A stretch of 64,000 nt of DNA from Bacteroidota bacterium. GTDB lineage: Bacteria; Bacteroidota; Ignavibacteria; UBA10030; BY39. Location: contig JAUXOG010000043.1 in NCBI GenBank assembly GCA_030682385.1, positions 34,473 to 98,472 on the forward strand, in the 5' to 3' direction. The notes under the pieces were generated by a model that had not been told where the DNA came from, made no database searches, and worked only from the letters and a program-made list of their open reading frames with translations. Below, piece after piece: positions 1 to 64,000 of the stretch. The number at the start of each line of letters is the position of its first letter. The first letter of the stretch is position 1. The position numbers and the translations under genes are program-made.

Positions 1-2
1 AA

Positions 3-1502
3 TTATTAAATAATGTAGGAGTTATAAAAATTTTCCAGACTCAGTTTGGGAAAATGGCGGTTACGCACGATGTTGTGATCAACAAAGTTGAGTACGACTC
101 GCGGAGCGTCAGTCGGAGCGATATGTTTATCGCACTTTGCGGAAAAAATTCCGACGGGCATAAATTTATACAGGATGCAATTGCCAACGGAGCAAAAGCA
201 GTAGTTCTCGAAGACGACACAGCTTTGCCAGATTCGTTTTTTATGCACACCGGCGTCGTAAAAATCGTTGTCGGAAACAGTCGTAAAGCTCTTGCACTTA
301 TTTCTGCGAATTACTGTAAACATCCGACTGATAAATTAAAAATAATCGGTGTAACCGGAACCAACGGTAAAACAACTACAACACATATCATCAAATCGTT
401 ATTTGAAGCAGAACAAAATAATAAAATCGGATTGATAGGAACGATAGAAAATAAAATTGGCGACGAGGTAATTCCTTCGCAGCTAACAACACCTGAATCT
501 TTGGAGCTGCAAAAGATGTTTTTAAAAATGGCTGAAGCCGGTTGCGATAGAGTTGCGATGGAAGTTTCCTCGCACGCCCTGCATCAAAACAGAGTGTATG
601 GGATAAATTTTGCCGCCGGTGTTTTTACAAATTTGACTCAGGATCATTTGGATTATCATGGGAGTATGGAAGAATACTTCAAAGCAAAGAAAATATTATT
701 CGACAATTTAAATGAGAATGCTTTCGCAATTACAAATTTAGATGATGAATACGGACTGAAAATCGTGGAGTCGAGTCGGGCGAAGCGAATAACATACGGT
801 ACGGATCAGCGTGCTGATGTTTCGGCAGAAAATATTGAACTGTTGCCAGCTTCCACCAAATTCAAAGTTAACTATAGCGGAGATAAATTCGATATCGAGT
901 CGCCGCTCGTCGGAAAATTTAATGTATATAATATTCTTGCAGCTATTTCAACTGCGTTAGTATTTGATATCAAGATATCTTCGATACAGCATTCGCTTGC
1001 AACTCTTCAACCAGTACGGGGAAGATTTGAAAATATCGTTTCACCAAAAGGATGGCGGGCTATCATAGATTACGCGCACACTCCCGATGCCCTTATGAAA
1101 TGCTTGCTCGCCATCCGCGATTTGATGTCGAAACAAAAAGCACCGGGCGGAAAAATAATTATTGTTTTTGGAGCGGGCGGCGATAGAGATAAAACAAAAC
1201 GACCGATTATGGGAAAAATTGCAAGCGAATTAAGCGACGTTGTAATTCTTACTTCCGACAATCCGCGGAGTGAAGACCCGTACAAAATAATTGCTGATAT
1301 CGCTGAAGGTGTTAAACATAATTTCGGATTCTTACAGGAAGTTGACAGGCGGAATGCGATTAAAAAAGCAACTGAACTCGCAACCAACGGGGATGTTATT
1401 TTAATCGCCGGCAAAGGACACGAAGATTATCAAATTATCGGAAATCAAAAAATTCATTTTAGCGACCGAGAAGTGGTAGAGCAAATTATTCGACAAATGT
1501 AA
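3..1502 (+). CDS. murE: UDP-N-acetylmuramoyl-L-alanyl-D-glutamate--2,6-diaminopimelate ligase (5' end probably outside window)
   Basis: Motifs GVTGTNGKTTT, MEVSSH, DYAHTPDA and DNPR (meso-DAP type). The frame is open from position 3, upstream of the ATG at 54. Confidence 0.97.
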   Translation, partial: LLNNVGVIKIFQTQFGKMAVTHDVVINKVEYDSRSVSRSDMFIALCGKNSDGHKFIQDAIANGAKAVVLEDDTALPDSFFMHTGVVKIVVGNSRKALALISANYCKHPTDKLKIIGVTGTNGKTTTTHIIKSLFEAEQNNKIGLIGTIENKIGDEVIPSQLTTPESLELQKMFLKMAEAGCDRVAMEVSSHALHQNRVYGINFAAGVFTNLTQDHLDYHGSMEEYFKAKKILFDNLNENAFAITNLDDEYGLKIVESSRAKRITYGTDQRADVSAENIELLPASTKFKVNYSGDKFDIESPLVGKFNVYNILAAISTALVFDIKISSIQHSLATLQPVRGRFENIVSPKGWRAIIDYAHTPDALMKCLLAIRDLMSKQKAPGGKIIIVFGAGGDRDKTKRPIMGKIASELSDVVILTSDNPRSEDPYKIIADIAEGVKHNFGFLQEVDRRNAIKKATELATNGDVILIAGKGHEDYQIIGNQKIHFSDREVVEQIIRQM

Positions 1503-1508
1503 ATTCAG

Positions 1509-2948
1509 ATGCAGCTTACTTTAAACGACATATTATCCATTAATTTTTTAGAGATTTATAACAATAACAATTTGGGTAACGAACCATTTAATGGTGTTGC
1601 TATAGATTCTCGCACTACCAAATTCGGCAATCTGTTTTTTGCATTACACGGCACTAATGTTGACGGGCATAATTTTTTAGCCGATGCAATATCAAACGGT
1701 GCAGCAGCGGTTGTTGTTGACAAGAAGTTTTTCTCGGATGTAAAAAAAATAAAATCGAATAGTAAATTCAAAAAACTGTTTGCTGTTACTATCATCGTCG
1801 TTGAAGATACAACTGTAGCTTTGGGCGAATTGGCTACCGTGTTTCGAAAGAAATTTCAAATTCCATTTCTCGCAGTCGCAGGAAGCAACGGTAAAACAAC
1901 TACGAAAGATATGATAGGTAAAGTTCTCTCGGAGAAGTACGATACATTGGTTACTGAAGGCAATTTGAACAATCATATCGGAGTTCCTTTAACACTGTTC
2001 GGTTTGAAACGCAAACATCAGACAGCAGTAATTGAAATAGGGACTAACCACTTCGGTGAGATCGAATATCTCTGTAAAATTCTGCAACCGACACACGGGC
2101 TGATCACAAATATCGGTAACGAGCATTTAGAATTTTTTAAAGATATAAATGGTGTTGCAAAGGAAGAGGGTGAACTTTTCAAGCATTTAGCTTCACGCAA
2201 TAATAAATCGGTTGCGTTCGTGAATGCCGATGACAAACGGGTCTTGAAATTAAGCAGGACTTTGGCTAATTCTATTTCTTTCGGTTCAAATAAAAATAAC
2301 CTGGATATTACCTGCACAGGTCAAACAATAAATGAAAGCGGTAAATATTCGATAGAAGTTTTTGTTAAGAAATCTAAAAAGCGATTCAGAGTAAATTTGC
2401 CAATTCCGGGCAACCACAATATACAAAATGCACTTGCGGCTTTTGCAGTAGGAATTCAATTCAAAGTACCACCTGCAAAAATTGTGAAAGCTCTCGAATC
2501 GTTCAAAACATCCGGCAAACGGATGGAAACTGTTTCAGTTAACAAAGTAAAAATTATCAACGATACTTATAATGCAAATTTAGATTCAATGTTATCGGCA
2601 ATCGAAGTTTTGAAGCAAATGAAATCGCAAGGTAAAAAAATTATTGTTCTTGGTGATATGCTCGAACTTGGCAAATCATCGAAACAACATCATACATTAA
2701 TTGGTGAAGCGATAAATAAATATTTTAAGAAGGTAACTGAAACTACACATCTTTTTACTTTTGGAAAAATATCGCAACACATAAATCGAACAGCAAAATT
2801 AAAAAATAAAAAACATTACACTGATAAAAAATCAATGACCGTAGATTTGTTAAAAATAATTTCATCCGGTGATGTAGTGCTCGTAAAAGGTTCTCGCGGA
2901 ATGCGTATGGAAGAAATTGTAAATTCATTAATCGAAAGGTTGAGGTAA
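1509..2948 (+). CDS. murF: UDP-N-acetylmuramoyl-tripeptide--D-alanyl-D-alanine ligase
   Basis: Motifs GSNGKTTTK, NLNNHIGVPLT, DTYNAN, LGDMLELG and VKGSRGM; dcw position. Confidence 0.97.
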   Translation: MQLTLNDILSINFLEIYNNNNLGNEPFNGVAIDSRTTKFGNLFFALHGTNVDGHNFLADAISNGAAAVVVDKKFFSDVKKIKSNSKFKKLFAVTIIVVEDTTVALGELATVFRKKFQIPFLAVAGSNGKTTTKDMIGKVLSEKYDTLVTEGNLNNHIGVPLTLFGLKRKHQTAVIEIGTNHFGEIEYLCKILQPTHGLITNIGNEHLEFFKDINGVAKEEGELFKHLASRNNKSVAFVNADDKRVLKLSRTLANSISFGSNKNNLDITCTGQTINESGKYSIEVFVKKSKKRFRVNLPIPGNHNIQNALAAFAVGIQFKVPPAKIVKALESFKTSGKRMETVSVNKVKIINDTYNANLDSMLSAIEVLKQMKSQGKKIIVLGDMLELGKSSKQHHTLIGEAINKYFKKVTETTHLFTFGKISQHINRTAKLKNKKHYTDKKSMTVDLLKIISSGDVVLVKGSRGMRMEEIVNSLIERLR

Positions 2949-2950
2949 TA

Positions 2951-4075
2951 TTGCTTTATTATCTTTTTGAAATATTACATCGTGAGTTTGCAATTCCTGG
3001 TTTAGGGGTTTTCAAATACATTACATTCCGTGCGGGTGCGGCTGCAGTTACTGCGCTGATTGTGGCTTTTTGGCTCGGTCCGAAAATCATAAGAATTCTA
3101 AAGGCAAAACAAATCGGTGAAGCGGCAAAATTAGATGCACCCAAAACACACTTGAAAAAAGCCGGCACACCCACGATGGGCGGTTTGATAGTTCTTGGCT
3201 CAATTCTAATTCCGATACTTTTGTGGGGCGATCTAACAAACGGCTACATCATCTTGATTGTCTTCGTAACAGCAGGTTTAGGTGCGGTCGGATTTTTAGA
3301 TGACTATCTCAAAGTTGTAAAAAAGAAACCCAAAGGACTGATTGAAGAGTATAAATTGATTGGTCAGGTTTTAATAGGTTTAATTGTTGGAAGTGTTATC
3401 TACTTTTTTCCCCAATGGATTGATGCGACGTTGGTAAAATATAATACGAGTACCACGGTTCCGTTCTTCAAACATTTAGAATTCGATTTGGGATTCTTTT
3501 ACATCCCGATGGTCGTGTTTATTATTACCGCCACAAGTAATGCGGTAAATTTAACAGACGGTTTGGACGGGCTGGCAATCGGAACAGTCGGCATAGTTGC
3601 GTTGGCTTTAGCAGTCATCAGCTATATCAGCGGCAACGCAATATGGAGTGAGTATTTAACAATTCCATTTTTAAAAGGTAATGGTGAACTGAGTATCTTT
3701 TGCGCGGCGATGGTGGGAGCCGCTCTCGGATTTCTCTGGTTCAACTCGCACCCGGCGCAGGTGTTCCTCGGTGATACAGGGTCGCTTGCGCTTGGCGGTG
3801 CAATCGGTGCGCTAACGGTTCTGATTAAAAAAGAATTTTTGCTTCCAACGCTCGGCGGAATATTCTTGATTGAAACTATGTCGGTTATTATTCAACGGCT
3901 CTATTTCAAATATACCCGGAAACGATACGGTGAAGGCAGACGCGTTTTTAAAATGGCGCCGCTGCATCACCACTTCGAAATGCTCGGATGGGAAGAACCT
4001 AAAATAGTAACACGATTTTATATCATAACAATACTGTTTGTAATTTTAAGCTTGGCTACTTTTAAAGTGAGATGA
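2951..4075 (+). CDS. mraY: Phospho-N-acetylmuramoyl-pentapeptide transferase
   Basis: Motifs KAGTPTMGG, NAVNLTDGLDGL, FLGDTGS and APLHHHFE; TTG start. Confidence 0.98.
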   Translation: MLYYLFEILHREFAIPGLGVFKYITFRAGAAAVTALIVAFWLGPKIIRILKAKQIGEAAKLDAPKTHLKKAGTPTMGGLIVLGSILIPILLWGDLTNGYIILIVFVTAGLGAVGFLDDYLKVVKKKPKGLIEEYKLIGQVLIGLIVGSVIYFFPQWIDATLVKYNTSTTVPFFKHLEFDLGFFYIPMVVFIITATSNAVNLTDGLDGLAIGTVGIVALALAVISYISGNAIWSEYLTIPFLKGNGELSIFCAAMVGAALGFLWFNSHPAQVFLGDTGSLALGGAIGALTVLIKKEFLLPTLGGIFLIETMSVIIQRLYFKYTRKRYGEGRRVFKMAPLHHHFEMLGWEEPKIVTRFYIITILFVILSLATFKVR

Positions 4076-5436
4076 AAGATTTTGACAACATAAAGGTTAC
4101 TGTAATCGGTGCTGCTCGCAGCGGTATTGCTGCTGCTCAGTTATTCAAATCGCACGGCGCCTCTGTTTTTGTGAGCGAACAAAACAGTAGCGCTCAAGTT
4201 AAAAACGCACTTGAATCATTACAGCCGTCCGGTATCGGCATCGAGTATGGCGGGCACACAGACCGTGTGTTCGACTGTGCGTTTATGATTATTAGTCCGG
4301 GTGTTCCGTCGAATTCGCCAGTTGTCATCGAAGCACAACGGCGACGAATCAAAGTAGTAAGCGAAATCGAAGCAGCTTCTTGGTTCTGCCCGGCTCCGAT
4401 TGTTGCTGTTACCGGCTCGAACGGCAAAACTACTACAACCACGTTGATTGGTGAAATATTCAGAGAAGCTAAACTCGATAATGTTGTTGCCGGAAATATC
4501 GGAACAGCGTTTTCAGGTGTTGTAAATACTTTAACATTAAATTCAACAGCTATTTTAGAAGTCAGCAGTTTTCAACTCGACCATATCGAAATGTTTCATC
4601 CGAAAGTATCGGTACTGCTGAACATTACTCCCGATCATTTGGATCGTTATGAAAATTCGATGGAAAAATATTCAGCATCGAAAGCAAGAATATTTATGAA
4701 CCAATCAAACGATGATGTTATGATTTACAATATCGATGATGAAATCGTAAGGAAAATAGTTAAGTCGGCAAAATGTAAATTGTTGCCTTTCAGCATCAAT
4801 CAAAAGTTGAATGAAGGCGGCTACATTGTAACAACTGAAAGCGGCAAACAAAAGTTAGTTATTAAAATTAATGATGAAGAAATACCTTTAGTCGAAATCG
4901 GAGAAATGTGTATAAAAGGTTTGCATAATATTTATAACTCGTTAGCGGCTGCGTTAGCTTCGATAGTTATGGGTATCCGGGCAGATAAAATTTCACATTC
5001 TATAAAACAATTTAAGGGTGTTGAGCACCGATTAGAATTTGTGCGCGAGTTAAATGGTGTAAAGTATATCAACGACTCGAAGGCTACCAATGTGGATTCT
5101 GTATGGTATGCGCTCGATGCTATAAACGAGCCGATTATTCTGTTGCTTGGTGGGCGCGATAAAGGAAACGATTACAGTAAACTCACTGAACTGTTAAAGA
5201 AAAAAGTAAAAGCAATTGTTGCAATTGGTGAATCGGCTGAGAAAGTGTATAACGAATTATCAGGTTTCAAAACAGTACAAATTGTAACTTCGATGGATGA
5301 AGCAGTGAACGCAGCGGCGAAGTTTGCCGTCGCCGGCGAGGTTGTTCTCCTTTCACCGGCTTGTGCCTCTTTCGATTGGTTCGATAATTATGAACATCGC
5401 GGTAAAGTGTTTAAAGAGTTAGTAAATAAACTATGA
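4072..5436 (+). CDS. murD: UDP-N-acetylmuramoyl-L-alanine--D-glutamate ligase
   Basis: Motifs SPGVP, TGSNGKTTT, EVSSFQL, NDSKATN and LSPACASFD. Confidence 0.98.
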   Translation: MKDFDNIKVTVIGAARSGIAAAQLFKSHGASVFVSEQNSSAQVKNALESLQPSGIGIEYGGHTDRVFDCAFMIISPGVPSNSPVVIEAQRRRIKVVSEIEAASWFCPAPIVAVTGSNGKTTTTTLIGEIFREAKLDNVVAGNIGTAFSGVVNTLTLNSTAILEVSSFQLDHIEMFHPKVSVLLNITPDHLDRYENSMEKYSASKARIFMNQSNDDVMIYNIDDEIVRKIVKSAKCKLLPFSINQKLNEGGYIVTTESGKQKLVIKINDEEIPLVEIGEMCIKGLHNIYNSLAAALASIVMGIRADKISHSIKQFKGVEHRLEFVRELNGVKYINDSKATNVDSVWYALDAINEPIILLLGGRDKGNDYSKLTELLKKKVKAIVAIGESAEKVYNELSGFKTVQIVTSMDEAVNAAAKFAVAGEVVLLSPACASFDWFDNYEHRGKVFKELVNKL

Positions 5437-6650
5437 AGAGTTCGAAAAAATATAACTATGCCGACCTTCCAACGCTACTGTGTGTGTTGGTATTATTAGC
5501 TTTCGGAGTTCTTGTGGTTTACACCGCTTCGTCAACGTGGGCTGCCAAAAAATTTGAGGATAGCGAACATCTGCTGAACGAACATGTTTGGAAAGTTCTC
5601 ATAGCGGTAGGATGTATTTTTTTGGGAATGAATGTAGATTATAAAAAATATCAAAAATATACAAAGCCGGCAATGTTTGTTGCGATAGGGCTGTTGTTAG
5701 CGTTGTTGATTTTAAAAAATGAAGTGAAGGGAACATACCGTTTTCTCGATTTTGGTTTTCTAACTTTCCAGCCTTCTGAGATTGCAAAATTTGCACTTGT
5801 TCTGCATTTATCGGCTTTGATTGCAGCAAAGGAGGAGGCAATTCTAAAATTCAAAAACGGATTTGCGACTCTCTTGTTTTGGATAGTTTTAATCGCATTG
5901 CTCGTAATGTTGCAGCCAAATTTTAGTATGGGTGCGATGATATTGCTGACCGGTTTCATAATCATGTATTTAAGCGGAGTAAGATTAAAGCATTTGGTAT
6001 TAACTATAGTTCCGATGATACCGCTTGTTATCTCGTATTTATTTTTAGCCAAATATCGTTCAAATCGAATTGGATTGTATATAGATAACCTTGAAGCTTT
6101 AATAAAAGTTGATATCGCTACTATTAAAGCAGTCATTAATGAAGCTGTTATTAAATCTACCGGTAACGCATTAGGACAATTATGGCAGGGAATTCTTGCC
6201 TTCGGAAATGGCGGACTTATCGGTGTTGGATTAGGAAACAGCCGGCAGCGCGACTTTTTTGTTCCCGAAGCGCACGGCGATTTTATTTTTTCTATCGTCG
6301 GCGAAGAATACGGCTTAATCGGAACAGTTCTTTTTATGATTTTATTTATGGTGATTTTTTTACGAGGATACAAAATTGCAAAATATACACAGGATGCTTT
6401 TGGAAAATATCTTGCCCTAAGCATTACTGTGCTGATAACATCGTACGCATTTGTTAATGCCGGTGTTACTTTGGGCATATTACCTGTAACCGGTTTGCCG
6501 ATGCCATTTGTAAGTTATGGCGGAACCTCGATTATCATTTCTGCTTATGCAATCGGAGTTTTACTGAATATCTCCAAACAAACAGATATGCATCCTAAAC
6601 AAACGCGTATCCCGGTCGTCGGAACTGTGAACGCTGAAGGACGGGTGTAA
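5433..6650 (+). CDS. ftsW: SEDS peptidoglycan polymerase FtsW
   Basis: Multi-TM protein with FQPSEIAK, DFIFSIVGEEYG and GLPMPFVSYGG; lies between murD and murG. Confidence 0.95.
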   Translation: MKSSKKYNYADLPTLLCVLVLLAFGVLVVYTASSTWAAKKFEDSEHLLNEHVWKVLIAVGCIFLGMNVDYKKYQKYTKPAMFVAIGLLLALLILKNEVKGTYRFLDFGFLTFQPSEIAKFALVLHLSALIAAKEEAILKFKNGFATLLFWIVLIALLVMLQPNFSMGAMILLTGFIIMYLSGVRLKHLVLTIVPMIPLVISYLFLAKYRSNRIGLYIDNLEALIKVDIATIKAVINEAVIKSTGNALGQLWQGILAFGNGGLIGVGLGNSRQRDFFVPEAHGDFIFSIVGEEYGLIGTVLFMILFMVIFLRGYKIAKYTQDAFGKYLALSITVLITSYAFVNAGVTLGILPVTGLPMPFVSYGGTSIIISAYAIGVLLNISKQTDMHPKQTRIPVVGTVNAEGRV

Positions 6651-6651
6651 G

Positions 6652-7770
6652 TTGAAAGTTCAAAATCAAATACGAAAATATTTATTTGCTGGCGGCGGAA
6701 CAGGCGGGCACCTTTTCCCGGCTCTGGCAATTGCAGATGAACTTAAGAAACTTGATGCCGATGCAGAATTCCTTTTTGTCGGAACAAAAAATAAAATTGA
6801 AGCTCGCGTCGTTCCGCAGCGTGGTTATCTTTTTGAAACGATTTGGATCAGCGGCTTTCAACGAAGTTTACAATTACAAAATTTATTATTTCCATTTAAA
6901 GTAATTATTTCATTGTTGCAATCTTTTAACATAATCAATCAATATAAACCATCAATCGTAATCGGCACCGGCGGTTATGTATGCGGACCGATATTATTAG
7001 CCGCTTCGTTCGCTGGATTCAAAACAGTTCTTCATGAATCGAACAGCTTCCCCGGCGCCGTTACACGCTTTTTATCGAAGAGGATGACGAAAGTTTTTAT
7101 AACATTCGATGCTACAAAAAAATGGCTGAAGCTTTCAAACAACATCGAACTTACTGGAAATCCAACTCGTAACGAATTAGAGGCGGTCTCGAAATCCGAC
7201 GGGTTGAAATATTTCGGTTTTACCGATTCTAGAAAAACTCTCCTCGTATTTGGTGGAAGTTTGGGTGCGGCATCCATCAACAATGCACTACTGAGTATGA
7301 TAAGAACTTTTCTAAATTCTAATATTCAGATAATCTGGCAGACAGGTGAGAGCGATTTCGAAAGAGTTACCTCCAGATTAAACGAACTGTCAATCAACAG
7401 CACTGATGGAATTTGGATTGGAAAGTTTATTGATAAAATGGAGTATGCTTACGCATCGGCTGATGTTATCTTGAGTCGGGCAGGTGCCACAACTTTAGCA
7501 GAAATTACGCGGCTTGGTAAAGCGGCTATATTAGTTCCGTATCCGCATGCTGCGGCTGATCATCAAACCATAAATGCAAAAACTCTTGAAGAAGCTGGCG
7601 CTGCTTTGGTGATACGGGATTCTGCTCTGATGAGCGAAGCTGAAAAATCAATTCTCGCACTGATGAATAACGATCAGTTACGAAGTGAGATGAGTAAAAA
7701 AAGTTTAGCATTAGGAAAACCTGATGCCGGAAAAATTATCGCATCTAAAATTCATAAAATGGTGAACTGA
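6652..7770 (+). CDS. murG: Undecaprenyl-PP-MurNAc-pentapeptide GlcNAc transferase
   Basis: Motifs AGGGTGGHLFP, GGSLGA, SRAGATTLAE and DHQTINA. Confidence 0.98.
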   Translation: MKVQNQIRKYLFAGGGTGGHLFPALAIADELKKLDADAEFLFVGTKNKIEARVVPQRGYLFETIWISGFQRSLQLQNLLFPFKVIISLLQSFNIINQYKPSIVIGTGGYVCGPILLAASFAGFKTVLHESNSFPGAVTRFLSKRMTKVFITFDATKKWLKLSNNIELTGNPTRNELEAVSKSDGLKYFGFTDSRKTLLVFGGSLGAASINNALLSMIRTFLNSNIQIIWQTGESDFERVTSRLNELSINSTDGIWIGKFIDKMEYAYASADVILSRAGATTLAEITRLGKAAILVPYPHAAADHQTINAKTLEEAGAALVIRDSALMSEAEKSILALMNNDQLRSEMSKKSLALGKPDAGKIIASKIHKMVN

Positions 7771-7771
7771 T

Positions 7772-8266
7772 ATGGAAAAAGCATTTAAATACAAACTCGA
7801 TTTCTACTACCAGCAAGCATTAATTTATTTAATAACTTTGATTTTATATGTCGGCTTGAAGGGTAGTTTTATAGAAGATTCTTTTTCACTCGTTTTCAAA
7901 GATCCTATTATATACATAATATTATTTTTTGTATTAGGATCGTTCATAATATTACTATTGAATGTTATCCGTAAACGCAGATTGATAATTGCTGAGGATA
8001 AAATAATTTTTTCTCACAAATTTCACCAGCATGAAGTGAACTTGTCCGATATTGAATGGATATACATCGGACGGGAAAGGTCGGTAAAAACTGCCGGCAG
8101 ATCGCAGATGATCGTGTTTAAGCTAAAAGGTCGGTTGCGCTTGTATCGCATTCGACTTGGAAGATACGAACATCAAAAAGAACTGCTTCAATTATTAAAT
8201 GAACGAGTAAAACAAATCCCGCATAAAAAACATTGGCGGGATACTATAAAACCTTATTACAGATAA
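7772..8266 (+). CDS. Hypothetical membrane protein (2 TM segments plus basic soluble domain) inside the dcw cluster
   Basis: 164 aa ORF packed 1 nt after murG and 4 nt before murC; two hydrophobic segments. Confidence 0.85.
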   Translation: MEKAFKYKLDFYYQQALIYLITLILYVGLKGSFIEDSFSLVFKDPIIYIILFFVLGSFIILLLNVIRKRRLIIAEDKIIFSHKFHQHEVNLSDIEWIYIGRERSVKTAGRSQMIVFKLKGRLRLYRIRLGRYEHQKELLQLLNERVKQIPHKKHWRDTIKPYYR

Positions 8267-8270
8267 GAAT

Positions 8271-9656
8271 ATGTTTTCATCAATTAAAAAAATTCATTTT
8301 GTGGGAATTGGCGGCATAGGAATGAGCGGTATTGCCGAAATTCTGCTCGACCAAAATTTCAAAGTCAGCGGCTCCGATAAGGCGTTGAGTGAAATTACCG
8401 AAAGGTTGGTTGAACTTGGTGCGGAAATTTTCGAAAATCACTCCGCCTCAAACATCAAAGATGATGTAGATGCACTCGTTTATTCTTCTGCGGTGCCGCC
8501 CGAGAATCCTGAAGTCGTTGAAGCAAAACGGAGAAAAATTCCAATCATCCGTCGTTCTGAAATGCTCGCGGAAGTAATGCGTCTGAAATACGGAATCGGT
8601 ATTGCGGGCACACACGGTAAAACTACTACAACCTCAATGGTAAGTTTAGTTTTATTGGAAGGCGGATTAGACCCGACTGTAATTGTGGGTGGTCGTCTTG
8701 ACGGATTCGGCGGATCGAATGCGCGGCTCGGCAAAGGTGAATTCATCGTAGTAGAAGCGGACGAATTCGACCGGTCGTTTCTCTCGATTACTCCAACAAT
8801 TGCTGTCCTCACCACACTTGAGACCGACCATCTCGATTGTTACCGCGACCTTGAGGATATAAAAAGTGCCTTCGTTCAGTTTGTAAATAAAGTTCCTTTT
8901 TATGGTTTCGTTGTTTTGTGTTTGGACGAACCGGCATTACAAGAAATTATGTCGCAATTATCCCAAAAGAAAATTATTACTTACGGTTTAAACCCGCAAG
9001 CTGATATACAAGCGGTTGATATAAAATTCGAAAAAGATAAATCTGAATTTACATTGCTGAAAGATCGGAACGAACTCGGACGAGTAGTTTTGAAAAGTCC
9101 CGGTGTTCACAATGTTCAAAATGCATTGGCAGCAATTAGTGTAGGAATTGAACTTGGAATTACTTTCGAAAAAATAAAAGCAGGCATCGAAAAATTTACA
9201 GGTGTTTACCGCCGGTGGGAAAAGAAAGGTGAAATAAACGGCATCAGTGTTTACGATGATTATGCACATCATCCCACAGAAAGCAGGGCAACACTTGCGG
9301 GCGCCAAACAAGGCTGGCGGCGACGTATTGTTTGCGTGTTTCAACCGCATCTTTACTCGCGCACGCGCGATTTCTATGAAGAATTCGGTAAATCGTTTTT
9401 GTTATCCGATGTTTTGGTTGTTACCGATGTTTATCCTGCTCGCGAAGAACCAATTCAAGGTGTTTCGGGCGAACTTATTACTAATGCAGCGAAGCAATTC
9501 GGGCATAAAGATGTTCATTATGTTCCAAATAAAACCGATGTGCCCAACTATCTGATGAAAATTGTAAAACCGGGCGATATAGTTATTACTATGGGCGCCG
9601 GCGACATCTACAAATACGGCAACGAATTTTTGAACAAATTAAAATCGGTGAATTAA
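8271..9656 (+). CDS. murC: UDP-N-acetylmuramate--L-alanine ligase
   Basis: Motifs GIGGIGMSG, GTHGKTTT, EADEFDRSF, DDYAHHPTE and FQPHLYSRT. Confidence 0.98.
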   Translation: MFSSIKKIHFVGIGGIGMSGIAEILLDQNFKVSGSDKALSEITERLVELGAEIFENHSASNIKDDVDALVYSSAVPPENPEVVEAKRRKIPIIRRSEMLAEVMRLKYGIGIAGTHGKTTTTSMVSLVLLEGGLDPTVIVGGRLDGFGGSNARLGKGEFIVVEADEFDRSFLSITPTIAVLTTLETDHLDCYRDLEDIKSAFVQFVNKVPFYGFVVLCLDEPALQEIMSQLSQKKIITYGLNPQADIQAVDIKFEKDKSEFTLLKDRNELGRVVLKSPGVHNVQNALAAISVGIELGITFEKIKAGIEKFTGVYRRWEKKGEINGISVYDDYAHHPTESRATLAGAKQGWRRRIVCVFQPHLYSRTRDFYEEFGKSFLLSDVLVVTDVYPAREEPIQGVSGELITNAAKQFGHKDVHYVPNKTDVPNYLMKIVKPGDIVITMGAGDIYKYGNEFLNKLKSVN

Positions 9657-9660
9657 TTTT

Positions 9661-10575
9661 GTGATTTCAATTGATGAAATAAAAAACTTCTTTCAAGGCA
9701 GCATTCTTGTAAACGAGCCGATGAGTAAATACACATCTATGCGCGTTGGCGGTCCGGCTGATTTACTGATTACGCCTGCCAATAAAGAAGATGCTGTGAA
9801 TTTAATTACTTATTTGCAAAAAAATATCATCGATTATATCGTAATGGGCAACGGCACGAATTTGTTAGTCAGCGATACCGGTGTGCGTAGTGTTGTAGTA
9901 AATTTTTCATCCGGACTGAATCAAATTAAAATCGAAAATAATTTAGTTAAAGCAGAAGCCGGAATTATTCTGGCGCGGTTCGTCGATTTTTGTATCCGCC
10001 ATAGCCGCAGCGGTGTCGAAAAATTAGCCGGCATACCCGGAACAATCGGCGGTGCTATACTAATGAACGCAGGTGCTTACGGCTCGCAAATATCCGATTT
10101 TATATACGAAATCGAAATTGTTAAAGACGGGCAGTTGCAAAAAATAAAAAAAGAAGATGCGAATTTCGGTTATCGCACTTCTGGTTTTGCAAACTCAGCA
10201 ATAATCGGTGCATCGTTTGATTTGCCCGAAGGAAAAATAGATGAATTGATGCGGACGAAGACTGATTACCTGCAACGCCGTAACCAGTCGCAGCCGCTGA
10301 ATTTTCCGAATTCAGGCAGCATTTTTAAAAATCCTGAAGGTAATTATGCCGCTAAATTGATTGAAGAAGCGGGTTTGAAAGGTACGCGTCTCGGTGCCGC
10401 TCAGATTTCTGAAAAGCACGGAAATTTTATTGTTAATCTTTGCGACTGTTCGGCTAACGATATTATTCAATTGATTAACATCGTACGAAAAACTGTTTAC
10501 TCAAAAAATAAAATAAAATTAATTCCTGAAATCAAACTTGTCGGTTTTAATAACGAAGTGCTCGATGAATTCTAA
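9661..10575 (+). CDS. murB: UDP-N-acetylenolpyruvoylglucosamine reductase
   Basis: Motifs GGPA, GIPGTIGGA.MNAGAYG, SGSIFKNP and SEKHGNF. Confidence 0.97.
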   Translation: MISIDEIKNFFQGSILVNEPMSKYTSMRVGGPADLLITPANKEDAVNLITYLQKNIIDYIVMGNGTNLLVSDTGVRSVVVNFSSGLNQIKIENNLVKAEAGIILARFVDFCIRHSRSGVEKLAGIPGTIGGAILMNAGAYGSQISDFIYEIEIVKDGQLQKIKKEDANFGYRTSGFANSAIIGASFDLPEGKIDELMRTKTDYLQRRNQSQPLNFPNSGSIFKNPEGNYAAKLIEEAGLKGTRLGAAQISEKHGNFIVNLCDCSANDIIQLINIVRKTVYSKNKIKLIPEIKLVGFNNEVLDEF

Positions 10576-11343
10576 ATGACACTGAAAACTACATACTTAA
10601 TCTTTTTTGTGTTGATAACAATTATGTTTCTGCTCTTGTGCGGATTTGCTAACCAATGGAAGCAAATTATTGTAGTAGAAAAAGTAGAAGTGCAGGGTAT
10701 ATATATTCTTCCTGAAAGAGATGTTGTAAAATTAGCTGCTGTCAGATTCGGTAATCCGATTTTTGAAATTAATCTCGACAGCATACGAACAGGGCTTTTG
10801 CGTAATGAATACGTTGAAGAAGCAAATATCAGCAGGAGCTTTTCGGGAACACTGCATATTGCAATTCGTGAACGGAAACCGATCGGTTCGTTGATGTTCA
10901 ATAAAATGTGGTACGTTGATGATAATGGTACTTTGTTGAGTAAAATTCCCGCGAGTGTGGTTCTCGACCTTCCAATAATTTCAGGAGTGAAGCTAGAACC
11001 GGAAAAAATTAAAGGGGGAACAGTAATTTCTAATACCGATGTTCAAACGGCGATTTCAATATTATCGGAAGTAATGAAAATTGATGACGATTTGTATTTC
11101 TTAATTTCTGAAATAGATCTCAATTACGGAAAAGACATCATAATTCATTCGGCAGATTATGGTGTGCCGATAAATTTAGGACGCGGTAACTACAGTCATA
11201 AGTTGAAATTGCTTTCAGCTTTTTGGCAGAAGTATGTTGTTACACGCGGTTCACAAAATTTAGAGTCGGTAGATGTGCGTTTTAAAAATCAACTTGTCGT
11301 CAAATGGAAAGAAGAACACAAAGCAAAAGATAGAACGATATAA
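10576..11343 (+). CDS. ftsQ: Cell division protein FtsQ/DivIB
   Basis: N-terminal TM, POTRA-like region with IRERKP, C-terminal VDVRFKNQLVV; directly upstream of ftsA. Confidence 0.88.
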   Translation: MTLKTTYLIFFVLITIMFLLLCGFANQWKQIIVVEKVEVQGIYILPERDVVKLAAVRFGNPIFEINLDSIRTGLLRNEYVEEANISRSFSGTLHIAIRERKPIGSLMFNKMWYVDDNGTLLSKIPASVVLDLPIISGVKLEPEKIKGGTVISNTDVQTAISILSEVMKIDDDLYFLISEIDLNYGKDIIIHSADYGVPINLGRGNYSHKLKLLSAFWQKYVVTRGSQNLESVDVRFKNQLVVKWKEEHKAKDRTI

Positions 11344-11354
11344 AAAGGAATAAA

Positions 11355-12590
11355 ATGGAGAATGAAATTTTAGTAGGACTTGATATTGGCACAACAAAAG
11401 TTTGTGCGGTTGTAGCAAAAATTGATGAGCAATCGAATATAAATATTTTAGGTGTCGGCTTAAGTCCGTCCGACGGATTGACGCGTGGGGTTGTAACTAA
11501 TATTGAAAAAACAGTCCGTTCGATTAACAGTGCAGTAGCTGAAGCTGAGACGAGATCGGGTATTCAAATTCAATCAGTGATTGCAGGAATAGCCGGCGAG
11601 CATATACAAAGTTTTCAAAGCCGTGGTGTAATTGCAATAAGCAATCCCGAAAACGATATAACTAAAGCTGATGTCGATCGCTTGATCGAAGATACAAAGC
11701 GTGTTGCCCTTCCTTCCGATCGAAAAATTATACACGTTATCCCACAAGAGTTTATTATCGATGGACAAGATGGTGTGAAGGATCCGGTCGGGATGTCGGG
11801 TGTTCGGTTAGAAGCAAATGTACATATTATTACCGGTTTGATTTCGGCAGCTCAAAATATACACAAATGTGTTGAACGAGCCGGACTTCAAATTTATGAT
11901 ATGGTACTTGAACCGCTTGCTTCAAGTTATGCCGTTTTAGATGATGAAGAAAAAGAAGTCGGTGTTGCTTTGTTAGATATAGGTGGCGGAACAACCGACC
12001 TTGCAGTATTCGAGGATAAAACGATTCGCCACACTGCTGTAATTCCCATTGCGGGTAATCAGGTTACAAACGACCTGCGTAAAGTGCTTGGAATTTTAAC
12101 CGAGCAAGCAGAGAAGTTGAAATGCCAGAATGGTTTTGCTTACCTACCAAGTGTGGTTGATGATGGTCCAATAATTCTTCCCGGCATCGGCGGCAGACCA
12201 CCGTTAGAAGTGGATAAGCGACTTGTTGCACAAATAATTCAGCCACGAATGGAAGAGATATTAGAGATTGCTTTATTGGAAATTAAACGATCAGGATCAT
12301 CGAAACATTTAGGTGCAGGTATTGTACTGACCGGTGGCGGTTCGCTGATAAAAGGTACCGCAGAATTAGCAAAAGAAGTTTTAGGAATGCCTGTAAAAAT
12401 TGGAATCCCATCAGGATTTAAAGCCGGTTTAGTTCGTGAGGTTGAAAATCCGATATATGCTACAAGTGTGGGTTTAGTTTTGTACGGCTTGCGAAATCGT
12501 GCACTCCGCTTATCCGGACGGAATGGAAAGAAAAAAGGTTCAGTAAAAAAAGTTTACGAATTTATGAAAGACTGGTATAAGAATATTTAA
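11355..12590 (+). CDS. ftsA: Cell division protein FtsA
   Basis: Motifs GLDIGTTK, DIGGGTTD and GIVLTGGGS. Confidence 0.98.
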   Translation: MENEILVGLDIGTTKVCAVVAKIDEQSNINILGVGLSPSDGLTRGVVTNIEKTVRSINSAVAEAETRSGIQIQSVIAGIAGEHIQSFQSRGVIAISNPENDITKADVDRLIEDTKRVALPSDRKIIHVIPQEFIIDGQDGVKDPVGMSGVRLEANVHIITGLISAAQNIHKCVERAGLQIYDMVLEPLASSYAVLDDEEKEVGVALLDIGGGTTDLAVFEDKTIRHTAVIPIAGNQVTNDLRKVLGILTEQAEKLKCQNGFAYLPSVVDDGPIILPGIGGRPPLEVDKRLVAQIIQPRMEEILEIALLEIKRSGSSKHLGAGIVLTGGGSLIKGTAELAKEVLGMPVKIGIPSGFKAGLVREVENPIYATSVGLVLYGLRNRALRLSGRNGKKKGSVKKVYEFMKDWYKNI

Positions 12591-12629
12591 TTAATTAATT
12601 TTTTCAAAACAAAATAAGGAGATACTGAG

Positions 12630-13805
12630 ATGATAGAACTCGATTATAATTTTGACCGTGGTGCAAAAATCCGCGTCGTCGGTGTAGGCGGCGGCGGTGG
12701 AAATGCGATCAACAGTATGATTGATATGGGCTTGAATGGTGTAGATTTTTTTGTAATCAACACCGATTTACAAGCACTTGAAAGAAGCAAGGCACCCAAC
12801 AAAATCCAAGTCGGAAAAAACCTGACTCGCGGTTTAGGCGCCGGAGCTGATCCCCAAACCGGTATGCGTGCAGTAGAAGAAGACAGAGACGAGTTAGCAC
12901 GGGCATTAGCCGGAAGCGATATGGTATTTGTTACAGCCGGAATGGGCGGCGGCACAGGTACAGGTGGTGCGCCAATCGTTGCCAACATTGCCAAAAGTAT
13001 AAATGCGTTAGTAGTCGGAATCGTTACTAAACCGTTCAATGTCGAAGGTAAGCATCGTATGGCAAATGCTGATGCCGGTCTCGAAGAACTGAAAAAGCAT
13101 GTTGATACACTCATCATAATTCCAAATCAAAAATTAATTTCAATAGTTGACAGAGATACGCCGCTTACCGCAGCTTTCAATAAAGCCAACGAGGTGTTAT
13201 ATAATGCAACCCGCGGTATCTCCGATATCATAACTGTTCCCGGTTATGTTAACCGTGATTTTGCCGACATCAGAACAATTATGAAGGAAGCAGGCGATGC
13301 TTTAATGGGTACGGGCAGAGCTAGCGGCGAAAATCGTGCAGTCGAGGCAGCTCACGCAGCAATTTCAAGTCCTTTACTCGATGGTGTGTCTATCGCAGGT
13401 GCACAAGGTGTGCTTGTTAATGTTTGCGGCGGTCCAAATATGTCGCTGGTCGAAGCCGATGAAGCAGTTCAAGTAATTCACGATGCTGCCGGTGAAGATG
13501 CTAACATCATTATGGGATATGTTGTAGATGAATCTTTTGGCGACGATATAATGGTTACAGTTATCGCTACCGGTTTTAACCGACGCGGCATAGGTTCTGT
13601 CCGTCCTGTCAAAAGAGATATTAAGATTGTCGAAAGAATTCCGGCAGGGATACAAGACATCAGAACTTTAGATGAACCGACAATAATCAGAAAAGGTATT
13701 GATATACATTCCCAGATTCATAAATCGTACATCATCGAGGATCAGGAACGGATATTCAAAACCGATTCAAGCAAACCGGCATTTTTAAGAAAAATTATGG
13801 ATTAG
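12630..13805 (+). CDS. ftsZ: Cell division protein FtsZ
   Basis: GVGGGGGNA, tubulin signature GMGGGTGTG, C-terminal PAFLRK peptide. Confidence 0.99.
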   Translation: MIELDYNFDRGAKIRVVGVGGGGGNAINSMIDMGLNGVDFFVINTDLQALERSKAPNKIQVGKNLTRGLGAGADPQTGMRAVEEDRDELARALAGSDMVFVTAGMGGGTGTGGAPIVANIAKSINALVVGIVTKPFNVEGKHRMANADAGLEELKKHVDTLIIIPNQKLISIVDRDTPLTAAFNKANEVLYNATRGISDIITVPGYVNRDFADIRTIMKEAGDALMGTGRASGENRAVEAAHAAISSPLLDGVSIAGAQGVLVNVCGGPNMSLVEADEAVQVIHDAAGEDANIIMGYVVDESFGDDIMVTVIATGFNRRGIGSVRPVKRDIKIVERIPAGIQDIRTLDEPTIIRKGIDIHSQIHKSYIIEDQERIFKTDSSKPAFLRKIMD

Positions 13806-13865
13806 AAGGAAAATAAAATAAGCTACACCTAAATAAAATATCATTAACTAATTACAAAGGTTCTT

Positions 13866-16133
13866 ATGAAGCAATGTTTTGTATTAGCTGTAATTTTAGG
13901 ATTTCTTTTTACATTCGCAGTATTTGCCCAGCAATTAGAAATCCATCATATCAACGTAGGACAGGCAGATGCAACGTTGATCAAATCACCAACAGGTATT
14001 ACGGTCTTAATTGATGGTGGTAATACTGGAAATGGAACAAATATAATTCGACCATATTTAACTTCACTCGGTATTACGTATCTCAATTATGTAATATGTT
14101 CACATTATCATGCAGACCACATAGGTGGTTTGGATGAAGTGATAAATGGAATGGGCGCTTCTAACATCGGTGCAGTATATGACAGAGGACGAGATGCACC
14201 ACTGCCTACTACAGTCGCATTTACTGATTATGAAATTGCTGCTAATTCAACCGGTCGCCGATATAAAGTTGCACTCGGTCAAGTACTCGATCTTGGCGGG
14301 GGGTTAACAATGAAATGCGTAGCTACCGATGGTGAAGTATTAAATTTCGGAGTTGTACCCGGTGCTACAGGGAGTGAAAACGATTTAAGTATTGGCTGGC
14401 TGCTTAACTTTAATACGTTCCAATACTTTACCGGAGGAGATTTAGGCGGTGAATCCACTTCCTATGCCGACAACGAAACTCCTCTCGCACCTCAAGTAGG
14501 TGATGTTGACGCATTTAAAATCAATCATCACGGAAGTCAGTACAGCACAAACCAGACATTTGTTAACACGCTGCAACCGGAAGTTGGAATAATACCGGTA
14601 GGCACTAACACATACGGCCATCCAACACAAATAGTTCTTGACCGTCTTGACGTTGCAAATTGTTATATCTATCAAACTGCTACTGGTTCAGGCGGAACAA
14701 TCCCATCGGGTGCAGGAGTTGTAGCTAATAATCATGTTATTTTAAAAACTTCAGGTACAAGCTATACCGTAACGTATGGTACAACTACTCATTCATATAC
14801 GGGTGATGGTGGTTCAGGGGATGTAACGCCTCCGGTAATTTCGGGCGTCAATGCCTCATCAATTACTTCAACAGGCGCGACGATTAACTGGATAACAGAC
14901 GAAGCATCCAATTCTGTTGTGGAGTATGGCTTAACAACTTCTTATGGTTCATCGTCGTCAAATGCGACTATGGTTACAAGTCACAGTATTACTTTAACAG
15001 GTCTAAGCGCAAGTACAATATATCATTATCGGGTAAAATCAACGGATGCTGCTAACAACACTGCTACATCAGTCGATTATACATTCACAACGCTGAGTAA
15101 CGATGTAACACCACCTATAATCTCGAGTGTTCAAGTAATTAACCTTACTACAACAGGTGCCACAATTAACTGGACAACTGATGAAGCATCCAATTCTGTT
15201 GTTGAGTATGGATTAACAACATCTTATGGCTCATCAACAACAGATGCAAGCATGGTAACGAGCCACAGTGTTACACTTAGCGGACTTTCTGCCGGGGCGG
15301 TTTATCACTACCGTGTAAAATCTACTGATGCTGCCGGCAATACTACAACCGATGTTGATCACTCATTCCAAACCGGCGCTCCTTATACTTATGTCGCATC
15401 CGCAACAACGATTACGAGCGGAAGTCTCAGTTCCGGAACTTACTCAAACCTCGCAACTAATAATGCAAGTTATTATGTATTAAATTCTACAACAACTGGA
15501 ACAAGAATAACCGATTGGTATGGAAGTGTAACTATTGCTCAGGTACCATCTTCTATTTCTAAACTCACCGTAACCTATGACGGAAAGTATTCGCGAACCA
15601 CAACCCAAACACTTCATTTGTACAATTGGGCAACTTCAGCGTGGGCGCAGATTGATTCCCGTTCAGTCGGAACATCCGATGTAACGGTTACAAATGTTCA
15701 AGTATCTCCTGCAAACTATATTTCTACATCGGGTGTAATTCGTTTACGAGTGTACGGTACGGGTGGAACGAAGAATTATACATGTTCGGGCGACTTTATG
15801 CAGTTCGTAGTGGATGCTGCCGGTTCAGTTATTTCGAAACCCGGAATTTCAGGCATAGAAAATACTCCCACCACGTTTGCGCTATACCAGAACTATCCTA
15901 ATCCGTTCAATCCGGCAACAACTATCAAATATCAGATTCCGGATGCTATGAATGTAACTTTAAATGTGTATGATATGTTAGGAAGAGAAGTTGCTACTTT
16001 AGTTAATGGATTTGTAGATGCCGGTTCTCACGAAGTTGTATGGGATGCTGCAAATTATCCGAGTGGAGTTTATGTGTATAAACTCACCATGGGTAACCAT
16101 TATGAAATGAAAAAGATGTTGTTAGTCAAATAA
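13866..16133 (+). CDS. Secreted ComEC/Rec2-like metallo-beta-lactamase-fold hydrolase with two FN3-like repeats and a T9SS C-terminal domain
   Basis: Signal peptide; NVGQADA, SHYHADHIGG, FTGGDL, NHHGS and YGHP motifs; two DVTPP...YHYRVKSTDAA repeats; C-terminal LYQNYPNPFNP...KKMLLVK. Confidence 0.85.
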   Translation: MKQCFVLAVILGFLFTFAVFAQQLEIHHINVGQADATLIKSPTGITVLIDGGNTGNGTNIIRPYLTSLGITYLNYVICSHYHADHIGGLDEVINGMGASNIGAVYDRGRDAPLPTTVAFTDYEIAANSTGRRYKVALGQVLDLGGGLTMKCVATDGEVLNFGVVPGATGSENDLSIGWLLNFNTFQYFTGGDLGGESTSYADNETPLAPQVGDVDAFKINHHGSQYSTNQTFVNTLQPEVGIIPVGTNTYGHPTQIVLDRLDVANCYIYQTATGSGGTIPSGAGVVANNHVILKTSGTSYTVTYGTTTHSYTGDGGSGDVTPPVISGVNASSITSTGATINWITDEASNSVVEYGLTTSYGSSSSNATMVTSHSITLTGLSASTIYHYRVKSTDAANNTATSVDYTFTTLSNDVTPPIISSVQVINLTTTGATINWTTDEASNSVVEYGLTTSYGSSTTDASMVTSHSVTLSGLSAGAVYHYRVKSTDAAGNTTTDVDHSFQTGAPYTYVASATTITSGSLSSGTYSNLATNNASYYVLNSTTTGTRITDWYGSVTIAQVPSSISKLTVTYDGKYSRTTTQTLHLYNWATSAWAQIDSRSVGTSDVTVTNVQVSPANYISTSGVIRLRVYGTGGTKNYTCSGDFMQFVVDAAGSVISKPGISGIENTPTTFALYQNYPNPFNPATTIKYQIPDAMNVTLNVYDMLGREVATLVNGFVDAGSHEVVWDAANYPSGVYVYKLTMGNHYEMKKMLLVK

Positions 16134-16162
16134 TTTTCAATCTCCAAATATTGTTTAATTCG

Positions 16163-16200
16163 ACCTCCGGAATCTCAAAATTTCGGAGGTGTTTATTTTT
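16163..16200 (+). terminator. Putative intrinsic terminator
   Basis: ACCTCCG(G)AA...TTTCGGAGGT hairpin followed by a T-rich tail, 30 nt after the stop codon. Confidence 0.65.
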
Positions 16201-16201
16201 C

Positions 16202-16230
16202 TTGACTTAATCGTAACATAAATTTATATT
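16202..16230 (+). promoter_or_regulatory. sigma70-like promoter
   Basis: TTGACT-N17-TATATT upstream of the CBS gene; the same pattern recurs at 17355, 30525 (minus), 39333 and 53256. Confidence 0.6.
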
Positions 16231-16270
16231 CATACTATCGAATGTGTGAAATTAAAAAAAGGAACCTGTT

Positions 16271-16717
16271 ATGAATGCCAAAAAAATATTGGAATTAAAG
16301 GACCATAAAATCTATCAAATCAGGGAGGAGGCAGTTGTTTTTGAAGCGATAGAAGAATTGACTAAAAATAAAGTCGGGTTGCTGATTGTTAAGAATTCGA
16401 GCGGCGATATTTCGGGTGTCCTCTCAGAGCGCGACATCATACGAAAATGTGTTTCTCAAAAAAAGGATCCGCAGCAACTTAGAGTTAGTGAAATAATGAC
16501 TCCGCGCGAAAAAATAGTTGTCGCAGGAGAAGAAGATGATATTCAAAGTTTGATGAATACAATGAATGAAAAAAGGATCAGGCACCTCCCGGTATTCAGA
16601 GGCAAAGAAATGACGGGAGTTGTATCAATCGGTGACATCATAAAAAATATGCTCGAGATAAAGGATTACGAAATTAAAACATTGATAGAGTATATTTCAG
16701 GAAAATATCCGAGATAA
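16271..16717 (+). CDS. CBS-domain pair protein
   Basis: GVLSERDIIRK, VSEIMT, RIRHLPV and GVVSIGDIIK. Confidence 0.92.
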   Translation: MNAKKILELKDHKIYQIREEAVVFEAIEELTKNKVGLLIVKNSSGDISGVLSERDIIRKCVSQKKDPQQLRVSEIMTPREKIVVAGEEDDIQSLMNTMNEKRIRHLPVFRGKEMTGVVSIGDIIKNMLEIKDYEIKTLIEYISGKYPR

Positions 16718-16723
16718 AAATTA

Positions 16724-17341
16724 TTGGGTAAGAGTAAAAGAGTTTTCTCTTCAATCGTAGGCATCGACTTAGCCGGAAGTCCTAAGCGGAACACGGGTAT
16801 TTGTTTACTGAAAGGGAAAACCGTAGATAAGTATGCTACTGTGTATTCAGATTCAGAAATAATTTCTTTTGTGGAAGAAGCTAAGCCAATGCTTGTAGCA
16901 ATAGATGCACCCTTAAATCTACCACCAGGACGAAAAAATATTGACGACAGGAACGGCGAGCATTTCCGTCCGTGCGATAGGGAGTTGTTGAAACGCGGTA
17001 TCAGGTTCTTTCCGATTACACTTGGTCCAATGCGTTCTCTGACTGTCCGTGGGATTAAACTGAAAAAAATTTTGAAACGTAAAGGTTATGAGGTAATAGA
17101 AATTTACCCCGGTGCCGCTCAGGATGTTTGGGGTATTCCAAGAAAACAAAAAGGACTTTCAAAACTCAGAAAAGGTTTAGAAAAGCTTGGCTTGAAAGGG
17201 TTAAACAACAAGATGAACGGCGATGAACTTGACGCTATTACAGGGGCATTGACCGGCAAATTGTTTCTGCAGGGAAAAGCTGAAGTTTTAGGAAATTGCA
17301 AAGGAGGGGCAATAATAGACCCCAAAAACATAAAGTTATAA
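16724..17341 (+). CDS. DUF429-family protein (predicted RNase H-like fold)
   Basis: GIDLAG, AIDAPL, IEIYPGA and DELDAI motifs. Confidence 0.8.
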   Translation: MGKSKRVFSSIVGIDLAGSPKRNTGICLLKGKTVDKYATVYSDSEIISFVEEAKPMLVAIDAPLNLPPGRKNIDDRNGEHFRPCDRELLKRGIRFFPITLGPMRSLTVRGIKLKKILKRKGYEVIEIYPGAAQDVWGIPRKQKGLSKLRKGLEKLGLKGLNNKMNGDELDAITGALTGKLFLQGKAEVLGNCKGGAIIDPKNIKL

Positions 17342-17354
17342 GTAGCCCGAATTG

Positions 17355-17383
17355 TTGATTTCTTCAAAACAACTTTTTATATT
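17355..17383 (+). promoter_or_regulatory. sigma70-like promoter (Pc-like) upstream of the attI-like site and YaaC cassette
   Basis: TTGATT-N17-TATATT. Confidence 0.55.
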
Positions 17384-17436
17384 CACACTGTATCAATTCG
17401 GGAATAAATGGTAGTATTTATATATAGATAGAAGTT

Positions 17437-17457
17437 CAGTATAAATAATAGTTAGCT
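17437..17457 (+). other. attI-like recombination site A
   Basis: CAGTATAAATAATAGTT is 16/17 identical to the site heading the 27-30 kb array. The following GTTAGCTAGC is complementary (9/10) to GCTGGCTAAC just after the YaaC stop. Confidence 0.65.
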
Positions 17458-17485
17458 AGCATTATTCAATATTAATATCGTTTCT

Positions 17486-18496
17486 ATGGGAATTGGATTA
17501 AAATATCAAGGTTCTTTTCAAACTATAGGAATTAAATATCCAAGCGAAAATCCCTTGTCTGAGCTTTGGTCTCGAATTGATCAACTCGGTTCTTCAGCTT
17601 TTTTGCATAATTCTATACGTAAGTTAACATCAGATGAAGAATTTGAGAAACTCATTGAATATTCGTCTTTAAGGATCCGTCAAGGAGTCCAGTTTCGTGA
17701 AGCTTCAAGTGGATCAAGGCAATTAACTTCACCTCTCACCTTGTATTATTCATACTTAAATTTGACTCGCGCTATTCTTGCCTTAAAGACTAGTTGCATT
17801 CCTTCCAAAGGACATGGGCTGAAATTAGTGGAATCAAATAGTCTCCTACAATGTGCTGCAAAAACGGGAGAAGGTACTTTTCAAGAATATCTCAAGACTT
17901 TGGGTGTTGATCTCCAAAATAATACAACCTTCAGTTTGCAATATGTGCTTTCCCACATTGTTGAATTCACAAATGACAAGGCAATAGACCGAATGCTTGT
18001 GATACCTCCTTGTGCAATTTCTATTTATGTGGATGCTGAAATAGATGGTCCGGTTCTTTTGCGCTTTCCACCAGCCCTGAAAGAATTTAGAAATGATTGG
18101 TCGATAGAATTTCCACATCTAAAAGGAATATGCTCTTTAGCTTCCGAAGGAAATGTTTTATTGGTTAATCAAGAGTTTACGAATGATAATTCATATTATG
18201 AAATATCGAAATTCTGCTCTGATCATTTATTGCCAAGTCTTACAATTCAAGAAATACCAACTTGGTATTTATTAAGAAATATAGATGATAAAAAAGTATT
18301 GCCACGCACTGCTTATTATTTTATCGCAAGTTTTATTCTTGGTAGTCTCGTGCGATATCAGCCAGAATCACTTCAGGATGCAATGGATGTTAATTCTGAA
18401 ATTAATTGGCTTATTAGACGTTTTATTTCTTATAGCGAAAGATTCTATCCTCAACTGATGTTATGCTGGCTCTATGGTAAACAAATATATTTTTAA
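17486..18496 (+). CDS. YaaC-like protein carried as an apparent gene cassette
   Basis: PLTLYYSYLNL, HGL and LGSLVRYQP motifs typical of the YaaC family; cassette-type ends. Confidence 0.75.
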   Translation: MGIGLKYQGSFQTIGIKYPSENPLSELWSRIDQLGSSAFLHNSIRKLTSDEEFEKLIEYSSLRIRQGVQFREASSGSRQLTSPLTLYYSYLNLTRAILALKTSCIPSKGHGLKLVESNSLLQCAAKTGEGTFQEYLKTLGVDLQNNTTFSLQYVLSHIVEFTNDKAIDRMLVIPPCAISIYVDAEIDGPVLLRFPPALKEFRNDWSIEFPHLKGICSLASEGNVLLVNQEFTNDNSYYEISKFCSDHLLPSLTIQEIPTWYLLRNIDDKKVLPRTAYYFIASFILGSLVRYQPESLQDAMDVNSEINWLIRRFISYSERFYPQLMLCWLYGKQIYF

Positions 18497-18498
18497 GT

Positions 18499-18525
18499 GC
18501 TGGCTAACCAGACGCTAGCTGACAG
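18499..18525 (+). mobile_element. Truncated attC (left arm only)
   Basis: GGCTAAC-CAGACGCTAGCTGAC resembles ACCTAAC-CAGTCGCTCAAGCAGAC of the attC at 28770 (minus). No right arm was found. Confidence 0.6.
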
Positions 18526-18644
18526 CAGCGAAACAGGTTTGTAAAAAGTCTGTTTGTAAATTAAAAAGGACAATAACGACTAAAGCGACTTTTAACTGTC
18601 CTTACTGTCGTTTAAGTCCTACAGAATATCATAGGTACGGCAAT

Positions 18645-19223
18645 ATGGGTGAGAAGCAATACAATAAAGATGGATTTATTCCGCAGCATGGCGGCTACCA
18701 AAAATTGCTTTCATACAAGAAAGCCGAAATAATCTATGACGGCACTGTATATTTTTGCAAAAGGTTTTTTGAAAAAAGAGACCGCACTATAGGCCAAATG
18801 GTGCAGGCGGCTCGTAGTGGTAAACAAAATATCGCAGAAGCAAGTATGGGATCAGGCACTTCCAAAGAAGCCGAAATTAAACTAACAAATGTAGCACGAG
18901 CAAGTCTTGAAGAATTGTTAATCGACTATAGAGATTTTCTTCGAACGAGAGGTTTAAAAGAATGGGAAAAAGCCCACCCTTATGTTGCCCGATTACGCGA
19001 ACTTAATAAAGACCCAAACGGAAACTACGAAACATTCCGTAAGGGCATCGAAAACAAAGACCCCGAAATTTGCGCTAATGTAATTATGGGTTTGATAAAA
19101 GTAGCTTCTTTTTTGTTAGCCCGACAAATAAAGCACTTAGAGGAAGAATTTCTCAAAGAAGGAGATTTACGAGAGAGAATGACTCGCGCGAGACTTAAAG
19201 AAATTAAAAAAGGACAGAAATGA
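18645..19223 (+). CDS. Four-helix-bundle protein with suffix domain (23S rRNA IVS/Avd-like fold)
   Basis: HGGYQKL, RTIGQMVQAARSGKQNIAEAS, NVARASLEELL.DY.DFL and F..EG.LRERM. Confidence 0.88.
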   Translation: MGEKQYNKDGFIPQHGGYQKLLSYKKAEIIYDGTVYFCKRFFEKRDRTIGQMVQAARSGKQNIAEASMGSGTSKEAEIKLTNVARASLEELLIDYRDFLRTRGLKEWEKAHPYVARLRELNKDPNGNYETFRKGIENKDPEICANVIMGLIKVASFLLARQIKHLEEEFLKEGDLRERMTRARLKEIKKGQK

Positions 19224-19358
19224 TTTAAACGATTTTTTAAAAGTCATTGCCCTCCTTATAGTCATTTAAAACCAGATAATTATCACAAGGGCAAGAATGC
19301 AGGAAATAGAAAAAGTGAATATCATCGAAGGCAAAAAGTAATGCGGCTAAAGCATTTA

Positions 19359-20720
19359 TTATTCTTTCCTCTCCATCCCGTACTTTTTCATTTTAGTATA
19401 AAGATTACTTCTCTCGATATCCATCGCTTCGGCGGTTTTGCTTATATTCCAATTGTGAATTTCGAGCATTCGCTTTATAAAAGCAGCTTCCGATCTGTCC
19501 TTAAATTCTTGATATGTTTTGCTCGTTGCAATTATGTCGTCTGTGGCAGTTCCTTTTGTTAATCCCGTCGGCTCAAGCATTTCAACTTCGACCGTGTTGC
19601 CTGGAGTAAGAATGATAAGTCGCTCAACAATATTTCTTAGTTCGCGAATGTTACCACTGTATTCAAGCCCTTTCAAGTAATTCAATGCCCGCTCGGAAAA
19701 TTTTTTTGGCGTGATTCCGTACCGGGTACATATATCATCTACAAATGATTTTGTTAAAACCGGAATATCATCTCTTCGCTCGCGTAAAGGAGGAACATGT
19801 ATCGGAATAACATTCAGACGGTGGTATAAGTCTTCTCTGAAATTGCCTTTCTTAATTTCCTCAATCAAATTTTTATTTGTTGCTACAATTACTCGAACGT
19901 CAACAGAAATTAATCTATTGCCGCCGACTCTCTCAATCTTTCCTTCTTCGAGTACGCGTAAAACTTTTGCTTGGGCAGCTAAACTCATGTCGCCGATTTC
20001 ATCGAGGAAAATTGTGCCGCCGTCGGCTTGCTCGAATTTACCAATCCGCTGAGCAGTTGCACCGGTGAAAGAACCCTTTTCGTGTCCGAACAATTCCGAT
20101 TCAATCAAATCGTGAGGAATAGCCGCACAGTTTACTTCGACCATTGTTTTTGCGGAACGCTTGCTAAAACGATGGATTGCTTTGGCTACTAATTCTTTGC
20201 CGGTTCCGTTTTCGCCGGTTATCAGGACTCGTGTGTCGGTCGGAGCTATTCGCTCAATCAGCGATAATATCTCTTTAAGCTTCTGGCTCTCTCCCAGAAT
20301 ATTATCTTTACCTTCAAGTTTCTGACGGATAGTTTCTATTTCGGCGGTTAATATTTTATGATCAAGAGCGTTACGAAGTGTAACAAGCAATTTATCTCTA
20401 TCGAGTGGTTTGGTTAAAAAATCGAAGGCGCCTAACTTTGTTGCTTCGACCGCAGTTTCGATTGTGCCGTGACCGGATATCATTATTATGGGCAAATCGG
20501 TATGCCGGCTTTTTATAGTTTGTAATACTTCGATGCCATCCATCCCCGGCATTTTTACATCGAGAAGAACTGCATCAATGCGATTTTCAGGATTATCTAA
20601 TATTGCAAATCCTTTCGGCCCATCTTCAGCGAGTTCTACTTCATACTTTTCGTAATTTAGTATCATTTTAACTGCGTCGCGGATACTCTTCTCATCGTCA
20701 ATTATTAAGATTGTTTTCAT
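19359..20720 (-). CDS. Sigma-54-interacting response regulator (NtrX/NtrC family)
   Basis: Receiver domain (LLDVKMPGMDG), AAA+ domain (GENGTGKE, ESELFGHEKGSFTGA, FLDEIG) and Fis-type HTH. Confidence 0.95.
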   Translation of the reverse strand: MKTILIIDDEKSIRDAVKMILNYEKYEVELAEDGPKGFAILDNPENRIDAVLLDVKMPGMDGIEVLQTIKSRHTDLPIIMISGHGTIETAVEATKLGAFDFLTKPLDRDKLLVTLRNALDHKILTAEIETIRQKLEGKDNILGESQKLKEILSLIERIAPTDTRVLITGENGTGKELVAKAIHRFSKRSAKTMVEVNCAAIPHDLIESELFGHEKGSFTGATAQRIGKFEQADGGTIFLDEIGDMSLAAQAKVLRVLEEGKIERVGGNRLISVDVRVIVATNKNLIEEIKKGNFREDLYHRLNVIPIHVPPLRERRDDIPVLTKSFVDDICTRYGITPKKFSERALNYLKGLEYSGNIRELRNIVERLIILTPGNTVEVEMLEPTGLTKGTATDDIIATSKTYQEFKDRSEAAFIKRMLEIHNWNISKTAEAMDIERSNLYTKMKKYGMERKE

Positions 20721-20787
20721 AATTAATTAGTCGTTCGTTAATCTTTTTTTGTAAATTATCATTTGAACTTATGCTATTTACTACCTA

Positions 20788-21486
20788 CTACTTACCGTTT
20801 AAAACATCCGATGGTTTTGCATTCTTGTTTTTCATCAGCAACAAGCCAAACTTTTGTCCATCTTTATTTGCTTTCATATCGCGTTCATCGTAATTACCAT
20901 CCTTAATATATCTATCTTCAATCTTTTCTACAAACAAGGAATACCTTTCAGCTAATCCCTCCGATTCAAAAGCATAAATTAAAAACGCCGAACCGAATAT
21001 GTGCTGTAATTTATCTTTGTCGCCATACGGGTACGAGGGAGAGTTGTTGTAAAAATGTGTAGGAAGATTAGACGTTCGCTTTCGAAAATCTTCTTTTGTT
21101 TCATTTGTTAAAGGAATATAAAGATTGATCAGCGGGATTTTTATACCGAGTGTATAATGGTCGAGTGTAGCGATTGTACAAATTAGAAGAGATATTCCGG
21201 TATTGCCGCGTGTAAGTTCTTTAGCTTTTTGATAAACCGAATCAACGGCCGCCAAATCACCATTCTGTTTCTTGAAGTTTAAGAATTCATCATTCCGAAT
21301 AAATGATTTTAATTCACTGATATTCTGTAAAAGAAAAGGAGGGAAAAGTGTTACCATCGCCTCGAACGCGGAATAATCAGAACTACTTGAATCCTGCATT
21401 TGAGTTGAAGCAAAATTTATTTGTGGATAACTCAACGCGACTAAAAAAAAGAGAATATAACTCCTGTTAAGCAAATACCGTCTCAT
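20788..21486 (-). CDS. Hypothetical exported protein
   Basis: 232 aa ORF with an N-terminal hydrophobic segment and a DKDKLQHIFGS motif; co-oriented with its neighbours. Confidence 0.75.
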   Translation of the reverse strand: MRRYLLNRSYILFFLVALSYPQINFASTQMQDSSSSDYSAFEAMVTLFPPFLLQNISELKSFIRNDEFLNFKKQNGDLAAVDSVYQKAKELTRGNTGISLLICTIATLDHYTLGIKIPLINLYIPLTNETKEDFRKRTSNLPTHFYNNSPSYPYGDKDKLQHIFGSAFLIYAFESEGLAERYSLFVEKIEDRYIKDGNYDERDMKANKDGQKFGLLLMKNKNAKPSDVLNGK

Positions 21487-21489
21487 AAA

Positions 21490-21685
21490 AACTCAATTCC
21501 TAAATCTCGACGAGTCGGGTCGTCGACCGAATACCTGCCCGCCGCTTCGCTTTGGCAGGCGGGTCGAAACTCGAAACAATTCATAAACACGAATTTCAAA
21601 AAATACATTCTCCAATTCTCCATTATGCCATTAATCCATTTGTTCATTGAGTCAATGAATAAATCTTCCAATGATCCAATCTTCC
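21490..21685. repeat. Intergenic cluster of GC-rich mini-palindromes and imperfect 8-mer tandem repeats
   Basis: CGACGAGTCGGGTCGTCG, CCTGCCCGCC...GGCAGGCGGG, and a (TCCAWTNN)n run at about 21611-21683. Confidence 0.7.
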
Positions 21686-21687
21686 GT

Positions 21688-23334
21688 TTATGTCTGAATT
21701 ACTCCCGGATTGAAGCGTGGAATATTCGGATTATTAGCTGCAATCCCAAGCGTGTAAGAAATAATTTTACGAGTATCGATAGGATCGATGATATCATCGA
21801 CCCATAATCGGGCTGCGGCATAGAGCGGGTCGAGTTGGCGATTATAGCGTTCCTGGATTTCGGAAAGCATCTTCTGCTTTTCCTCCTCGGAAATTTTATC
21901 TTTGTTACCACCTAAACGGATTGTCAGGAGTGTCTCGCTTGATTGTTTTCCTCCCATTACAGCGATTTGAGCAGTGGGCCAAGCAAAAATAAAACGAGGG
22001 TCGTAAGCTTTACCGCACATCGCATAATTTCCGGCGCCGTAGCTATTCCCGGTTATAAAAGTAATTTTCGGCACTACACTGTTAGCAACTGCATTTACCA
22101 TTTTAGCACCATCTTTAATAATGCCGCCTTGTTCTGAACGGGTCCCGACCATAAATCCCGTAACATCCTGAAAGAAAATAAGCGGAATATTTTTTTGATT
22201 GCAATTCATTATGAACCGTGTGCCTTTATCGGCGCTGTCGCTGTAAATTACACCACCAAATTGCATCTCGCCTTTTTTGGTTTTTACAAGTGCACGTTGA
22301 TTTGCCACGATTCCGACCGCCCAACCATCTACGCGAGCGTAACCTGTGATTATCGTTTTGCCGATGCCGGCTTTGTATTCATCGAACGAATCATCATCCA
22401 CGATACGCGATAAAATCTGGTAAGTGTCGTATGGTTTTGTCCGGTCTTCAGGAAAAATACCATAAATTTCTGACGGGTCGAGATTCGGCAGCTTCGATGC
22501 GATCCTATCAAATCCGGCTTTGGGTGTCTGTCCAAGTTTACTAATGATATTGCGGATTGTTTCCAAGCAAACTTCATCGTTCGGCATTTTATAATCAGTA
22601 ACGCCGCTTATTTCGCAGTGCATAGATGCGCCGCCTAATTCTTCGATGTCGGCATCTTCGCCGATGGCTGCTTTGACGAGAGCTGGTCCTGCTAAGAATA
22701 CGCTTCCGGTTTTTTCTACAATCATGGCTTCGTCGCTCATTATCGGAAGATAAGCACCGCCTGCAACGCAAGGTCCCATGATTGCTGAGATTTGGACAAT
22801 TCCCATCGACGACATAACGGCATTATTGCGGAATATTCTTCCGAAGTGTTCTTTATCCGGAAAAATTTCATCCTGCAGAGGGAGAAAAACACCAGCCGAG
22901 TCAACGAGGTAAACTATAGGTAAGCGGTTTTCTATTGATATTTCCTGCGCGCGAAGATTCTTTTTGCATGTAATCGGAAACCAGGCGCCGGCTTTCACTG
23001 TCGCATCGTTAGCAACGATTACAACATCTCTGCCGTGAATTTTTCCGATACCGAAAATTGTTCCTGATGCGGGTGCGCCGCCATATTCGTTATACATATC
23101 GTAAGCGGCAAATAATCCTATTTCTAAAAAGTAACTGCCGGGGTCGATTAGTTTTTCGATTCTTTCGCGGGCTGTAAGTTTATTCCGTTTGTGGTGTTTT
23201 TCAATATTTTCTTTCCCACCGCCGAGTTTGATGATATCGGCTTTCGCTTTTATCTTCCTGACTAAATTTTTGTTAAAGTCATCGTTGCGGTTGAAGCCGT
23301 TGTCGTGTGTTATTTCAGTGCCTAATTTTGCCAT
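21688..23334 (-). CDS. Acyl-CoA carboxylase carboxyltransferase subunit (methylcrotonyl-CoA carboxylase beta-like)
   Basis: KLTARERIEKLID, ANDATVKAG, DSAGVFLP, GPCVAGGAY and SYGAGNYAMCG. Confidence 0.93.
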   Translation of the reverse strand: MAKLGTEITHDNGFNRNDDFNKNLVRKIKAKADIIKLGGGKENIEKHHKRNKLTARERIEKLIDPGSYFLEIGLFAAYDMYNEYGGAPASGTIFGIGKIHGRDVVIVANDATVKAGAWFPITCKKNLRAQEISIENRLPIVYLVDSAGVFLPLQDEIFPDKEHFGRIFRNNAVMSSMGIVQISAIMGPCVAGGAYLPIMSDEAMIVEKTGSVFLAGPALVKAAIGEDADIEELGGASMHCEISGVTDYKMPNDEVCLETIRNIISKLGQTPKAGFDRIASKLPNLDPSEIYGIFPEDRTKPYDTYQILSRIVDDDSFDEYKAGIGKTIITGYARVDGWAVGIVANQRALVKTKKGEMQFGGVIYSDSADKGTRFIMNCNQKNIPLIFFQDVTGFMVGTRSEQGGIIKDGAKMVNAVANSVVPKITFITGNSYGAGNYAMCGKAYDPRFIFAWPTAQIAVMGGKQSSETLLTIRLGGNKDKISEEEKQKMLSEIQERYNRQLDPLYAAARLWVDDIIDPIDTRKIISYTLGIAANNPNIPRFNPGVIQT

Positions 23335-23352
23335 AAGATATTTGCTTTTTTT

Positions 23353-23958
23353 TTATTTTAAAAGTTTCATTGATTTTGATTTTAACAAAGAAGTCATTTG
23401 GATAATTGCGATGCCATTCAATTTAGATAATCTTTCTGATTGAGTTAAAGCTTGGCGAATAAAAATCGAATTAAGACTTTCAATAGCAAGTGTACGTTGT
23501 AGATTCCAACTTAATGATTGAGTTTTAGCTTCTTCGAGCTTTAGCCGTTGGAATTCTTTTAATAGATAAAGCTTAAACTCTGCACTTACCCAAGCTGCAA
23601 ATTCAAAAGCGATATCTTGATGAGCGAAAGTACCACCGGTATTGCCGGCTCTGGAAATAATACCGATGGCATTTGTTGCCTCAATCCATTTTGAAGGCGA
23701 AAGTACAAACGAATTACTACCGGCTTCGTACATAAAGGAGTCGAATTCGACCCCTTTGAAATTTGGATTATGAAGCTTTTCCCATAATCCTAAAAACTCA
23801 ATAGTCGTTCTTGACCTCATCCAGTTTTTTACCACATCTTTCGGTTCATTTTTATTTTTATAACGAGCAATATCTGTTAGCGAAATGTAGTCTTCGCTTT
23901 TCTGACTAGTGAGCGATATTTCAGTTCCTTTTACATTTAATTTAGTATTCTTTTTCAT
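23353..23958 (-). CDS. KilA-N domain protein, apparently with an internal deletion
   Basis: DYISLTDIA, NWMRSRTTIEFLGLWE and GGTFAHQDIAFEFAAWVSAEFKLYL. The C-terminal part seems to jump from WNLQRTLA directly to IESLNS. Confidence 0.85.
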   Translation of the reverse strand: MKKNTKLNVKGTEISLTSQKSEDYISLTDIARYKNKNEPKDVVKNWMRSRTTIEFLGLWEKLHNPNFKGVEFDSFMYEAGSNSFVLSPSKWIEATNAIGIISRAGNTGGTFAHQDIAFEFAAWVSAEFKLYLLKEFQRLKLEEAKTQSLSWNLQRTLAIESLNSIFIRQALTQSERLSKLNGIAIIQMTSLLKSKSMKLLK

Positions 23959-23969
23959 AATGATATCTA

Positions 23970-24043
23970 ACTAAATTATTGTTAAGTCCTCGGTGCGGTT
24001 GAAGCCGTTGTCGTGTGTTATTTCAGATCCAAGTTTTGCCATA
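23970..24043 (-). repeat. Degenerate copy of the first ~24 codons of the carboxyltransferase gene
   Basis: Aligns to 23261-23335, including the identical stretch TGCGGTTGAAGCCGTTGTCGTGTGTTATTTCAG. Confidence 0.92.
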
Positions 24044-24078
24044 GGAATATTTTAGATTGATGATTTGGGATTTATGAA

Positions 24079-24370
24079 TTATGAATTAATTAATAATTCT
24101 TTACCTTTAAGTGTGGTTATATATTTTTGATTTCTACTCCTGGGTTTTTCAGGATTTAATAGAGCAAGTAATTTTATTTTTAACAATGGGTTAATATATT
24201 TGTTTCTGAATTTAGTTCGATTTTTCCACTTAAGTTGAACCATTAGCTCGAGTAATGATTTTGGTTTATTACAAAAAGCTAATATTATCGTTGCCTCTTT
24301 CACATTAAATTGTGGTTTAAATGTTTGTCGGTCCCAACTTAGTCCCATCTTAGTCCCAACTTGGTCCCAT
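24079..24370 (-). pseudogene. C-terminal HTH fragment of a Fic/ATP-binding-type protein
   Basis: NRTKFRNKYINPLL...PEKPRSRNQKY, preceded by 12-bp linker repeats (TGGGACYAAGWT). No N-terminal domain. Confidence 0.65.
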
Positions 24371-24451
24371 TTCTGTGAAATATGCAGAATGAATTATAGA
24401 AAATCAAACAATTCGATATTCAATCTTGAACGAACAATGAATAATGAATGC

Positions 24452-24777
24452 TTAAATTATTTCAATAGCTCTTTCGCTCTTTAATACAGATGAAAGCATA
24501 GCAACACCTTGCTCTGTAAACGCATAAGGAGGGTACCGTAATCCCTTTTGATCCGATTTGGACATCACAGTTTGTGATCTCCAAATTTTAAATTCTTTTT
24601 TTGAAAGCTGAAACATAAAATCTTCAGGGAATCTTCTGATATTCCTTCTTACGGCTTGTTTTAGTGCACGCGTTTCTACGTTGTAAAGAACAGCCAAATC
24701 TCTATCGAGAATTACTTTCTTATTACCAGAATTTTATTTAATACGCTTTCTGAAGGTACTAATGCTTTGTGTGTCAT
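24452..24777 (-). pseudogene. ORF6N-domain gene, frameshifted and 3'-truncated
   Basis: Paralog of 25372-25701 with a 7-nt deletion near 24720. Retains [20 protein letters not shown] and [16 protein letters not shown]. Confidence 0.88.
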
Positions 24778-24806
24778 AGATAAAGTTTTGTTTCTAGAAT
24801 AACGAT

Positions 24807-25199
24807 TTAAGTTTTATCTATCTGTTGTAATTTTTTTATTTCACTTTCAATTTTTTCAAATGCGCTATTCGGATTACCAAGCAATTCTTCATTTGTAATT
24901 CTTATAAACTTAATCCCAAATTCTTCAATATATTCTTGACGATCTTTGTCGTAATCTTTTTGTCCCGGTAAATCGTGAACTTCACCATCAATCTCAACAG
25001 CTAGTTTAATTTCGGGGGCATAGAAGTCAATTACAAATTTATCTACGGAATACTGCCTTCTGAATTTAACGCCGAGTAATTGTCTATTGCGCAGATGAAT
25101 CCAAATAATATTTTCACAAAAAGTTTGGTTTTTACGGAGTTGGCGACGTTTTCCTTTTTCTTCTTGATTGTTAAAATGTTTTGTCATGGTCCCATTCAT
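24807..25199 (-). CDS. DUF559 (Vsr-like endonuclease domain) protein
   Basis: RQLRKNQT, LRNRQL.GVKFRRQY, FVIDFY and EIDGEVH. Confidence 0.9.
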   Translation of the reverse strand: MNGTMTKHFNNQEEKGKRRQLRKNQTFCENIIWIHLRNRQLLGVKFRRQYSVDKFVIDFYAPEIKLAVEIDGEVHDLPGQKDYDKDRQEYIEEFGIKFIRITNEELLGNPNSAFEKIESEIKKLQQIDKT

Positions 25200-25200
25200 T

Positions 25201-25254
25201 CGACCTCACTCCTACCCCTCTCCTTTGAAAGGAGAGGGACTTAGGGTGAGGTTG
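25201..25254. repeat. Nested palindrome immediately upstream of the DUF559 gene
   Basis: CGACCTCAC...CCCTCTCCTTT-G-AAAGGAGAGGG...GTGAGGTTG. Confidence 0.85.
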
Positions 25255-25371
25255 CCTCATTGTCGGTGATTTATGAATTATGATTTTGTGAAATATGTAA
25301 AATGAATTATAGAAAACCAAACACTTCGAAATTCAATATTCAATCTTGGAAAAACAATGAATAATGAATGT

Positions 25372-25701
25372 TTAAATTACTTCAATAGCTCGTTCACTCT
25401 TTGGAACGGAAGAGAGAATTGCAACGCCTTGTTCTGTAAATGCTATTGGGTTCGCACCACCAAAAAAACTTTTTGATAGTATCACATTTTGTGATACCAT
25501 TTTATTAATCTCCTTCCCAGATAAAATGAACATGAAGTCGGTAGGAAATCTTCTATTATTTCTACGAACAGCTTGCTTTAAGGCGCGGGTTTCTACGTTG
25601 TAAAGAACAGCCAAATCTCTATCGAGAATTACTTTCTGATTTCTTATTATAAGAATTTTATTTATTACGCTTTCTGAAGGTATAATCGATTTTTCTGCCA
25701 T
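25372..25701 (-). CDS. ORF6N-domain protein, 3'-truncated
   Basis: [30 protein letters not shown] and [12 protein letters not shown]. Ends at the same point as its paralog. Confidence 0.85.
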
Positions 25702-25930
25702 TAGTTTTGCTTTTTGCTAATATGTTTCTTAAAAGGACATTAAGGACAGCAACGACTTTGTATTGGCAGAAGGCAATAGAAATAATTAGCCAGCCACCAT
25801 TGCTAAACTGTACTAAAGTAAATTGAAAACTAAATTTTAACTATCTGCTACAATATATAATTTTTGTTGGAAATATGAAAGACGGTAAGAACCCTTCCTA
25901 ATTACTTTACTGGCGATCTACTAACTCATG

Positions 25931-26339
25931 TTACGCAAAATAGTGTTCGGGGTTAAAAATTCGAAGACCTAAATCTGAATCTCGAAACAAATTCGAATTC
26001 CTAAAATCTATTTTCTTAATATTTGCCAATGCAAGATATGCCCCATCACAAATGGCAGCAGCTTCTTCGTACGAAATATTTGCCGGCTTTATTGCGATTG
26101 AACCTGTTTCGGGAATACAAATGTATTCCGCGTGCGCTCCAAAACGCGAAGTTGTTAATCCAAAAACCCGGTCGCCGTTTTTAAATGTTTTAACATTTTT
26201 TCCAACTGATACAATCTCACCAGCCAACTCACTCCCTAAAATCTTTCTTTTGGGTTTAAAGAGACCATTGATTAATCTGATGATAAGAGGATGTTCGATT
26301 TACTGTTGTTGCGTGTATTGTATAAACAATTGCCTTCAT
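25931..26339 (-). pseudogene. MDR-family NAD(P)-dependent alcohol dehydrogenase remnant
   Basis: MKAIVYT|IHATTVNRT from the ATG at 26339, then a frameshift into GLFKPKRKILGSELAGEIVSVG...GAHAEYICI...EEAAA; truncated at a repeat tract near 26010. Confidence 0.85.
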
Positions 26340-26518
26340 AAGTATTCCTTCAAGATTGCTTTGATTCGAGCGTCTTCAAATAAAAAATGCGCTATTCCTT
26401 TACCATCAAAGACAAACGCCCCGCCGTCCTCTACGCTTACACCTGCACTGCCCAAAGCCTCACCCATTTCGGCTAAAGCCCCTGGACGATTTTCCAAACG
26501 TACGGCTAAATCTCTCAT
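26336..26518 (-). pseudogene. ACT-domain protein fragment
   Basis: LENRPGALAEMGEALG.AGVSVE ACT motif; only 60 aa. Confidence 0.7.
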
Positions 26519-26537
26519 TCTATTTTCTCCTAAGTTT

Positions 26538-26999
26538 TTAAATTTGCTGAATGGTTATTTTTGTTTTTACAGAGCTTGCAATAAAACATTTCTCGTGTGC
26601 CAAATGATGTAATTCATCCACCTGTTCTCGTGATAGGGTAGTCTTACTGTTAAAAATCACCTTCGGTTTCAAGGTAACTTTCGTCATTGCTAACTTCCCA
26701 TCTTCATTTTTCCCTAAAATTCCTTCGGCACTATCTTCATAACTCTCGACAATGTAGTTTTTCTCGGCTGCAATGGACAAAAACCATAACATATGACAAC
26801 TTGAGAGCGAAGCAATAAATGCCTCCTCTGGGTCTACGGCAGATGCATTGGACATTGGAAGTGGTACAACGTGTGGCGAGGAAGATGCGGCTAACTCAAT
26901 TCCGCCATCAAATATCCAAGTGTGAAATCTGCTGTATTTATTATCAACAAAAACTTCGTCTAAATTCTTTTCCCAAAAAACCGTAACGTTATACGACAT
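26538..26999 (-). CDS. OsmC/Ohr-family protein
   Basis: DPEEAFIASLSSCHMLWFL and AHEKCFIASSV (both conserved Cys). Confidence 0.93.
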   Translation of the reverse strand: MSYNVTVFWEKNLDEVFVDNKYSRFHTWIFDGGIELAASSSPHVVPLPMSNASAVDPEEAFIASLSSCHMLWFLSIAAEKNYIVESYEDSAEGILGKNEDGKLAMTKVTLKPKVIFNSKTTLSREQVDELHHLAHEKCFIASSVKTKITIQQI

Positions 27000-27044
27000 C
27001 TTTATTCCTCAAGTTTGAATAATATAATTGTTGTGCCATAAAGC

Positions 27045-27120
27045 GGCTAACGGCGTTGCCGATAAACAGCTTTTCCCGATTTCTTTTATTGTGGGCGTCC
27101 GCTTGATTGGCGGGTTAGGC
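27045..27120 (-). mobile_element. attC site 3 (76 bp), ending the CBASS cassette
   Basis: On the minus strand: R'' GCCTAAC (contains the cap15 TAA stop), CCGCCAATCAAGCGGAC, ..., R' GTTAGCC; imperfect inverted repeat. Confidence 0.82.
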
Positions 27121-27705
27121 AACCTTTATTTTATTTAATTTAATTTCTCCAATGGTTTTTCGTGAAGTCCAATATTCACCTTCCATACTAGTTACGTTGA
27201 AACCAGAAAACTGTAATAGAGTTGTACCATAATGAATTTGACTTCTCTCTCTAATACTAGTTTTAGGTATGTTTATATATGAATAATATAGTTGTTGCAA
27301 TCCACGCTCTTTATCAATATCAAAAGATGCCGCAACACTAAAACTATTGCTTTCATTTGATTGTATTTTAATTTGTGTATTAAAAAATGTCTGTGTGATC
27401 TGAATTGAAATGGAGATTGGATTTTGTATTTTATCTTGCCAAGTTGAGATTATTATCCCCTCCCAATTACCAGACAAATCTGGGAAAGGAACAAGCCAAG
27501 GATAAAAAATCTTTATTTTCCAAAACCATTTAACAAATAAGGTCCATATTATTAGGTTAATTGAAATAGTTGTCGAAATGTCTTTAAAAGCAGTATCAAA
27601 TTTAATAGATGATAAATTCTGATTTAGAAGAAATAATATGATGTAAGTTCCAAAAGCTAATCCTAATATAGTAGAACCAAACGCTCTAAGATTATACTTT
27701 ACCAT
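27115..27705 (-). CDS. cap15: CBASS effector Cap15 (SMODS-associated 2TM, beta-strand-rich domain)
   Basis: Two N-terminal TM segments; PDLSGNWEG, ITQTF, YYSYINIP, IHYGT and GEYWTSRKTIG; 1 nt downstream of the CD-NTase. Confidence 0.9.
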   Translation of the reverse strand: MVKYNLRAFGSTILGLAFGTYIILFLLNQNLSSIKFDTAFKDISTTISINLIIWTLFVKWFWKIKIFYPWLVPFPDLSGNWEGIIISTWQDKIQNPISISIQITQTFFNTQIKIQSNESNSFSVAASFDIDKERGLQQLYYSYINIPKTSIRERSQIHYGTTLLQFSGFNVTSMEGEYWTSRKTIGEIKLNKIKVA

Positions 27706-27706
27706 A

Positions 27707-28597
27707 CTAAAACTCCAAATAATTATAAGAAAGTATTACAAAATTATTAACATCTTCTTTAGTCCATTTTCTACCAGAATGAAATAAATATAAGAGTTCA
27801 GAAACTTCGCCCCATTTTTTGCATTTATCTTGTTCTTCTGTTGATCCATATAAATAGACAAGTGAAGATTTTACTCTTTCTGTCCAACTATCATTATCAT
27901 TAAAAATAGTATCAGGAATATTCCACATCAGACTTTCAATTAAAAATGAAGTGATATGGTCGTTTGTGAAAGAACCATCTTCAACCATTTTATTTTTTAA
28001 TTTCTTGAAAACTCTAACTAATCTTTTAAACCTTTTGCTAGTATTCGAATTTTTAGTTTTACTATTTTCGAGGTGTTGATTTGGAAAATTAACAACCATC
28101 TTATAATCATCGCTAAAGAATTTTGTGCCCTCGACATATGAACCATCAATAGAATATCGATGATAATTAAAGGTGGGTACAACATCAGCTTGAATCCTAT
28201 TAGTATTACCTTTAACTGTGATACATTTATTTTTCCGTTCAATAGAATCACGGCCAAATTTATTGACTAAAGCATTTTCAACAGAATCCTTAAACGTCGA
28301 AAACTTATAATCACTTGGCGAGTTAAGCTGGAAATCACCTCGATTTTTTCCTTCAGGTAAATCGAAGAAAAAAATATCCATTAATCGTACATTAATATCA
28401 ACGTCACTATCTAACCTAATATTAGTATCGTTCGCATAAGATCCTTGACCAAATATTTGTATTTCTTTTTCTTTTAATACAGAATCGGCCTTTATAGCTT
28501 CACTTATCATTTTTTGTGCATTGGCTAATTTTGTCTCTTCAGTATCACTTGGAGGTTTACGCCAATTATTAAATGTTTCTTCAGATATTTTACCCAT
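27707..28597 (-). CDS. cGAS/DncV-like nucleotidyltransferase (CD-NTase, CdnE-like)
   Basis: QGSYANDTNIRLDSDVDINV (GS...DxD), ADVVP, NFPNQH, FKRLVRVFKKL and SFLIESLMWNIP. Confidence 0.93.
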   Translation of the reverse strand: MGKISEETFNNWRKPPSDTEETKLANAQKMISEAIKADSVLKEKEIQIFGQGSYANDTNIRLDSDVDINVRLMDIFFFDLPEGKNRGDFQLNSPSDYKFSTFKDSVENALVNKFGRDSIERKNKCITVKGNTNRIQADVVPTFNYHRYSIDGSYVEGTKFFSDDYKMVVNFPNQHLENSKTKNSNTSKRFKRLVRVFKKLKNKMVEDGSFTNDHITSFLIESLMWNIPDTIFNDNDSWTERVKSSLVYLYGSTEEQDKCKKWGEVSELLYLFHSGRKWTKEDVNNFVILSYNYLEF

Positions 28598-28607
28598 AAT
28601 ATTAGTT

Positions 28608-28770
28608 GCCTAACGGACTGGAGCTAAGCTGCGTTGCAACGTTCCAGCGGGTTGATTAAAGTTTTAAATTTAAAATGCTGTTTCATAACGTAAGTTGTAT
28701 TTAGAAATCTCAACACTCAAAACTTTTGCGCGTCGGCGGTTGCAACGTCTGCTTGAGCGACTGGTTAGGT
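28608..28770 (-). mobile_element. attC site 2 (163 bp)
   Basis: On the minus strand: ACCTAAC CAGTCGCTCAAGCAGACGTTGCAAC ... GTTGCAACGCAGCTTAGCTCCAGTCC GTTAGGC. R''/R' fit consensus and the arms pair with extrahelical bases. Confidence 0.9.
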
Positions 28771-28774
28771 TGTT

Positions 28775-29383
28775 TTAGTAATTGAGAGGACCATACTGTG
28801 GATCATATATACCATAACCGAATACTTTGTTTTCTCTTAAATAAAATTCGACTTGATATTTTTTAAAAGAATAAACTCGAACTGTTCCATCTTTGGATTT
28901 TGTAATATCCGAAGGCTCACCAAAATAATCTTTTATACTTTTAAGATCATAACTGTGAAATTGACGATTAAGCAACTTTGGAGAGTCATAATCCCAAACC
29001 GAACAAGTATATATTATGGCGGATACTTTATCATTTTTGAAATACACTTCATAAAATATTTTTCGCCACGTATATTCTGTCTTATCATAAAACCAACTTG
29101 AGTTTATTTCATCATAAAAATGGTTGTCACCTTTGATAAACTTTACGTCCTCTTTTGAAGAGCCTAAGTTTATATCCCAAAATGTTGAAGCGAGCGTTGG
29201 GTATTGGAAATTTAAACTGGGAAGTATAAATTTATATATACCAAATCCTGATAAACCTAAAACGATAACAATAATTATCCATTTTGCTATTTTCTTCCAA
29301 TTCCATCGGTCTTTTGTAGAATTAAAAAGTAACACCAAACCGATAATTAAAGCTGACAAAAATATTGATAGACCAAGATTCAT
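28775..29383 (-). CDS. Hypothetical membrane-anchored protein (cassette 2)
   Basis: 202 aa with two N-terminal TM segments and an aromatic-rich soluble domain; bounded by attC sites. Confidence 0.8.
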   Translation of the reverse strand: MNLGLSIFLSALIIGLVLLFNSTKDRWNWKKIAKWIIIVIVLGLSGFGIYKFILPSLNFQYPTLASTFWDINLGSSKEDVKFIKGDNHFYDEINSSWFYDKTEYTWRKIFYEVYFKNDKVSAIIYTCSVWDYDSPKLLNRQFHSYDLKSIKDYFGEPSDITKSKDGTVRVYSFKKYQVEFYLRENKVFGYGIYDPQYGPLNY

Positions 29384-29404
29384 AAATTCCTCTTGTTCAA
29401 AACA

Positions 29405-29629
29405 ACCTAACGGCGTTGCGCCTAACCCGCCGCCCCAAGCAAGGAAGCCAAGCTAAAACGGAATGCCAAAGATTAAACAAACTGCACTTAACTTGCATCA
29501 GCAAGTGCAGTTTGTAAGTTAATTAATTAGAATGAACACTTAGAACAAAATGCCGAACAAAAACCAAACGCCAAAAATTATAAATTCGCCAAACCAAAAT
29601 GGCGGTCGGCGTTGAGGCGCTGGTTATAT
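29405..29629 (-). mobile_element. attC site 1 (225 bp, unusually long)
   Basis: On the minus strand: ATATAAC CAGCGCCTCAACGCCGACCGCC ... GGCGGCGGGTTAGGCGCAACGCC GTTAGGT. Long central spacer with an internal hairpin at 29477-29515. Confidence 0.82.
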
Positions 29630-29635
29630 GCGTTT

Positions 29636-30331
29636 TTATAATAGCCTTACGAACTCATTTGGTAAAGCAACTAATACCCATTCCGTAGAAATTTTATTAT
29701 CATTCAATACTTCAAATGTCCTAACACCGTTATCTAAGGAAACCAATTTTAAAATTATCTGATTCCATCCTTGCTTAAATATAACTTTGTTATACTGCGT
29801 AATAATTGTTCTTTCGTATTGAGGATACATTTGGTCTTTTAACAATACGGTCCATTTACCAGTTACTTCAGTCGATCGGTCGAAATAGTAATAATGAATT
29901 TGATAGTCACCAACAATCGAATTTATATCAAAACCATTTGTACTACCACATTGGATTGGGAAAGAAATTCTTTCATAATGTTCTAATGTAAGTGAAATAA
30001 ATTTTGCAGTAGTATCACTAAATTGAATACTATCTTTCATCTCAAAATAAATGCTATCCTCTCTTTCAACCTTTAAGTAATTATGAAGCACTTCACTTGG
30101 TGGATTTGGCAAATTTATTTTGAAACTTCCATTACTTAAAATCTTAGTATGTGCTAATAAATGTTCAACAGAGTCAATTGAGACTCTCCAGAGAATGCTA
30201 TCTCCATTTGCAGGATTCCAATTAATAAATTGACCGTTAATTTCATTTGGAGAATTGCTAATAGGATCTACCGACTTTTCCGTACATCCTATTAAAACGA
30301 CAAGAAGAATAAAAACTATTATTTTTTTCAT
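29636..30331 (-). CDS. Hypothetical lipoprotein (cassette 1)
   Basis: Likely start MKKIIVFILLVVLIG-C (lipobox) at 30331, inside the cassette boundary at 30348. Confidence 0.8.
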   Translation of the reverse strand: MKKIIVFILLVVLIGCTEKSVDPISNSPNEINGQFINWNPANGDSILWRVSIDSVEHLLAHTKILSNGSFKINLPNPPSEVLHNYLKVEREDSIYFEMKDSIQFSDTTAKFISLTLEHYERISFPIQCGSTNGFDINSIVGDYQIHYYYFDRSTEVTGKWTVLLKDQMYPQYERTIITQYNKVIFKQGWNQIILKLVSLDNGVRTFEVLNDNKISTEWVLVALPNEFVRLL

Positions 30332-30341
30332 AACATTAAGC

Positions 30342-30362
30342 ATATAACTATTAATTATACTG
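30342..30362 (-). other. attI-like recombination site B heading the cassette array
   Basis: CAGTATAATTAATAGTTATAT on the minus strand: an L-like GTATAAT, a 5-nt spacer, then the GTT core. No attC-type hairpin upstream; matches site A. Confidence 0.68.
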
Positions 30363-30524
30363 CCATATAGCGTGCTATCAAACAGGCAGCGTGTGTGATA
30401 GATTCCATATGTTTTATTGTTTTTATTTTGTTTTCCATAATTTGAGCGGGCTATCACTCATATCATTATAGGATGTTATCCAGCGGGCTTTTTACACCCA
30501 TCACTATCTTTAAAATTTGAATAT

Positions 30525-30553
30525 AATATAGAATTAAAATAATTCAAACTCAA
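30525..30553 (-). promoter_or_regulatory. sigma70-like Pc-type promoter facing the cassette array
   Basis: TTGAGT-N17-TATATT on the minus strand. Confidence 0.55.
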
Positions 30554-30657
30554 ATTAATAATCCATTACTCCATCCGCCTTAGGCGGATTCAATCTTTCA
30601 GTCTTTCAATCTTTCCATCACTCCAGAAGCAAAATGTTCTCTCAACTACTCATCTAC

Positions 30658-31821
30658 TTATTTTAGCAACTCTCTCGATATCACCAACTTCTGTATTTCA
30701 GAAGTCCCTTCGCCGATTGTTACAAGTTTAACATCGCGGTAAAATTTTTCGACAGGGTAGTCTTTTATAAATCCGTAACCACCGTGAATCTGGATCGCTT
30801 CGTTCGTTACCATAACTGCAACCTCAGACGCATAATACTTTGCCATTGAGGATTCTTTTATAACTTCTTCGCCTTTGTTTTTCAAATAAGCAGCTTTATA
30901 AGTTAATAGTCGAGCTGCCTCAATTTGTGTTACCATCTCGGAAAGTTTCCATTGAATCGCTTGAAACTCTGAAATCGGTTTTCCGAATTGCTGTCGTTCT
31001 TTCGAGTATTTCAAACTTGCCTCGAATGCGCCTTGTGCAATTCCAAGTGCGTTTGCGGCGATGCTGATTCGTCCGCCATCTAAGATAGTTAAAGCTTGAT
31101 GGAATCCTTTGCCTTCTTCGCCGATTAAGTTCTCTATCGGAATTGCACAATTGTCGAATGCAATCGCAGCCGTATCGCTCGAGCGCATACCTAATTTATT
31201 CTCTTTTTTGCTTACGATAAATCCGGGCGTATCGTTTTCCACGATGAATGCAGAGATGCCCTTCTTACCTTTCGACTTGTCGGTTATCGCAAGCACCACG
31301 GTTACTTTTCCAACTGAACCATGAGTGATAAAATTTTTACTGCCGTTGAGTATGTAAGAATTTCCGTTGCGCATTGCTGTCGTTTTCATACTTCCGGCGT
31401 CGCTGCCTGATGAAGGTTCGGTAAGTGCCCAGGCGCCTATCTTTTTACCGGTTGTTAAATCGGGTAAATATTTTTTCTTTTGTTGTTCGTTGCCGAATGT
31501 GTAAATATGGTTTGTGCATAAGCTGTTGTGTGCGGCAATTACTAATCCCATTGATGGATCGGCTTTGGAAATTTCCTCAATAATGGTAACATATTCAAGA
31601 TAGCTGAAACCCGCACCACCATATTCTTCAGGAAATATAACACCCAAGAATCCTAATTCGCTCATCTTCCGGACGATATCGAAAGGAAACTCCTGCGATT
31701 CGTCGTACTTCATAATAACGGGTTTAATTTCTTTTTCTCCAAAATCACGTGCAAGCTGTTGAACCATTCTCTGGTTTTCAGTCATCTCGAATGTCGGTAT
31801 TGTTTGTTCGGTTGAATTCAT
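30658..31821 (-). CDS. Acyl-CoA dehydrogenase (short/branched-chain type)
   Basis: [45 protein letters not shown] and IGEGTSEIQ. Confidence 0.96.
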
Positions 31822-31859
31822 ACGCGTTATTCCTTTTAGTATAGTTTGAATTTATATGA

Positions 31860-32807
31860 TTATTTCGTAAAATCCTGTAATAACTTTTCTGCTAAGTCGT
31901 AAGGTGTTGAATCTTTACGAATTACATTTTCTATATTCAATAACAAATATTTTTCGCGAGCTTCATTCCAGAATTCTATGTGAAGTTTTTCTTTCACGAG
32001 TTCGTGAATGCGGTTTACCATTCGTTTTTGTCTTTTCCCTTTTAGTCCAGATGAATCCTCCAAATATTTTCTATGATGAGAAATGGTTTCTTCAATCTTA
32101 TCAATCCCTTTTCCTTCGCTCGCAACGGTTTGAATAACATCCGGCTGCCAGCCATCTTTTTTAGTTTTGAAATTTAATATCATCTTTATAGACATCACTG
32201 CCTGATCGGCTCCCGCACGGTCGGACTTGTTCAGCACAAAGAAGTCGGCAATTTCCATCAGACCGGCTTTCATTGCCTGGATTGAATCGCCGGATTCGGG
32301 GACAAGCACAACGATAGTTGTATCGGTAGCTCCTGCAATATCAAGCTCCGATTGCCCGACGCCAACAGTTTCCATCAAAATTATATCAAAACCCGCAGCG
32401 TCTAAAATATCAGCAGCTTCGATTGCTTTTTTGCTTAATCCACCAAGACTTCCGCGCGAAGCCATACTGCGAATGAAAACACCTTCGTCCAAATCAATAT
32501 CAGTCATACGAACCCGATCGCCAAGCAGCGCACCACCTGTAAACGGACTGGTCGGGTCAACTGCGATGACTCCTACTTTTAATCCTTGCTTGCGATATGC
32601 GGCGGCTAACTTATTTGTGATTGTGCTTTTGCCGGCGCCCGGAGGACCGGTTATTCCTATACGGTATGCAACACCGGTTTTATGATAGATTTCTTCCAAC
32701 AGCAACCGTGAGTTTTGATGTTCGTTCTCGACCATCGAGATTCCGCGCGCAATTGCAACACGATTGCCCGAGAGGATTTGGTTACTTATGTTTGATAGAT
32801 GATTCAT
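31860..32807 (-). CDS. meaB: Methylmalonyl-CoA mutase-associated GTPase
   Basis: GITGPPGAGKST, AVDPTSPFTGGALLGDRVRM, ETVGVGQSE and NKSD. Confidence 0.95.
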   Translation of the reverse strand: MNHLSNISNQILSGNRVAIARGISMVENEHQNSRLLLEEIYHKTGVAYRIGITGPPGAGKSTITNKLAAAYRKQGLKVGVIAVDPTSPFTGGALLGDRVRMTDIDLDEGVFIRSMASRGSLGGLSKKAIEAADILDAAGFDIILMETVGVGQSELDIAGATDTTIVVLVPESGDSIQAMKAGLMEIADFFVLNKSDRAGADQAVMSIKMILNFKTKKDGWQPDVIQTVASEGKGIDKIEETISHHRKYLEDSSGLKGKRQKRMVNRIHELVKEKLHIEFWNEAREKYLLLNIENVIRKDSTPYDLAEKLLQDFTK

Positions 32808-33732
32808 TATAAATTAACTTGTCTTTAAAAAATTCTACAGTTAAATTCAAACCTTCTTCAATCTTATACTTAGGTTCCCATGTTAATTCTTCTTCAATTT
32901 TTCTTGTATCTAAAACGCTTCTGAGCTGCTCACCTTTCTTTGCTGGTGCGTGTAACTCGTCGCAGTTTGAATTTGTAAGTTTTTTGATTTCGTTAAACAA
33001 TAAATTAACATCTGTCTCAATGCCGGTTCCGATATTGAAAATATCCGATTTGCCATATTCTAACGCGAGTAAGTTTGCACGTACTACGTCGCTGACAAAA
33101 ACATAATCGCGTGTTTGCTTGCCGTCGCCGTTAATTTGCGGCTGACCGCCTTCTAACATTTTTTTAGCAAATATTGCAATAACGCCTGCTTCACCGTGCG
33201 GGTTTTGGCGCGGTCCATACACATTCGCATAACGCAGGACGACATAGGGCAATCCGAAAACTTGTTCATAATAGAACAGGTATTTTTCAGTTGCTAATTT
33301 TGTTATTCCATAAGGCGAAAGGGGACGAACAGGGTGGTTCTCGTCAGCGGGGAAGTAGTCCTGTTCACCGTAAATCGCGCCGCCTGTTGAAGCAAATATG
33401 AATTTCTTTACATCAAACTTTTTGCAGTTTTCTAATAAATTCAATACACCGACCACATTAACAGATGCATCGAACATCGGGTCATCTACAGATTTACGCA
33501 CATCCATTTGTGCAGCGTGATGATTAACGATATCAAACTTCTCCTGCTCAAAAATATCTTTTACTTTATCATCACGAATATCGAGTTGGTAAAATTTTGC
33601 TTTCGGGTTGATATTTTCTTTCACTCCCATCGATAAATTGTCGATTATAACAACCGAATGATCGGCATTTATGTAAGCATCTGTTACGTGGGATGCGATG
33701 AAACCCGCACCACCTGTTACTAAGATTTTCAA
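32782..33732 (-). CDS. NAD-dependent epimerase/dehydratase (UDP-glucose 4-epimerase-like)
   Basis: VTGGAGFI, SPYGITK (YxxxK), NVYGPRQ and GDGKQTRDYV. Confidence 0.92.
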   Translation of the reverse strand: MKILVTGGAGFIASHVTDAYINADHSVVIIDNLSMGVKENINPKAKFYQLDIRDDKVKDIFEQEKFDIVNHHAAQMDVRKSVDDPMFDASVNVVGVLNLLENCKKFDVKKFIFASTGGAIYGEQDYFPADENHPVRPLSPYGITKLATEKYLFYYEQVFGLPYVVLRYANVYGPRQNPHGEAGVIAIFAKKMLEGGQPQINGDGKQTRDYVFVSDVVRANLLALEYGKSDIFNIGTGIETDVNLLFNEIKKLTNSNCDELHAPAKKGEQLRSVLDTRKIEEELTWEPKYKIEEGLNLTVEFFKDKLIYNESSIKHK

Positions 33733-33765
33733 AATTATTATCCTTTCTTATAAATCTATTTATTT

Positions 33766-33890
33766 GTGCCAAAGGCACATCAGCCTTCGGTTGACATTTA
33801 TCCAACGATTCAATGACTCCAACGACTCTAATGACTCTATGACTCAATCATCCAATACTCCAATACTCCATCATTCCATTATTCCAATTG
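33766..33890. repeat. Mini-palindrome followed by 9-mer and 8-mer imperfect tandem repeats
   Basis: GTGCCAAAGGCAC; (AAYGACTCY)n; (TCCAATAC/TCCATYAT)n in the purD-epimerase spacer. Confidence 0.75.
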
Positions 33891-33906
33891 TCAAATATTC
33901 ACTTCC

Positions 33907-35184
33907 TCATCTGCTTAACGCCTTCTTCCCAATATCACTCCGGTAATATGCGCCGTCGAAAGTAATTTTTTCAACAACACGATAGGCGCTGTGAATTGTT
34001 TCTTCAAAATCATACGAATTACCGAGAGCAGTAATCCCGAGAACTCTTCCGCCGGCTGTAACAATAGCATCATTTTCAAATATAGTTCCTGAATGAAAAA
34101 TCAAAACGTTATCACTGATCTTATCAAAACCGGTTATCGGTTTACCCACTTCGTAAGAATCAGGATAGCCGCGGGATGACATTACAACACACACAGTTGA
34201 AATCGGTTTTATTCTCAATTCTATCGTACCGATTTTATTGTTAATTGAAGCAAGCATCAATTCGACGAGGTCGGTTTCGATTAGCGGAAGCACAACCTGA
34301 GTTTCAGGATCACCGAAGCGGCAGTTGTATTCAACCACGCGAGGTCCGGTTTCTGTAAGCATCAAACCAAAATATAAACACCCTTTGAATGGTCTCCCTT
34401 CTTTTTTCATTCCATAAATTGTTGGCTCAATGATAGTGCGTTTAATTTCATCAAGTATGCTTTCGTCGGCAAACGGAGTTGGTGCATAGGCGCCCATACC
34501 ACCTGTGTTTTTACCGAGGTCGCCGTCTAAAATTTTTTTATAATCCTGTGCGGGTGGAAGTATTACGAAATCCGTTCCATCAGTAATTGTTAGTATCGAA
34601 AGTTCTTCGCCGGTCATAAAATCTTCGATAACTATTTTTTCACCAGCAGTTCCCAAGATCTTTTTTGTAAATAAAGCGTCCAGAATATCCAACGCCGCAT
34701 CTTTAGTTTCGCAAATCGTAACACCTTTACCCGCTGCTAATCCATCGGCTTTAACGACGATAGGCACAGGTGTTTCGTTAATATAGCGTTCGGCTTCAAA
34801 ACGATTTTCGATGCTGAACGATTTGAAGTTTGCGGTTGGAATATTGTTCCCCACCATAAATTCTTTTGCGAACGTTTTGCTGCCTTCAATTTCGGCGGCT
34901 GATTTTGATGGTCCGAAGATTTTCAAACCAACTGCTTCAAACTCATCGACAACACCGTCAATAAGTGGTTGCTCAGGACCCACAACAGTGAAATCTATTT
35001 TGTTATCTTTTACAAACTTGATAAGTGAATCGAAGTCGTTCGGTTTGATAGGAACTAACTCAGCTATCTCGCCGATGCCCGCATTGCCGGGGGCACAATA
35101 TATTTTGGTAACCAGCGGACTTTGCCTGATTTTCCAAACCAATGCGTGCTCGCGTCCGCCCGAACCTATGACTAATACTTTCAT
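33907..35184 (-). CDS. purD: Phosphoribosylamine--glycine ligase
   Basis: GSGGREHAL, VKADGLAAGKGV, NTGGMGAY and EYNCRFGDPETQ. Confidence 0.98.
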   Translation of the reverse strand: MKVLVIGSGGREHALVWKIRQSPLVTKIYCAPGNAGIGEIAELVPIKPNDFDSLIKFVKDNKIDFTVVGPEQPLIDGVVDEFEAVGLKIFGPSKSAAEIEGSKTFAKEFMVGNNIPTANFKSFSIENRFEAERYINETPVPIVVKADGLAAGKGVTICETKDAALDILDALFTKKILGTAGEKIVIEDFMTGEELSILTITDGTDFVILPPAQDYKKILDGDLGKNTGGMGAYAPTPFADESILDEIKRTIIEPTIYGMKKEGRPFKGCLYFGLMLTETGPRVVEYNCRFGDPETQVVLPLIETDLVELMLASINNKIGTIELRIKPISTVCVVMSSRGYPDSYEVGKPITGFDKISDNVLIFHSGTIFENDAIVTAGGRVLGITALGNSYDFEETIHSAYRVVEKITFDGAYYRSDIGKKALSR

Positions 35185-36474
35185 CTACACTTCCGTTAAA
35201 AAGCCAAAAATATTGGCAAGTTGATTTGTTAAATTAATACGGTTGTAAAAATTTACTTTCTCTTCATCTGGAGAAAACTTCTCACCCTTTTCAAATTTGA
35301 TATAAAATTTTTTTAACGCTTCAGCAGTGGCATTCACATCTTGCGGGGGAAGTACAACATTTCCATCGAGTTCTAAAATGGTTTGTTGGATGAATCCATC
35401 GGGAACATTAGCGAGAATCGGTTTACGTGCACCTATGTATTCGTAAACTTTTCCAGGTGATTGTGTGTCGTTATCCAGCATCAGCCAGAATAAATCGCTC
35501 GACATCAGGTATTGCACACACTTGTTATGTTCGAGGTAACCGAGAGTCGTAACTACATTTCCCAAATTATATTTGTCTATCAGTTTTTTATCTTCATCGC
35601 GGAAGTTGCCGATGAAAAACACTTCGAAACGATTTTGAAGCTGCGGATTTTCTTTAATCAGTTTTTGAAGTGCGAGAAAAAAATAATTTGGAGTCCGCTC
35701 GCCGTAGAAAACACCAGCGTGAGTGATTCGCATTTTATTGGAAGGTGAACGGGGGGCGGGTTTGTTCTTCTCAAAATCTTCTGGGTCGAATCCTTGCGGA
35801 ATTATATCAACGTCTTTGTAGTGCAAAAATTTATATCGCGCTAAAAGAAGTTCTTTAACTCTGCGATTTGTTGTAATTACTATTTTAGCGTTATGTAATA
35901 CTTCTTGTTCTAATTTATAATTCTTGTACTTGTGTAATGGTGTAGGATAAATTTTTAACGGATACTCGTGCCATACATCCCTGTAATCGAGTACGAGAGG
36001 GATTTTATATTTTTTTGATAATTCATGTCCGATAAGCAAGTCGGTATAAGGGGGAGAGGTTGCAAAAATAATATCGAATTTAGTTTTCTTGAATAATTCA
36101 TCGGCAGCTTTCAGAACATTCCGCTTCCATCCGATTTTGTTGTCGGGAATAAAAAAAACATCGCTGATAAAAGAAAATATTTTCCGAACACGTTCGGACG
36201 GCATTTTTACAATGCCTTTCTTTTTAAAAAACCTGTTTGGATCGAGAGAACCGACTCTCACAATTTCCGTGTTAGAATTTTTTAATTCTTCTAATAAAGA
36301 GTAATCCTGCGCAAAGTAGCCTGTTGGAGTAACGGTAATAACGGTTGGCTTCCAGCCGAACCTGTGCAAATATTTTACAAATTTTTGAGTTCGCTGAACA
36401 CCACTCAAACCCATAGGAGGGAAGTAGTAAGCGATTACGAGGACATTTCGTGAGTTTTGGGTTGTACTTAACAT
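35185..36474 (-). CDS. Glycosyltransferase family 4 protein
   Basis: IAYYFPP..SGVQR..KF, ATSPPY, DYRDVW and PGKVYEYI. Confidence 0.88.
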   Translation of the reverse strand: MLSTTQNSRNVLVIAYYFPPMGLSGVQRTQKFVKYLHRFGWKPTVITVTPTGYFAQDYSLLEELKNSNTEIVRVGSLDPNRFFKKKGIVKMPSERVRKIFSFISDVFFIPDNKIGWKRNVLKAADELFKKTKFDIIFATSPPYTDLLIGHELSKKYKIPLVLDYRDVWHEYPLKIYPTPLHKYKNYKLEQEVLHNAKIVITTNRRVKELLLARYKFLHYKDVDIIPQGFDPEDFEKNKPAPRSPSNKMRITHAGVFYGERTPNYFFLALQKLIKENPQLQNRFEVFFIGNFRDEDKKLIDKYNLGNVVTTLGYLEHNKCVQYLMSSDLFWLMLDNDTQSPGKVYEYIGARKPILANVPDGFIQQTILELDGNVVLPPQDVNATAEALKKFYIKFEKGEKFSPDEEKVNFYNRINLTNQLANIFGFLTEV

Positions 36475-37601
36475 TACAAAATAATCATTTCTTTAGTTGA
36501 CTGAGTAAGTATATTTGGATGCTGCTTATTCCGTTGCCGGCTAATTACGATAATATCTTCGATTCTGACGCCGCCAAAATTTGGGATGTAAATTCCCGGT
36601 TCGATTGTTACAACGGTGTCTGCTTTCAGGTTGCCGGGAGTTTTAACCGACAACCGTGGTGGCTCATGAATTTGTAGCCCAACTCCGTGGCCGAGCGAGT
36701 GTGTGAAATATTCGCTGTAGTCGGCATTAGTTATTGTGTTGCGTGCAACCGCGTCAAGTTCTTTGTAAGTTAATCCTTCGATTGCAGCTTCAATAGCATT
36801 TAATTGCGCCGATAAAACCGTTCGGTAGATTTTTACAGTATCCGATTTTGGCTCGCCCGATGGTCGAGCGGGCTTGCCAAGAAAGATTGTTCTTGTCATA
36901 TCGCTGTTGTAGCCATTCACTACGCAACCGATGTCGATAGTTATAATATCGCCTTTGCGTAATTTTTTTGAAGACGAGCGTGCGTGCGGAAAAGCCGAGT
37001 TTATTCCGCTGGCAACAATCGGTTCGAACGCATCGCGTTCTGCACCAAATTTTTTATGAAGATAAGTAATTTCGGCTGAAATATCTAATTCACGGATGCC
37101 AGGTTTTATTATGTTTAGAATTTTTGAAAAGACTTTATCGGATATTTCAACGGCTTTAGTTATCTGTTCTATTTCGTAAGCATCTTTGACGATTGCAACA
37201 TCTTCGATGAAGCCGGCTTTTGGAAGCACACGATTATTTGGGAATAATTTTTTTAAGTTTTGATATTGAGCAAATGTCAAGTTATTACCGTCGATGCCGA
37301 TGCGATAATTATTTGGAATTAAATTATTTTCAGCTATCGTTTCGAAAATATCGTTTTGAGAGGGAATGATTTTCCAACCGGATATTTCTTTTGCAGCTTG
37401 TTCGGTATATCGTTTATCGGTGATGAAGTATTTGGAATTATTGAAAATCAAACACAATCCAGCCGAACCAGAAAACCCGCTGATATAGCGGACGTGAGGA
37501 AGCGAGGTGATTAGAAAACAATCGAGTTTAAATTCGGAAAGACGGTTACGAATATTTTTTTGAATCGCTCTAAAGTGATCTGTTCTCGTTTTTGGTTGCA
37601 T
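36474..37601 (-). CDS. Xaa-Pro aminopeptidase (M24B)
   Basis: YISGFSGS, DIG...YNSDMTRT, HSLGHGVGLQIHE, TIEPGIY and GVRIED. Confidence 0.93.
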   Translation of the reverse strand: MQPKTRTDHFRAIQKNIRNRLSEFKLDCFLITSLPHVRYISGFSGSAGLCLIFNNSKYFITDKRYTEQAAKEISGWKIIPSQNDIFETIAENNLIPNNYRIGIDGNNLTFAQYQNLKKLFPNNRVLPKAGFIEDVAIVKDAYEIEQITKAVEISDKVFSKILNIIKPGIRELDISAEITYLHKKFGAERDAFEPIVASGINSAFPHARSSSKKLRKGDIITIDIGCVVNGYNSDMTRTIFLGKPARPSGEPKSDTVKIYRTVLSAQLNAIEAAIEGLTYKELDAVARNTITNADYSEYFTHSLGHGVGLQIHEPPRLSVKTPGNLKADTVVTIEPGIYIPNFGGVRIEDIIVISRQRNKQHPNILTQSTKEMIIL

Positions 37602-37602
37602 T

Positions 37603-39099
<1,497 letters not shown>

Positions 39100-39332
39100 T
39101 CATATTTAAAATCCGAATCTCAAAATCCTAAACAAATCTCAAATCATAAATACAAAATCTACTTCAAAATTTACCCCGTTGGATATTGTTTTTGTTTTGT
39201 ATTCGCTCATTGAATTTAATGCAGCAAAGTAGCGGGCATCACACAATTTACTGTTTGCCCCAAAAACCTTGAAATTTGTCATATTTTGCATATATATATA
39301 TTCAATAAAAAACATTTTTTAGATAAAAACCC

Positions 39333-39361
39333 TTGCATCAAAAAAAAGAAAAACTTATATT
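39333..39361 (+). promoter_or_regulatory. sigma70-like promoter
   Basis: TTGCAT-N17-TATATT about 50 nt upstream of the ATG at 39413. Confidence 0.5.
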
Positions 39362-39412
39362 ACAACTAAACTCATATAGTCGAACTAATTGGTAAATGCG
39401 AATTTAATAATT

Positions 39413-41794
39413 ATGAAGCTGCCAAAATTTTTTTGTGCTCTGCTCGTATCAATCATATTATTGAGTAATACAGCCATTGCCCAATGGCCCTGCACTCCGA
39501 ATGAATGTGTTTCAATTTCTGGTGAATCGAATAACCAATGGAATTCACAACTCATCGAAGATTATTCTGGGAGAATTATATCTGTTTGGCAAGACCGGCG
39601 TTCAGGAGTATTTGAAAATATTTATTTGCAGCGTTTATCTACTACTGGATTAAAAGAATGGCAAACAAGCGGAGTGAAAGTTTCCAATGCTTCAGGGAAT
39701 CAATCGAGTCCGGGAGTTATTAGCGACAGTCTTGGAATTATTGTTGTCTGGCACGATAACCGTACGCCTAATGATAATAATATCTACGCACAAAAATTTA
39801 ATTATTCCGGTCAACCTCTCTGGACTGTGGATGGAATAACTATTTGTTCGGCAACGGGCAATCAATCAAATCCTAAAATTGTAAGCGATAATTTAGGCGG
39901 AGCTATAATCGTTTGGCAGGACCGTCGTAACGGGACAGATAATAATATTTATGCACAAAGAATAAATGCAAACGGACAAGCTCAATGGGCTGCCAACGGT
40001 ATTGTTGTAACTTCAGCTTCTTTCGATCAATTTAATCCTCAACTTGTAACAGATGGTGCTAATGGTGCAATAGTCGCCTGGCACGATTACCGCGTTGGCA
40101 CTGGTTACATAGATATATATGCTCAACGAGTTCTATCGAATGGCTCAATGTCTTGGCAGTCGGGTGGTGTAGCCGTAACAACAGCTAACCACAATCAGAC
40201 TAATTTGCAAATGATTGCCGATGGTTATAACGCGGCTATAATTGTTTGGCAGGATCGTCGAACCGGTATTGCCGACGATATTTACGGGCAACGCATCAGT
40301 CCTTCAGGTACTATTTTATGGTCAGTAAATGGTTCTCCAATTGCAGTGAGTGCAGGTTACAAATCTTTTCCACAACTCGCTTCTAATTATTCAGGAGGTG
40401 CGGTCGTAACCTGGCAGGATAACCGAACAGGTACCGATTACAATATATTTGCTCAGAATTTATCGTTGTATGGTGAAGAGTTATGGACTAAAAACGGCAT
40501 CTCAATATGTAACGCAACCGGTCATCAATATTATCCTCGAATAGTAACTGATAAAAGTGGTAATAGCATTATTACGTGGCAGGATAGAAGAAGCAGTTCT
40601 GATTACGATATCTACGCTCAACGTGTCAATGCGAACAGGACAATAAATTGGACACTCAATGGATTGATCATAAATTTAGCGGCGTACGATCAAATTGAAC
40701 CGCGGATTCTTTTGGATAATGATGGTGGTGCAATTATTTCGTGGACTGACTATAAGGCGACAGGTTATTCCGACATTTCCGCTCATCGTATTGGAACGAA
40801 CGGTAAGTACGCAGGTGGATGTTTCAGGTCGTTTACTCAGAATGATTTTATTCAAAAGGCAGTAAGACTCAAAACCTCGGTTGGAGTACCGAAACCAATG
40901 CCTACGGGTGGTAATGTTCGTGATACATTGTTTAAACGGGGAATTTTCCCGGCAGGAATCGTATTAGGTGTAGCAAAACCTGACAGCTCCACACTTTTTG
41001 GTTGGATACGAATTCAAAGGCAGTGGAATGTAAAAAGATTTTTAGTCCAATCGGGCGCTGCACGCCCATTTGATATGCGCGGGATAAAATATTTCATACG
41101 TGAATTGAGAAATCCGACTCCCCGTAGTTACGATAACCATCTGGCTGGCGAACTTCTAACTTTGAAACTGAATTTAGCAGCGAGCGATAACAAGATTACC
41201 CCTACCGGGTTAGGCGAAATTATTTACTATGATTCCCTAAAAGGAAACGGCTTTAACGGTAAAACTATACGCAACCTTGCTTTTCTTGCCGATAGCGCTC
41301 TTACAAATTGGCGATACTATAAACTTATGGACTATACGCTTCTCGATTCTGTTCTGACGCGTATTAATAGAGCTTTTGCTGGTGCTTTAGATACCATATC
41401 AACATCTCCTTTGGTATTTAAAAGCTCCCGCGGAATTTATGCTTCACCATTCCTTAGACTTGCAAAAACGAGTTCGCCTTTAGGGATGACGGCTGCTCTG
41501 TACGACGAATCTGAAACTCCCGAGCAATTTCATTTATATCAAAATTATCCCAATCCTTTTAACCCTACCACAAATATTGAATTCAATTTAGTCGATGCTT
41601 CACTCGTTACATTAATTATTTATAATACACTCGGCCAAGAAATCGGACGTTTGCTGAATAATGAAGAAATTGAAGCCGGTAGAAATGTTATCACGTTCGA
41701 GGCTGAAGGATTGTCGAGCGGAGTTTACTTCTATCGCCTCTCGATTAACAATGGAATGTATCAACAAATCAAAAAAATGATTCTTCTTCGCTGA
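39413..41794 (+). CDS. Secreted repeat (beta-propeller-like) protein with T9SS C-terminal domain
   Basis: Signal peptide; about seven repeats of GAIIVWQDRR.G...IYAQR; C-terminal LYQNYPNPFNP...KKMILLR. Confidence 0.85.
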   Translation: MKLPKFFCALLVSIILLSNTAIAQWPCTPNECVSISGESNNQWNSQLIEDYSGRIISVWQDRRSGVFENIYLQRLSTTGLKEWQTSGVKVSNASGNQSSPGVISDSLGIIVVWHDNRTPNDNNIYAQKFNYSGQPLWTVDGITICSATGNQSNPKIVSDNLGGAIIVWQDRRNGTDNNIYAQRINANGQAQWAANGIVVTSASFDQFNPQLVTDGANGAIVAWHDYRVGTGYIDIYAQRVLSNGSMSWQSGGVAVTTANHNQTNLQMIADGYNAAIIVWQDRRTGIADDIYGQRISPSGTILWSVNGSPIAVSAGYKSFPQLASNYSGGAVVTWQDNRTGTDYNIFAQNLSLYGEELWTKNGISICNATGHQYYPRIVTDKSGNSIITWQDRRSSSDYDIYAQRVNANRTINWTLNGLIINLAAYDQIEPRILLDNDGGAIISWTDYKATGYSDISAHRIGTNGKYAGGCFRSFTQNDFIQKAVRLKTSVGVPKPMPTGGNVRDTLFKRGIFPAGIVLGVAKPDSSTLFGWIRIQRQWNVKRFLVQSGAARPFDMRGIKYFIRELRNPTPRSYDNHLAGELLTLKLNLAASDNKITPTGLGEIIYYDSLKGNGFNGKTIRNLAFLADSALTNWRYYKLMDYTLLDSVLTRINRAFAGALDTISTSPLVFKSSRGIYASPFLRLAKTSSPLGMTAALYDESETPEQFHLYQNYPNPFNPTTNIEFNLVDASLVTLIIYNTLGQEIGRLLNNEEIEAGRNVITFEAEGLSSGVYFYRLSINNGMYQQIKKMILLR

Positions 41795-41861
41795 GCTACA
41801 ATCAGGCCAAGTATTGATGAAGTATTTAACTGCTCTCTTTAAAAAAAATCAGGTTTAATTT

Positions 41862-44800
41862 ATGCGTAAGTTGGTATATACTTTTTTCCTCTCCTTAATT
41901 ATTTTCTTATCTACATCGGCAATCGAAAATTACAAATTAATTAAAATATTGATCCCGGATGATAATGCTTTTAAAAAATTGATTTCCATCGGTGTCGATT
42001 TAGAAGGTGCTTCCGGAAAAGTAGGAGATTGGTATCAACTTACTGTCTCTGATTCTGAAATGAAGTTGTTGTTAAATGAAGGGTTCCAAATTAATGTTGA
42101 AATAGAAGATTTAACTCAATTCTATTCGTCTCGACTTTCAAAGCAAGCTTATGATGCTCTCGGTTTCGGTTATGGCAGTATGGGGGGGTACTACACTTTC
42201 GACGAAGCTAGCCGACAACTTGATACAATGCGTTTATTATATCCGAATCTGATAACAGCAAAATTTAGTATCGGTAATTCGTTGCAAGGGAGACCGATCT
42301 GGGCAGTAAAAATATCTAAAAACGCTGACTTGCCCTCCACACGACCGGAAGTTTTTTACAACGCACTCACACACGCACGCGAACCTGCCGGTATGATGTC
42401 GCTAATTTATTTTATGTGGCACTTGCTTCAAAATTATGGCACCGACTCAGAAGCAACATACCTTGTTGATAATCGCCAGATGTATATTGTTCCGGTTGTA
42501 AATCCCGATGGTTACGAAGCTAATCGTAGGTTTGCCCCTAACGGCGGTGGAATGCGGCGGAAAAATATGAGAAACGCAATAACCGATAACGATGTTCAAG
42601 GTGTCGATTTAAATCGAAACTTCGGATATATGTGGGGTTACGATAATAGTGGTTCAAGTCCAACTCCGACGGCAGCAACATATCGAGGTACTTCTGCTTT
42701 TAGTGAACCTGAAACTCAGGTGTTGCGAGATTTCTGTATCAGTCGTTCCGCATACGGCGGAATTAAATTAGTCCTCAATTACCATACGTACAGTAATCTA
42801 TTGATTTATCCTTGGGGATATATTCCAAGTGCTGAGACTCCCGACTCACTTTTATACCGTGAATATGCAAAGGACATGACTCAATTTAACGAATATGTCT
42901 ACGGAACACCCAGCCAGCTATTATATCCAGTAAATGGTGGTTCTGATGATTGGATGTATGGTGAGCAAACAATGAAGAACAAAATACTTTCGATGACACC
43001 TGAAGTTGGTACATCTACAGATGGTTTTTGGCCCCCCACAAGCAGAATTTTACCTTTAGCTCAGGAAAATTTATTTCCTAATTTATACTTAGCTCATGTT
43101 GCGGGTAGTTATCCGAGAGTACAGCAGATTGCAATATTCGATAGCAGCGGCGACGGCTATACAGAACGCGGTGAAAAATTTTACATAAAATTTACAATGC
43201 GCAATAAAGGGCTCGAAGCAGCACAAAATGTAAGCTTGCAGCTCTCATCCTCTAACCCTTATATTCAAGTCCCTTCTAGTCCGATTATTTTTGGAGTTAT
43301 GAATTCATTATCTAATAAAATAGATTCAATTCAATGTTCTATCGCAGCTTTGGCTCAGAACGGAACTTCAGCCCAAATATTCGCTGCTATTACCGAGCAG
43401 AGTGGAAGAATTCTATACGATACGATTCCTGTTCTAATCGGAAAAAAGATTGTTAAGTTGGTTTTTTCAGACAGCGCCAGTAACGGAACCGGCAATTGGA
43501 ATTTAGGTACAAGCTGGGGCTTATCTTCAGATAATCACACGCCGCCTTATTCATTCACCGATAGTCCTGCCGGGTTGTATGACAATAGTGCGGATAATAG
43601 TATGACATTGAACACCTCATTGATATTATCAGGTGGAACGGAAGTAAAATTAAAATTCTGGACGAAATGGGCAGTAGAAACCAAGTGGGATTTTGCAACG
43701 GTCGAAGCATCCAGCAATGGAGGTTCTACATGGAGTACCTTAAAAGGTAAATATACGAAACCTGGAAGCGGCTCAGGTGTTCAGACTAGCGGTAGCTATG
43801 GTTTCGATGGCACACAATCCACATGGGTCGAGGAAGAGATGGATGTAACTCGGTTCATATCTAATCAATTTAAATTCCGGTTTAGATTGAGAAGCGATAG
43901 CTACATTACCGCGGATGGTTTTTATGTAGATGATATCCGTCTGATAGTATATACACCTGACACCACAAAATATAGAGATATGAATATCTCGCTCGGGGCA
44001 ATTGATTTTGGAAAATTGGGTATAGGGAAATCGAAAGACACGACGATAATTATTGGTAACCTGCCCAGCTCGAATGATAATCTAAGTGGCTTGTCCACGC
44101 TAGTTTTATCAACTGGCTACAATTTAGAAAATGGCGGAAGCTTTGAAATTCCCGTTGGTGGAAGTCAAGAATTTCATGTTTCATTCAATCCACTCTCTGA
44201 AGGGGCGCTTAATGATACATTATTAATTACACATAACGGTACTTCCTTGCAAAGCCCTGTAAAAATTGTTCTGTATGGGATCGCTTATCATCCACCGCAA
44301 TTTCTTACAAAACTCATTATCAAAAATACCATTCATACCGATTCACTATTCTTTGGCGAAGCATATGGTGCAACAGATGGGGTTGATACATTATACGGTG
44401 AAGAAGAGCTCGAACCTTTACCGCCACTTGATTACTTCGATGTTAGATGGAATATTTCAGGCACTAACGGAACACTACTCGACATGCGCGACACTTTGGG
44501 CGCTTCAAATCCTATAAATATATTTGAATGTATTTTCCAAGTTGGAACTGGTGGATATCCTATAACTATTTCTTGGAATTCTGACAGCTTACCGAAAGGC
44601 GCTTTTATACTTAAAGACGCGCTTACAGCAGGTAATCTCGTTCATATCAATATGAAAAATACTGACTCGGTAATAGTTTCTGATACTTCGATTAATGCGC
44701 TTCTAATAGAACACCAGAATTTGCCTTCGATAAAGTTGAGTGTGAACGCTTTGTGGAATCTTGTTTCGCTGCCTTCAGAGGTCGAAAATCCACGTAAAAA

Positions 44801-45161
44801 TGTTTTGTTCCCGACTGTTTCTTCACAAGCTTTTACTTATAGCGGTAACTATTTTTCGCGGGATACGTTAAAAAGGGGAGAAGGATATTGGTTGAAGTTT
44901 AATTCACCCGAAGAGATCGAAATAACTGGTTATGAGGTAATGACTGATACAATCGATGTTTTTGAAGGATGGAATTTAATCGGTTCCATCAGTCAGCCGG
45001 TTGGAGTGAACGGCATAATAACCGAACCGGAAAATATTATTAGTTCTGTATTTTATGGTTACGATTCAGGATACAAAGCCGTTCAATTAATAATGCCAGG
45101 ACAAGCATACTGGGTGAAAGTTAAGCAGAACGGTAAGTTGATATTGAGTATGAATAATTAA
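41862..45161 (+). CDS. Secreted M14 zinc carboxypeptidase (carboxypeptidase T-like) with multiple accessory beta domains
   Basis: HARE, NPDG, RKN, GVDLNRNF, NYHTY and PEVG motifs, followed by jelly-roll and Ig-like domains. Confidence 0.9.
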   Translation: MRKLVYTFFLSLIIFLSTSAIENYKLIKILIPDDNAFKKLISIGVDLEGASGKVGDWYQLTVSDSEMKLLLNEGFQINVEIEDLTQFYSSRLSKQAYDALGFGYGSMGGYYTFDEASRQLDTMRLLYPNLITAKFSIGNSLQGRPIWAVKISKNADLPSTRPEVFYNALTHAREPAGMMSLIYFMWHLLQNYGTDSEATYLVDNRQMYIVPVVNPDGYEANRRFAPNGGGMRRKNMRNAITDNDVQGVDLNRNFGYMWGYDNSGSSPTPTAATYRGTSAFSEPETQVLRDFCISRSAYGGIKLVLNYHTYSNLLIYPWGYIPSAETPDSLLYREYAKDMTQFNEYVYGTPSQLLYPVNGGSDDWMYGEQTMKNKILSMTPEVGTSTDGFWPPTSRILPLAQENLFPNLYLAHVAGSYPRVQQIAIFDSSGDGYTERGEKFYIKFTMRNKGLEAAQNVSLQLSSSNPYIQVPSSPIIFGVMNSLSNKIDSIQCSIAALAQNGTSAQIFAAITEQSGRILYDTIPVLIGKKIVKLVFSDSASNGTGNWNLGTSWGLSSDNHTPPYSFTDSPAGLYDNSADNSMTLNTSLILSGGTEVKLKFWTKWAVETKWDFATVEASSNGGSTWSTLKGKYTKPGSGSGVQTSGSYGFDGTQSTWVEEEMDVTRFISNQFKFRFRLRSDSYITADGFYVDDIRLIVYTPDTTKYRDMNISLGAIDFGKLGIGKSKDTTIIIGNLPSSNDNLSGLSTLVLSTGYNLENGGSFEIPVGGSQEFHVSFNPLSEGALNDTLLITHNGTSLQSPVKIVLYGIAYHPPQFLTKLIIKNTIHTDSLFFGEAYGATDGVDTLYGEEELEPLPPLDYFDVRWNISGTNGTLLDMRDTLGASNPINIFECIFQVGTGGYPITISWNSDSLPKGAFILKDALTAGNLVHINMKNTDSVIVSDTSINALLIEHQNLPSIKLSVNALWNLVSLPSEVENPRKNVLFPTVSSQAFTYSGNYFSRDTLKRGEGYWLKFNSPEEIEITGYEVMTDTIDVFEGWNLIGSISQPVGVNGIITEPENIISSVFYGYDSGYKAVQLIMPGQAYWVKVKQNGKLILSMNN

Positions 45162-45185
45162 AGGGTGGTTCTAAAAATCCAAATC

Positions 45186-45237
45186 AATGTCGAATCCACC
45201 TACTCCCGCAAAGGCGGGATTCGGCGGATTCGACATT
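45186..45237. terminator. Nested hairpin after the carboxypeptidase gene (terminator or repeat element)
   Basis: AATGTCGAATCC...CCCGC-AAAG-GCGGG...GGATTCGACATT. Confidence 0.6.
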
Positions 45238-45420
45238 AAAATTTTATTCTATTTTAGAAAACTTATCTAACTCCGGGTACTATGCTCGGAGTTTATTTAT
45301 TTTCACATTTGGGAGTCGCTCCAAAAATTCTTATATTTTCACGCGTTATTTATTCTTGGCTGCTTATTGCCAACTTATCCGCCGAAGTTCGCTGGAAGCG
45401 GCCGAAGGCGGTTTGGCTAT

Positions 45421-45464
45421 TGACAATTAACCATAAGTCAATGACTATTAAACCGCCCCCGTAG
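45421..45464 (+). repeat. Duplicate of the tRNA-Arg leader plus the first 10 nt of the tRNA
   Basis: 41/44 identical to 45658-45701; ends in GCCCCCGTAG. Confidence 0.9.
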
Positions 45465-45691
45465 TTCGAATTTGACATAACTTACCAAACGTAGTGCAGG
45501 TAAGTTATCTGTCAAATTCAGAATCCCGCAGAATCCGCCTGAGGCGGATTCTGCGGGACTCAAAATTACAAATGAGTTAGCTTCGCTACGCTCGCTAACT
45601 CATGTAATTTTTGAACTAAACCGTTTGTCGGGTCAAGAAATAAATTGAAAAGTTAAATGACAATTGACCATTAGTCATTGACTATTAAACC

Positions 45692-45764
45692 GCCCCCGTA
45701 GCTCAGTGGATAGAGCAGCGGTTTCCTAAACCGTTGGCCGGCAGTTCAACTCTGCCCGGGGGTA
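45692..45764 (+). tRNA. tRNA-Arg (anticodon CCT)
   Basis: Cloverleaf: acceptor GCCCCCG/CGGGGGT, D arm GCTC/GAGC, anticodon arm GCGGT-TTCCTAA-ACCGT, T arm GGCAG-TTCAACT-CTGCC. CCA is not encoded. Confidence 0.95.
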
Positions 45765-45878
45765 CAGATGTACCTGATTATGGTTTCTCCCGTCTATTCG
45801 CCGTTGGCGAATGACGGGATCCGCAAATTAACACATAAGTTAGCTTCGCTATGCTCGCTAACTTATGTTAATTTGGGA

Positions 45879-45918
45879 CTAAACCGTTGGCCGGCAGTTC
45901 AACTCTGCCCGGGGGTAC
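45879..45918 (+). repeat. Perfect 40-bp copy of the tRNA-Arg 3' half (att-like)
   Basis: Identical to 45726-45765; begins within the anticodon loop. Confidence 0.93.
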
Positions 45919-45923
45919 TAGAA

Positions 45924-45986
45924 AAAATTCAAAATTCAAAATTCAAAGTTCAAAAATCAAAAATCAAAAATCAAAAATCAAAAATC
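45924..45986 (+). repeat. Heptamer tandem repeat (AAARWTC)x9
   Basis: AAAATTC x3, AAAGTTC, AAAAATC x5; ends 4 nt before the proS ATG. Confidence 0.95.
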
Positions 45987-45990
45987 TCTA

Positions 45991-47688
45991 ATGCGATTAT
46001 CTAAAAGTTTTATACCAACTCAGAAAGAAGTTCCTTCTGATGCAACTATTCCAAGTCATCAACTAATGCTTCGCGCAGGATTGATGCGGCAACTCGGCGC
46101 CGGAATATTTTCATTTCTACCTCTCGGCTACAAGGTGATGAAAAAAGTTATGAATTTAGTCCGCGAAGAAATTGATGCAATAGGCGGACAGGAATTTCAT
46201 CTACCCGCGCTAAGCCCAATCGAAATTTGGGAAAAAACAGGCAGGGTGGAGGCATTCGGCGATATACTCTTCCACATAAAAAATCGTCCCTTGGTGTTGG
46301 CGCCCACTCACGAAGAAATTATCGGTTGGGTAGCGGCTAACCACATCGAATCGTACAAAGATTTACCACAGATTTGGTATCAGATTCAAACTAAATTTCG
46401 AAACGAACCACGTCCGCGCTCCGGTGTTTTGCGAGGGCGACAGTTTGTGATGAAAGATTCATACAGTTTGGATGCCACTTGGGAAGGACTCGATAAGAGT
46501 TACGATTTGCACGCTGAAGCTTACAAGAAAATATTCACACGTGCAGGTTTGAAATTCTTTATTGTTGGTGCATCGAGCGGTGCGATGGGGGGAACCGGTT
46601 CGCAGGAGTTTATGGTCGAATCGCCTTCCGGTGAGGATACCTGTGCGGTTTGTGAAAGATGTGGTTATGCTGCAAACATCGAAGTTGCAGCCTCGAATGT
46701 CGAGAAAGCTGTTCGCGTTCCTGCAAATCTCCAACTAAAAGAAATTCATACACCAAATGTAAAAACCATTGATGAGCTACGGGACTATTTAAAAGTTGAT
46801 GAAAGCATTTTAGCTAAATCTCTGGTTTACATACAGAATGGAATTCCACATCTGATAATGATGATGGGAAACGATCAGCTTAACGAAACAAAACTTCAAA
46901 CGGTGATTGGGGCAAATGCACGGTCGGCGCACCCCGAAGAACTTGCTGAACTCACAGGTGCTGATGCCGGCTCAATTGGTCCACTTGGTTTAAAAGGGTT
47001 TAAGATTTTAATTGATAAGCGACTCGAAAATGCAAATGGACTTGTCAGCGGTATGAACAAAAACGATTACCACATAGGCAATATCGATTTAAAGCGTGAT
47101 GTTCAGGTCGATGGTTATTACGATTTCCGCACAGTTGCTGCCGGCGAACCTTGCCCACAATGTAACGAACAACTTCGTGTGGTGAATGCAATCGAACTCG
47201 GTCACATATTTAAACTTGGGACAAAATATGCCGACGCACTTGATGCAAAATTTTTAGACGAACACGGCGAGATGAAACCGATTATTATGGGTAGTTACGG
47301 AATTGGAATAGAACGGATTATCGCCTGCGGAATCGAACAAAGCCACGATGCCAACGGAATCATCTGGAATAAATCGGTGGCTCCTTACGATGTTCATCTT
47401 ATTTTGGTTAATTCGAATGTCGAGAATGTAGTTAGAACCGCAGAAAGTGTGTATGAAACTCTCATACAAAATAAATTCGAAGTTCTATACGACGACCGTT
47501 CGAATGTAAGTCCCGGTTTCAAATTCAAAGATGCCGACTTGCTTGGCATGCCGCTTCACGTTATTATCGGTGAAAAGAATGTGGTGAAAAATAAAATCGA
47601 AATTAAAGAACGCAAAAGCGGACAGCGGCATATCATCGAGATTGAACAGCTAATAAGTTTCATCAAAAACTTCTACGAAAATAATTAA
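45991..47688 (+). CDS. proS: Proline--tRNA ligase (bacterial type with editing insertion)
   Basis: SHQLMLRAG, LAPTHEE, KFRNEPRPR.G..RGRQF.MKDSYS, GHIFKLGTKY and YGIGIER. Confidence 0.98.
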   Translation: MRLSKSFIPTQKEVPSDATIPSHQLMLRAGLMRQLGAGIFSFLPLGYKVMKKVMNLVREEIDAIGGQEFHLPALSPIEIWEKTGRVEAFGDILFHIKNRPLVLAPTHEEIIGWVAANHIESYKDLPQIWYQIQTKFRNEPRPRSGVLRGRQFVMKDSYSLDATWEGLDKSYDLHAEAYKKIFTRAGLKFFIVGASSGAMGGTGSQEFMVESPSGEDTCAVCERCGYAANIEVAASNVEKAVRVPANLQLKEIHTPNVKTIDELRDYLKVDESILAKSLVYIQNGIPHLIMMMGNDQLNETKLQTVIGANARSAHPEELAELTGADAGSIGPLGLKGFKILIDKRLENANGLVSGMNKNDYHIGNIDLKRDVQVDGYYDFRTVAAGEPCPQCNEQLRVVNAIELGHIFKLGTKYADALDAKFLDEHGEMKPIIMGSYGIGIERIIACGIEQSHDANGIIWNKSVAPYDVHLILVNSNVENVVRTAESVYETLIQNKFEVLYDDRSNVSPGFKFKDADLLGMPLHVIIGEKNVVKNKIEIKERKSGQRHIIEIEQLISFIKNFYENN

Positions 47689-47689
47689 G

Positions 47690-49114
47690 ATGGTAGTAGA
47701 ATATCCATTCATAATTGGTTCAGATAGAAGAACTTCAAAAATTGTAAAGGATATTATCAATCCTTATACAAACGAACTCGTTGCTAAAGTTCATTATGCC
47801 GAAGAAGCGGACGTTGAGGAAGCTATTCAGGTTGCTCAACAAGCTTTTCGAGTTACAAAAGTATTGCCTGCATATCGTCGTGCTGAAATTTTAGAAAACG
47901 TTTCCCGGATTTTAAGTAACCGCAAAACTGACTTAGCCAATTTGATGACGGCTGAAAGCGGCAAACCTATTACATATTCGCTGGCTGAACTTGACCGTGC
48001 AATTTATACATTCAAGTATGCATCCGAAGAAGCAAAAAGAATTTCCGGTGAAACAATTCCGCTCGACCTTGCAGCTCATTCTGAAAAACGATTTGGAATT
48101 GTACGGCGGTTTCCGATCGGACCGATACTCGCTATTACACCATTCAACTTTCCATTAAATTTAGTTGCACACAAAGTTGCTCCTGCAATTGCTGCCGGAA
48201 ACCCGATAGTTTTGAAGCCGGCACCCCAAGCTCCGATACTCGCTTTAATTCTCGCTGAAATTGTGCTTGAAGCCGGCGCACCTGCCGGAATGCTGAACGT
48301 CCTTCCCTGTTCAAATGATTTAGCTGAGAAAATGGTTCGTGACGAACGTTTTAAAATGCTGACTTTTACAGGCAGTGCCAAAGTCGGTTGGTTTTTAAAA
48401 TCTATTGCAGGTAATAAAAAAGTTGTTCTTGAACTCGGCGGCAATGCTGGTGTTATTGTTGATAAATCGGCTGATGTGCAATCGATCGTTAAACGGATTG
48501 CTTTAGGTGCATTCGGGCAAGCAGGACAAAGTTGTATTAAAGTTCAGCGGATTTATGTGGATGAAAAAATTGCAGACGAGTTTATAGAAAAATTTCTATC
48601 AGCTACAAAAGAAACACAGTTTGGAGATCCTACAAAACTTGAAACTGTTGTTGGACCTTTGATTGATAAATCGGCGGCGGATAGAGTTACAGATTGGATT
48701 ACCGAAGCCGTCGCATCTGGGGCAAAAATATTAACAGGTGGAAAACGAAACGGATTGGTTATCGAACCGACAGTTATAAGCGATGCAAAACCGGATATGA
48801 AAATTGTATGTGAAGAAATATTCGGACCGGTTGTAACGCTTCATACATTCAAATTATTTGAAGATGCCGTTTCAGAAATCAACAACTCAAAATACGGTTT
48901 ACAAGCCGGTGTTTTCTCAAACGATTTTAAAAATATTATGTTCGCTTTTGAAAATTTAGAAGTTGGAGGGATTGTGGTTAACGACTTCCCGACATATCGC
49001 ATAGACCACATGCCTTACGGCGGCGTTAAAGATTCAGGTATCGGCAGGGAAGGGCTGAAATATGCCATCGAAGAGATGACTGAACCGAAGCTATTAGTTC
49101 TGAATCTCCCTTAA
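47690..49114 (+). CDS. NAD(P)-dependent aldehyde dehydrogenase
   Basis: ITPFNFP, FTGS, LELGGNA, GQSC, EEIFGPV and PYGGVKDSGIGREG. Confidence 0.95.
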   Translation: MVVEYPFIIGSDRRTSKIVKDIINPYTNELVAKVHYAEEADVEEAIQVAQQAFRVTKVLPAYRRAEILENVSRILSNRKTDLANLMTAESGKPITYSLAELDRAIYTFKYASEEAKRISGETIPLDLAAHSEKRFGIVRRFPIGPILAITPFNFPLNLVAHKVAPAIAAGNPIVLKPAPQAPILALILAEIVLEAGAPAGMLNVLPCSNDLAEKMVRDERFKMLTFTGSAKVGWFLKSIAGNKKVVLELGGNAGVIVDKSADVQSIVKRIALGAFGQAGQSCIKVQRIYVDEKIADEFIEKFLSATKETQFGDPTKLETVVGPLIDKSAADRVTDWITEAVASGAKILTGGKRNGLVIEPTVISDAKPDMKIVCEEIFGPVVTLHTFKLFEDAVSEINNSKYGLQAGVFSNDFKNIMFAFENLEVGGIVVNDFPTYRIDHMPYGGVKDSGIGREGLKYAIEEMTEPKLLVLNLP

Positions 49115-49217
49115 AAACAAAATCCAAATAATTGTAATTACTTATTGCTTTTAATTTGCAATTTGATAATTTTGAACCATCAATTTCTATTCTTTTTAAA
49201 TCTTATATCGAAAATAA

Positions 49218-52200
49218 ATGAGTCATTTCATACATCTTCATAATCATTCACATTATAGCTTGCTGGACGGCGCAGCAACAATCGATTCGCTTATCAAGGC
49301 GACAGTCGAAAATAAAATGCCGGCGGTTGCGTTAACCGATCACGGCGTGATGTTCGGGATTGCCGAGTTTTTTCTTAAAGCACGAAAGGCTGGAATCAAG
49401 CCGATACTCGGTTGCGAGTTTTATATCGTTCCGAAGGGGACTCGCTTCGAAAAGGAAATTGATAAAAAAAAGAAAGACCAGGGTAAGGGGCGCGGTATAT
49501 ATCAGCATCTTGTTCTTCTTGCAAAAAATATTGCTGGTTACCGCAACCTGATGAAACTTACCTCCTATGGACACCTGGAAGGATTCTATTACAAACCACG
49601 CATCGACCTTGAACTTTTAAGAAAATATTCGCACGGGTTAGTTGCTCTTTCGGCTTGTCCGGCTGGCGTTGTGGCTGATGATATTCTTGAGGGAAAATAT
49701 GATGAGGCAAAAAAATCAGCCTTAATCTACAAAGAAATTTTTCGGGATGATTTTTATCTGGAAATTCAGGATCATGGATTAGAAAAAGAAAAACCGATTC
49801 TTCAAAAAATGCCTCAATTGGCAAAAGAGCTGAATATAAAATTAGTCGCAACGAACGATATCCACTACATCAAACCTGAACACGCGATTGCACACAATGT
49901 TCTTCTGCTGATACCCGAAGCATCATCGACAAGCAGCAGCGATTACACAAAATTAAAATACAATACCGACCAGCTTTATTTTAAGTCGGCGAAAGAAATG
50001 TGCGAGCTTTTCCAAGATTATCCTGAAGCAATCAATTCTACTTTGGAAATAAACGAAAAGATAGAAAACTTCGATATTCGTGCCGCCGAACCTTATTTAC
50101 CAAAATTTCCGATTCCTAAAGAAGCCGGTCTAAATAATTATGATGAATATCTTGAAAAGATAGTTCAGCAAAAAATTAACGAGCGATATCCTGTTGTAAC
50201 TCCCGAAATTGAAGCACGCATAAAGCACGAGTTGTCTGTTATCAAAAAGATGAAGTATTCGAATTACTTTTTGGTTGTACAGGATTTTATTAATGCAGCA
50301 AAGGAGATGGGCATATCGGTCGGTCCGGGAAGGGGCAGCGCTGCGGGAAGTGTAGTGTCGTATGTTTTAGGCATTATCGATGTCGATCCGTTCAAATACG
50401 ATTTGCTCTTCGAGCGGTTTTTAAATCCCGACCGCGTTAGCCTGCCCGATATCGATATCGATTTTAATGATGATAAACGCGATTTGGTTATTCAATACGT
50501 TCGTGATAAATACGGCGAAAACTCGGTAGCTCAAATTATCACCTTCGGAACTCTCTCATCGCGCGCTGTTCTCAAAGATGTCGGCAGAGTATTAGGAGTT
50601 GAATTAAGTGTTATTGATTCTATTACTAAATTAATTCCTTCCGAACAGGGAAAAGTTTATGAGTTAGACAAGGCGTTGAACACTATTCCTGAACTGAAGT
50701 CGGTGAGGGATAGTAAAGACCCAAAAATAAAAGAGCTAATCGAAATATCACGCGTTTTAGAAGGAATGAACCGCAACGCTTCGATGCACGCATCGGGAGT
50801 TGTGATTGCACCCGGCGATATTACCGACTACGTTCCGCTTTATGCTACACCGCAAACCAAACCGATGACTCAATTTTATATGAACGATTTGGAAACTGTC
50901 GGTTTGTTAAAGATGGATTTCTTAGGTCTGCGAACACTGAAGGTTATTGAGAACGCATTAAAGTTGATCAAACAGAATCACGGTGTTGATATCAACATCA
51001 ACAAAATTCCTGAAGACGATCAAAAAATTTTTGAGATATTTCAGAAGGGGCACACAACGGGTATATTTCAATTTGAGTCTTCGGGGATGCGAGAATCGCT
51101 CATTAAACTGAAACCCACATCGATAAACGAGCTTGTTGCGATGAATGCTCTCTACCGTCCGGGTCCGATGGAGATGATTGACGAATTCATCAGTTGTAAA
51201 AAAGGAACTAAAAAAATTCAATACCTGCATCCTAAATTAGAACCTGTGTTAAAAGAGACTTACGGGGTTATAGTTTATCAGGAGCAAGTAATGCGAATTA
51301 CGAGCGAGATTGCCGGATTTTCCCTTGCCAAAGCGGATATTATGCGTCGCGCAATGGGGAAAAAAGATGAAGCCCTAATGGCGAAACAGAAAGATGAGTT
51401 TGTAAGTGGAGCCGTATCGCTGGGAATTCAAAAAAAATTAGCTGATGAAATTTTCGAAATGATACAGAAGTTTGCAAAGTACGGCTTCAACAAATCGCAC
51501 AGCGTTGTTTACGCTGTGTTGGCTCATCAGACGGCGTATCTCAAAGTTTACTATCCCGCTGAATTTATGACTTCGGCAATGTCGGCTGAAATCGGCAATA
51601 CAGATTATGTCGTTGAACTGATTGAAGAAGCCAATCGGCTCGGTCAGAAAGTTTTGCCCCCCGATGTGAACGAGAGTGAGGTAGATTTTTCAATTACGAA
51701 AAAAGGAATCAGGTTCGGTTTAAGTGCCATAAAGAATGTCGGAGTTGCAGCGGTAGAAAATATTATTAAAGCCCGGAAGGATAAGAAATTTTTTAACTTG
51801 TTCGAGTTGTGCTCGCGTGTTGATTTGAAATCGCTCAACAAGAAAACTCTCGAAGGATTGACTCTGGGAGGTGCGTTAGATTCGCTTGGCAGTCATCGAG
51901 CCGAAATATTTTCAAGCATCGAACGTGCTATTCAGTTCGGACAGAAAAAAAACGCTGAGGATTCGCTCGGTCAATCGAATTTGTTTGGTGGGGGAAAAGT
52001 TAAAGAAGAAACTTCAGAATATCCACCATTGGTAGCGACTGAACCTTGGAGTCAGCACGACTTGCTGGCGAACGAGAAAAAGGTTTTAGGATTTTATATA
52101 TCGGGACATCCGCTGCGAAAATATGAGTTGGATATCAAAGCGTTTTCAACCGTGAAGTTCAATTCGCAAGAGGGAATTAAAAACGGATCAACTGTAAAGG

Positions 52201-52688
52201 CTTGCGGTATCGTTTCGGAAATTAAAAAGAAAATCGACCGAAATGGAAAAACGATGGCTTTTGTCGCTATAGAAGATTTTTCCGGAAAAGGTGAAGTTGT
52301 AGTGTTTGCAAGAACTTATGAGAAATATTCCAACATTCTTACTCAAGATGCAATGCTCATGATTATCGGGAAATCGGATACCGCGGGGGATAAATTAAAA
52401 ATCATTGTCGACGAGTTTATTCCGATTGAACAAGTTCGCGATCGTTTTGCAAAAAAGGTAGTTATCAAAGTTGACGGCAGTGCAGCGGATGTTGATACAA
52501 TCGGTAAATTAAAAAAAATATTAGAAAATAATAAAGGCAGATGCCTGCCGGTTGTTGAGGTAATTGGCATTGAAGAAAATAAGACACAACTATTTCAGTT
52601 AGATGGAAAATATCGGGTGAATCCATCCGACCAATTAATTGAGAAACTTAAAAAATTACTTGGTAACGAAAGTGTAAGTTTACAATAG
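49218..52688 (+). CDS. dnaE: DNA polymerase III alpha subunit
   Basis: PHP domain (HLHNHSHYSLLDG), GRGSAAGS, PDIDIDF, KMDFLGL and YGFNKSHS. Confidence 0.99.
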   Translation: MSHFIHLHNHSHYSLLDGAATIDSLIKATVENKMPAVALTDHGVMFGIAEFFLKARKAGIKPILGCEFYIVPKGTRFEKEIDKKKKDQGKGRGIYQHLVLLAKNIAGYRNLMKLTSYGHLEGFYYKPRIDLELLRKYSHGLVALSACPAGVVADDILEGKYDEAKKSALIYKEIFRDDFYLEIQDHGLEKEKPILQKMPQLAKELNIKLVATNDIHYIKPEHAIAHNVLLLIPEASSTSSSDYTKLKYNTDQLYFKSAKEMCELFQDYPEAINSTLEINEKIENFDIRAAEPYLPKFPIPKEAGLNNYDEYLEKIVQQKINERYPVVTPEIEARIKHELSVIKKMKYSNYFLVVQDFINAAKEMGISVGPGRGSAAGSVVSYVLGIIDVDPFKYDLLFERFLNPDRVSLPDIDIDFNDDKRDLVIQYVRDKYGENSVAQIITFGTLSSRAVLKDVGRVLGVELSVIDSITKLIPSEQGKVYELDKALNTIPELKSVRDSKDPKIKELIEISRVLEGMNRNASMHASGVVIAPGDITDYVPLYATPQTKPMTQFYMNDLETVGLLKMDFLGLRTLKVIENALKLIKQNHGVDININKIPEDDQKIFEIFQKGHTTGIFQFESSGMRESLIKLKPTSINELVAMNALYRPGPMEMIDEFISCKKGTKKIQYLHPKLEPVLKETYGVIVYQEQVMRITSEIAGFSLAKADIMRRAMGKKDEALMAKQKDEFVSGAVSLGIQKKLADEIFEMIQKFAKYGFNKSHSVVYAVLAHQTAYLKVYYPAEFMTSAMSAEIGNTDYVVELIEEANRLGQKVLPPDVNESEVDFSITKKGIRFGLSAIKNVGVAAVENIIKARKDKKFFNLFELCSRVDLKSLNKKTLEGLTLGGALDSLGSHRAEIFSSIERAIQFGQKKNAEDSLGQSNLFGGGKVKEETSEYPPLVATEPWSQHDLLANEKKVLGFYISGHPLRKYELDIKAFSTVKFNSQEGIKNGSTVKACGIVSEIKKKIDRNGKTMAFVAIEDFSGKGEVVVFARTYEKYSNILTQDAMLMIIGKSDTAGDKLKIIVDEFIPIEQVRDRFAKKVVIKVDGSAADVDTIGKLKKILENNKGRCLPVVEVIGIEENKTQLFQLDGKYRVNPSDQLIEKLKKLLGNESVSLQ

Positions 52689-52717
52689 ATTAACAAAAAA
52701 ATAACAAAGGAAAATAT

Positions 52718-53041
52718 ATGAAACCAATTGAAGTAACAGATTCAAATTTTCAAACCGAAGTTTTAAATTCAGATAAACCTGTATTGATAGATTTTTGGGC
52801 AGCTTGGTGCGGTCCGTGCAAAATGATTGCACCGACCATTGAAGAGATTGCAAAAGAATACGACGGCAAACTGAAAGTTTGCAAGCTCGATGTTGATTCA
52901 AACCCAAAAACAGCAATGCAATACGGAATACGTAGTATTCCCACGTTATTGATTATAAAAGGAGGACAGGTTGCCGAGCAAATGGTGGGCGCAGTTCAGA
53001 AAGGAAAATTAGTCGAAAAGATTACGCAGCATTTAGGATAA
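52718..53041 (+). CDS. trxA: Thioredoxin
   Basis: WCGPC active site. Confidence 0.97.
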   Translation: MKPIEVTDSNFQTEVLNSDKPVLIDFWAAWCGPCKMIAPTIEEIAKEYDGKLKVCKLDVDSNPKTAMQYGIRSIPTLLIIKGGQVAEQMVGAVQKGKLVEKITQHLG

Positions 53042-53047
53042 ATCAGA

Positions 53048-53072
53048 GTAGAGACGACTCGTTGAGTCGTCT
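53048..53072 (+). repeat. GTAG-type REP-like palindrome, possibly the trxA terminator
   Basis: GTAG-AGACGACTC-GTT-GAGTCGTCT followed by T-rich sequence. Confidence 0.65.
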
Positions 53073-53114
53073 TATTTTATTTACAGACATGTATGATTAT
53101 GGAGTTTGATTGAG

Positions 53115-53243
53115 ATGAAAGATTTAACCGTAAAAATGACAAAAGGCGGAAGAATTACAATACCCGCACAATTGAGGAAGAAGTTCGGAATTAAAAGTGG
53201 GAATCGGATAAGCATATGTTTGGGGGAAATAATATTTAAGTAA
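53115..53243 (+). pseudogene. Short AbrB/MazE-like ORF (42 aa), probably a truncated antitoxin paralog
   Basis: Hand translation: MKDLTVKMTKGGRITIPAQLRKKFGIKSGNRISICLGEIIFK*. Below the ORF-track cutoff. Confidence 0.75.
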
Positions 53244-53255
53244 GATAAACAATAT

Positions 53256-53284
53256 TTGACTTACATTGATAAATGTGTTATATT
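53256..53284 (+). promoter_or_regulatory. Toxin-antitoxin operon promoter with overlapping inverted repeat
   Basis: TTGACT-N17-TATATT; the spacer contains ACATT-N4-AATGT, a candidate autorepression operator. Confidence 0.6.
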
Positions 53285-53313
53285 TCCACCAGAAATAAGA
53301 TAAGGATAATAAT

Positions 53314-53586
53314 ATGGAAACAACAGCAACAACAAAAGGACAAATAGTGATACCCTCCAAGCTACGCGCCAAGTTAGGTATAAATGAGGGTACGCGAATA
53401 AAGATAGAGTATGACGAAGAAAATAAACAAATTGTATTGAAACCAATAACTAAAGAATCTATAAAAAAATTTCGTGGTATTCTAAAACTAAAACCAGGGC
53501 AAAAACCCGCGACCGAGCAATTGTATGCTGATAGGGAAGCTGATAAAAAGAGAGAGGAGCAAAAACTTGGTAAATACGGTTCTTGA
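53314..53586 (+). CDS. AbrB/MazE/SpoVT-family antitoxin
   Basis: TTKGQIVIPSKLRAKLGINEG; overlaps the downstream PIN gene. Confidence 0.9.
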   Translation: METTATTKGQIVIPSKLRAKLGINEGTRIKIEYDEENKQIVLKPITKESIKKFRGILKLKPGQKPATEQLYADREADKKREEQKLGKYGS

Positions 53587-53977
53587 TAGTTCTGCAGTTT
53601 TGGCACTTTTATTCGACGAACCTACTGCTGGGATTGTTGAAGATATTATTGCTAAAGCGGCAGACGAAAAAAAAGATGTCTTGATTAACGTTGTTAATTG
53701 GGCAGAGGTGTTGTATAAAGTAAACCAGATTCAAGGAAAGGCAGGAATTGCAGCGGCAAAACAATTGGAAAGTGAAAGCTCATTAAAAGTAGTTGATGTT
53801 AATTGTGATTTAGCCGAAGATGCGGCTTTACTGAAAGTTGAATATGGTATTCCGTTAGCCGATAGTTTTTGTGCTGCTCTTGCACTAAAACATAAAGCTG
53901 TTCTCGTAACTGGAGACATGGATTTTAAACCATTAGAACGAGTACTTAAGAAAATTATTTGGTTAAAAAAAGGATAG
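53567..53977 (+). CDS. vapC: VapC-family PIN-domain toxin
   Basis: VLDSSA, NWAEV, ADSFC and LVTGD. Likely TTG start at 53567 after GAGGAG. Confidence 0.9.
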   Translation: MVNTVLDSSAVLALLFDEPTAGIVEDIIAKAADEKKDVLINVVNWAEVLYKVNQIQGKAGIAAAKQLESESSLKVVDVNCDLAEDAALLKVEYGIPLADSFCAALALKHKAVLVTGDMDFKPLERVLKKIIWLKKG

Positions 53978-53988
53978 AACTATTATTT

Positions 53989-56718
53989 TTATTTTATACT
54001 CTCCAAATTCTTCTCTAACTTCTGCAGCGTAGTCTTAAAACTTTCTAATTTATGCCGCTCGTGCTCAACGACTTCTTTTGGAGCTTTGGAGACAAAACTT
54101 TCGTTGGATAGCTTTTTCTCAGTGCTAACATAAAGTCCACGGACACGGTCAATCTCTCTCTGTATCCGCTCACACTCGGCTTCTAAGTTAATTAATCCTT
54201 CTAAAGGTATAAAAATCTCAACATTATCAACGACGGCGCTGGCAGAGTGTTTTGGTCTCTGTGAATTTTTTAAAAGGGCAACCTCTTTTGTTCTGGTTAA
54301 TCGCTTCAGGTAACTTTCGAATTTCTGTAAATGCTTTTCTATCTCTGCATCGTGGAAATTCAGAATTAGATTAATTTCCTTAGACGGCGGCACATCAAGT
54401 TCGCCGCGGATTGTACGGATTGCGTTTACCAGGTTCTGCATAAACAATCCATCCGCTTCCGTATCCTTGTCGATCCATTTTTCATCAGCAGTCGGGAAGT
54501 TAGCTACCATTATACTTTCACCAGCTTTACGATCTGCGAGGTTTTGCCAAATCTCTTCAGTAACAAAAGGTATAAAAGGATGTAAAAGCTTCAGCGCTTC
54601 TTCATAAATGTATATCGCACGGTTCAGCACAACTTTTTTTATATCGTCGGGTTCGCTGCCATACAAACGGGTTTTAATCATCTCAACGTACCAATCGCAG
54701 TAGTCGTGCCATATAAAGTCGTAAAGAATTTTTGTCGCATCGTTTATGTAAAAATTATCTAATGCTTTATTTAAATCAGCAATAGTCGAATTCAATCGGG
54801 ATAAAATCCATCTGTCTGCAAGGTCAAGGTTCTTTTCGAGTTCGATATTCGATGTTCGATGTTCGATATTCGATATTTGTTCTGCGTTCATTTGTAGAAA
54901 CCTTCCGGCGTTCCATATCTTATTTGCAAAGTTTCTTCCTAACTCACATTTCTCGTTTGAGTACAACACATCTTGTCCGAGAGGAGCGAGGTAGAGAACT
55001 GTAAATCGCAGTGCATCGGCGCCGTATTCGGCAATAACATCGAGCGGGTCGGGCGAATTGCCAAGCGATTTGCTCATCTTGCGACCTTGTGCATCACGGA
55101 TAATACTTGTAAAATAAACATCGCGGAAAGGAACAATATCTTTATTTTCTGTCCGAGGCGATCCATCAGGGAATGGTATCTCTTTAGCGAATTCAATTCC
55201 TGCCATAATCATACGAGCAACCCAGAAGAAAATTATATCGGGACCAGTTACAAGTGTATCGGTTGGGTAGAAGTATCTCAAATCCGGGTTGTCTTTATGC
55301 CAGCCCAAAGTAGAAAAGGGCCACAGCCACGACGATGCCCAAGTATCGAGCACATCTTCATCCTGCACCAAATTTTTTGAGTTGCAATGTGGGCAGTGGT
55401 CGGGCTTCGATTTTGAAACAATTGGCTCTTTACATTCAAGTTTGCATTTATCATCACCGACACAATACCAAACCGGAATGCGATGTCCCCACCACAACTG
55501 CCGTGAGATGCACCAATCGCGTATGTTCGTCATCCAGTGTTCATAAACTTTTACCCAGCGGTCGGGATGGAATTTTATCGTTCCGTCTAACACAACTTTG
55601 AGCGCCGGTTCAGCAAGAGGTTTCATTTTTACAAACCACTGGTCGGAAAGATACGGCTCAATTATAGTTTCGCATCTATAGCATCTGCCAACTGCATTAG
55701 TGTGCGGCTCAATTTTCGCTACGAGTTCTTGCAATTCCAAATCTTTTACAACTTCACGGCGTGCATCAAATCGATCTTTACCTGTGTATTTTTTAGGTGC
55801 GTTCTCATTTAAGTTAGCCGATATATCAAAAATATTTATCTGCGGTAAATTATGCCGCTGTCCAATCCAGTAATCATTCGGGTCGTGAGCGGGAGTTACC
55901 TTGACCATTCCCGTTCCGAATGATGGATCAACAAAATCATCGGCAATTATCGGAATGACTCTGTCGGTCAATGGAAGAGAAACATTTTTTCCAATCAAAT
56001 GTTTGTATCTTTCGTCGTTCGAATTTACGGCAACTGCTGTATCGCCCAGCATTGTTTCGGGTCGTGTTGTTGCAACAATTGCAAAATCAGTTGAATCAAC
56101 AATAGGATATTTTATAAACCAAAGATGTCCGTTTTGTTCGATGTGGTTCACCTCGTCGTCGCTGATTGCTGTGTGGTCTTTCGGGCACCAGTTCACTATG
56201 TATTTGCCTCTGTAAATTAAACCTTTGTTGTAAAGCCGGATGAAAACTTCCTGCACAGCTTCCGATAATCCTTCGTCCATAGTGAAACGCTCGCGTTCCC
56301 AATCGCACGATGTTCCAAGTTTTTTAAGTTGCTTGATGATTGTCCCGCCGTATTGTTCTTTCCATTTCCAAACGACTTCGAGGAATTTTTCTCGTCCTAA
56401 ATCGTGTCGGGTTTTACCTTCTTTCAACAAAGATTTTTCAACAACATTTTGTGTGGCAATACCTGCGTGGTCGGTGCCTGGCATCCACAATGTTTCGCAA
56501 CCCTGCATTCTTTTCCAACGCACAAACACATCTTGAATTGTGTTATTTAAAACGTGCCCCATAGTTAAAATGCCGGTGATGTTCGGCGGCGGGATTACAA
56601 TCGTGTACGGCTTTTTATCAGGATTTACTTTTGCGTGAAATAAATTATGCTTCTCCCAGTAAGGGTACCATTTTTCTTCGGCTTCTTTTGGAGAATATGT
56701 TTTTGATAGTTGTGCCAT
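53989..56718 (-). CDS. valS: Valine--tRNA ligase
   Basis: PPPNITG, DHAGIATQ, DWCISRQLWWGH, KMSKS and a C-terminal coiled coil. Confidence 0.99.
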   Translation of the reverse strand: MAQLSKTYSPKEAEEKWYPYWEKHNLFHAKVNPDKKPYTIVIPPPNITGILTMGHVLNNTIQDVFVRWKRMQGCETLWMPGTDHAGIATQNVVEKSLLKEGKTRHDLGREKFLEVVWKWKEQYGGTIIKQLKKLGTSCDWERERFTMDEGLSEAVQEVFIRLYNKGLIYRGKYIVNWCPKDHTAISDDEVNHIEQNGHLWFIKYPIVDSTDFAIVATTRPETMLGDTAVAVNSNDERYKHLIGKNVSLPLTDRVIPIIADDFVDPSFGTGMVKVTPAHDPNDYWIGQRHNLPQINIFDISANLNENAPKKYTGKDRFDARREVVKDLELQELVAKIEPHTNAVGRCYRCETIIEPYLSDQWFVKMKPLAEPALKVVLDGTIKFHPDRWVKVYEHWMTNIRDWCISRQLWWGHRIPVWYCVGDDKCKLECKEPIVSKSKPDHCPHCNSKNLVQDEDVLDTWASSWLWPFSTLGWHKDNPDLRYFYPTDTLVTGPDIIFFWVARMIMAGIEFAKEIPFPDGSPRTENKDIVPFRDVYFTSIIRDAQGRKMSKSLGNSPDPLDVIAEYGADALRFTVLYLAPLGQDVLYSNEKCELGRNFANKIWNAGRFLQMNAEQISNIEHRTSNIELEKNLDLADRWILSRLNSTIADLNKALDNFYINDATKILYDFIWHDYCDWYVEMIKTRLYGSEPDDIKKVVLNRAIYIYEEALKLLHPFIPFVTEEIWQNLADRKAGESIMVANFPTADEKWIDKDTEADGLFMQNLVNAIRTIRGELDVPPSKEINLILNFHDAEIEKHLQKFESYLKRLTRTKEVALLKNSQRPKHSASAVVDNVEIFIPLEGLINLEAECERIQREIDRVRGLYVSTEKKLSNESFVSKAPKEVVEHERHKLESFKTTLQKLEKNLESIK
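54835..54877. repeat. Heptamer tandem repeat (TTCGATR)x5 inside valS
   Basis: Encodes ISNIEHRTSNIE on the minus strand. Confidence 0.9.
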
Positions 56719-59006
56719 TATTTAACTCTGAAATTAGTTACAAATTCGTTTTGGTTTCCGGCTTTGTCGGATATGTCGATTCGCAGCGTATGATTTCCCT
56801 TTGGTAAAGGATTGTCAGCATCATACCATAGTCGGCTGCCTTCGATTTCTGGTATTATTAAATCGTTATTTATATACATTCTGAAATTCTTATAATCAAT
56901 CCCCGACATACCATCGCCGAATCGAAATGCGATTGATGGTCTTCGATTTCTTGTCCGTAGTTTTAAATTGCTGATGAATGGCTTCGTGTCATCTTCGAAC
57001 AAGCCAACATCTGTGAGTGTGCGAGTGAGAGTAGTCGTAAGATAATTACTGTTTGCCGATTTGGTTTGAAAAACCCAATCTCTTTTTCTAACAATATACA
57101 ATGCATCGTTTTGATTGGTCGATTTCATTGAAACTCTGATTCCTTTATTCAATAGTACATCCTGAGAATTGAGCGAGTAAACCATTCTCCCTTCTGAAAT
57201 TGATGAATCAACTGTAACGAAAAGTGGTTTGAACACAGCCCCCGAATCGAAAGCGATTTTTAAATTACCGTTAGCAAGTGTAAACTCACCTGTTTTGTTG
57301 GGTGCAATCGGATAAAGAAAAAAGTTGTCGGATGATTCTACAAATTTACCATTAACTTCGGCTTTTATTTTGATGGATTTTTCTCCCCAATGTGAAATAT
57401 CGGGAATGAATGAACCGCTGTATTTATTTAATTCTACGGCTTTTAGTTGGATGGAATTAGATTTTGTATCTTCCAAAATCTGAACTACAGGAACATCTGT
57501 GAAATAGCCGGCAGTTGTAATTGTTAGATTAATAAAATCCTGAAAATGTTCGCGAACGATTTTGATATTATTGTAATTACCTCCGTCGAGTTTGCGGTTG
57601 AAGTGATAAACAGGTGGCGAATCAAAACCGAATTTATTTTCAGCAACAATTTTCATAATTGTATATTTTTTTACATCGAAAGGGAATGTAATATTTGCTC
57701 CGTTTCTTTGTATAATTCCGATTCGTATCGTGTGCCGCTTCCAATCAGCTTGACCTGACGATTTACCGAAAACTAAAATCTGCTCAATGGAATTAAGATT
57801 ACTTCCTGTTAAAGTGAGTTGACCATCCGAAATATTTTGAATTTGGATTTCAGGTTTCCGGCTGACTAAAATTTTTCCTTCGAGTGATGTTTCGTTATCC
57901 GAAAAATCTTTTACCGAAATTTTAAAAGTATGTAACCCCTCTGGCATTTCTCCGGTTTTGATAATGCCGCTTCCATAAGGCATACGATTGTAGATAGGGA
58001 GCAGGTTCCCTTCCTCGACGTAAAGTTTTTGGAATTGTCCGTTACTTGCATATAACATTTGTAAATCATAGTGAAGCATAATTTGTTTTGCTTCTGCATC
58101 GGGGAAGCGGTCGAATTTTACCTTGTAGATTAAGTTGTCGTTCAGCATTAATTCGATGCTGTAAATCCCCGATCGGTTCGAAGCTTCGTTAGCCAAATCG
58201 ATGGCTTCGATTCCCAAGCGGACATCGCCCGATACCGGAATGGTCTGTGCGATAGTTAAATTTCTGCCGCCTCGGTTTCGGTTGTTATAAAAGTAAGGTG
58301 TAATTTTCCCGAAAACTTCCGAATTCATTCCAGCGGGTGCTACGAAAATTTTCTTAATTATCGGCGGACGGTTGTCGCTAATGTATAAATTCTGAAATAG
58401 AAACGGGTTAACGGGATTCATATTCTCGTCTCTTATCTCAAAATGTAAATGCGGGGGACCTGCACCTGTATCGCCTGTATAAGCAATAATATCGCCACTT
58501 TGAACCGGCAGCATTTCAGCGTCAAGCTTCAGGTCGATGTAAAACGATTGCCTCTTGTATTGCTCTCTTTGCACGATCTCATTAATTTCGTTGTTAAAAG
58601 TTTTAAGGTGAGCATAAGTAGTATAGTAATCGTCGGGATGTTTTACGTAAAGCATTTTTCCGTAACCGTCGGGCATCATACGGATTCGGGCGATATAACC
58701 TTCGCGCGATGCGAATACCCTGAATCCGGTTTTCTTATTCGTGCTTACATCGATACCGCCGTGAAAATGATTATTGCGGAATTCTCCGAACGAGGATGTT
58801 ACCCGGTTGCTTGCATCTGTGGGCCAAATATATTTTGCCGCATCGGAAGTAAAGGAATCGAACTTATAGTAAATTTCATTAATTGCATTTGGAGAAGATG
58901 GAATTGCCGGTTCGTTTTTGTTTTCTGACGGAGAGAAGAAACCAAAAAATAAAAGAGCAGATGCGAATATGAGAACAAATATATAGATAGAGAAATTTTT
59001 GATCAT
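56718..59006 (-). CDS. M23-family metallopeptidase with long C-terminal extension
   Basis: HFHGGID, YAHL and GPPHLHFEIR; N-terminal signal or anchor. Confidence 0.9.
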   Translation of the reverse strand: MIKNFSIYIFVLIFASALLFFGFFSPSENKNEPAIPSSPNAINEIYYKFDSFTSDAAKYIWPTDASNRVTSSFGEFRNNHFHGGIDVSTNKKTGFRVFASREGYIARIRMMPDGYGKMLYVKHPDDYYTTYAHLKTFNNEINEIVQREQYKRQSFYIDLKLDAEMLPVQSGDIIAYTGDTGAGPPHLHFEIRDENMNPVNPFLFQNLYISDNRPPIIKKIFVAPAGMNSEVFGKITPYFYNNRNRGGRNLTIAQTIPVSGDVRLGIEAIDLANEASNRSGIYSIELMLNDNLIYKVKFDRFPDAEAKQIMLHYDLQMLYASNGQFQKLYVEEGNLLPIYNRMPYGSGIIKTGEMPEGLHTFKISVKDFSDNETSLEGKILVSRKPEIQIQNISDGQLTLTGSNLNSIEQILVFGKSSGQADWKRHTIRIGIIQRNGANITFPFDVKKYTIMKIVAENKFGFDSPPVYHFNRKLDGGNYNNIKIVREHFQDFINLTITTAGYFTDVPVVQILEDTKSNSIQLKAVELNKYSGSFIPDISHWGEKSIKIKAEVNGKFVESSDNFFLYPIAPNKTGEFTLANGNLKIAFDSGAVFKPLFVTVDSSISEGRMVYSLNSQDVLLNKGIRVSMKSTNQNDALYIVRKRDWVFQTKSANSNYLTTTLTRTLTDVGLFEDDTKPFISNLKLRTRNRRPSIAFRFGDGMSGIDYKNFRMYINNDLIIPEIEGSRLWYDADNPLPKGNHTLRIDISDKAGNQNEFVTNFRVK

Positions 59007-59011
59007 TAAAA

Positions 59012-59680
59012 CTACTTTGTTTCCGATTTAACATTGTTAGTGATTTTGATGTAACCTACAAGTTCGGCTTCGATTGTATCGCCATTATTAACTTGGCTGA
59101 CACCTTCGGGTGTGCCTGTGTAAATTAAATCGCCCCGTTCGAGTGTGATGATTGAAGAAATATATTCAATTAATTTATGAACACTAAAAATCATTTTATC
59201 TGTGTTCGATTGCTGGCGCACTGTGCCGTTCACACGGCAAACTAAATTCAGGTTGTGCGGTTCAGGAATTTCGTCTTTTAATAAAACTTCTGAAATCGGC
59301 GCTGATGTATCGAACCCCTTCGCAACAGTCCAGGGCAATCCTTTTTTCTTTGCTTCTGCTTGAACATCACGAAGCGTCATATCGAGTCCAACAGCATAAC
59401 CTAATATGTGTGAATCCGCATCGGAAGCAAGGATGTTTTTGCCGCCTTTACCAATCACAACGACCAACTCGACTTCGTGGTGCATTTCGTTGGAAATTTT
59501 TGGGATGATGATATCTTCGCCGTCATAAATAATTGCAGAGGGCGGCTTCAAAAAAATTACAGGTTTATCGGGTATATCGGCTTGCATCTCTTTTGCGTGT
59601 TCAATATAGTTGCGTCCGATACAAATTATTTTCCCGACGGGGATTTGTTCGTTAGTTCTGCGAATTGTTACAGTTTTCAT
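59012..59680 (-). CDS. Fumarylacetoacetate hydrolase-family protein
   Basis: CIGRNY..H, HHEVEL, DMTLRD.Q, KGFDT and TGTPEGV. Confidence 0.95.
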   Translation of the reverse strand: MKTVTIRRTNEQIPVGKIICIGRNYIEHAKEMQADIPDKPVIFLKPPSAIIYDGEDIIIPKISNEMHHEVELVVVIGKGGKNILASDADSHILGYAVGLDMTLRDVQAEAKKKGLPWTVAKGFDTSAPISEVLLKDEIPEPHNLNLVCRVNGTVRQQSNTDKMIFSVHKLIEYISSIITLERGDLIYTGTPEGVSQVNNGDTIEAELVGYIKITNNVKSETK

Positions 59681-59798
59681 AGTATTTAATAATATTTATT
59701 AAAAATATACTCACAAATTGGTTATTGTGCAATTTTGCATTTTTACATAAATAATGTTTAATTGAGTTCAGTAAAATTCATAATTATTCATTTTAATA

Positions 59799-60803
59799 TT
59801 GGCAAAAACATATAAATCTGCAGGAGTAAGTATCGATTCAGGCGATGAGTTTGTAAATAAACTCAAACTCAAAGTCCGGTCAACCTTTTCAAAATCAGTC
59901 CTTTCCGATATCGGCTTGTTCGGCGCTTTCTATGATGCGAAGTTCGAAGATTATAAACATCCTGTATTAGTTTCAAGTGTCGATGGTGTCGGGACGAAGC
60001 TAAAAATTGCTTTTATGTTGAACAAGCACGACACAATCGGACAAGATTTGGTAAATCATTGTGTGAACGATATTGCAGTCTGCGGCGCCGCGCCTTTATT
60101 CTTCCTTGATTATTACGCTGCTGGAAAATTAAATCAACAGGTTGGCGAACAAATTATGGATGGCTTGGTTAAAGCCTGCCGCGAAAATAACTGCGCGCTG
60201 ATTGGCGGCGAAACTGCCGAGATGCCCGGCATCTATCACGAAGATGAATACGACTTGGCAGGAACAATTGTCGGTATTATAGAAAAAGCAAAAATTATCA
60301 ACGGGAAAAAAGTAAAAGAAGATGATGTTCTTATCGGGCTTCCCTCGACAGGTTTACATACCAACGGCTACTCGCTTGCACGTTCGGTCTTGTTCGAAAA
60401 ATATGAAGTTGACGATTTCATTGATGAATTAGGAATGCGATTAGGCGAATGCCTTTTAACAACTCATCGCTCGTATCTAAATCCGATAAATGCAATAAAA
60501 GATATCACCGATGTCCACGCAATCGCACATATAACAGGCGGTGGAATAAAAAATAATACGATGCGTCTGATTCCGAAAGGATTGGAATTGGAGATTGATT
60601 GGTTCGGTTGGGACAGATATCCGATTTTCAATTTGATACAGCGGCTCGGAGAAGTTCCCGAAGAGGAAATGCGTCGTACTTTTAATTTGGGAATCGGTTT
60701 AGTGATTGTAGTATCAAAAAGGGGTTCAGAAAATATTCTCAAAAATTTAATAGATATCAATGAACAACCGATTATTATCGGACAAACCAGAAGCAGTAAT
60801 TAG
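59799..60803 (+). CDS. purM: Phosphoribosylformylglycinamidine cyclo-ligase
   Basis: YKSAGVSI, DGVGTK, GGETAEMPG, GLHTNGYSL and HITGGG. Confidence 0.97.
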   Translation: MAKTYKSAGVSIDSGDEFVNKLKLKVRSTFSKSVLSDIGLFGAFYDAKFEDYKHPVLVSSVDGVGTKLKIAFMLNKHDTIGQDLVNHCVNDIAVCGAAPLFFLDYYAAGKLNQQVGEQIMDGLVKACRENNCALIGGETAEMPGIYHEDEYDLAGTIVGIIEKAKIINGKKVKEDDVLIGLPSTGLHTNGYSLARSVLFEKYEVDDFIDELGMRLGECLLTTHRSYLNPINAIKDITDVHAIAHITGGGIKNNTMRLIPKGLELEIDWFGWDRYPIFNLIQRLGEVPEEEMRRTFNLGIGLVIVVSKRGSENILKNLIDINEQPIIIGQTRSSN

Positions 60804-60804
60804 T

Positions 60805-62586
60805 ATGAAAACAAAAAAAATTATTAAAACTGCATCAGAAGACAATAAACTTATCAAAGGATATGGTTTAACGCAAAGATTAAATACACTGATCGAGATA
60901 ACTCTTCAAATCGATTCTGTCGGCAGCCGTGCCGAGATATATGATATTTTACGGAAGGAGTCTAAATGGTTGATGGAATTCGATGTTCTATCACTTGCAT
61001 ATTTAAGCCCCGTCCGTTCGTTTTATAGTATCGTAACATTATCGCCAATTGCTGATGCAACCGGATTAAATGAAACTTACTTTAGCGTAGAAGAAGGATT
61101 GCCCGGTTGGGTAATAAGGAATCAATCGCCGGTAATTTGTAATGCTAAAAAATGCGTAGGACATAGTAATTCGGTTGAGGGAAAGTTTGAAGAGTTCGGT
61201 ATAAAAAGTTTTCTTGCGGTTCCTATTAGAAGCGGTCAAGATCAAGTTGGCGCTTTAATATTTGCTTCGGTGAACGAAGATAATTACACTGAAGACGATT
61301 TAGTGATTGCACAATTGTATGGTTTACAAATAGCTGTATCGCTTAAAAATACAAATTTTGTTGAAGATGCAAAAAAACGTATCACTCAAATCGAATCGAC
61401 AAACGAAATATCAAAAATATTGAACTCAACACTCGATATTGATGATTTGTTGGTTTCGACTGCTGAGGCGATACAACAAAATTTTAATTACTTCGACGTA
61501 ACCCTGTTTTTACTTTCCGAGGAGAATTCCGAATTGTTATTGAAAGCTCATTCAGGTAATTATTTAGATCTTCTTCCGGGCGAATACAGGCAAAATATCG
61601 GTGAGGGTATAATCGGATGGGTAGCCGAGCAGGGCGAATATATATTGGCAAACGATGTTTCGCAGGATCCACGATATAAATCAATTGAAAATCACAATAC
61701 GCGTTCCGAACTTGCTTTGCCTATCAAAGTTGGTGCAATGCTGGTCGGGGTGTTGAATATCGAGGACAAAAAGTTATTCGCTTTTGATGAAATGGATGTA
61801 CTTGTTTTACAAACTTTGTGCGATCAGATTGCAAGTGCCATAGCAAATGCCAAACTCTACGAAGAGATAAAATTAGCCAATCAAAAACTTACAGAATTAG
61901 ATTCGTTGAAATCGGAATTTATAAGCATCGTTTCGCACGACTTCAGGTCTCCATTATCGAGCATCATTCTAGCTGGTAAAGCACTTTTGAAAAACGAGGA
62001 TATTCAAAATAATCCACGCTTCAAGGAATATATGCAACTCATCGTAACTCAAGCCAACCGTTTGAACCAATTAGCCGAAGATACTTTGTCGATAACACGC
62101 ATCGAATCGGGACAGGTGAGTATTGCTTTCAAAGTTGTGAATGTCGAACGGCTCATTCAGGATGCGTTGGTTTCGGTGCGAACATCAAACAGGCACACTA
62201 TTACTTACAATATTGATCCAAATGCGTCGTTTATTAAGGGAGATCATCCGAAACTCAGGCAGGTTGTTCAAAATCTCCTGTCTAATGCAATAAAATATTC
62301 ACCGGCTGGTGGAAAAGTAACCATCAACGTGGTTGAGCAGGATGGAGATGAAATTCTGTTTATTATCTCCGATGAGGGTATCGGAATTAAATCTGAGTAT
62401 CAGGACAAATTATTTCAAAAATTTTCCCGTGTCGATGAACCGGACTCTAAACATATCAAAGGCACAGGATTGGGTTTGTGGATTTGTCGCGAAATAATTG
62501 AAGCGCACAAAGGTAAAATTTGGATCGAAAGCGAATACGGCAAGGGGAGTACTTTTAAATTTACTATCAAAAAATCGGATAGTTAA
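60805..62586 (+). CDS. Cytoplasmic GAF-GAF sensor histidine kinase
   Basis: Two GAF domains, H-box VSHDFRSPL, NLLSNAIKYS, DEGIGI and GTGLGL. Start placed at the ATG just after the purM stop. Confidence 0.93.
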   Translation: MKTKKIIKTASEDNKLIKGYGLTQRLNTLIEITLQIDSVGSRAEIYDILRKESKWLMEFDVLSLAYLSPVRSFYSIVTLSPIADATGLNETYFSVEEGLPGWVIRNQSPVICNAKKCVGHSNSVEGKFEEFGIKSFLAVPIRSGQDQVGALIFASVNEDNYTEDDLVIAQLYGLQIAVSLKNTNFVEDAKKRITQIESTNEISKILNSTLDIDDLLVSTAEAIQQNFNYFDVTLFLLSEENSELLLKAHSGNYLDLLPGEYRQNIGEGIIGWVAEQGEYILANDVSQDPRYKSIENHNTRSELALPIKVGAMLVGVLNIEDKKLFAFDEMDVLVLQTLCDQIASAIANAKLYEEIKLANQKLTELDSLKSEFISIVSHDFRSPLSSIILAGKALLKNEDIQNNPRFKEYMQLIVTQANRLNQLAEDTLSITRIESGQVSIAFKVVNVERLIQDALVSVRTSNRHTITYNIDPNASFIKGDHPKLRQVVQNLLSNAIKYSPAGGKVTINVVEQDGDEILFIISDEGIGIKSEYQDKLFQKFSRVDEPDSKHIKGTGLGLWICREIIEAHKGKIWIESEYGKGSTFKFTIKKSDS

Positions 62587-62919
62587 TCCGATTCAGTTGG
62601 CTGGAGTTGTTTTAACTTTTCAATTACTAGCTTGTAGAATTCTTTATATCTCAATATCGAATCCGCCGGGTGACGGATGAATATCTATCCCTTTGAGATG
62701 CTGAATTTATAGGTTGGTTATTGAAAACCATTCGTAAAATATTTCTTATAAGTTATTTTGCTTTGACATAAATCACACCGTTTTTTTTTGATAGTAGTTT
62801 TTGAGGTTAAAAATTTGATTATTAGAGGTAATATGTTTATATAGCCACAAAGATAACGCGAAGGCAAAATTAAACTGAAAAAATATTTTAAGTTCCTGTA
62901 AAAAAAGTTAGAGGTTCTT

Positions 62920-64000
62920 ATGAAAAACAAAATTTATCTCTCAATCACAATTGTTATTACTTATTTTTTTAGCCAAAATTTATTTTCTCAAGACATTAAA
63001 GGCACAATCACAACAACATATAACCAGCCGGTTCAGAACTGTAGAATTGAATTTGTAAATAAAAATATTCCAACTTTACAATATATAACATTAACAGATT
63101 CGCTTGGCAGATACAAAATATCAATAACAACTGGAGTTGATGAATCCGATGATAATCATCCTGATGGAATAAAGTTGTATCAAAATTATCCAAATCCGTT
63201 TTCAGAGAAGACAGTTATTTCATATAAAATTCCCAAACATAATGATGTTACTATAAAAGTATACAACATTTTGGGGCAGGAAGTTAGAGCACTTATTACA
63301 AGCGAAATTCAGGAAGGGTTTAATAATGTAATTTGGGACGGAAAGGATAATTTTGGGAAAAAAGTTAGCAGCGGGATATACTTTTATAAAATAAAAAGCG
63401 ACGATAGAGCAAAAATAAAGAAGATGCTTTACTTAGAAGGTATAACTATGCCGGCTTATCCCGTACATTTTAAAAATTTTGAAAATTCAAACAGTAAAGC
63501 TAATGACACAACAATTTATATTGTGCGATTAAGGAATATTGAAAACACAACATATCCAAGAGTAAATGATTTAACTATTAATAAAGTATATATAAGCGGT
63601 GATACGACATTAAATATTATGCTTTCTGAAGCAAAAGAATGGGAATACTTGGGACTAGGCAAACCTGCAAGATTAAAATTGATAGATGATTATCTTTTCG
63701 CCTGTGCTGGAAAAGATGGTTTATACCGGTTAAATTTAATACTAGAAAATTCGCAGTGGGAATATCTTGGATTCGCTGATACAACTTATGATTATCGTGG
63801 AGTTATGGACATTTATTATCATAAGCCTAGTAATGAAATATTTGTTGGAATCAGAACAGCGCAGAGAGATGTTGAAGAAACTGGAATTTTCAGATCTTCT
63901 GATTTTGGAATAAATTGGACTCCATCAGATAGTGGAATTATTTTTAATAACCTTAGAATAAGTACAAAAGTAGATAGGTTTTTAGGAATTTATGATCCAA
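62920..64000 (+). CDS. Secreted protein with an internal T9SS-CTD/FlgD-like Ig domain and a downstream beta-propeller (3' end outside window)
   Basis: Hand translation is open from the ATG at 62920 to the window end: signal peptide, LYQNYPNPF...WDGKDNFGKKVSSGIYFY...KKML, then GIFRSSDFGINW (Asp-box). Confidence 0.85.
   Translation, partial: MKNKIYLSITIVITYFFSQNLFSQDIKGTITTTYNQPVQNCRIEFVNKNIPTLQYITLTDSLGRYKISITTGVDESDDNHPDGIKLYQNYPNPFSEKTVISYKIPKHNDVTIKVYNILGQEVRALITSEIQEGFNNVIWDGKDNFGKKVSSGIYFYKIKSDDRAKIKKMLYLEGITMPAYPVHFKNFENSNSKANDTTIYIVRLRNIENTTYPRVNDLTINKVYISGDTTLNIMLSEAKEWEYLGLGKPARLKLIDDYLFACAGKDGLYRLNLILENSQWEYLGFADTTYDYRGVMDIYYHKPSNEIFVGIRTAQRDVEETGIFRSSDFGINWTPSDSGIIFNNLRISTKVDRFLGIYDP

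Follow-up and report, generated by a model that had tools for sequence, protein, structure and literature searches.

Two attI sites heading cassette arrays in an Ignavibacteria genome, probably relics of integrons that lost their integrase genes

In a stretch of 64,000 nucleotides from an Ignavibacteria genome (the window), two cassette arrays which point towards each other are headed by nearly the same short sequence, and neither has an intact integrase gene at its side. A first-pass annotation regarded these sequences as attI-like docking sites, each with its own promoter, and proposed that they capture cassettes by means of a distant IntI. This raises the question of whether such a dispersed system exists in this genome or whether the two sites are remains of ordinary integrons. 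We consider it probable that both are integron attI sites whose integrase genes were lost, i.e., relics of a known system with a few unusual features rather than a new kind.

The two 17-mers at issue are indeed present, CAGTATAAATAATAGTT at 17437-17453 on the plus strand and CAGTATAATTAATAGTT at 30362-30346 on the minus strand, and they are identical at 16 of 17 positions. Their common 15-mer GTATAAWTAATAGTT has three exact copies in the 3.38-Mb genome, namely both window sites and positions 4081-4095 of another contig (C56), compared to 0.043 copies expected for the whole genome under a first-order Markov model. Permuted words of the same composition had a mean of 0.146 genomic matches, and only 0.16% of 5000 such words reached three. 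Within the window, a search with up to two mismatches yielded 3 matches against 0.76 expected. Every genomic copy of the core (GTATAAWTAATA-GTT, 15 nt) lies directly 5′ of a cassette that begins with bases able to pair with the attC of that cassette, which is the association that the first-pass annotation had asked for. Exact and degenerate copies together amount to four platforms, one on C22, one on C56 and two on the window contig (C130). Several platforms per genome, as had been suggested, are therefore found, and the core is far more specific than a secondary site of the GWT type.

The same core follows intact integrase genes in relatives, in line with the view of the motif as an attI. In one of them, a member of the same genus (G007, contig C115), intI (430 bits) ends 130 nt before GTATAATTAATA-GTT, and in another (G004, contig C40) an intI of 429.6 bits precedes GTATAAGTAATA-GTT. 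Of 12 intI loci, eight (L045-L052) combine a full-length intI with downstream sequence, and all eight carry the motif 104-152 nt after intI, a count which allows up to three mismatches and in which L045 is apparently the same record as the G004 locus. The intact intI genes of relatives share their orientation with the cassettes. One MAG contains two intact integrons in which an identical cassette follows two different attI: 118 of 118 nt agree after the GTT, whereas the sequence preceding the core agrees at just 12 of 40 nt. Judged by its position and its homology to the intI-adjacent sites, the core represents the putative crossover region of the genuine attI in Ignavibacteria integrons. Within the family, G007 and G004 are the only two of 11 genomes with an intact intI. 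A degenerate motif scan of these 11 genomes gave 28 matches and 16 for the reversed pattern, so not all of the 28 are real. Assigned by context, there are four sites in the genome of the window, six in G010, five in G004, two in G005, one in G003 and three each in G007 (C66, C85, C115) and G009 (C38, C140, C198).

At 16 of 31 sites, ATAAnTAATA-GTT directly adjoins the 3′ arm of a stem, compared to 1.76 ± 1.27 (maximum 6) in 300 shuffles. This stem varies in sequence yet stays paired, with at least eight different stem sequences among the 16 sites. Only type b has an R″-like TCTAAC, 6-7 nt 5′ of the stem; the right site of the window carries the mutated form CTATCA, and the left site has none. 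Several relatives exhibit a short hairpin, CCCGCC..GGCGGG, directly before (G)ATAATTAATA-GTT. The left site and C56 are missing a good 5′ stem partner. In shape, attI may resemble attC, which is described as an imperfect palindrome (R″-L″...L′-R′) whose R and L boxes pair (PMC3607928; PMC4889954). The earlier statement that neither site belongs to an attC hairpin is true with respect to ordinary array attCs, but the core does abut a conserved stem. The features of both sites and their arrays are listed in Table 1.

Table 1. Coordinates of the two attI platforms and their cassette arrays within the window
Feature	Position	Strand	Details
Type-c module, upstream of left attI	17355..17404	+	Conserved in other genomes
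Promoter-like TTGATT-N17-TATATT, inside type-c module	17355-17383	+	9/12 match
5′ arm ACTGTA of degraded stem, inside type-c module	17387-17392	+	
3′ arm TTCAGT at left attI	17435-17440	+	Pairs 5/6 with ACTGTA of the module
Left attI core GTATAAATAATA-GTT	17439..17453	+	Crossover between G17451 and T17452
Cassette L1	17452..18610	+	YaaC-like ORF 17486-18496; attC 18501-18616
Cassette L2	18611..19300	+	ORF 18645-19223; distal end uncertain
Cassette R4	25786..27050	-	OsmC-like ORF 26999-26538, then gene fragments and degenerate attC-like end
Cassette R3	27051..28613	-	Two-gene CBASS; attC 27120-27045
Cassette R2	28614..29410	-	ORF 29383-28775; attC 28771-28608
Cassette R1	29411..30347	-	Putative lipoprotein ORF 30331-29636; 227-nt attC 29631-29405
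Right attI core GTATAATTAATA-GTT	30346..30360	-	Crossover between G30348 and T30347
Stem of right pre-attI	30389-30385 / 30364-30360	-	CTGCC / GGCAG
Hairpin in pre-attI region	30401-30375	-	CTATCACAC..GTTTGATAG
Type-b pre-attI region	30361..30465	-	
intI 3′-end remnant, type b	30466..30513	-	15 terminal codons, translating to LKIVMGVKSPLDNIL*
Promoter-like TTGAGT-N17-TATATT	30525..30553	-	9/12 match

A decayed integron accounts for the right-hand site. This reading is based on three features: a region homologous to the one that immediately precedes the intact G007 intI (the P_int region, here with the promoter-like match), the 15 terminal intI codons, whose counterparts end the intact IntI proteins of L049 (LKTVMGIKSPLDNIL) and L048 (LKTVMGVKSPLDIIL), and the intact integron which G007 holds at the orthologous locus, with synteny to 30653-33588 of the window. 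The established view of integrase-less arrays, to which the first-pass annotation had also referred, accordingly applies here. In G001 and G002 the flanking genes of the right site are less than 100 nt apart and the integron is absent. The right platform is, however, a mosaic, with a promoter region like that of the type-a integron of G007 and an intI remnant and pre-attI region of type b, and a simple deletion can therefore not be its whole history. Its array consists of at least four cassettes, one of them a CBASS with a SMODS/CD-NTase gene (28597-27707) and a Cap15 gene (27705-27115). The R1 ORF had no Pfam match. Past the R4 ORF, the stretch 23353-26500 carries ORF6N, DUF559, Fic-like C-terminal and KilA-N genes, and the distal end of the array is uncertain. 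R1 recurs on two contigs of other metagenomes (four letters differ in either case, over 524 and 734 nt), and these diverge from the window at 30348 and 30344, i.e., at the crossover. Read-joint data (27117>30344, 27117>29408 and 29609>30343) had sides of only 20-24 letters with 90% likeness and were excluded as evidence for differing fillings of the sites.

The left-hand site, whose array holds two cassettes, shares only about 17-25 nt and the architecture with the intI-linked attI sites. A 26-nt stretch of its type-c module, AACAACTTTTTATATTCACACTGTAT, occurs in six copies in four of 277 genomes of the order. None of the six copies showed a trace of intI (including tblastn with IntI at five loci), and none belongs to an intact integron. 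As the module begins only about 13 nt after the stop codon of a DUF429 gene, there is no room for an intI of the platform's own, and the left-hand platform may never have owned one. Of the two sites it is thus the one that better fits the earlier description as a promoter-plus-attI platform without integrase. We rejected the notion that the module serves as intI promoter in type-b integrons, since none of the 10 intI loci examined has it upstream and tblastn shows no IntI trace at the five loci that contain it. The loci of G004 and G009 that match the left site contain neither module nor core, so that at all empty counterparts inspected (G004, G009, G001 and G002), a comparison already suggested by the first-pass annotation, the motif is absent. 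Homologous type-c platforms differ in their first cassette (window, GTTAGCTAGC; G010 C1, GTTAAGGTGC; G010 C23, GTTAAGTGCG). Such differently filled sites, for which the first-pass annotation had proposed to look, make past use in trans plausible without proving it. Homologous exchange between arrays could explain them as well.

The cassette-type complementarity of the flanks proved real, with 9 of 10 bases on the left (start GTTAGCTAGC, end GCTGGCTAAC) and 9 of 9 on the right (start GTTATATGC, end GCATATAAC). Three attCs with R″/R′ boxes are present in the right array, with cassette-end complementarity of 9/9, 13/13 (the start of R2 against its own R″) and 10/10. Judged by boxes and boundary complementarity, this array has at least two attCs on one strand, as is typical for a CALIN. 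The left array includes one clear attC (L1; R″ GGCTAAC, R′ GTTTAAG) and a degenerate one, which starts with TTTAAAC (19224-19230) right after the L2 ORF; this ORF gave a weak 23S_rRNA_IVP match under the Pfam cut-off. Cassette ends were called by boundary complementarity rather than by folding, and minimum-energy folding returned the canonical attC shape for R2 only and not for R1, R3 or L1 (one of four window attCs). A regular expression for the attC 5′ arm was non-specific (16 matches, 17 on the reversed sequence), and Rfam gave no match at E up to 1 between 16000 and 32000 of the window. At 15 of the 31 sites, including all four of the window's genome, the reverse complement of the first 10 bases recurs downstream (up to one mismatch, ending in AAC; chance estimated by us at about 1 in 31), in six cases exactly. 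The promoters that had been noted exist as TTGANT-17-TATATT matches, but such promoter-like matches are no commoner than in shuffles (1 against a mean of 1.4 at one site, 4 against 2.2 at the other). The best sigma-70-like match at the right site, TTGATA-16-TATAAT (11/12), has its -10 element within the core (30359-30354). Cassettes may be transcribed from this TATAAT or from the promoter-like sites upstream.

No intact intI was found in the genome. With the TIGR02249 model and a cut-off of 265 bits, none of 15 scored matches exceeded the threshold; the best two (239 and 196 bits) were both without model positions 180-232. An IntI-specific insertion near patch III is described as defining integron integrases (PMC4889954). 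The intI genes of G007 and G004 have this feature and exceed the cut-off. A tblastn search of the genome with the IntI of two relatives returned only Xer-like genes and short 3′ remnants. The distant IntI thought to serve the sites was hence found by neither search; the assembly consists of 140 contigs with a completeness of 99.69%, and an intI in a gap is possible. Seven PF00589 matches occur in the genome and none of them on C130 (100 kb), so that no integron integrase is near the arrays, as in CALINs. The reported absence of any tyrosine recombinase is correct in this respect, but the 15-codon remnant had been missed. A second remnant (C22:48748-48816; 23 residues, 82.6% identity) is followed by GTATAAGCAATA-GTT, so that two of the genome's four arrays, this one and the right-hand one of the window, keep a short 3′ end of intI. 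A candidate fragment at C121:8-250 was rejected, since it is 37% identical to IntI, the same as Xer-like genes. Across the family, orphan sites carry intI remnants with differing end points (window, C22, G004 C25, G010 C23a and G010 C9), which marks them as once complete integrons that decayed independently of each other.

Taken together, these data are probably explained by the following course of events. In chromosomal integrons of the Ignavibacteria type, intI reads towards attI and the cassettes, and IntI would join incoming cassettes at an invariant site composed of the 3′ arm of the stem, ATAAnTAATA and GTT, where it probably cuts between G and TT. The right platform would represent an integron located in this genus between acyl-CoA dehydrogenase and carboxyltransferase genes, from which an internal deletion presumably took out intI but spared the promoter region and the 15 terminal codons. 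The left platform would be a second, integrase-less form of attI, made up of promoter-like module, degraded stem and core and inserted at the 3′ end of the DUF429 gene. Both arrays would now be frozen unless IntI arrives from outside.

A working dispersed system, in which promoter-plus-attI platforms are maintained and filled by one IntI encoded elsewhere, appears possible but doubtful. The family has more sites than intact intI genes, G004 combines one intact intI with four other sites, the type-c platforms hold different first cassettes where no intI of their own would fit, and mobilisation of CALINs in trans is described (10.1101/2025.06.18.660453; PMC4889954). However, intact intI is missing not only from the nearly complete genome studied here but also from the six-site G010 (99% complete), several orphan sites carry intI remnants with unequal ends, and homologous exchange between arrays could equally vary their content. 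It is rather unlikely, in our estimation, that the attI of Ignavibacteria is an attC-like folded element, with a co-varying stem placed right against an invariant ATAAnTAATA-GTT, and that short type-c platforms, which pair this site with a promoter, travel among genomes and families, recruiting their cassettes via an IntI acting in trans; if so, many CALINs would be satellite docking stations and not wreckage.

The motif might also be nothing but the right arm (L′-spacer-R′) of an ordinary or eroded attC, given the stem abutting the core, the type-b TCTAAC located where R″ would be and the hairpin before the core in relatives. We regard this as improbable, as the array attCs of this genome end in GC-rich, variable sequence before GTT (CAACGCC, CCAGTCC, ACTGTC), whereas the core is invariant across a class, always first in its array and the neighbour of intI, and as two sites are without a good 5′ partner. 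A further possibility is insertion by IntI at ordinary attG-type secondary sites, with flanks that are similar by chance. Genome insertion at a GWT-only consensus is documented (10.1101/2022.09.11.507474), and the region is AT-rich, with a reversed control pattern matching five times in the 11 family genomes. An attG site is pre-existing sequence with nothing conserved beyond GWT. The 15-nt identity with attI adjoining intact intI, the rarity of equally frequent permuted words, the cassettes behind all three exact copies and the lack of the motif at empty loci make this explanation very improbable. Finally, the opposite orientation and near identity of the cores could mark them as terminal inverted repeats that bound a mobile element of 12.9 kb (17454-30345). 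The chance of this is negligible: in G001, G002 and G004, genomes without one or both sites, the sigma-54 activator and carboxyltransferase genes of the interior keep synteny with the flanks, each site is found alone elsewhere, and just inside each core lies a cassette with its own attC. The loss of integrase genes from former integrons thus stays the preferred explanation.

Among the systems described so far, those of the Treponema type are the closest in that intI, attI and cassettes follow each other on one strand (as in G007, G004 and L045-L052) and in being chromosomal, sedentary and placed between housekeeping genes (PMC3607928). They differ in lineage; in the Ignavibacteria, whose integrons receive only a mention in PMC9024848, families have at least 15 nt of the core in common, and it is present in several copies per genome. 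With CALINs and decayed integrons (T. phagedenis, PMC3607928; Xanthomonas, 10.1101/2025.06.18.660453; survey, PMC4889954) the window shares attC-bounded arrays without a neighbouring integrase, its loss where relatives hold an integron and several such loci per genome. Unlike in CALINs at large, the array heads can be identified as attI, and together with the intI remnants in two of four arrays this settles the origin of the arrays. The survey which named CALINs reported intI pseudogenes near only 15 of 279 integrase-less arrays and could not search for attI, as attI was known in few classes only (PMC4889954). Insertions at attG likewise place cassettes away from the integrase, but share only GWT, where the sites here share 15 nt and a stem with the primary site (10.1101/2022.09.11.507474). 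In class 1 and 2 mobile integrons, delta-attI cassettes contain truncated attI pieces of at least about 11 nt, which stay recombination-proficient and occur at a distance from the full attI (PMC12901181). By this precedent, core-only sites like C56 may be usable. The delta-attI cassettes reside inside mobile-integron arrays of clinical bacteria (PMC12901181), whereas the truncated sites here head chromosomal arrays, and one form of these sites has a conserved promoter-like module.

The attI core of this clade is conserved enough to serve as a marker for tracing every array to its cause: integrase loss for the right-hand site and C22, a truncated or satellite attI for the left-hand site and C56, with secondary-site insertion excluded here. 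It also supplies substrates for asking how little of an attI suffices and whether a stem-bearing attI recombines as a folded single strand; by definition, a functional attI is double-stranded DNA when its cognate IntI recombines it with attC. The CBASS cassette in the right array fits with the view of chromosomal integrons as anti-phage stores (10.1101/2024.07.02.601686).

The two matching 17-mers recognized by the first-pass annotation lie at 17437-17453 (+) and 30362-30346 (-) and differ in a single base, and the label 'attI-like' was right for both. The 15-mer GTATAAWTAATAGTT occurs in three exact copies in the 3.38-Mb host genome, i.e., at both window sites and at C56:4081-4095 on another contig, with an expectation of 0.043 under a first-order Markov model. 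Permuted words of the same composition had a mean of 0.146 genomic matches, and three or more matches were reached by 0.16% of 5000 such words. More telling than the number of copies is their placement. Each of the three is directly followed on its 3′ side by a cassette, the start of which is the reverse complement of the cassette's own terminal R'' box (start and end: GTTAGCTAGC and GCTGGCTAAC for the left-hand site, GTTATATGC and GCATATAAC for the right-hand site, GTTATGTTTC and GAAACATAAC for C56). The promoter-like hexamers reported at 17355 and 30553 are present, yet with only 9 of 12 matches and at a frequency not above that of shuffled sequences.

By position and homology, this motif is an attI. 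The same exact 15-mer is present in four of the ten other genomes of the family. In G007, which belongs to the same genus, it lies 130 nt past an intI stop codon (integron integrase of 430 bits; cut-off 265), with the integrase and the cassette behind the 15-mer on one strand. G004, a genome of another genus, also has an intact intI (429.6 bits), behind which lies GTATAAGTAATA-GTT. Using the IntI proteins of G007 and G004 as queries, with one genome per species, 12 loci were returned, whose source MAG titles name Ignavibacteriaceae, Ignavibacteriales, Melioribacter and one Parachlamydiaceae (among the intI loci, L045 is apparently the same record as G004 C40). All eight loci with a full-length intI and downstream sequence exhibit the motif (≤3 mismatches) 104-152 nt behind the intI match. 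The order of intI, attI and cassettes on one strand is alike in these loci and in the Treponema integrons described in PMC3607928. Integrons have been mentioned in Ignavibacteriae, and attI sites outside class 1 are characterized in the same source as poorly described (PMC9024848).

With regard to the crossover point, the complement of the first ten bases was found downstream (≤1 mismatch, ending in AAC) at 15 of 31 sites and was exact in six, the number of sites expected by chance being about one of the 31 by our own estimate. The 31 sites comprise family genomes and MAG loci, and many of the remaining 16 have less than 1.5 kb of downstream sequence, some less than 400 nt. The first cassette of the right-hand array is also present on contigs of two other metagenomes, with four differing letters each (over 524 nt and 734 nt), and these contigs part from the window sequence at positions 30348 and 30344. 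In one MAG with two intact integrons on two contigs (L046 and L048), 118 of 118 nt past the GTT are identical, as against 12 of 40 nt upstream of the core. The two integrons have differing IntI lineages and pre-attI regions, yet share the same first cassette; an identical repeat may also be the cause of both of these MAG contigs ending there.

The earlier observation was right, and the absence of a tyrosine recombinase noted for the window extends to its entire 100-kb contig. The distant IntI that had been proposed to serve both sites was, in contrast, not found in this genome: all 15 TIGR02249 matches are under the cut-off and no intact intI was detected among the 140 contigs of the assembly, a gap in which could hide one. 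The best two matches (239 and 196 bits; cut-off 265) are Xer-like and lack model positions 180-232, the place of the IntI-specific insertion described in PMC4889954. These tyrosine recombinases, encoded at C64:6508-7758 and C102:15969-17099, carry an N-terminal extension of about 120 residues and, scoring just below the IntI cut-off, could be misannotated as integron integrases. A fourth site in the host genome, GTATAAGCAATA-GTT at C22:48950-48964, is preceded by the 23 C-terminal residues of a type-a IntI (82.6% identity), type a and type b being two IntI lineages with their respective pre-attI regions.

The right-hand site is a decayed integron. The integron of G007 lies directly downstream of an acyl-CoA dehydrogenase gene orthologous to that of the window, and in G001 and G002, also of this family, the distance from this gene to the carboxyltransferase gene is below 100 nt, with no insert. 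The promoter region which precedes intI in G007 is retained at the right-hand site, together with 15 terminal intI codons (LKIVMGVKSPLDNIL*) matching the type-b IntI C-termini of L048 and L049, and then come a pre-attI region of type b and the core. The window copy is mosaic, its promoter region being of type a and its attI of type b. At this locus G010 carries a type-a attI whose intI has been deleted, with another attI 2.6 kb beyond, and G004 has kept a type-a intI remnant and a hairpin and lost the core. The states in the window, G010 and G004 therefore amount to at least three independent integrase losses at the acyl-CoA dehydrogenase locus. G007 additionally carries a MITE-like inverted-repeat insert of about 130 nt (C115:1440-1570, L022), located between the terminator of the acyl-CoA dehydrogenase gene and the promoter of intI; this insert is absent from the window.

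The left-hand site differs in kind from this decayed integron. The 100 nt upstream of its core form a conserved module. Six copies of the 26-nt stretch AACAACTTTTTATATTCACACTGTAT are spread over four of the 277 genomes that represent the order (the host, G010 twice, G004 twice and G050, which belongs to another family), five of them identical and the sixth with one mismatch. No trace of IntI was detected by tblastn at any of the five loci bearing the module. A core lies behind the module in four of the five other copies and is missing from the copy at G004 C38:2189-2214. In G004 C38, a type-b remnant and attI are located downstream of the module. In the window, as in G010 C1, the module begins about 13 nt past the DUF429 stop codon and 24 nt past a GTT within the last DUF429 codons. 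At the loci of G004 and G009 corresponding to the left-hand site module and core are both absent; at the counterpart in G009 (C184:6123-6830, L061) the platform is missing and an IS200/RAYT-like transposase gene is present. First cassettes differ among homologous module-plus-core platforms, which is the best argument for past action of an IntI encoded elsewhere; an intact intI is now found in neither the host nor G010.

A perfect stem of at least six pairs, whose 3′ arm stops no more than 3 nt from the 15-mer start, adjoins the core at 16 of 31 sites, a count which is not to be read as a probability, as the sites are mutually related. Shuffled upstream sequences gave 1.76 ± 1.27 such stems (maximum 6; 300 trials). 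The arms vary by lineage (ACTGCC/GGCAGT, ACTGTA/TACAGT, ACTGCA/TGCAGT, GCACCGT/ACGGTGC, GCATGT/ACATGC, CCCGCCA/TGGCGGG, CCCACC/GGTGGG), and the ATAAnTAATA-GTT next to the stem is constant in all of them. Type b has TCTAAC 6-7 nt 5′ of the stem, a geometry which recalls the R''-L''...L'-R' shape of attC as presented in PMC3607928 and PMC4889954. The stem has five pairs at the right-hand site and five of six at the left-hand site; the C56 site has none. The paired segments could represent a DNA fold, an RNA element or half-sites for a protein. Several attI copies (G010 C23:141512 and 144129, G003 C136, G050 C204, G004 C1 and C2) carry a short hairpin, CCCGCC..TTT..GGCGGG, exactly between ..GCAG and (G)ATAATTAATAGTT, and it is also found within the C56 array of the host at about 3440-3470.

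The nearest known arrangements are co-oriented chromosomal integrons and CALINs (cassette arrays without a neighbouring integrase) derived from intI loss, as described for T. phagedenis (PMC3607928) and Xanthomonas (10.1101/2025.06.18.660453). Shortened attI pieces of class 1 and 2 integrons still recombine (PMC12901181). Insertion at attG was excluded; attG sites are described as having only GWT in common (10.1101/2022.09.11.507474). What appears new is an attI core conserved throughout a class. Also new are the number of arrays headed by attI (3-6 per genome in this family, versus two intact intI in 11 genomes), the attC-like stem at attI, and a module-plus-core platform without integrase common to different families. 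A targeted literature search was uninformative, and no published account of the conserved core, multi-array genomes, stem or module-plus-core platform was found.

Starting from 30347, the right-hand array comprises three clear cassettes and a fourth. Past about 26500 the array is degraded, with fragments of genes and with ORF6N, DUF559, Fic-like and KilA-N genes. In this decayed distal part, two ORF6N genes each have a repeat of about 90 nt behind them (start TTAAACATTCATTATTCATTG; 25200-25375 and 24349-24455, -). Genes for a sigma-54 activator and a carboxyltransferase, together with one unassigned gene, lie between the arrays; outside, CBS and DUF429 genes are on the left and the acyl-CoA dehydrogenase gene on the right.

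Cassettes of the two window arrays
Array	Cassette	Content	Position	attC	Strand	Remark
Right-hand	1	putative lipoprotein		29631-29405	-	
Right-hand	2	membrane protein		28771-28608	-	
Right-hand	3	two-gene CBASS (SMODS/CD-NTase and Cap15)	27051-28613	27120-27045	-	complete, both genes in one integron cassette; bounds GTTAGGCAAC and GTTGCCTAAC
Right-hand	4	OsmC-like gene			-	distal end uncertain
Left-hand	1	YaaC-like	from 17452	18501-18616	+	
Left-hand	2				+	degenerate end

The OsmC region (about 26318-27071) shares 97.2% identity across 754 nt with the same locus of G004 C25 (L058 1449-2201), which suggests a recent exchange of this cassette between genera, as the flanking core genes of the two are only about 85% identical.

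Follow-up and report, generated by a model that had tools for sequence, protein, structure and literature searches.

A three-cassette integron array in an Ignavibacteria-like genome that very probably lost its integrase gene and kept its attI site

Classical attC sites such as that of aadA7 consist of R'', L'', L' and R' boxes with an unpaired spacer and two bottom-strand extrahelical bases separated by about 6 positions; in Vibrio super-integrons the repeats are homogeneous, one attC family being common to many cassettes. The sites described here share the boxes, the spacer, the extrahelical bases and a single family across cassettes, but are much longer than classical attC sites, with R stems extended to 9-13 bp; the available text of Cury et al. 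(2016, PMC4889954) gives 20-100 nt for the variable part of an attC alone. For CALINs, the same text lists loss of intI as one possible origin and reports a recognisable intI pseudogene nearby in only 15 of 279. Like those CALINs, the present locus has three attC sites, no intI within 4 kb or genome-wide, and cassettes whose functions are mostly unknown; unlike most of them, its origin is visible, since 21 codons of intI remain, attI has been kept and a congener still has an intact intI at this locus. It also resembles the inverted-integrase integrons of Treponema (Cury et al. 2016, in the part available), in which intI, attI and attC all read in one direction, and differs from them in that intI is reduced to its last 21 codons. 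The element type is already well known. Integrons have been noted in Chlorobi and Ignavibacteriae (Neron et al. 2022, PMC9024848, available text).

Sedentary chromosomal integrons have been described as stores of anti-phage systems, and the systems that integrons carry are reported to have at most two components (Darracq et al. 2024, bioRxiv 10.1101/2024.07.02.601686); a further report concerns mobile integrons encoding phage defence (10.1101/2024.07.02.601719). Vibrio contributes 73% of the systems of Darracq et al. (2024), and in the portion of that text available CBASS is mentioned only as a domain match. Cassette 3 of our array is likewise a compact two-gene defence system in one cassette, and departs from that Vibrio-dominated set in being a CdnE plus Cap15 CBASS in an integrase-less array of an Ignavibacteria-like groundwater genome.

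The window, by which we mean the whole 64,000-nucleotide stretch of DNA analysed, belongs to a groundwater Ignavibacteria-like genome, and the array within it is chromosomal (Table 1). We consider it very probable that the region is a genuine three-cassette integron array in which the integrase gene has been almost wholly lost and the docking site kept, a judgement that covers the whole reading: integron head and three cassettes, intI lost to its last 21 codons, and a CBASS cassette. The initial annotation had proposed an integrase-less integron cassette array with exactly complementary cassette ends, and this description stands; no IntI exceeds the cut-off in the genome, and all six end strings lie on the minus strand where it had placed them. 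Three things escaped it: an attI site, a remnant of the integrase gene lying immediately upstream of the coordinates it gave, and the CBASS in cassette 3.

Table 1. Features of the array and its flanks, in window coordinates
Feature	Coordinates	Strand	Remarks
Acyl-CoA dehydrogenase gene	30658..31821	-	Pfam; conserved chromosomal flank upstream of platform
Integron integrase remnant	30469..30531	-	Last 21 codons (LYYIQILKIVMGVKSPLDNIL), then two stop codons
attI region (predicted)	30345..30468	-	Core GCAGTATAATTAATAG/TTA at 30363-30345 (slash, probable crossover)
Candidate cassette promoter Pc	30354..30381	-	TTGATA-16-TATAAT, inside attI
Cassette 1	29411..30347	-	937 nt; attC1 at 29405-29629
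Cassette 2	28614..29410	-	797 nt; attC2 at 28608-28770
Cassette 3	27051..28613	-	1563 nt; attC3 at 27045-27120; predicted two-gene CBASS
CD-NTase (cassette 3)	27707-28597	-	296 aa
Cap15 effector (cassette 3)	27115-27705	-	196 aa
Distal junction TTAGCCGCTTTA... and OsmC-family gene	26538..27050	-	Conserved flank after last attC

Read on the minus strand, the paired ends are GTTATATGC (30348-30340) and GCATATAAC (29631-29623) for cassette 1, GTTAGGTTGTTT (29411-29400) and AAACAACCTAAC (28775-28764) for cassette 2, and GTTAGGCAAC (28614-28605) and GTTGCCTAAC (27123-27114) for cassette 3. With the G of GTT taken as the first base, exact complementarity extends over 9, 13 and 10 nt; the lengths first given for cassettes 1 and 3 are correct, and that for cassette 2 was 12 nt, one short. 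The three end pairs tile three abutting cassettes, and every unit begins at the GTT of the preceding unit. The window contains 5364 GTTA...TAAC pairs spaced 300-2500 nt apart (both strands, every inverted pair entered twice), and a run of at least 9 nt is found in 16 of these, six of which are the three cassette end pairs; the 13-nt run is unique in the window. A single 9-nt match is not rare, since five other distinct pairs in the window have one at least as long; three abutting units with runs of 9, 13 and 10 nt are far beyond chance. As an internal control, the same R'' boxes match the array-adjacent R' over only 4, 6 and 5 nt.

Complementarity between the 5' end of a cassette and its own R'' is the footprint of a former circle, and its use as a mark of circular-cassette integration is upheld here, each cassette end complementing its own R''. 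Exact runs of at least 9 nt are present in 10 of the 12 cassettes examined in this lineage, and in five of the six cassettes of a congener array in which IntI is still present. Because such runs are the norm, perfect matches date nothing, and the suggestion that they reflect recent acquisition is not supported by them.

Independently assembled contigs bear on how the cassettes are joined. In run X1, which covers the region best, both ends of cassette 1 lie on one contig (record 8) and both ends of cassette 2 on another (record 6); the two ends of each of the three cassettes, as well as the junction running from the dehydrogenase through the remnant and attI into cassette 1, are found on single independent contigs with 0 differences. 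Copies of cassette 1 at least 99% identical are present in runs X2, X5 and X6, and cassettes 2 and 3 have no cover in those three runs. The adjacency of cassettes 1 and 2 is uncorroborated by the independent contigs, and may have been created in assembly or may be one of two arrangements coexisting in the population, because record 6 continues for 1600 nt past 29414 into other sequence with another attC arm, absent from this genome assembly, and because window positions 29415-29502 are uncovered in the X1 contigs. The X1 contigs moreover break at every attC, contig C22 carries paralogues of attC1 (79% identical) and attC2 (82%), and attC sites lie at or close to the ends of the small contigs C23, C36 and C56, all of which would fit real cassettes whose order or contiguity is artefactual, the assembler having been led by repeated attC sites to skip or mis-join cassettes located on other small contigs. 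We regard this as unlikely, as the single-contig junctions argue against it and contigs 6, 5 and 1 form a chain across attC2 with overlaps of 30 and 23 nt; the gap in contig cover proves nothing. Joints in the run contigs have short sides (20-30 nt) and are of low stringency. The single joint that X1 shows inside attC2 falls on a palindromic word and was taken as an artefact.

The head of the array connects it to integrons with intact integrases. A tblastn search with the IntI of locus L041 matches the remnant at 14 of 21 residues (E 3.9e-4), and those of L042, L043 and L039 match it with E values of 0.001-0.006. The acyl-CoA dehydrogenase region is 85% identical to positions 1616-2829 of locus L024 in G019, a genome of the same genus, where intI follows directly. 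There, an intact 321-aa IntI (429.7 bits, against a cut-off of 265) comes after the orthologous dehydrogenase, and at least seven attC sites extend past it to the orthologous carboxyltransferase, and the congener thus preserves, at this very place in the chromosome, the arrangement with its integrase intact. Because the remnant and the intact IntI of G019 belong to different subtypes, deletion in place of the same gene is too simple a description.

An attI core has two matches in the window at up to three mismatches, against 0.02 expected, and the same core is found 100-180 nt past the stop of the intact intI in G019 and G001, the 19-nt core being identical to that of G019; among 17 public Ignavibacteria IntI loci, 10 have it after intI. 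This core and two upstream variants were derived in the present analysis and not from a paper. The sequence points to an attI site at the head of the array, with crossover probably between G30348 and T30347. Within it, TTGATA-16-TATAAT is the best sigma-70-like site of the region (11/12), where such sites are not enriched (23 found, compared with 19.0 +/- 4.1 in shuffles), and is a putative promoter. A global alignment of the intergenic region to G019 with cheap gaps yielded spurious small blocks only and was discarded.

At the distal side, window 27071-26318 has a 97% identical counterpart in G001, where the junction following an attC is the same. No further attC was found in 23300-27044, and the OsmC-family region was rejected as a fourth cassette as it is not attC-bounded. 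Cassette arrays with differing contents occupy the same locus in four related genomes, all of different species, and are small, with 3 to at least 7 sites; the available text of Cury et al. (2016, PMC4889954) defines a sedentary chromosomal integron by presence in all genomes of a species or by more than 19 attC sites. In 34 other loci examined, neither the acyl-CoA dehydrogenase nor the carboxyltransferase gene lies close to intI.

No IntI above the family cut-off was found in the genome, whose completeness is 99.69%; the two best matches, at 140.9 and 138.8 bits against 265, both lack the segment between model positions of about 180 and 232, and an intact intI with the IntI-specific extra domain, by which a complete integron is recognised, is absent. 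A tblastn search of the genome returned only Xer-like genes about 35% identical and short IntI remnants. A partial recombinase at the end of contig C121 was set aside as an IntI candidate, being a paralogue of the Xer-like gene of C102. With three attC sites and no TIGR02249 match over the cut-off in window or genome the array is a CALIN, and it is one formed by loss of intI, as indicated by the attI and 21-codon remnant, the intact IntI of the congener at the same spot and the lack of an IntI in this genome.

We propose that the region represents the head and first three cassettes of a co-directional ('inverted integrase') chromosomal integron of an Ignavibacteria type, in which intI, attI and cassettes all share one reading direction. 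The intI gene would have been deleted in this genome except for its last 21 codons, leaving attI with a strong promoter-like element and three promoter-less cassettes, each ending in an attC. Each cassette would have entered as a circle through IntI-catalysed recombination between the G and the TT of GTT, and it would therefore open with the remaining half of its R' box, a stretch complementary to its R''. Because the genome has no integrase, the array would now be a frozen CALIN; its transcription would presumably start at the attI promoter, and renewed cassette movement would be expected only with IntI supplied in trans. It offers a clean and well-anchored case of how a CALIN arises, the integrase gone and the docking site, promoter-like element and intact cassettes kept. 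The cassettes might in principle still be excisable, as had been supposed, given attC sites of intact appearance, but the genome has no IntI at or above the cut-off.

An unassembled intI in the organism is possible, because the assembly is in 140 contigs and the IntI genes of relatives often lie at contig ends. From this it could be argued that the array is not frozen and that an integrase that belongs to the organism but was left unassembled or unbinned, or one from co-resident relatives, still shuffles cassettes in the population. Several observations would agree: cassette 2 in X1, identical to the window over 676 nt, has another attC arm upstream of it, cassette 1 in X2 is 99.5% identical (4 differences in 734 nt) and the last 27 nt of its contig, past the cassette 1 start, do not fit the window, and cassette content at the locus varies among the four related genomes. 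We nonetheless think continued shuffling quite unlikely, given a genome of such completeness with short remnants only, and an X1 depth of 9.99 for cassette 2 that is not above the 9.44-10.8 of its neighbours, which makes two full-depth contexts unlikely. No excision or circle junctions are seen in the run contigs, where rare junctions would not appear.

Returning to the integrase-less array as we read it, its head is one of at least three in the genome with homology to an integrase 3' end or to post-intI sequence, the others being on contigs C22 and C39; further core-like sites are located at window position 17436 and on C56, and in G019 and G001, whose single IntI is of the other type, additional heads of the window's type occur. 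It is an improbable proposal that attI heads of two sequence types are scattered, several to a genome, through this Ignavibacteria family, each with its own promoter and cassettes, and served by one integrase at most or by none. If so, attI heads would outlive integrases as expression platforms, and cassettes may swap among heads and co-resident strains via an integrase in trans, which would account for the second context of cassette 2 in the same sample.

The attC sites themselves are 225 nt (attC1), 163 nt (attC2) and 76 nt (attC3) long, the paralogue of attC1 is 245 nt, and array sites in relatives are about 188 nt. The default attC size limit of the standard detection tool lies below 225-245 nt, and such arrays may for this reason be under-counted. 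Each site has the canonical layout R''-spacer-L''...L'-spacer-R', and the 7-nt R'' and R' boxes, ATATAAC/GTTAGGT in attC1, ACCTAAC/GTTAGGC in attC2 and GCCTAAC/GTTAGCC in attC3, end in AAC and start with GTT, respectively, and are able to pair. These triplet pairs are invariant or nearly so in eight sites of this genome and 21 sites of other genomes. In the L stem two bases bulge out, C and A as read on the top strand and G and T as read on the bottom; they are spaced by 6 positions in attC2 and attC3, which is the canonical spacing of extrahelical bases, and by 7 in attC1, where there is one extra bulged G; the bulged C is present in all 21 IntI-adjacent sites of other genomes.

Bottom-strand folding, recommended as a check in the initial annotation, gives a divided result. 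For attC2 the minimum-energy fold is the canonical one, with G148 and T141 unpaired, and it is the only site of the three for which this is so. The fold-energy z is -5.5 for attC1 and -3.2 for attC2, and at -0.84 attC3 is at background, its canonical fold (-3.6 kcal/mol) being weaker than an alternative at -8.4 kcal/mol; the whole-site minimum for attC1 is not the canonical hairpin (-34.7 versus -27.3 when forced). Among 2953 AAC/GTT candidates on the contig strand, the arm duplex of attC1 is the best (-20.9 kcal/mol) and that of attC2 ranks fourth (-18.0 kcal/mol), although arm-duplex energy alone was abandoned as an attC test because chance pairs reach -18 kcal/mol and attC3 falls outside the top 25. 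Across the 21 IntI-adjacent sites 86.9% of cells are paired, compared with 76.3% in shuffles (none of 500 as high), with compensatory changes in six of nine L-stem pairs; the genome's own eight sites give 77.9% against 74.3%, and 38 of 500 shuffles are as high.

A two-arm position-weight profile was built from the 21 attC sites that follow intact IntI genes in other genomes, with no site of this genome included, and was scanned over the whole 3.38 Mb genome with the reversed genome as null. The scores are 76.0 bits for attC1, 66.6 for attC3 and 59.4 for attC2 (ranks 1, 3 and 4 in the genome), and the null maximum is 29.6 bits, in a test that is not fully independent, the 21 training sites having been chosen by a model trained partly on attC2 and attC3. 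A small covariance model (R1) built from this genome's own sites has matches in the 17 public Ignavibacteria IntI loci, and each of the 12 with E < 0.01 lies beyond intI in the same orientation. The model performs poorly on the long attC1 type, which gives E 0.08 when the genome is searched. Among cruder searches, a 21-nt degenerate pattern with three mismatches (232 matches, mostly spurious) and a loose structural regular expression (368 matches against 791 in the null) were dropped. An Rfam scan of 20000-34000 returned nothing relevant, with three weak chance matches at E of 2 or more.

That the repeats are some other intergenic palindromic repeat, REP- or MITE-like, flanking genes by chance can practically be dismissed: it would suit the length of the sites (up to 225 nt), the lack of an Rfam match and the abundance of attC1 relatives in a sediment metagenome (depth of about 1000-1200, against 6 for a neighbouring gene), but same-family sites occur only downstream of true IntI genes and on the same strand in the 17 loci examined, AAC/GTT boxes and bulged bases are kept in 21 of 21 such sites, own-end complementarity is seen in 10 of 12 cassettes, and an attI core and intI remnant stand at the array head.

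Within the three-cassette array, cassette 3 encodes by sequence comparison a CdnE-type cyclase and Cap15, a minimal two-gene CBASS assigned to type I, with a probable role in defence in which it would be expected to kill a cell that phage has infected. Pfam identifies SMODS and Cap15_CD_rec (1.1e-27), and PADLOC a cyclase (PDLC00801, 1.2e-116) and a 2TM effector (PDLC00702, 6.7e-66). The cyclase aligns over its full length with ClCdnE (7x4a, E 2.5e-115), including the GS and DxD motifs, here GQGSYAN and DSDVDI, which we take to be catalytic, and the effector has the Cap15 receptor domain and membrane helices (7n34, 5.9e-7). Cassette 3 adds a CdnE plus Cap15 CBASS, from a little-studied groundwater lineage, to the short list of two-gene single-cassette defence systems. 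No CD-NTase relatives were found in the genome contigs searched; metagenome contigs hold eight, 43-52% identical, and none of the eight has an attC of the array type beside it. For the proteins of cassettes 1 and 2, a protein atlas returned only unnamed clusters. Cassette 1 contains a 231-aa ORF (29636-30331) with a lipoprotein-like N-terminus, and cassette 2 a 202-aa ORF (28775-29383) with N-terminal membrane helices.

The array on the minus strand of the window is a real, well preserved and ordinary element of a known kind, in which three cassettes each end in an attC site. The three sites share one layout. It opens with a 7-nt box ending in AAC, a short spacer and an L'' arm of the form nnT-C-AAnnnn-A-C; beyond the variable middle come the L' arm (...TTAnn), 8-9 nt of spacer and GTTAG. 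A C and an A in the top-strand L'' arm are unpartnered, with one extra bulged G between them in attC1, and the unpartnered bases of the bottom strand are G and T, like the extrahelical pair in classical attC sites. The folding implied by the initial annotation is seen in attC2 and in part in attC1, and not in attC3. With DNA parameters, the canonical structure is the minimum-energy fold of the attC2 bottom strand (-23.8 kcal/mol, z -3.2), and G148 and T141 are unpaired in it. The overall fold of attC1 is very stable (z -5.5) and its arm duplex (-20.9 kcal/mol) is the best among 2953 AAC/GTT candidate pairs on that contig strand; the whole-site minimum-energy fold, by contrast, favours hairpins formed locally within the long middle. 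attC3 folds weakly (z -0.84) and its canonical structure (-3.6 kcal/mol) is outdone by an alternative (-8.4 kcal/mol), so that fold energy alone would miss it.

Cassettes and attC sites of the array, and further attC sites in the same genome
Feature	Location	Strand	Length	Description
Cassette 1	29411-30347	minus	937 nt	231-aa protein, lipoprotein-like start
Cassette 2	28614-29410	minus	797 nt	202-aa membrane-anchored protein
Cassette 3	27051-28613	minus	1563 nt	two nearly abutting genes: CD-NTase and Cap15-type effector
attC1	29629-29405	minus (top)	225 nt	attC layout
attC2	28770-28608	minus (top)	163 nt	attC layout
attC3	27120-27045	minus (top)	76 nt	attC layout
Further attC sites	contig C22, two			paralogues of attC1 and attC2
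Further attC sites	contig C36, two
Further attC sites	contigs C56, one, and C39, one
Further attC site	contig C23, one			cut by contig end
Further attC match	contig C43, one			weaker

Rfam has no family matching the sites. A small covariance model (R1) was built from four attC sites of the window's genome, and in 17 public Ignavibacteria loci with intact IntI all 12 of its matches with E <0.01 lie downstream of intI on the same strand; seven R1-type sites follow in succession in G019, a genome of the same genus. Twenty-one attC sites downstream of intI, chosen by R1 exclusively from other genomes, have the same arms as attC1-3 and served as the training set for a two-arm weight profile. Their stems show real covariation: pairing holds in 86.9% of cells, compared with 76.3% for shuffles (0/500 as high), and compensatory changes occur in six of nine L-stem pairs, with slid controls much lower. 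Over the whole 3.38-Mb genome the profile places attC1 first (76.0 bits), attC3 third (66.6 bits) and attC2 fourth (59.4 bits); the independence of these scores is qualified, as attC2 and attC3 were among the sites used to train R1, the selector of the 21. The best score on the reversed genome is 29.6 bits; the three sites thus stand above background and have the correct bulges, in keeping with the initial annotation.

Cassette 1 is preceded not by an attC but by GCAGTATAATTAATAG followed by TTA (30363-30345). This 19-nt core recurs with few changes 100-180 nt past the stop codon of intact intI in G019 and in the same-family genome G001. Among 17 public Ignavibacteria IntI loci it follows intI in 10, and it is missing from all 10 loci of the order's other families. 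Its recurrence after intact integrase genes marks it as the attI core. In G019, by inspection of the sequences, the bases past the core complement for 10 nt the R'' of an attC with which another contig ends, which suggests that this contig continues the same array. The region's best sigma-70-like site, TTGATA-16-TATAAT (11/12), lies in the window's attI, by a consensus that may not be the lineage's, and sites of this kind are no more numerous in the region than in shuffles.

At 30531-30469, immediately upstream of attI, the frame reads LYYIQILKIVMGVKSPLDNIL and then two stops, a match to the C-terminal 21 residues of IntI from four public Ignavibacteria loci (14/21 identical to L041, E 3.9e-4); the catalytic-tyrosine stretch is decayed and the remainder of the gene is gone. 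The array had been described as integrase-less, and this extends to the genome assembly (140 contigs, 99.69% complete), which has no integron-integrase family match over the cut-off. The best two (140.9 and 138.8 vs 265 bits) are Xer-like genes without the IntI-specific segment, and tblastn with three IntI proteins found only Xer-like genes (~35% identical) and two remnants, that in the window and one of 23 codons on contig C22. IntI over the cut-off is present in 74 of 201 sampled genomes of the order. Separately, we note a small tyrosine recombinase family in the window's genome (C64 6880-7701, C102 16329-17075 and C121 8-250). Its members share ~35% identity with IntI, carry an extra 125 aa at the N-terminus and lack the IntI-specific segment. 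The copy on C102 is apparently broken, its C-terminal end lying ~290 nt further on in a different frame, and a similar orphan end is present on C91.

In G019 an intact 321-aa IntI (429.7 bits) directly follows the orthologue of the window's acyl-CoA dehydrogenase (85% identical DNA), and the array reaches as far as the carboxyltransferase orthologue. G001 and the further relative G034 carry islands between the same two genes with no intI there; the G001 locus keeps 11 intI codons and the G034 locus the attI sequence alone. The endpoints of the intI deletion differ among G001, G034 and the window's genome. The window's remnant and the stretch up to the core are of another subtype than the G019 integrase and attI, and heads of the window's subtype, lacking an integrase and followed by attC sites, are also found elsewhere in G019 and G001; the history of the locus therefore involves more than one simple deletion. 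G001 has a hybrid site in front of its copy of the window's OsmC gene (97% identity with window 27071-26318). Its attI region behind the 11-codon remnant (locus L029, 3825-4080) passes straight into an attC L'' arm, which suggests that the hybrid arose by deletion between attI and an attC. In G019 a short, MITE-like inverted-repeat element with ends like CTGAAGTTACGCAGAAT separates the dehydrogenase gene from intI (locus L024, 1420-1550); the element recurs on several contigs of the window's genome (e.g. C29 near 33415).

The six complementary-end strings of the initial annotation are all present on the minus strand where it had placed them. Counted from the G of GTT, the starts of cassettes 1, 2 and 3 complement their own R'' for 9, 13 and 10 nt, and the R' physically adjoining each R'' in the array, an internal control, matches for 4, 6 and 5 nt only. 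GTTA...TAAC pairs of at least 9 nt (spacing 300-2500 nt) make up 16 of 5364 in the window, a count that covers both strands and enters every pair twice; six of the 16 are the three cassette pairs, and the 13-nt run of cassette 2 is the only one of its length. A single match of at least 9 nt is unremarkable, but three tiling three abutting units are remarkable. The corresponding runs are 11, 11, 10, 12, 12 and 5 nt in G019, 9 and 13 nt on C22 and 7 nt on C36, and 10 of the 12 cassettes examined, the window's included, reach at least 9 nt. Own-end complementarity is thus general among this lineage's cassettes, integrase present or not, and gives no date of acquisition; the earlier suggestion that perfect matches point to recent acquisition is not sustained.

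Further attI-like cores are found on C22, C39 and C56 and at window 17436. The C22 region (48745-51430; locus L009, 2750-5430) is a second beheaded integron, with the last 23 codons of a G019-type IntI, an attI core and two cassettes, and its attC sites are 79% and 82% identical to attC1 and attC2. At window 17436-18620 (plus strand) the core TCAGTATAAATAATAG followed by TTA (2 mismatches) precedes a 336-aa ORF (17486-18496), and an R''-like GGCTAAC (18502-18508) complements the start of the unit at 10/11 bases; the attC arm profile calls no attC in this unit. A four-helix-bundle gene (18645-19223) follows it.

The proteins of cassettes 1 and 2 have no family over the cut-off and no named neighbour in the protein atlas. 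The first gene of cassette 3 encodes a 296-aa CD-NTase (PADLOC cyclase, 1.2e-116) that aligns over its full length with ClCdnE (PDB 7x4a, 2.5e-115), including the GS and DxD motifs. The second encodes a 196-aa Cap15-type effector with two membrane helices and a cyclic-dinucleotide receptor domain (Pfam 1.1e-27; PADLOC 2TM effector 6.7e-66; PDB 7n34 5.9e-7), and the cassette is thus predicted to be a minimal CBASS. Cyclic dipyrimidines are the products of CdnE enzymes of this group, and Cap15 acts by disrupting the membrane. A search of one genome per species found no close relative of the cyclase; metagenome contigs gave eight relatives, at 43-52% identity, and an attC of the window's type is near none of the eight.

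In X1, the best-matching public metagenome run (groundwater, possibly the source), both ends of each cassette lie on one contig with 0 differences, as does the junction of dehydrogenase, remnant, attI and cassette 1. The X1 contig of cassette 2 continues 1600 nt past 29414 into a different attC arm, one absent from the window's genome assembly, and 29415-29502 is without cover, so that the adjacency of cassettes 1 and 2 is unconfirmed. Cassette 1 occurs at ≥99% identity in three other metagenomes. A 761-nt contig of the run X2 shows 4 differences over 29611-30344 and diverges from the window beyond that stretch. In the same run attC1 relatives reach a depth of ~1000-1200 vs 6 for cassette 1, which fits a large family of cassettes with that site in common. 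Such contexts hint at mobility in the population at large; they do not prove activity in the window's genome.

The array falls within the CALIN (integrase-less attC cluster) definition of Cury et al. (2016, PMC4889954) and fits the intI-loss origin put forward there, for which that account gives support from a nearby intI pseudogene in only 15/279 CALINs; the co-directional integrase layout is also on record in it. Integrons are on record in Ignavibacteriae (Neron et al. 2022, PMC9024848), and defence systems carried on cassettes, with two genes at most, have been described from sedentary integrons, chiefly in Vibrio (Darracq et al. 2024 preprint, 10.1101/2024.07.02.601686), and from mobile integrons too (Kieffer et al. 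preprint, 10.1101/2024.07.02.601719). Among papers matched by full text to integrons and Ignavibacteria, none concerns such arrays by its title; supplementary tables may list integron-borne CBASS. The interest of the element lies in three things: the passage from integron to CALIN is still visible, one cassette carries a CBASS, and the attC sites are unusually long.

Past attC3 the sequence reads TTAGCCGCTTTA... and continues into an OsmC-family gene, beyond which lie fragments of genes and small genes of phage-like type; attC sites do not recur in this flank. Truncated ACT-domain and alcohol-dehydrogenase N-terminal fragments follow the OsmC gene (25931-26518) and are also kept in G001 (89% identical). 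A KilA-N domain gene (23353-23958) sits between the two copies of an 87-nt direct repeat (23258-23343 and 23967-24052, 87% identical) that reproduces the carboxyltransferase gene's 5' end, and the region looks like an insertion duplicating or replacing the start of the carboxyltransferase gene. An ORF6N-domain gene and its downstream non-coding stretch are present in two copies (24371-24777 and 25284-25701, 75% identical), with relatives on contigs C26 and C66 and a DUF559 endonuclease-like gene between the two copies.
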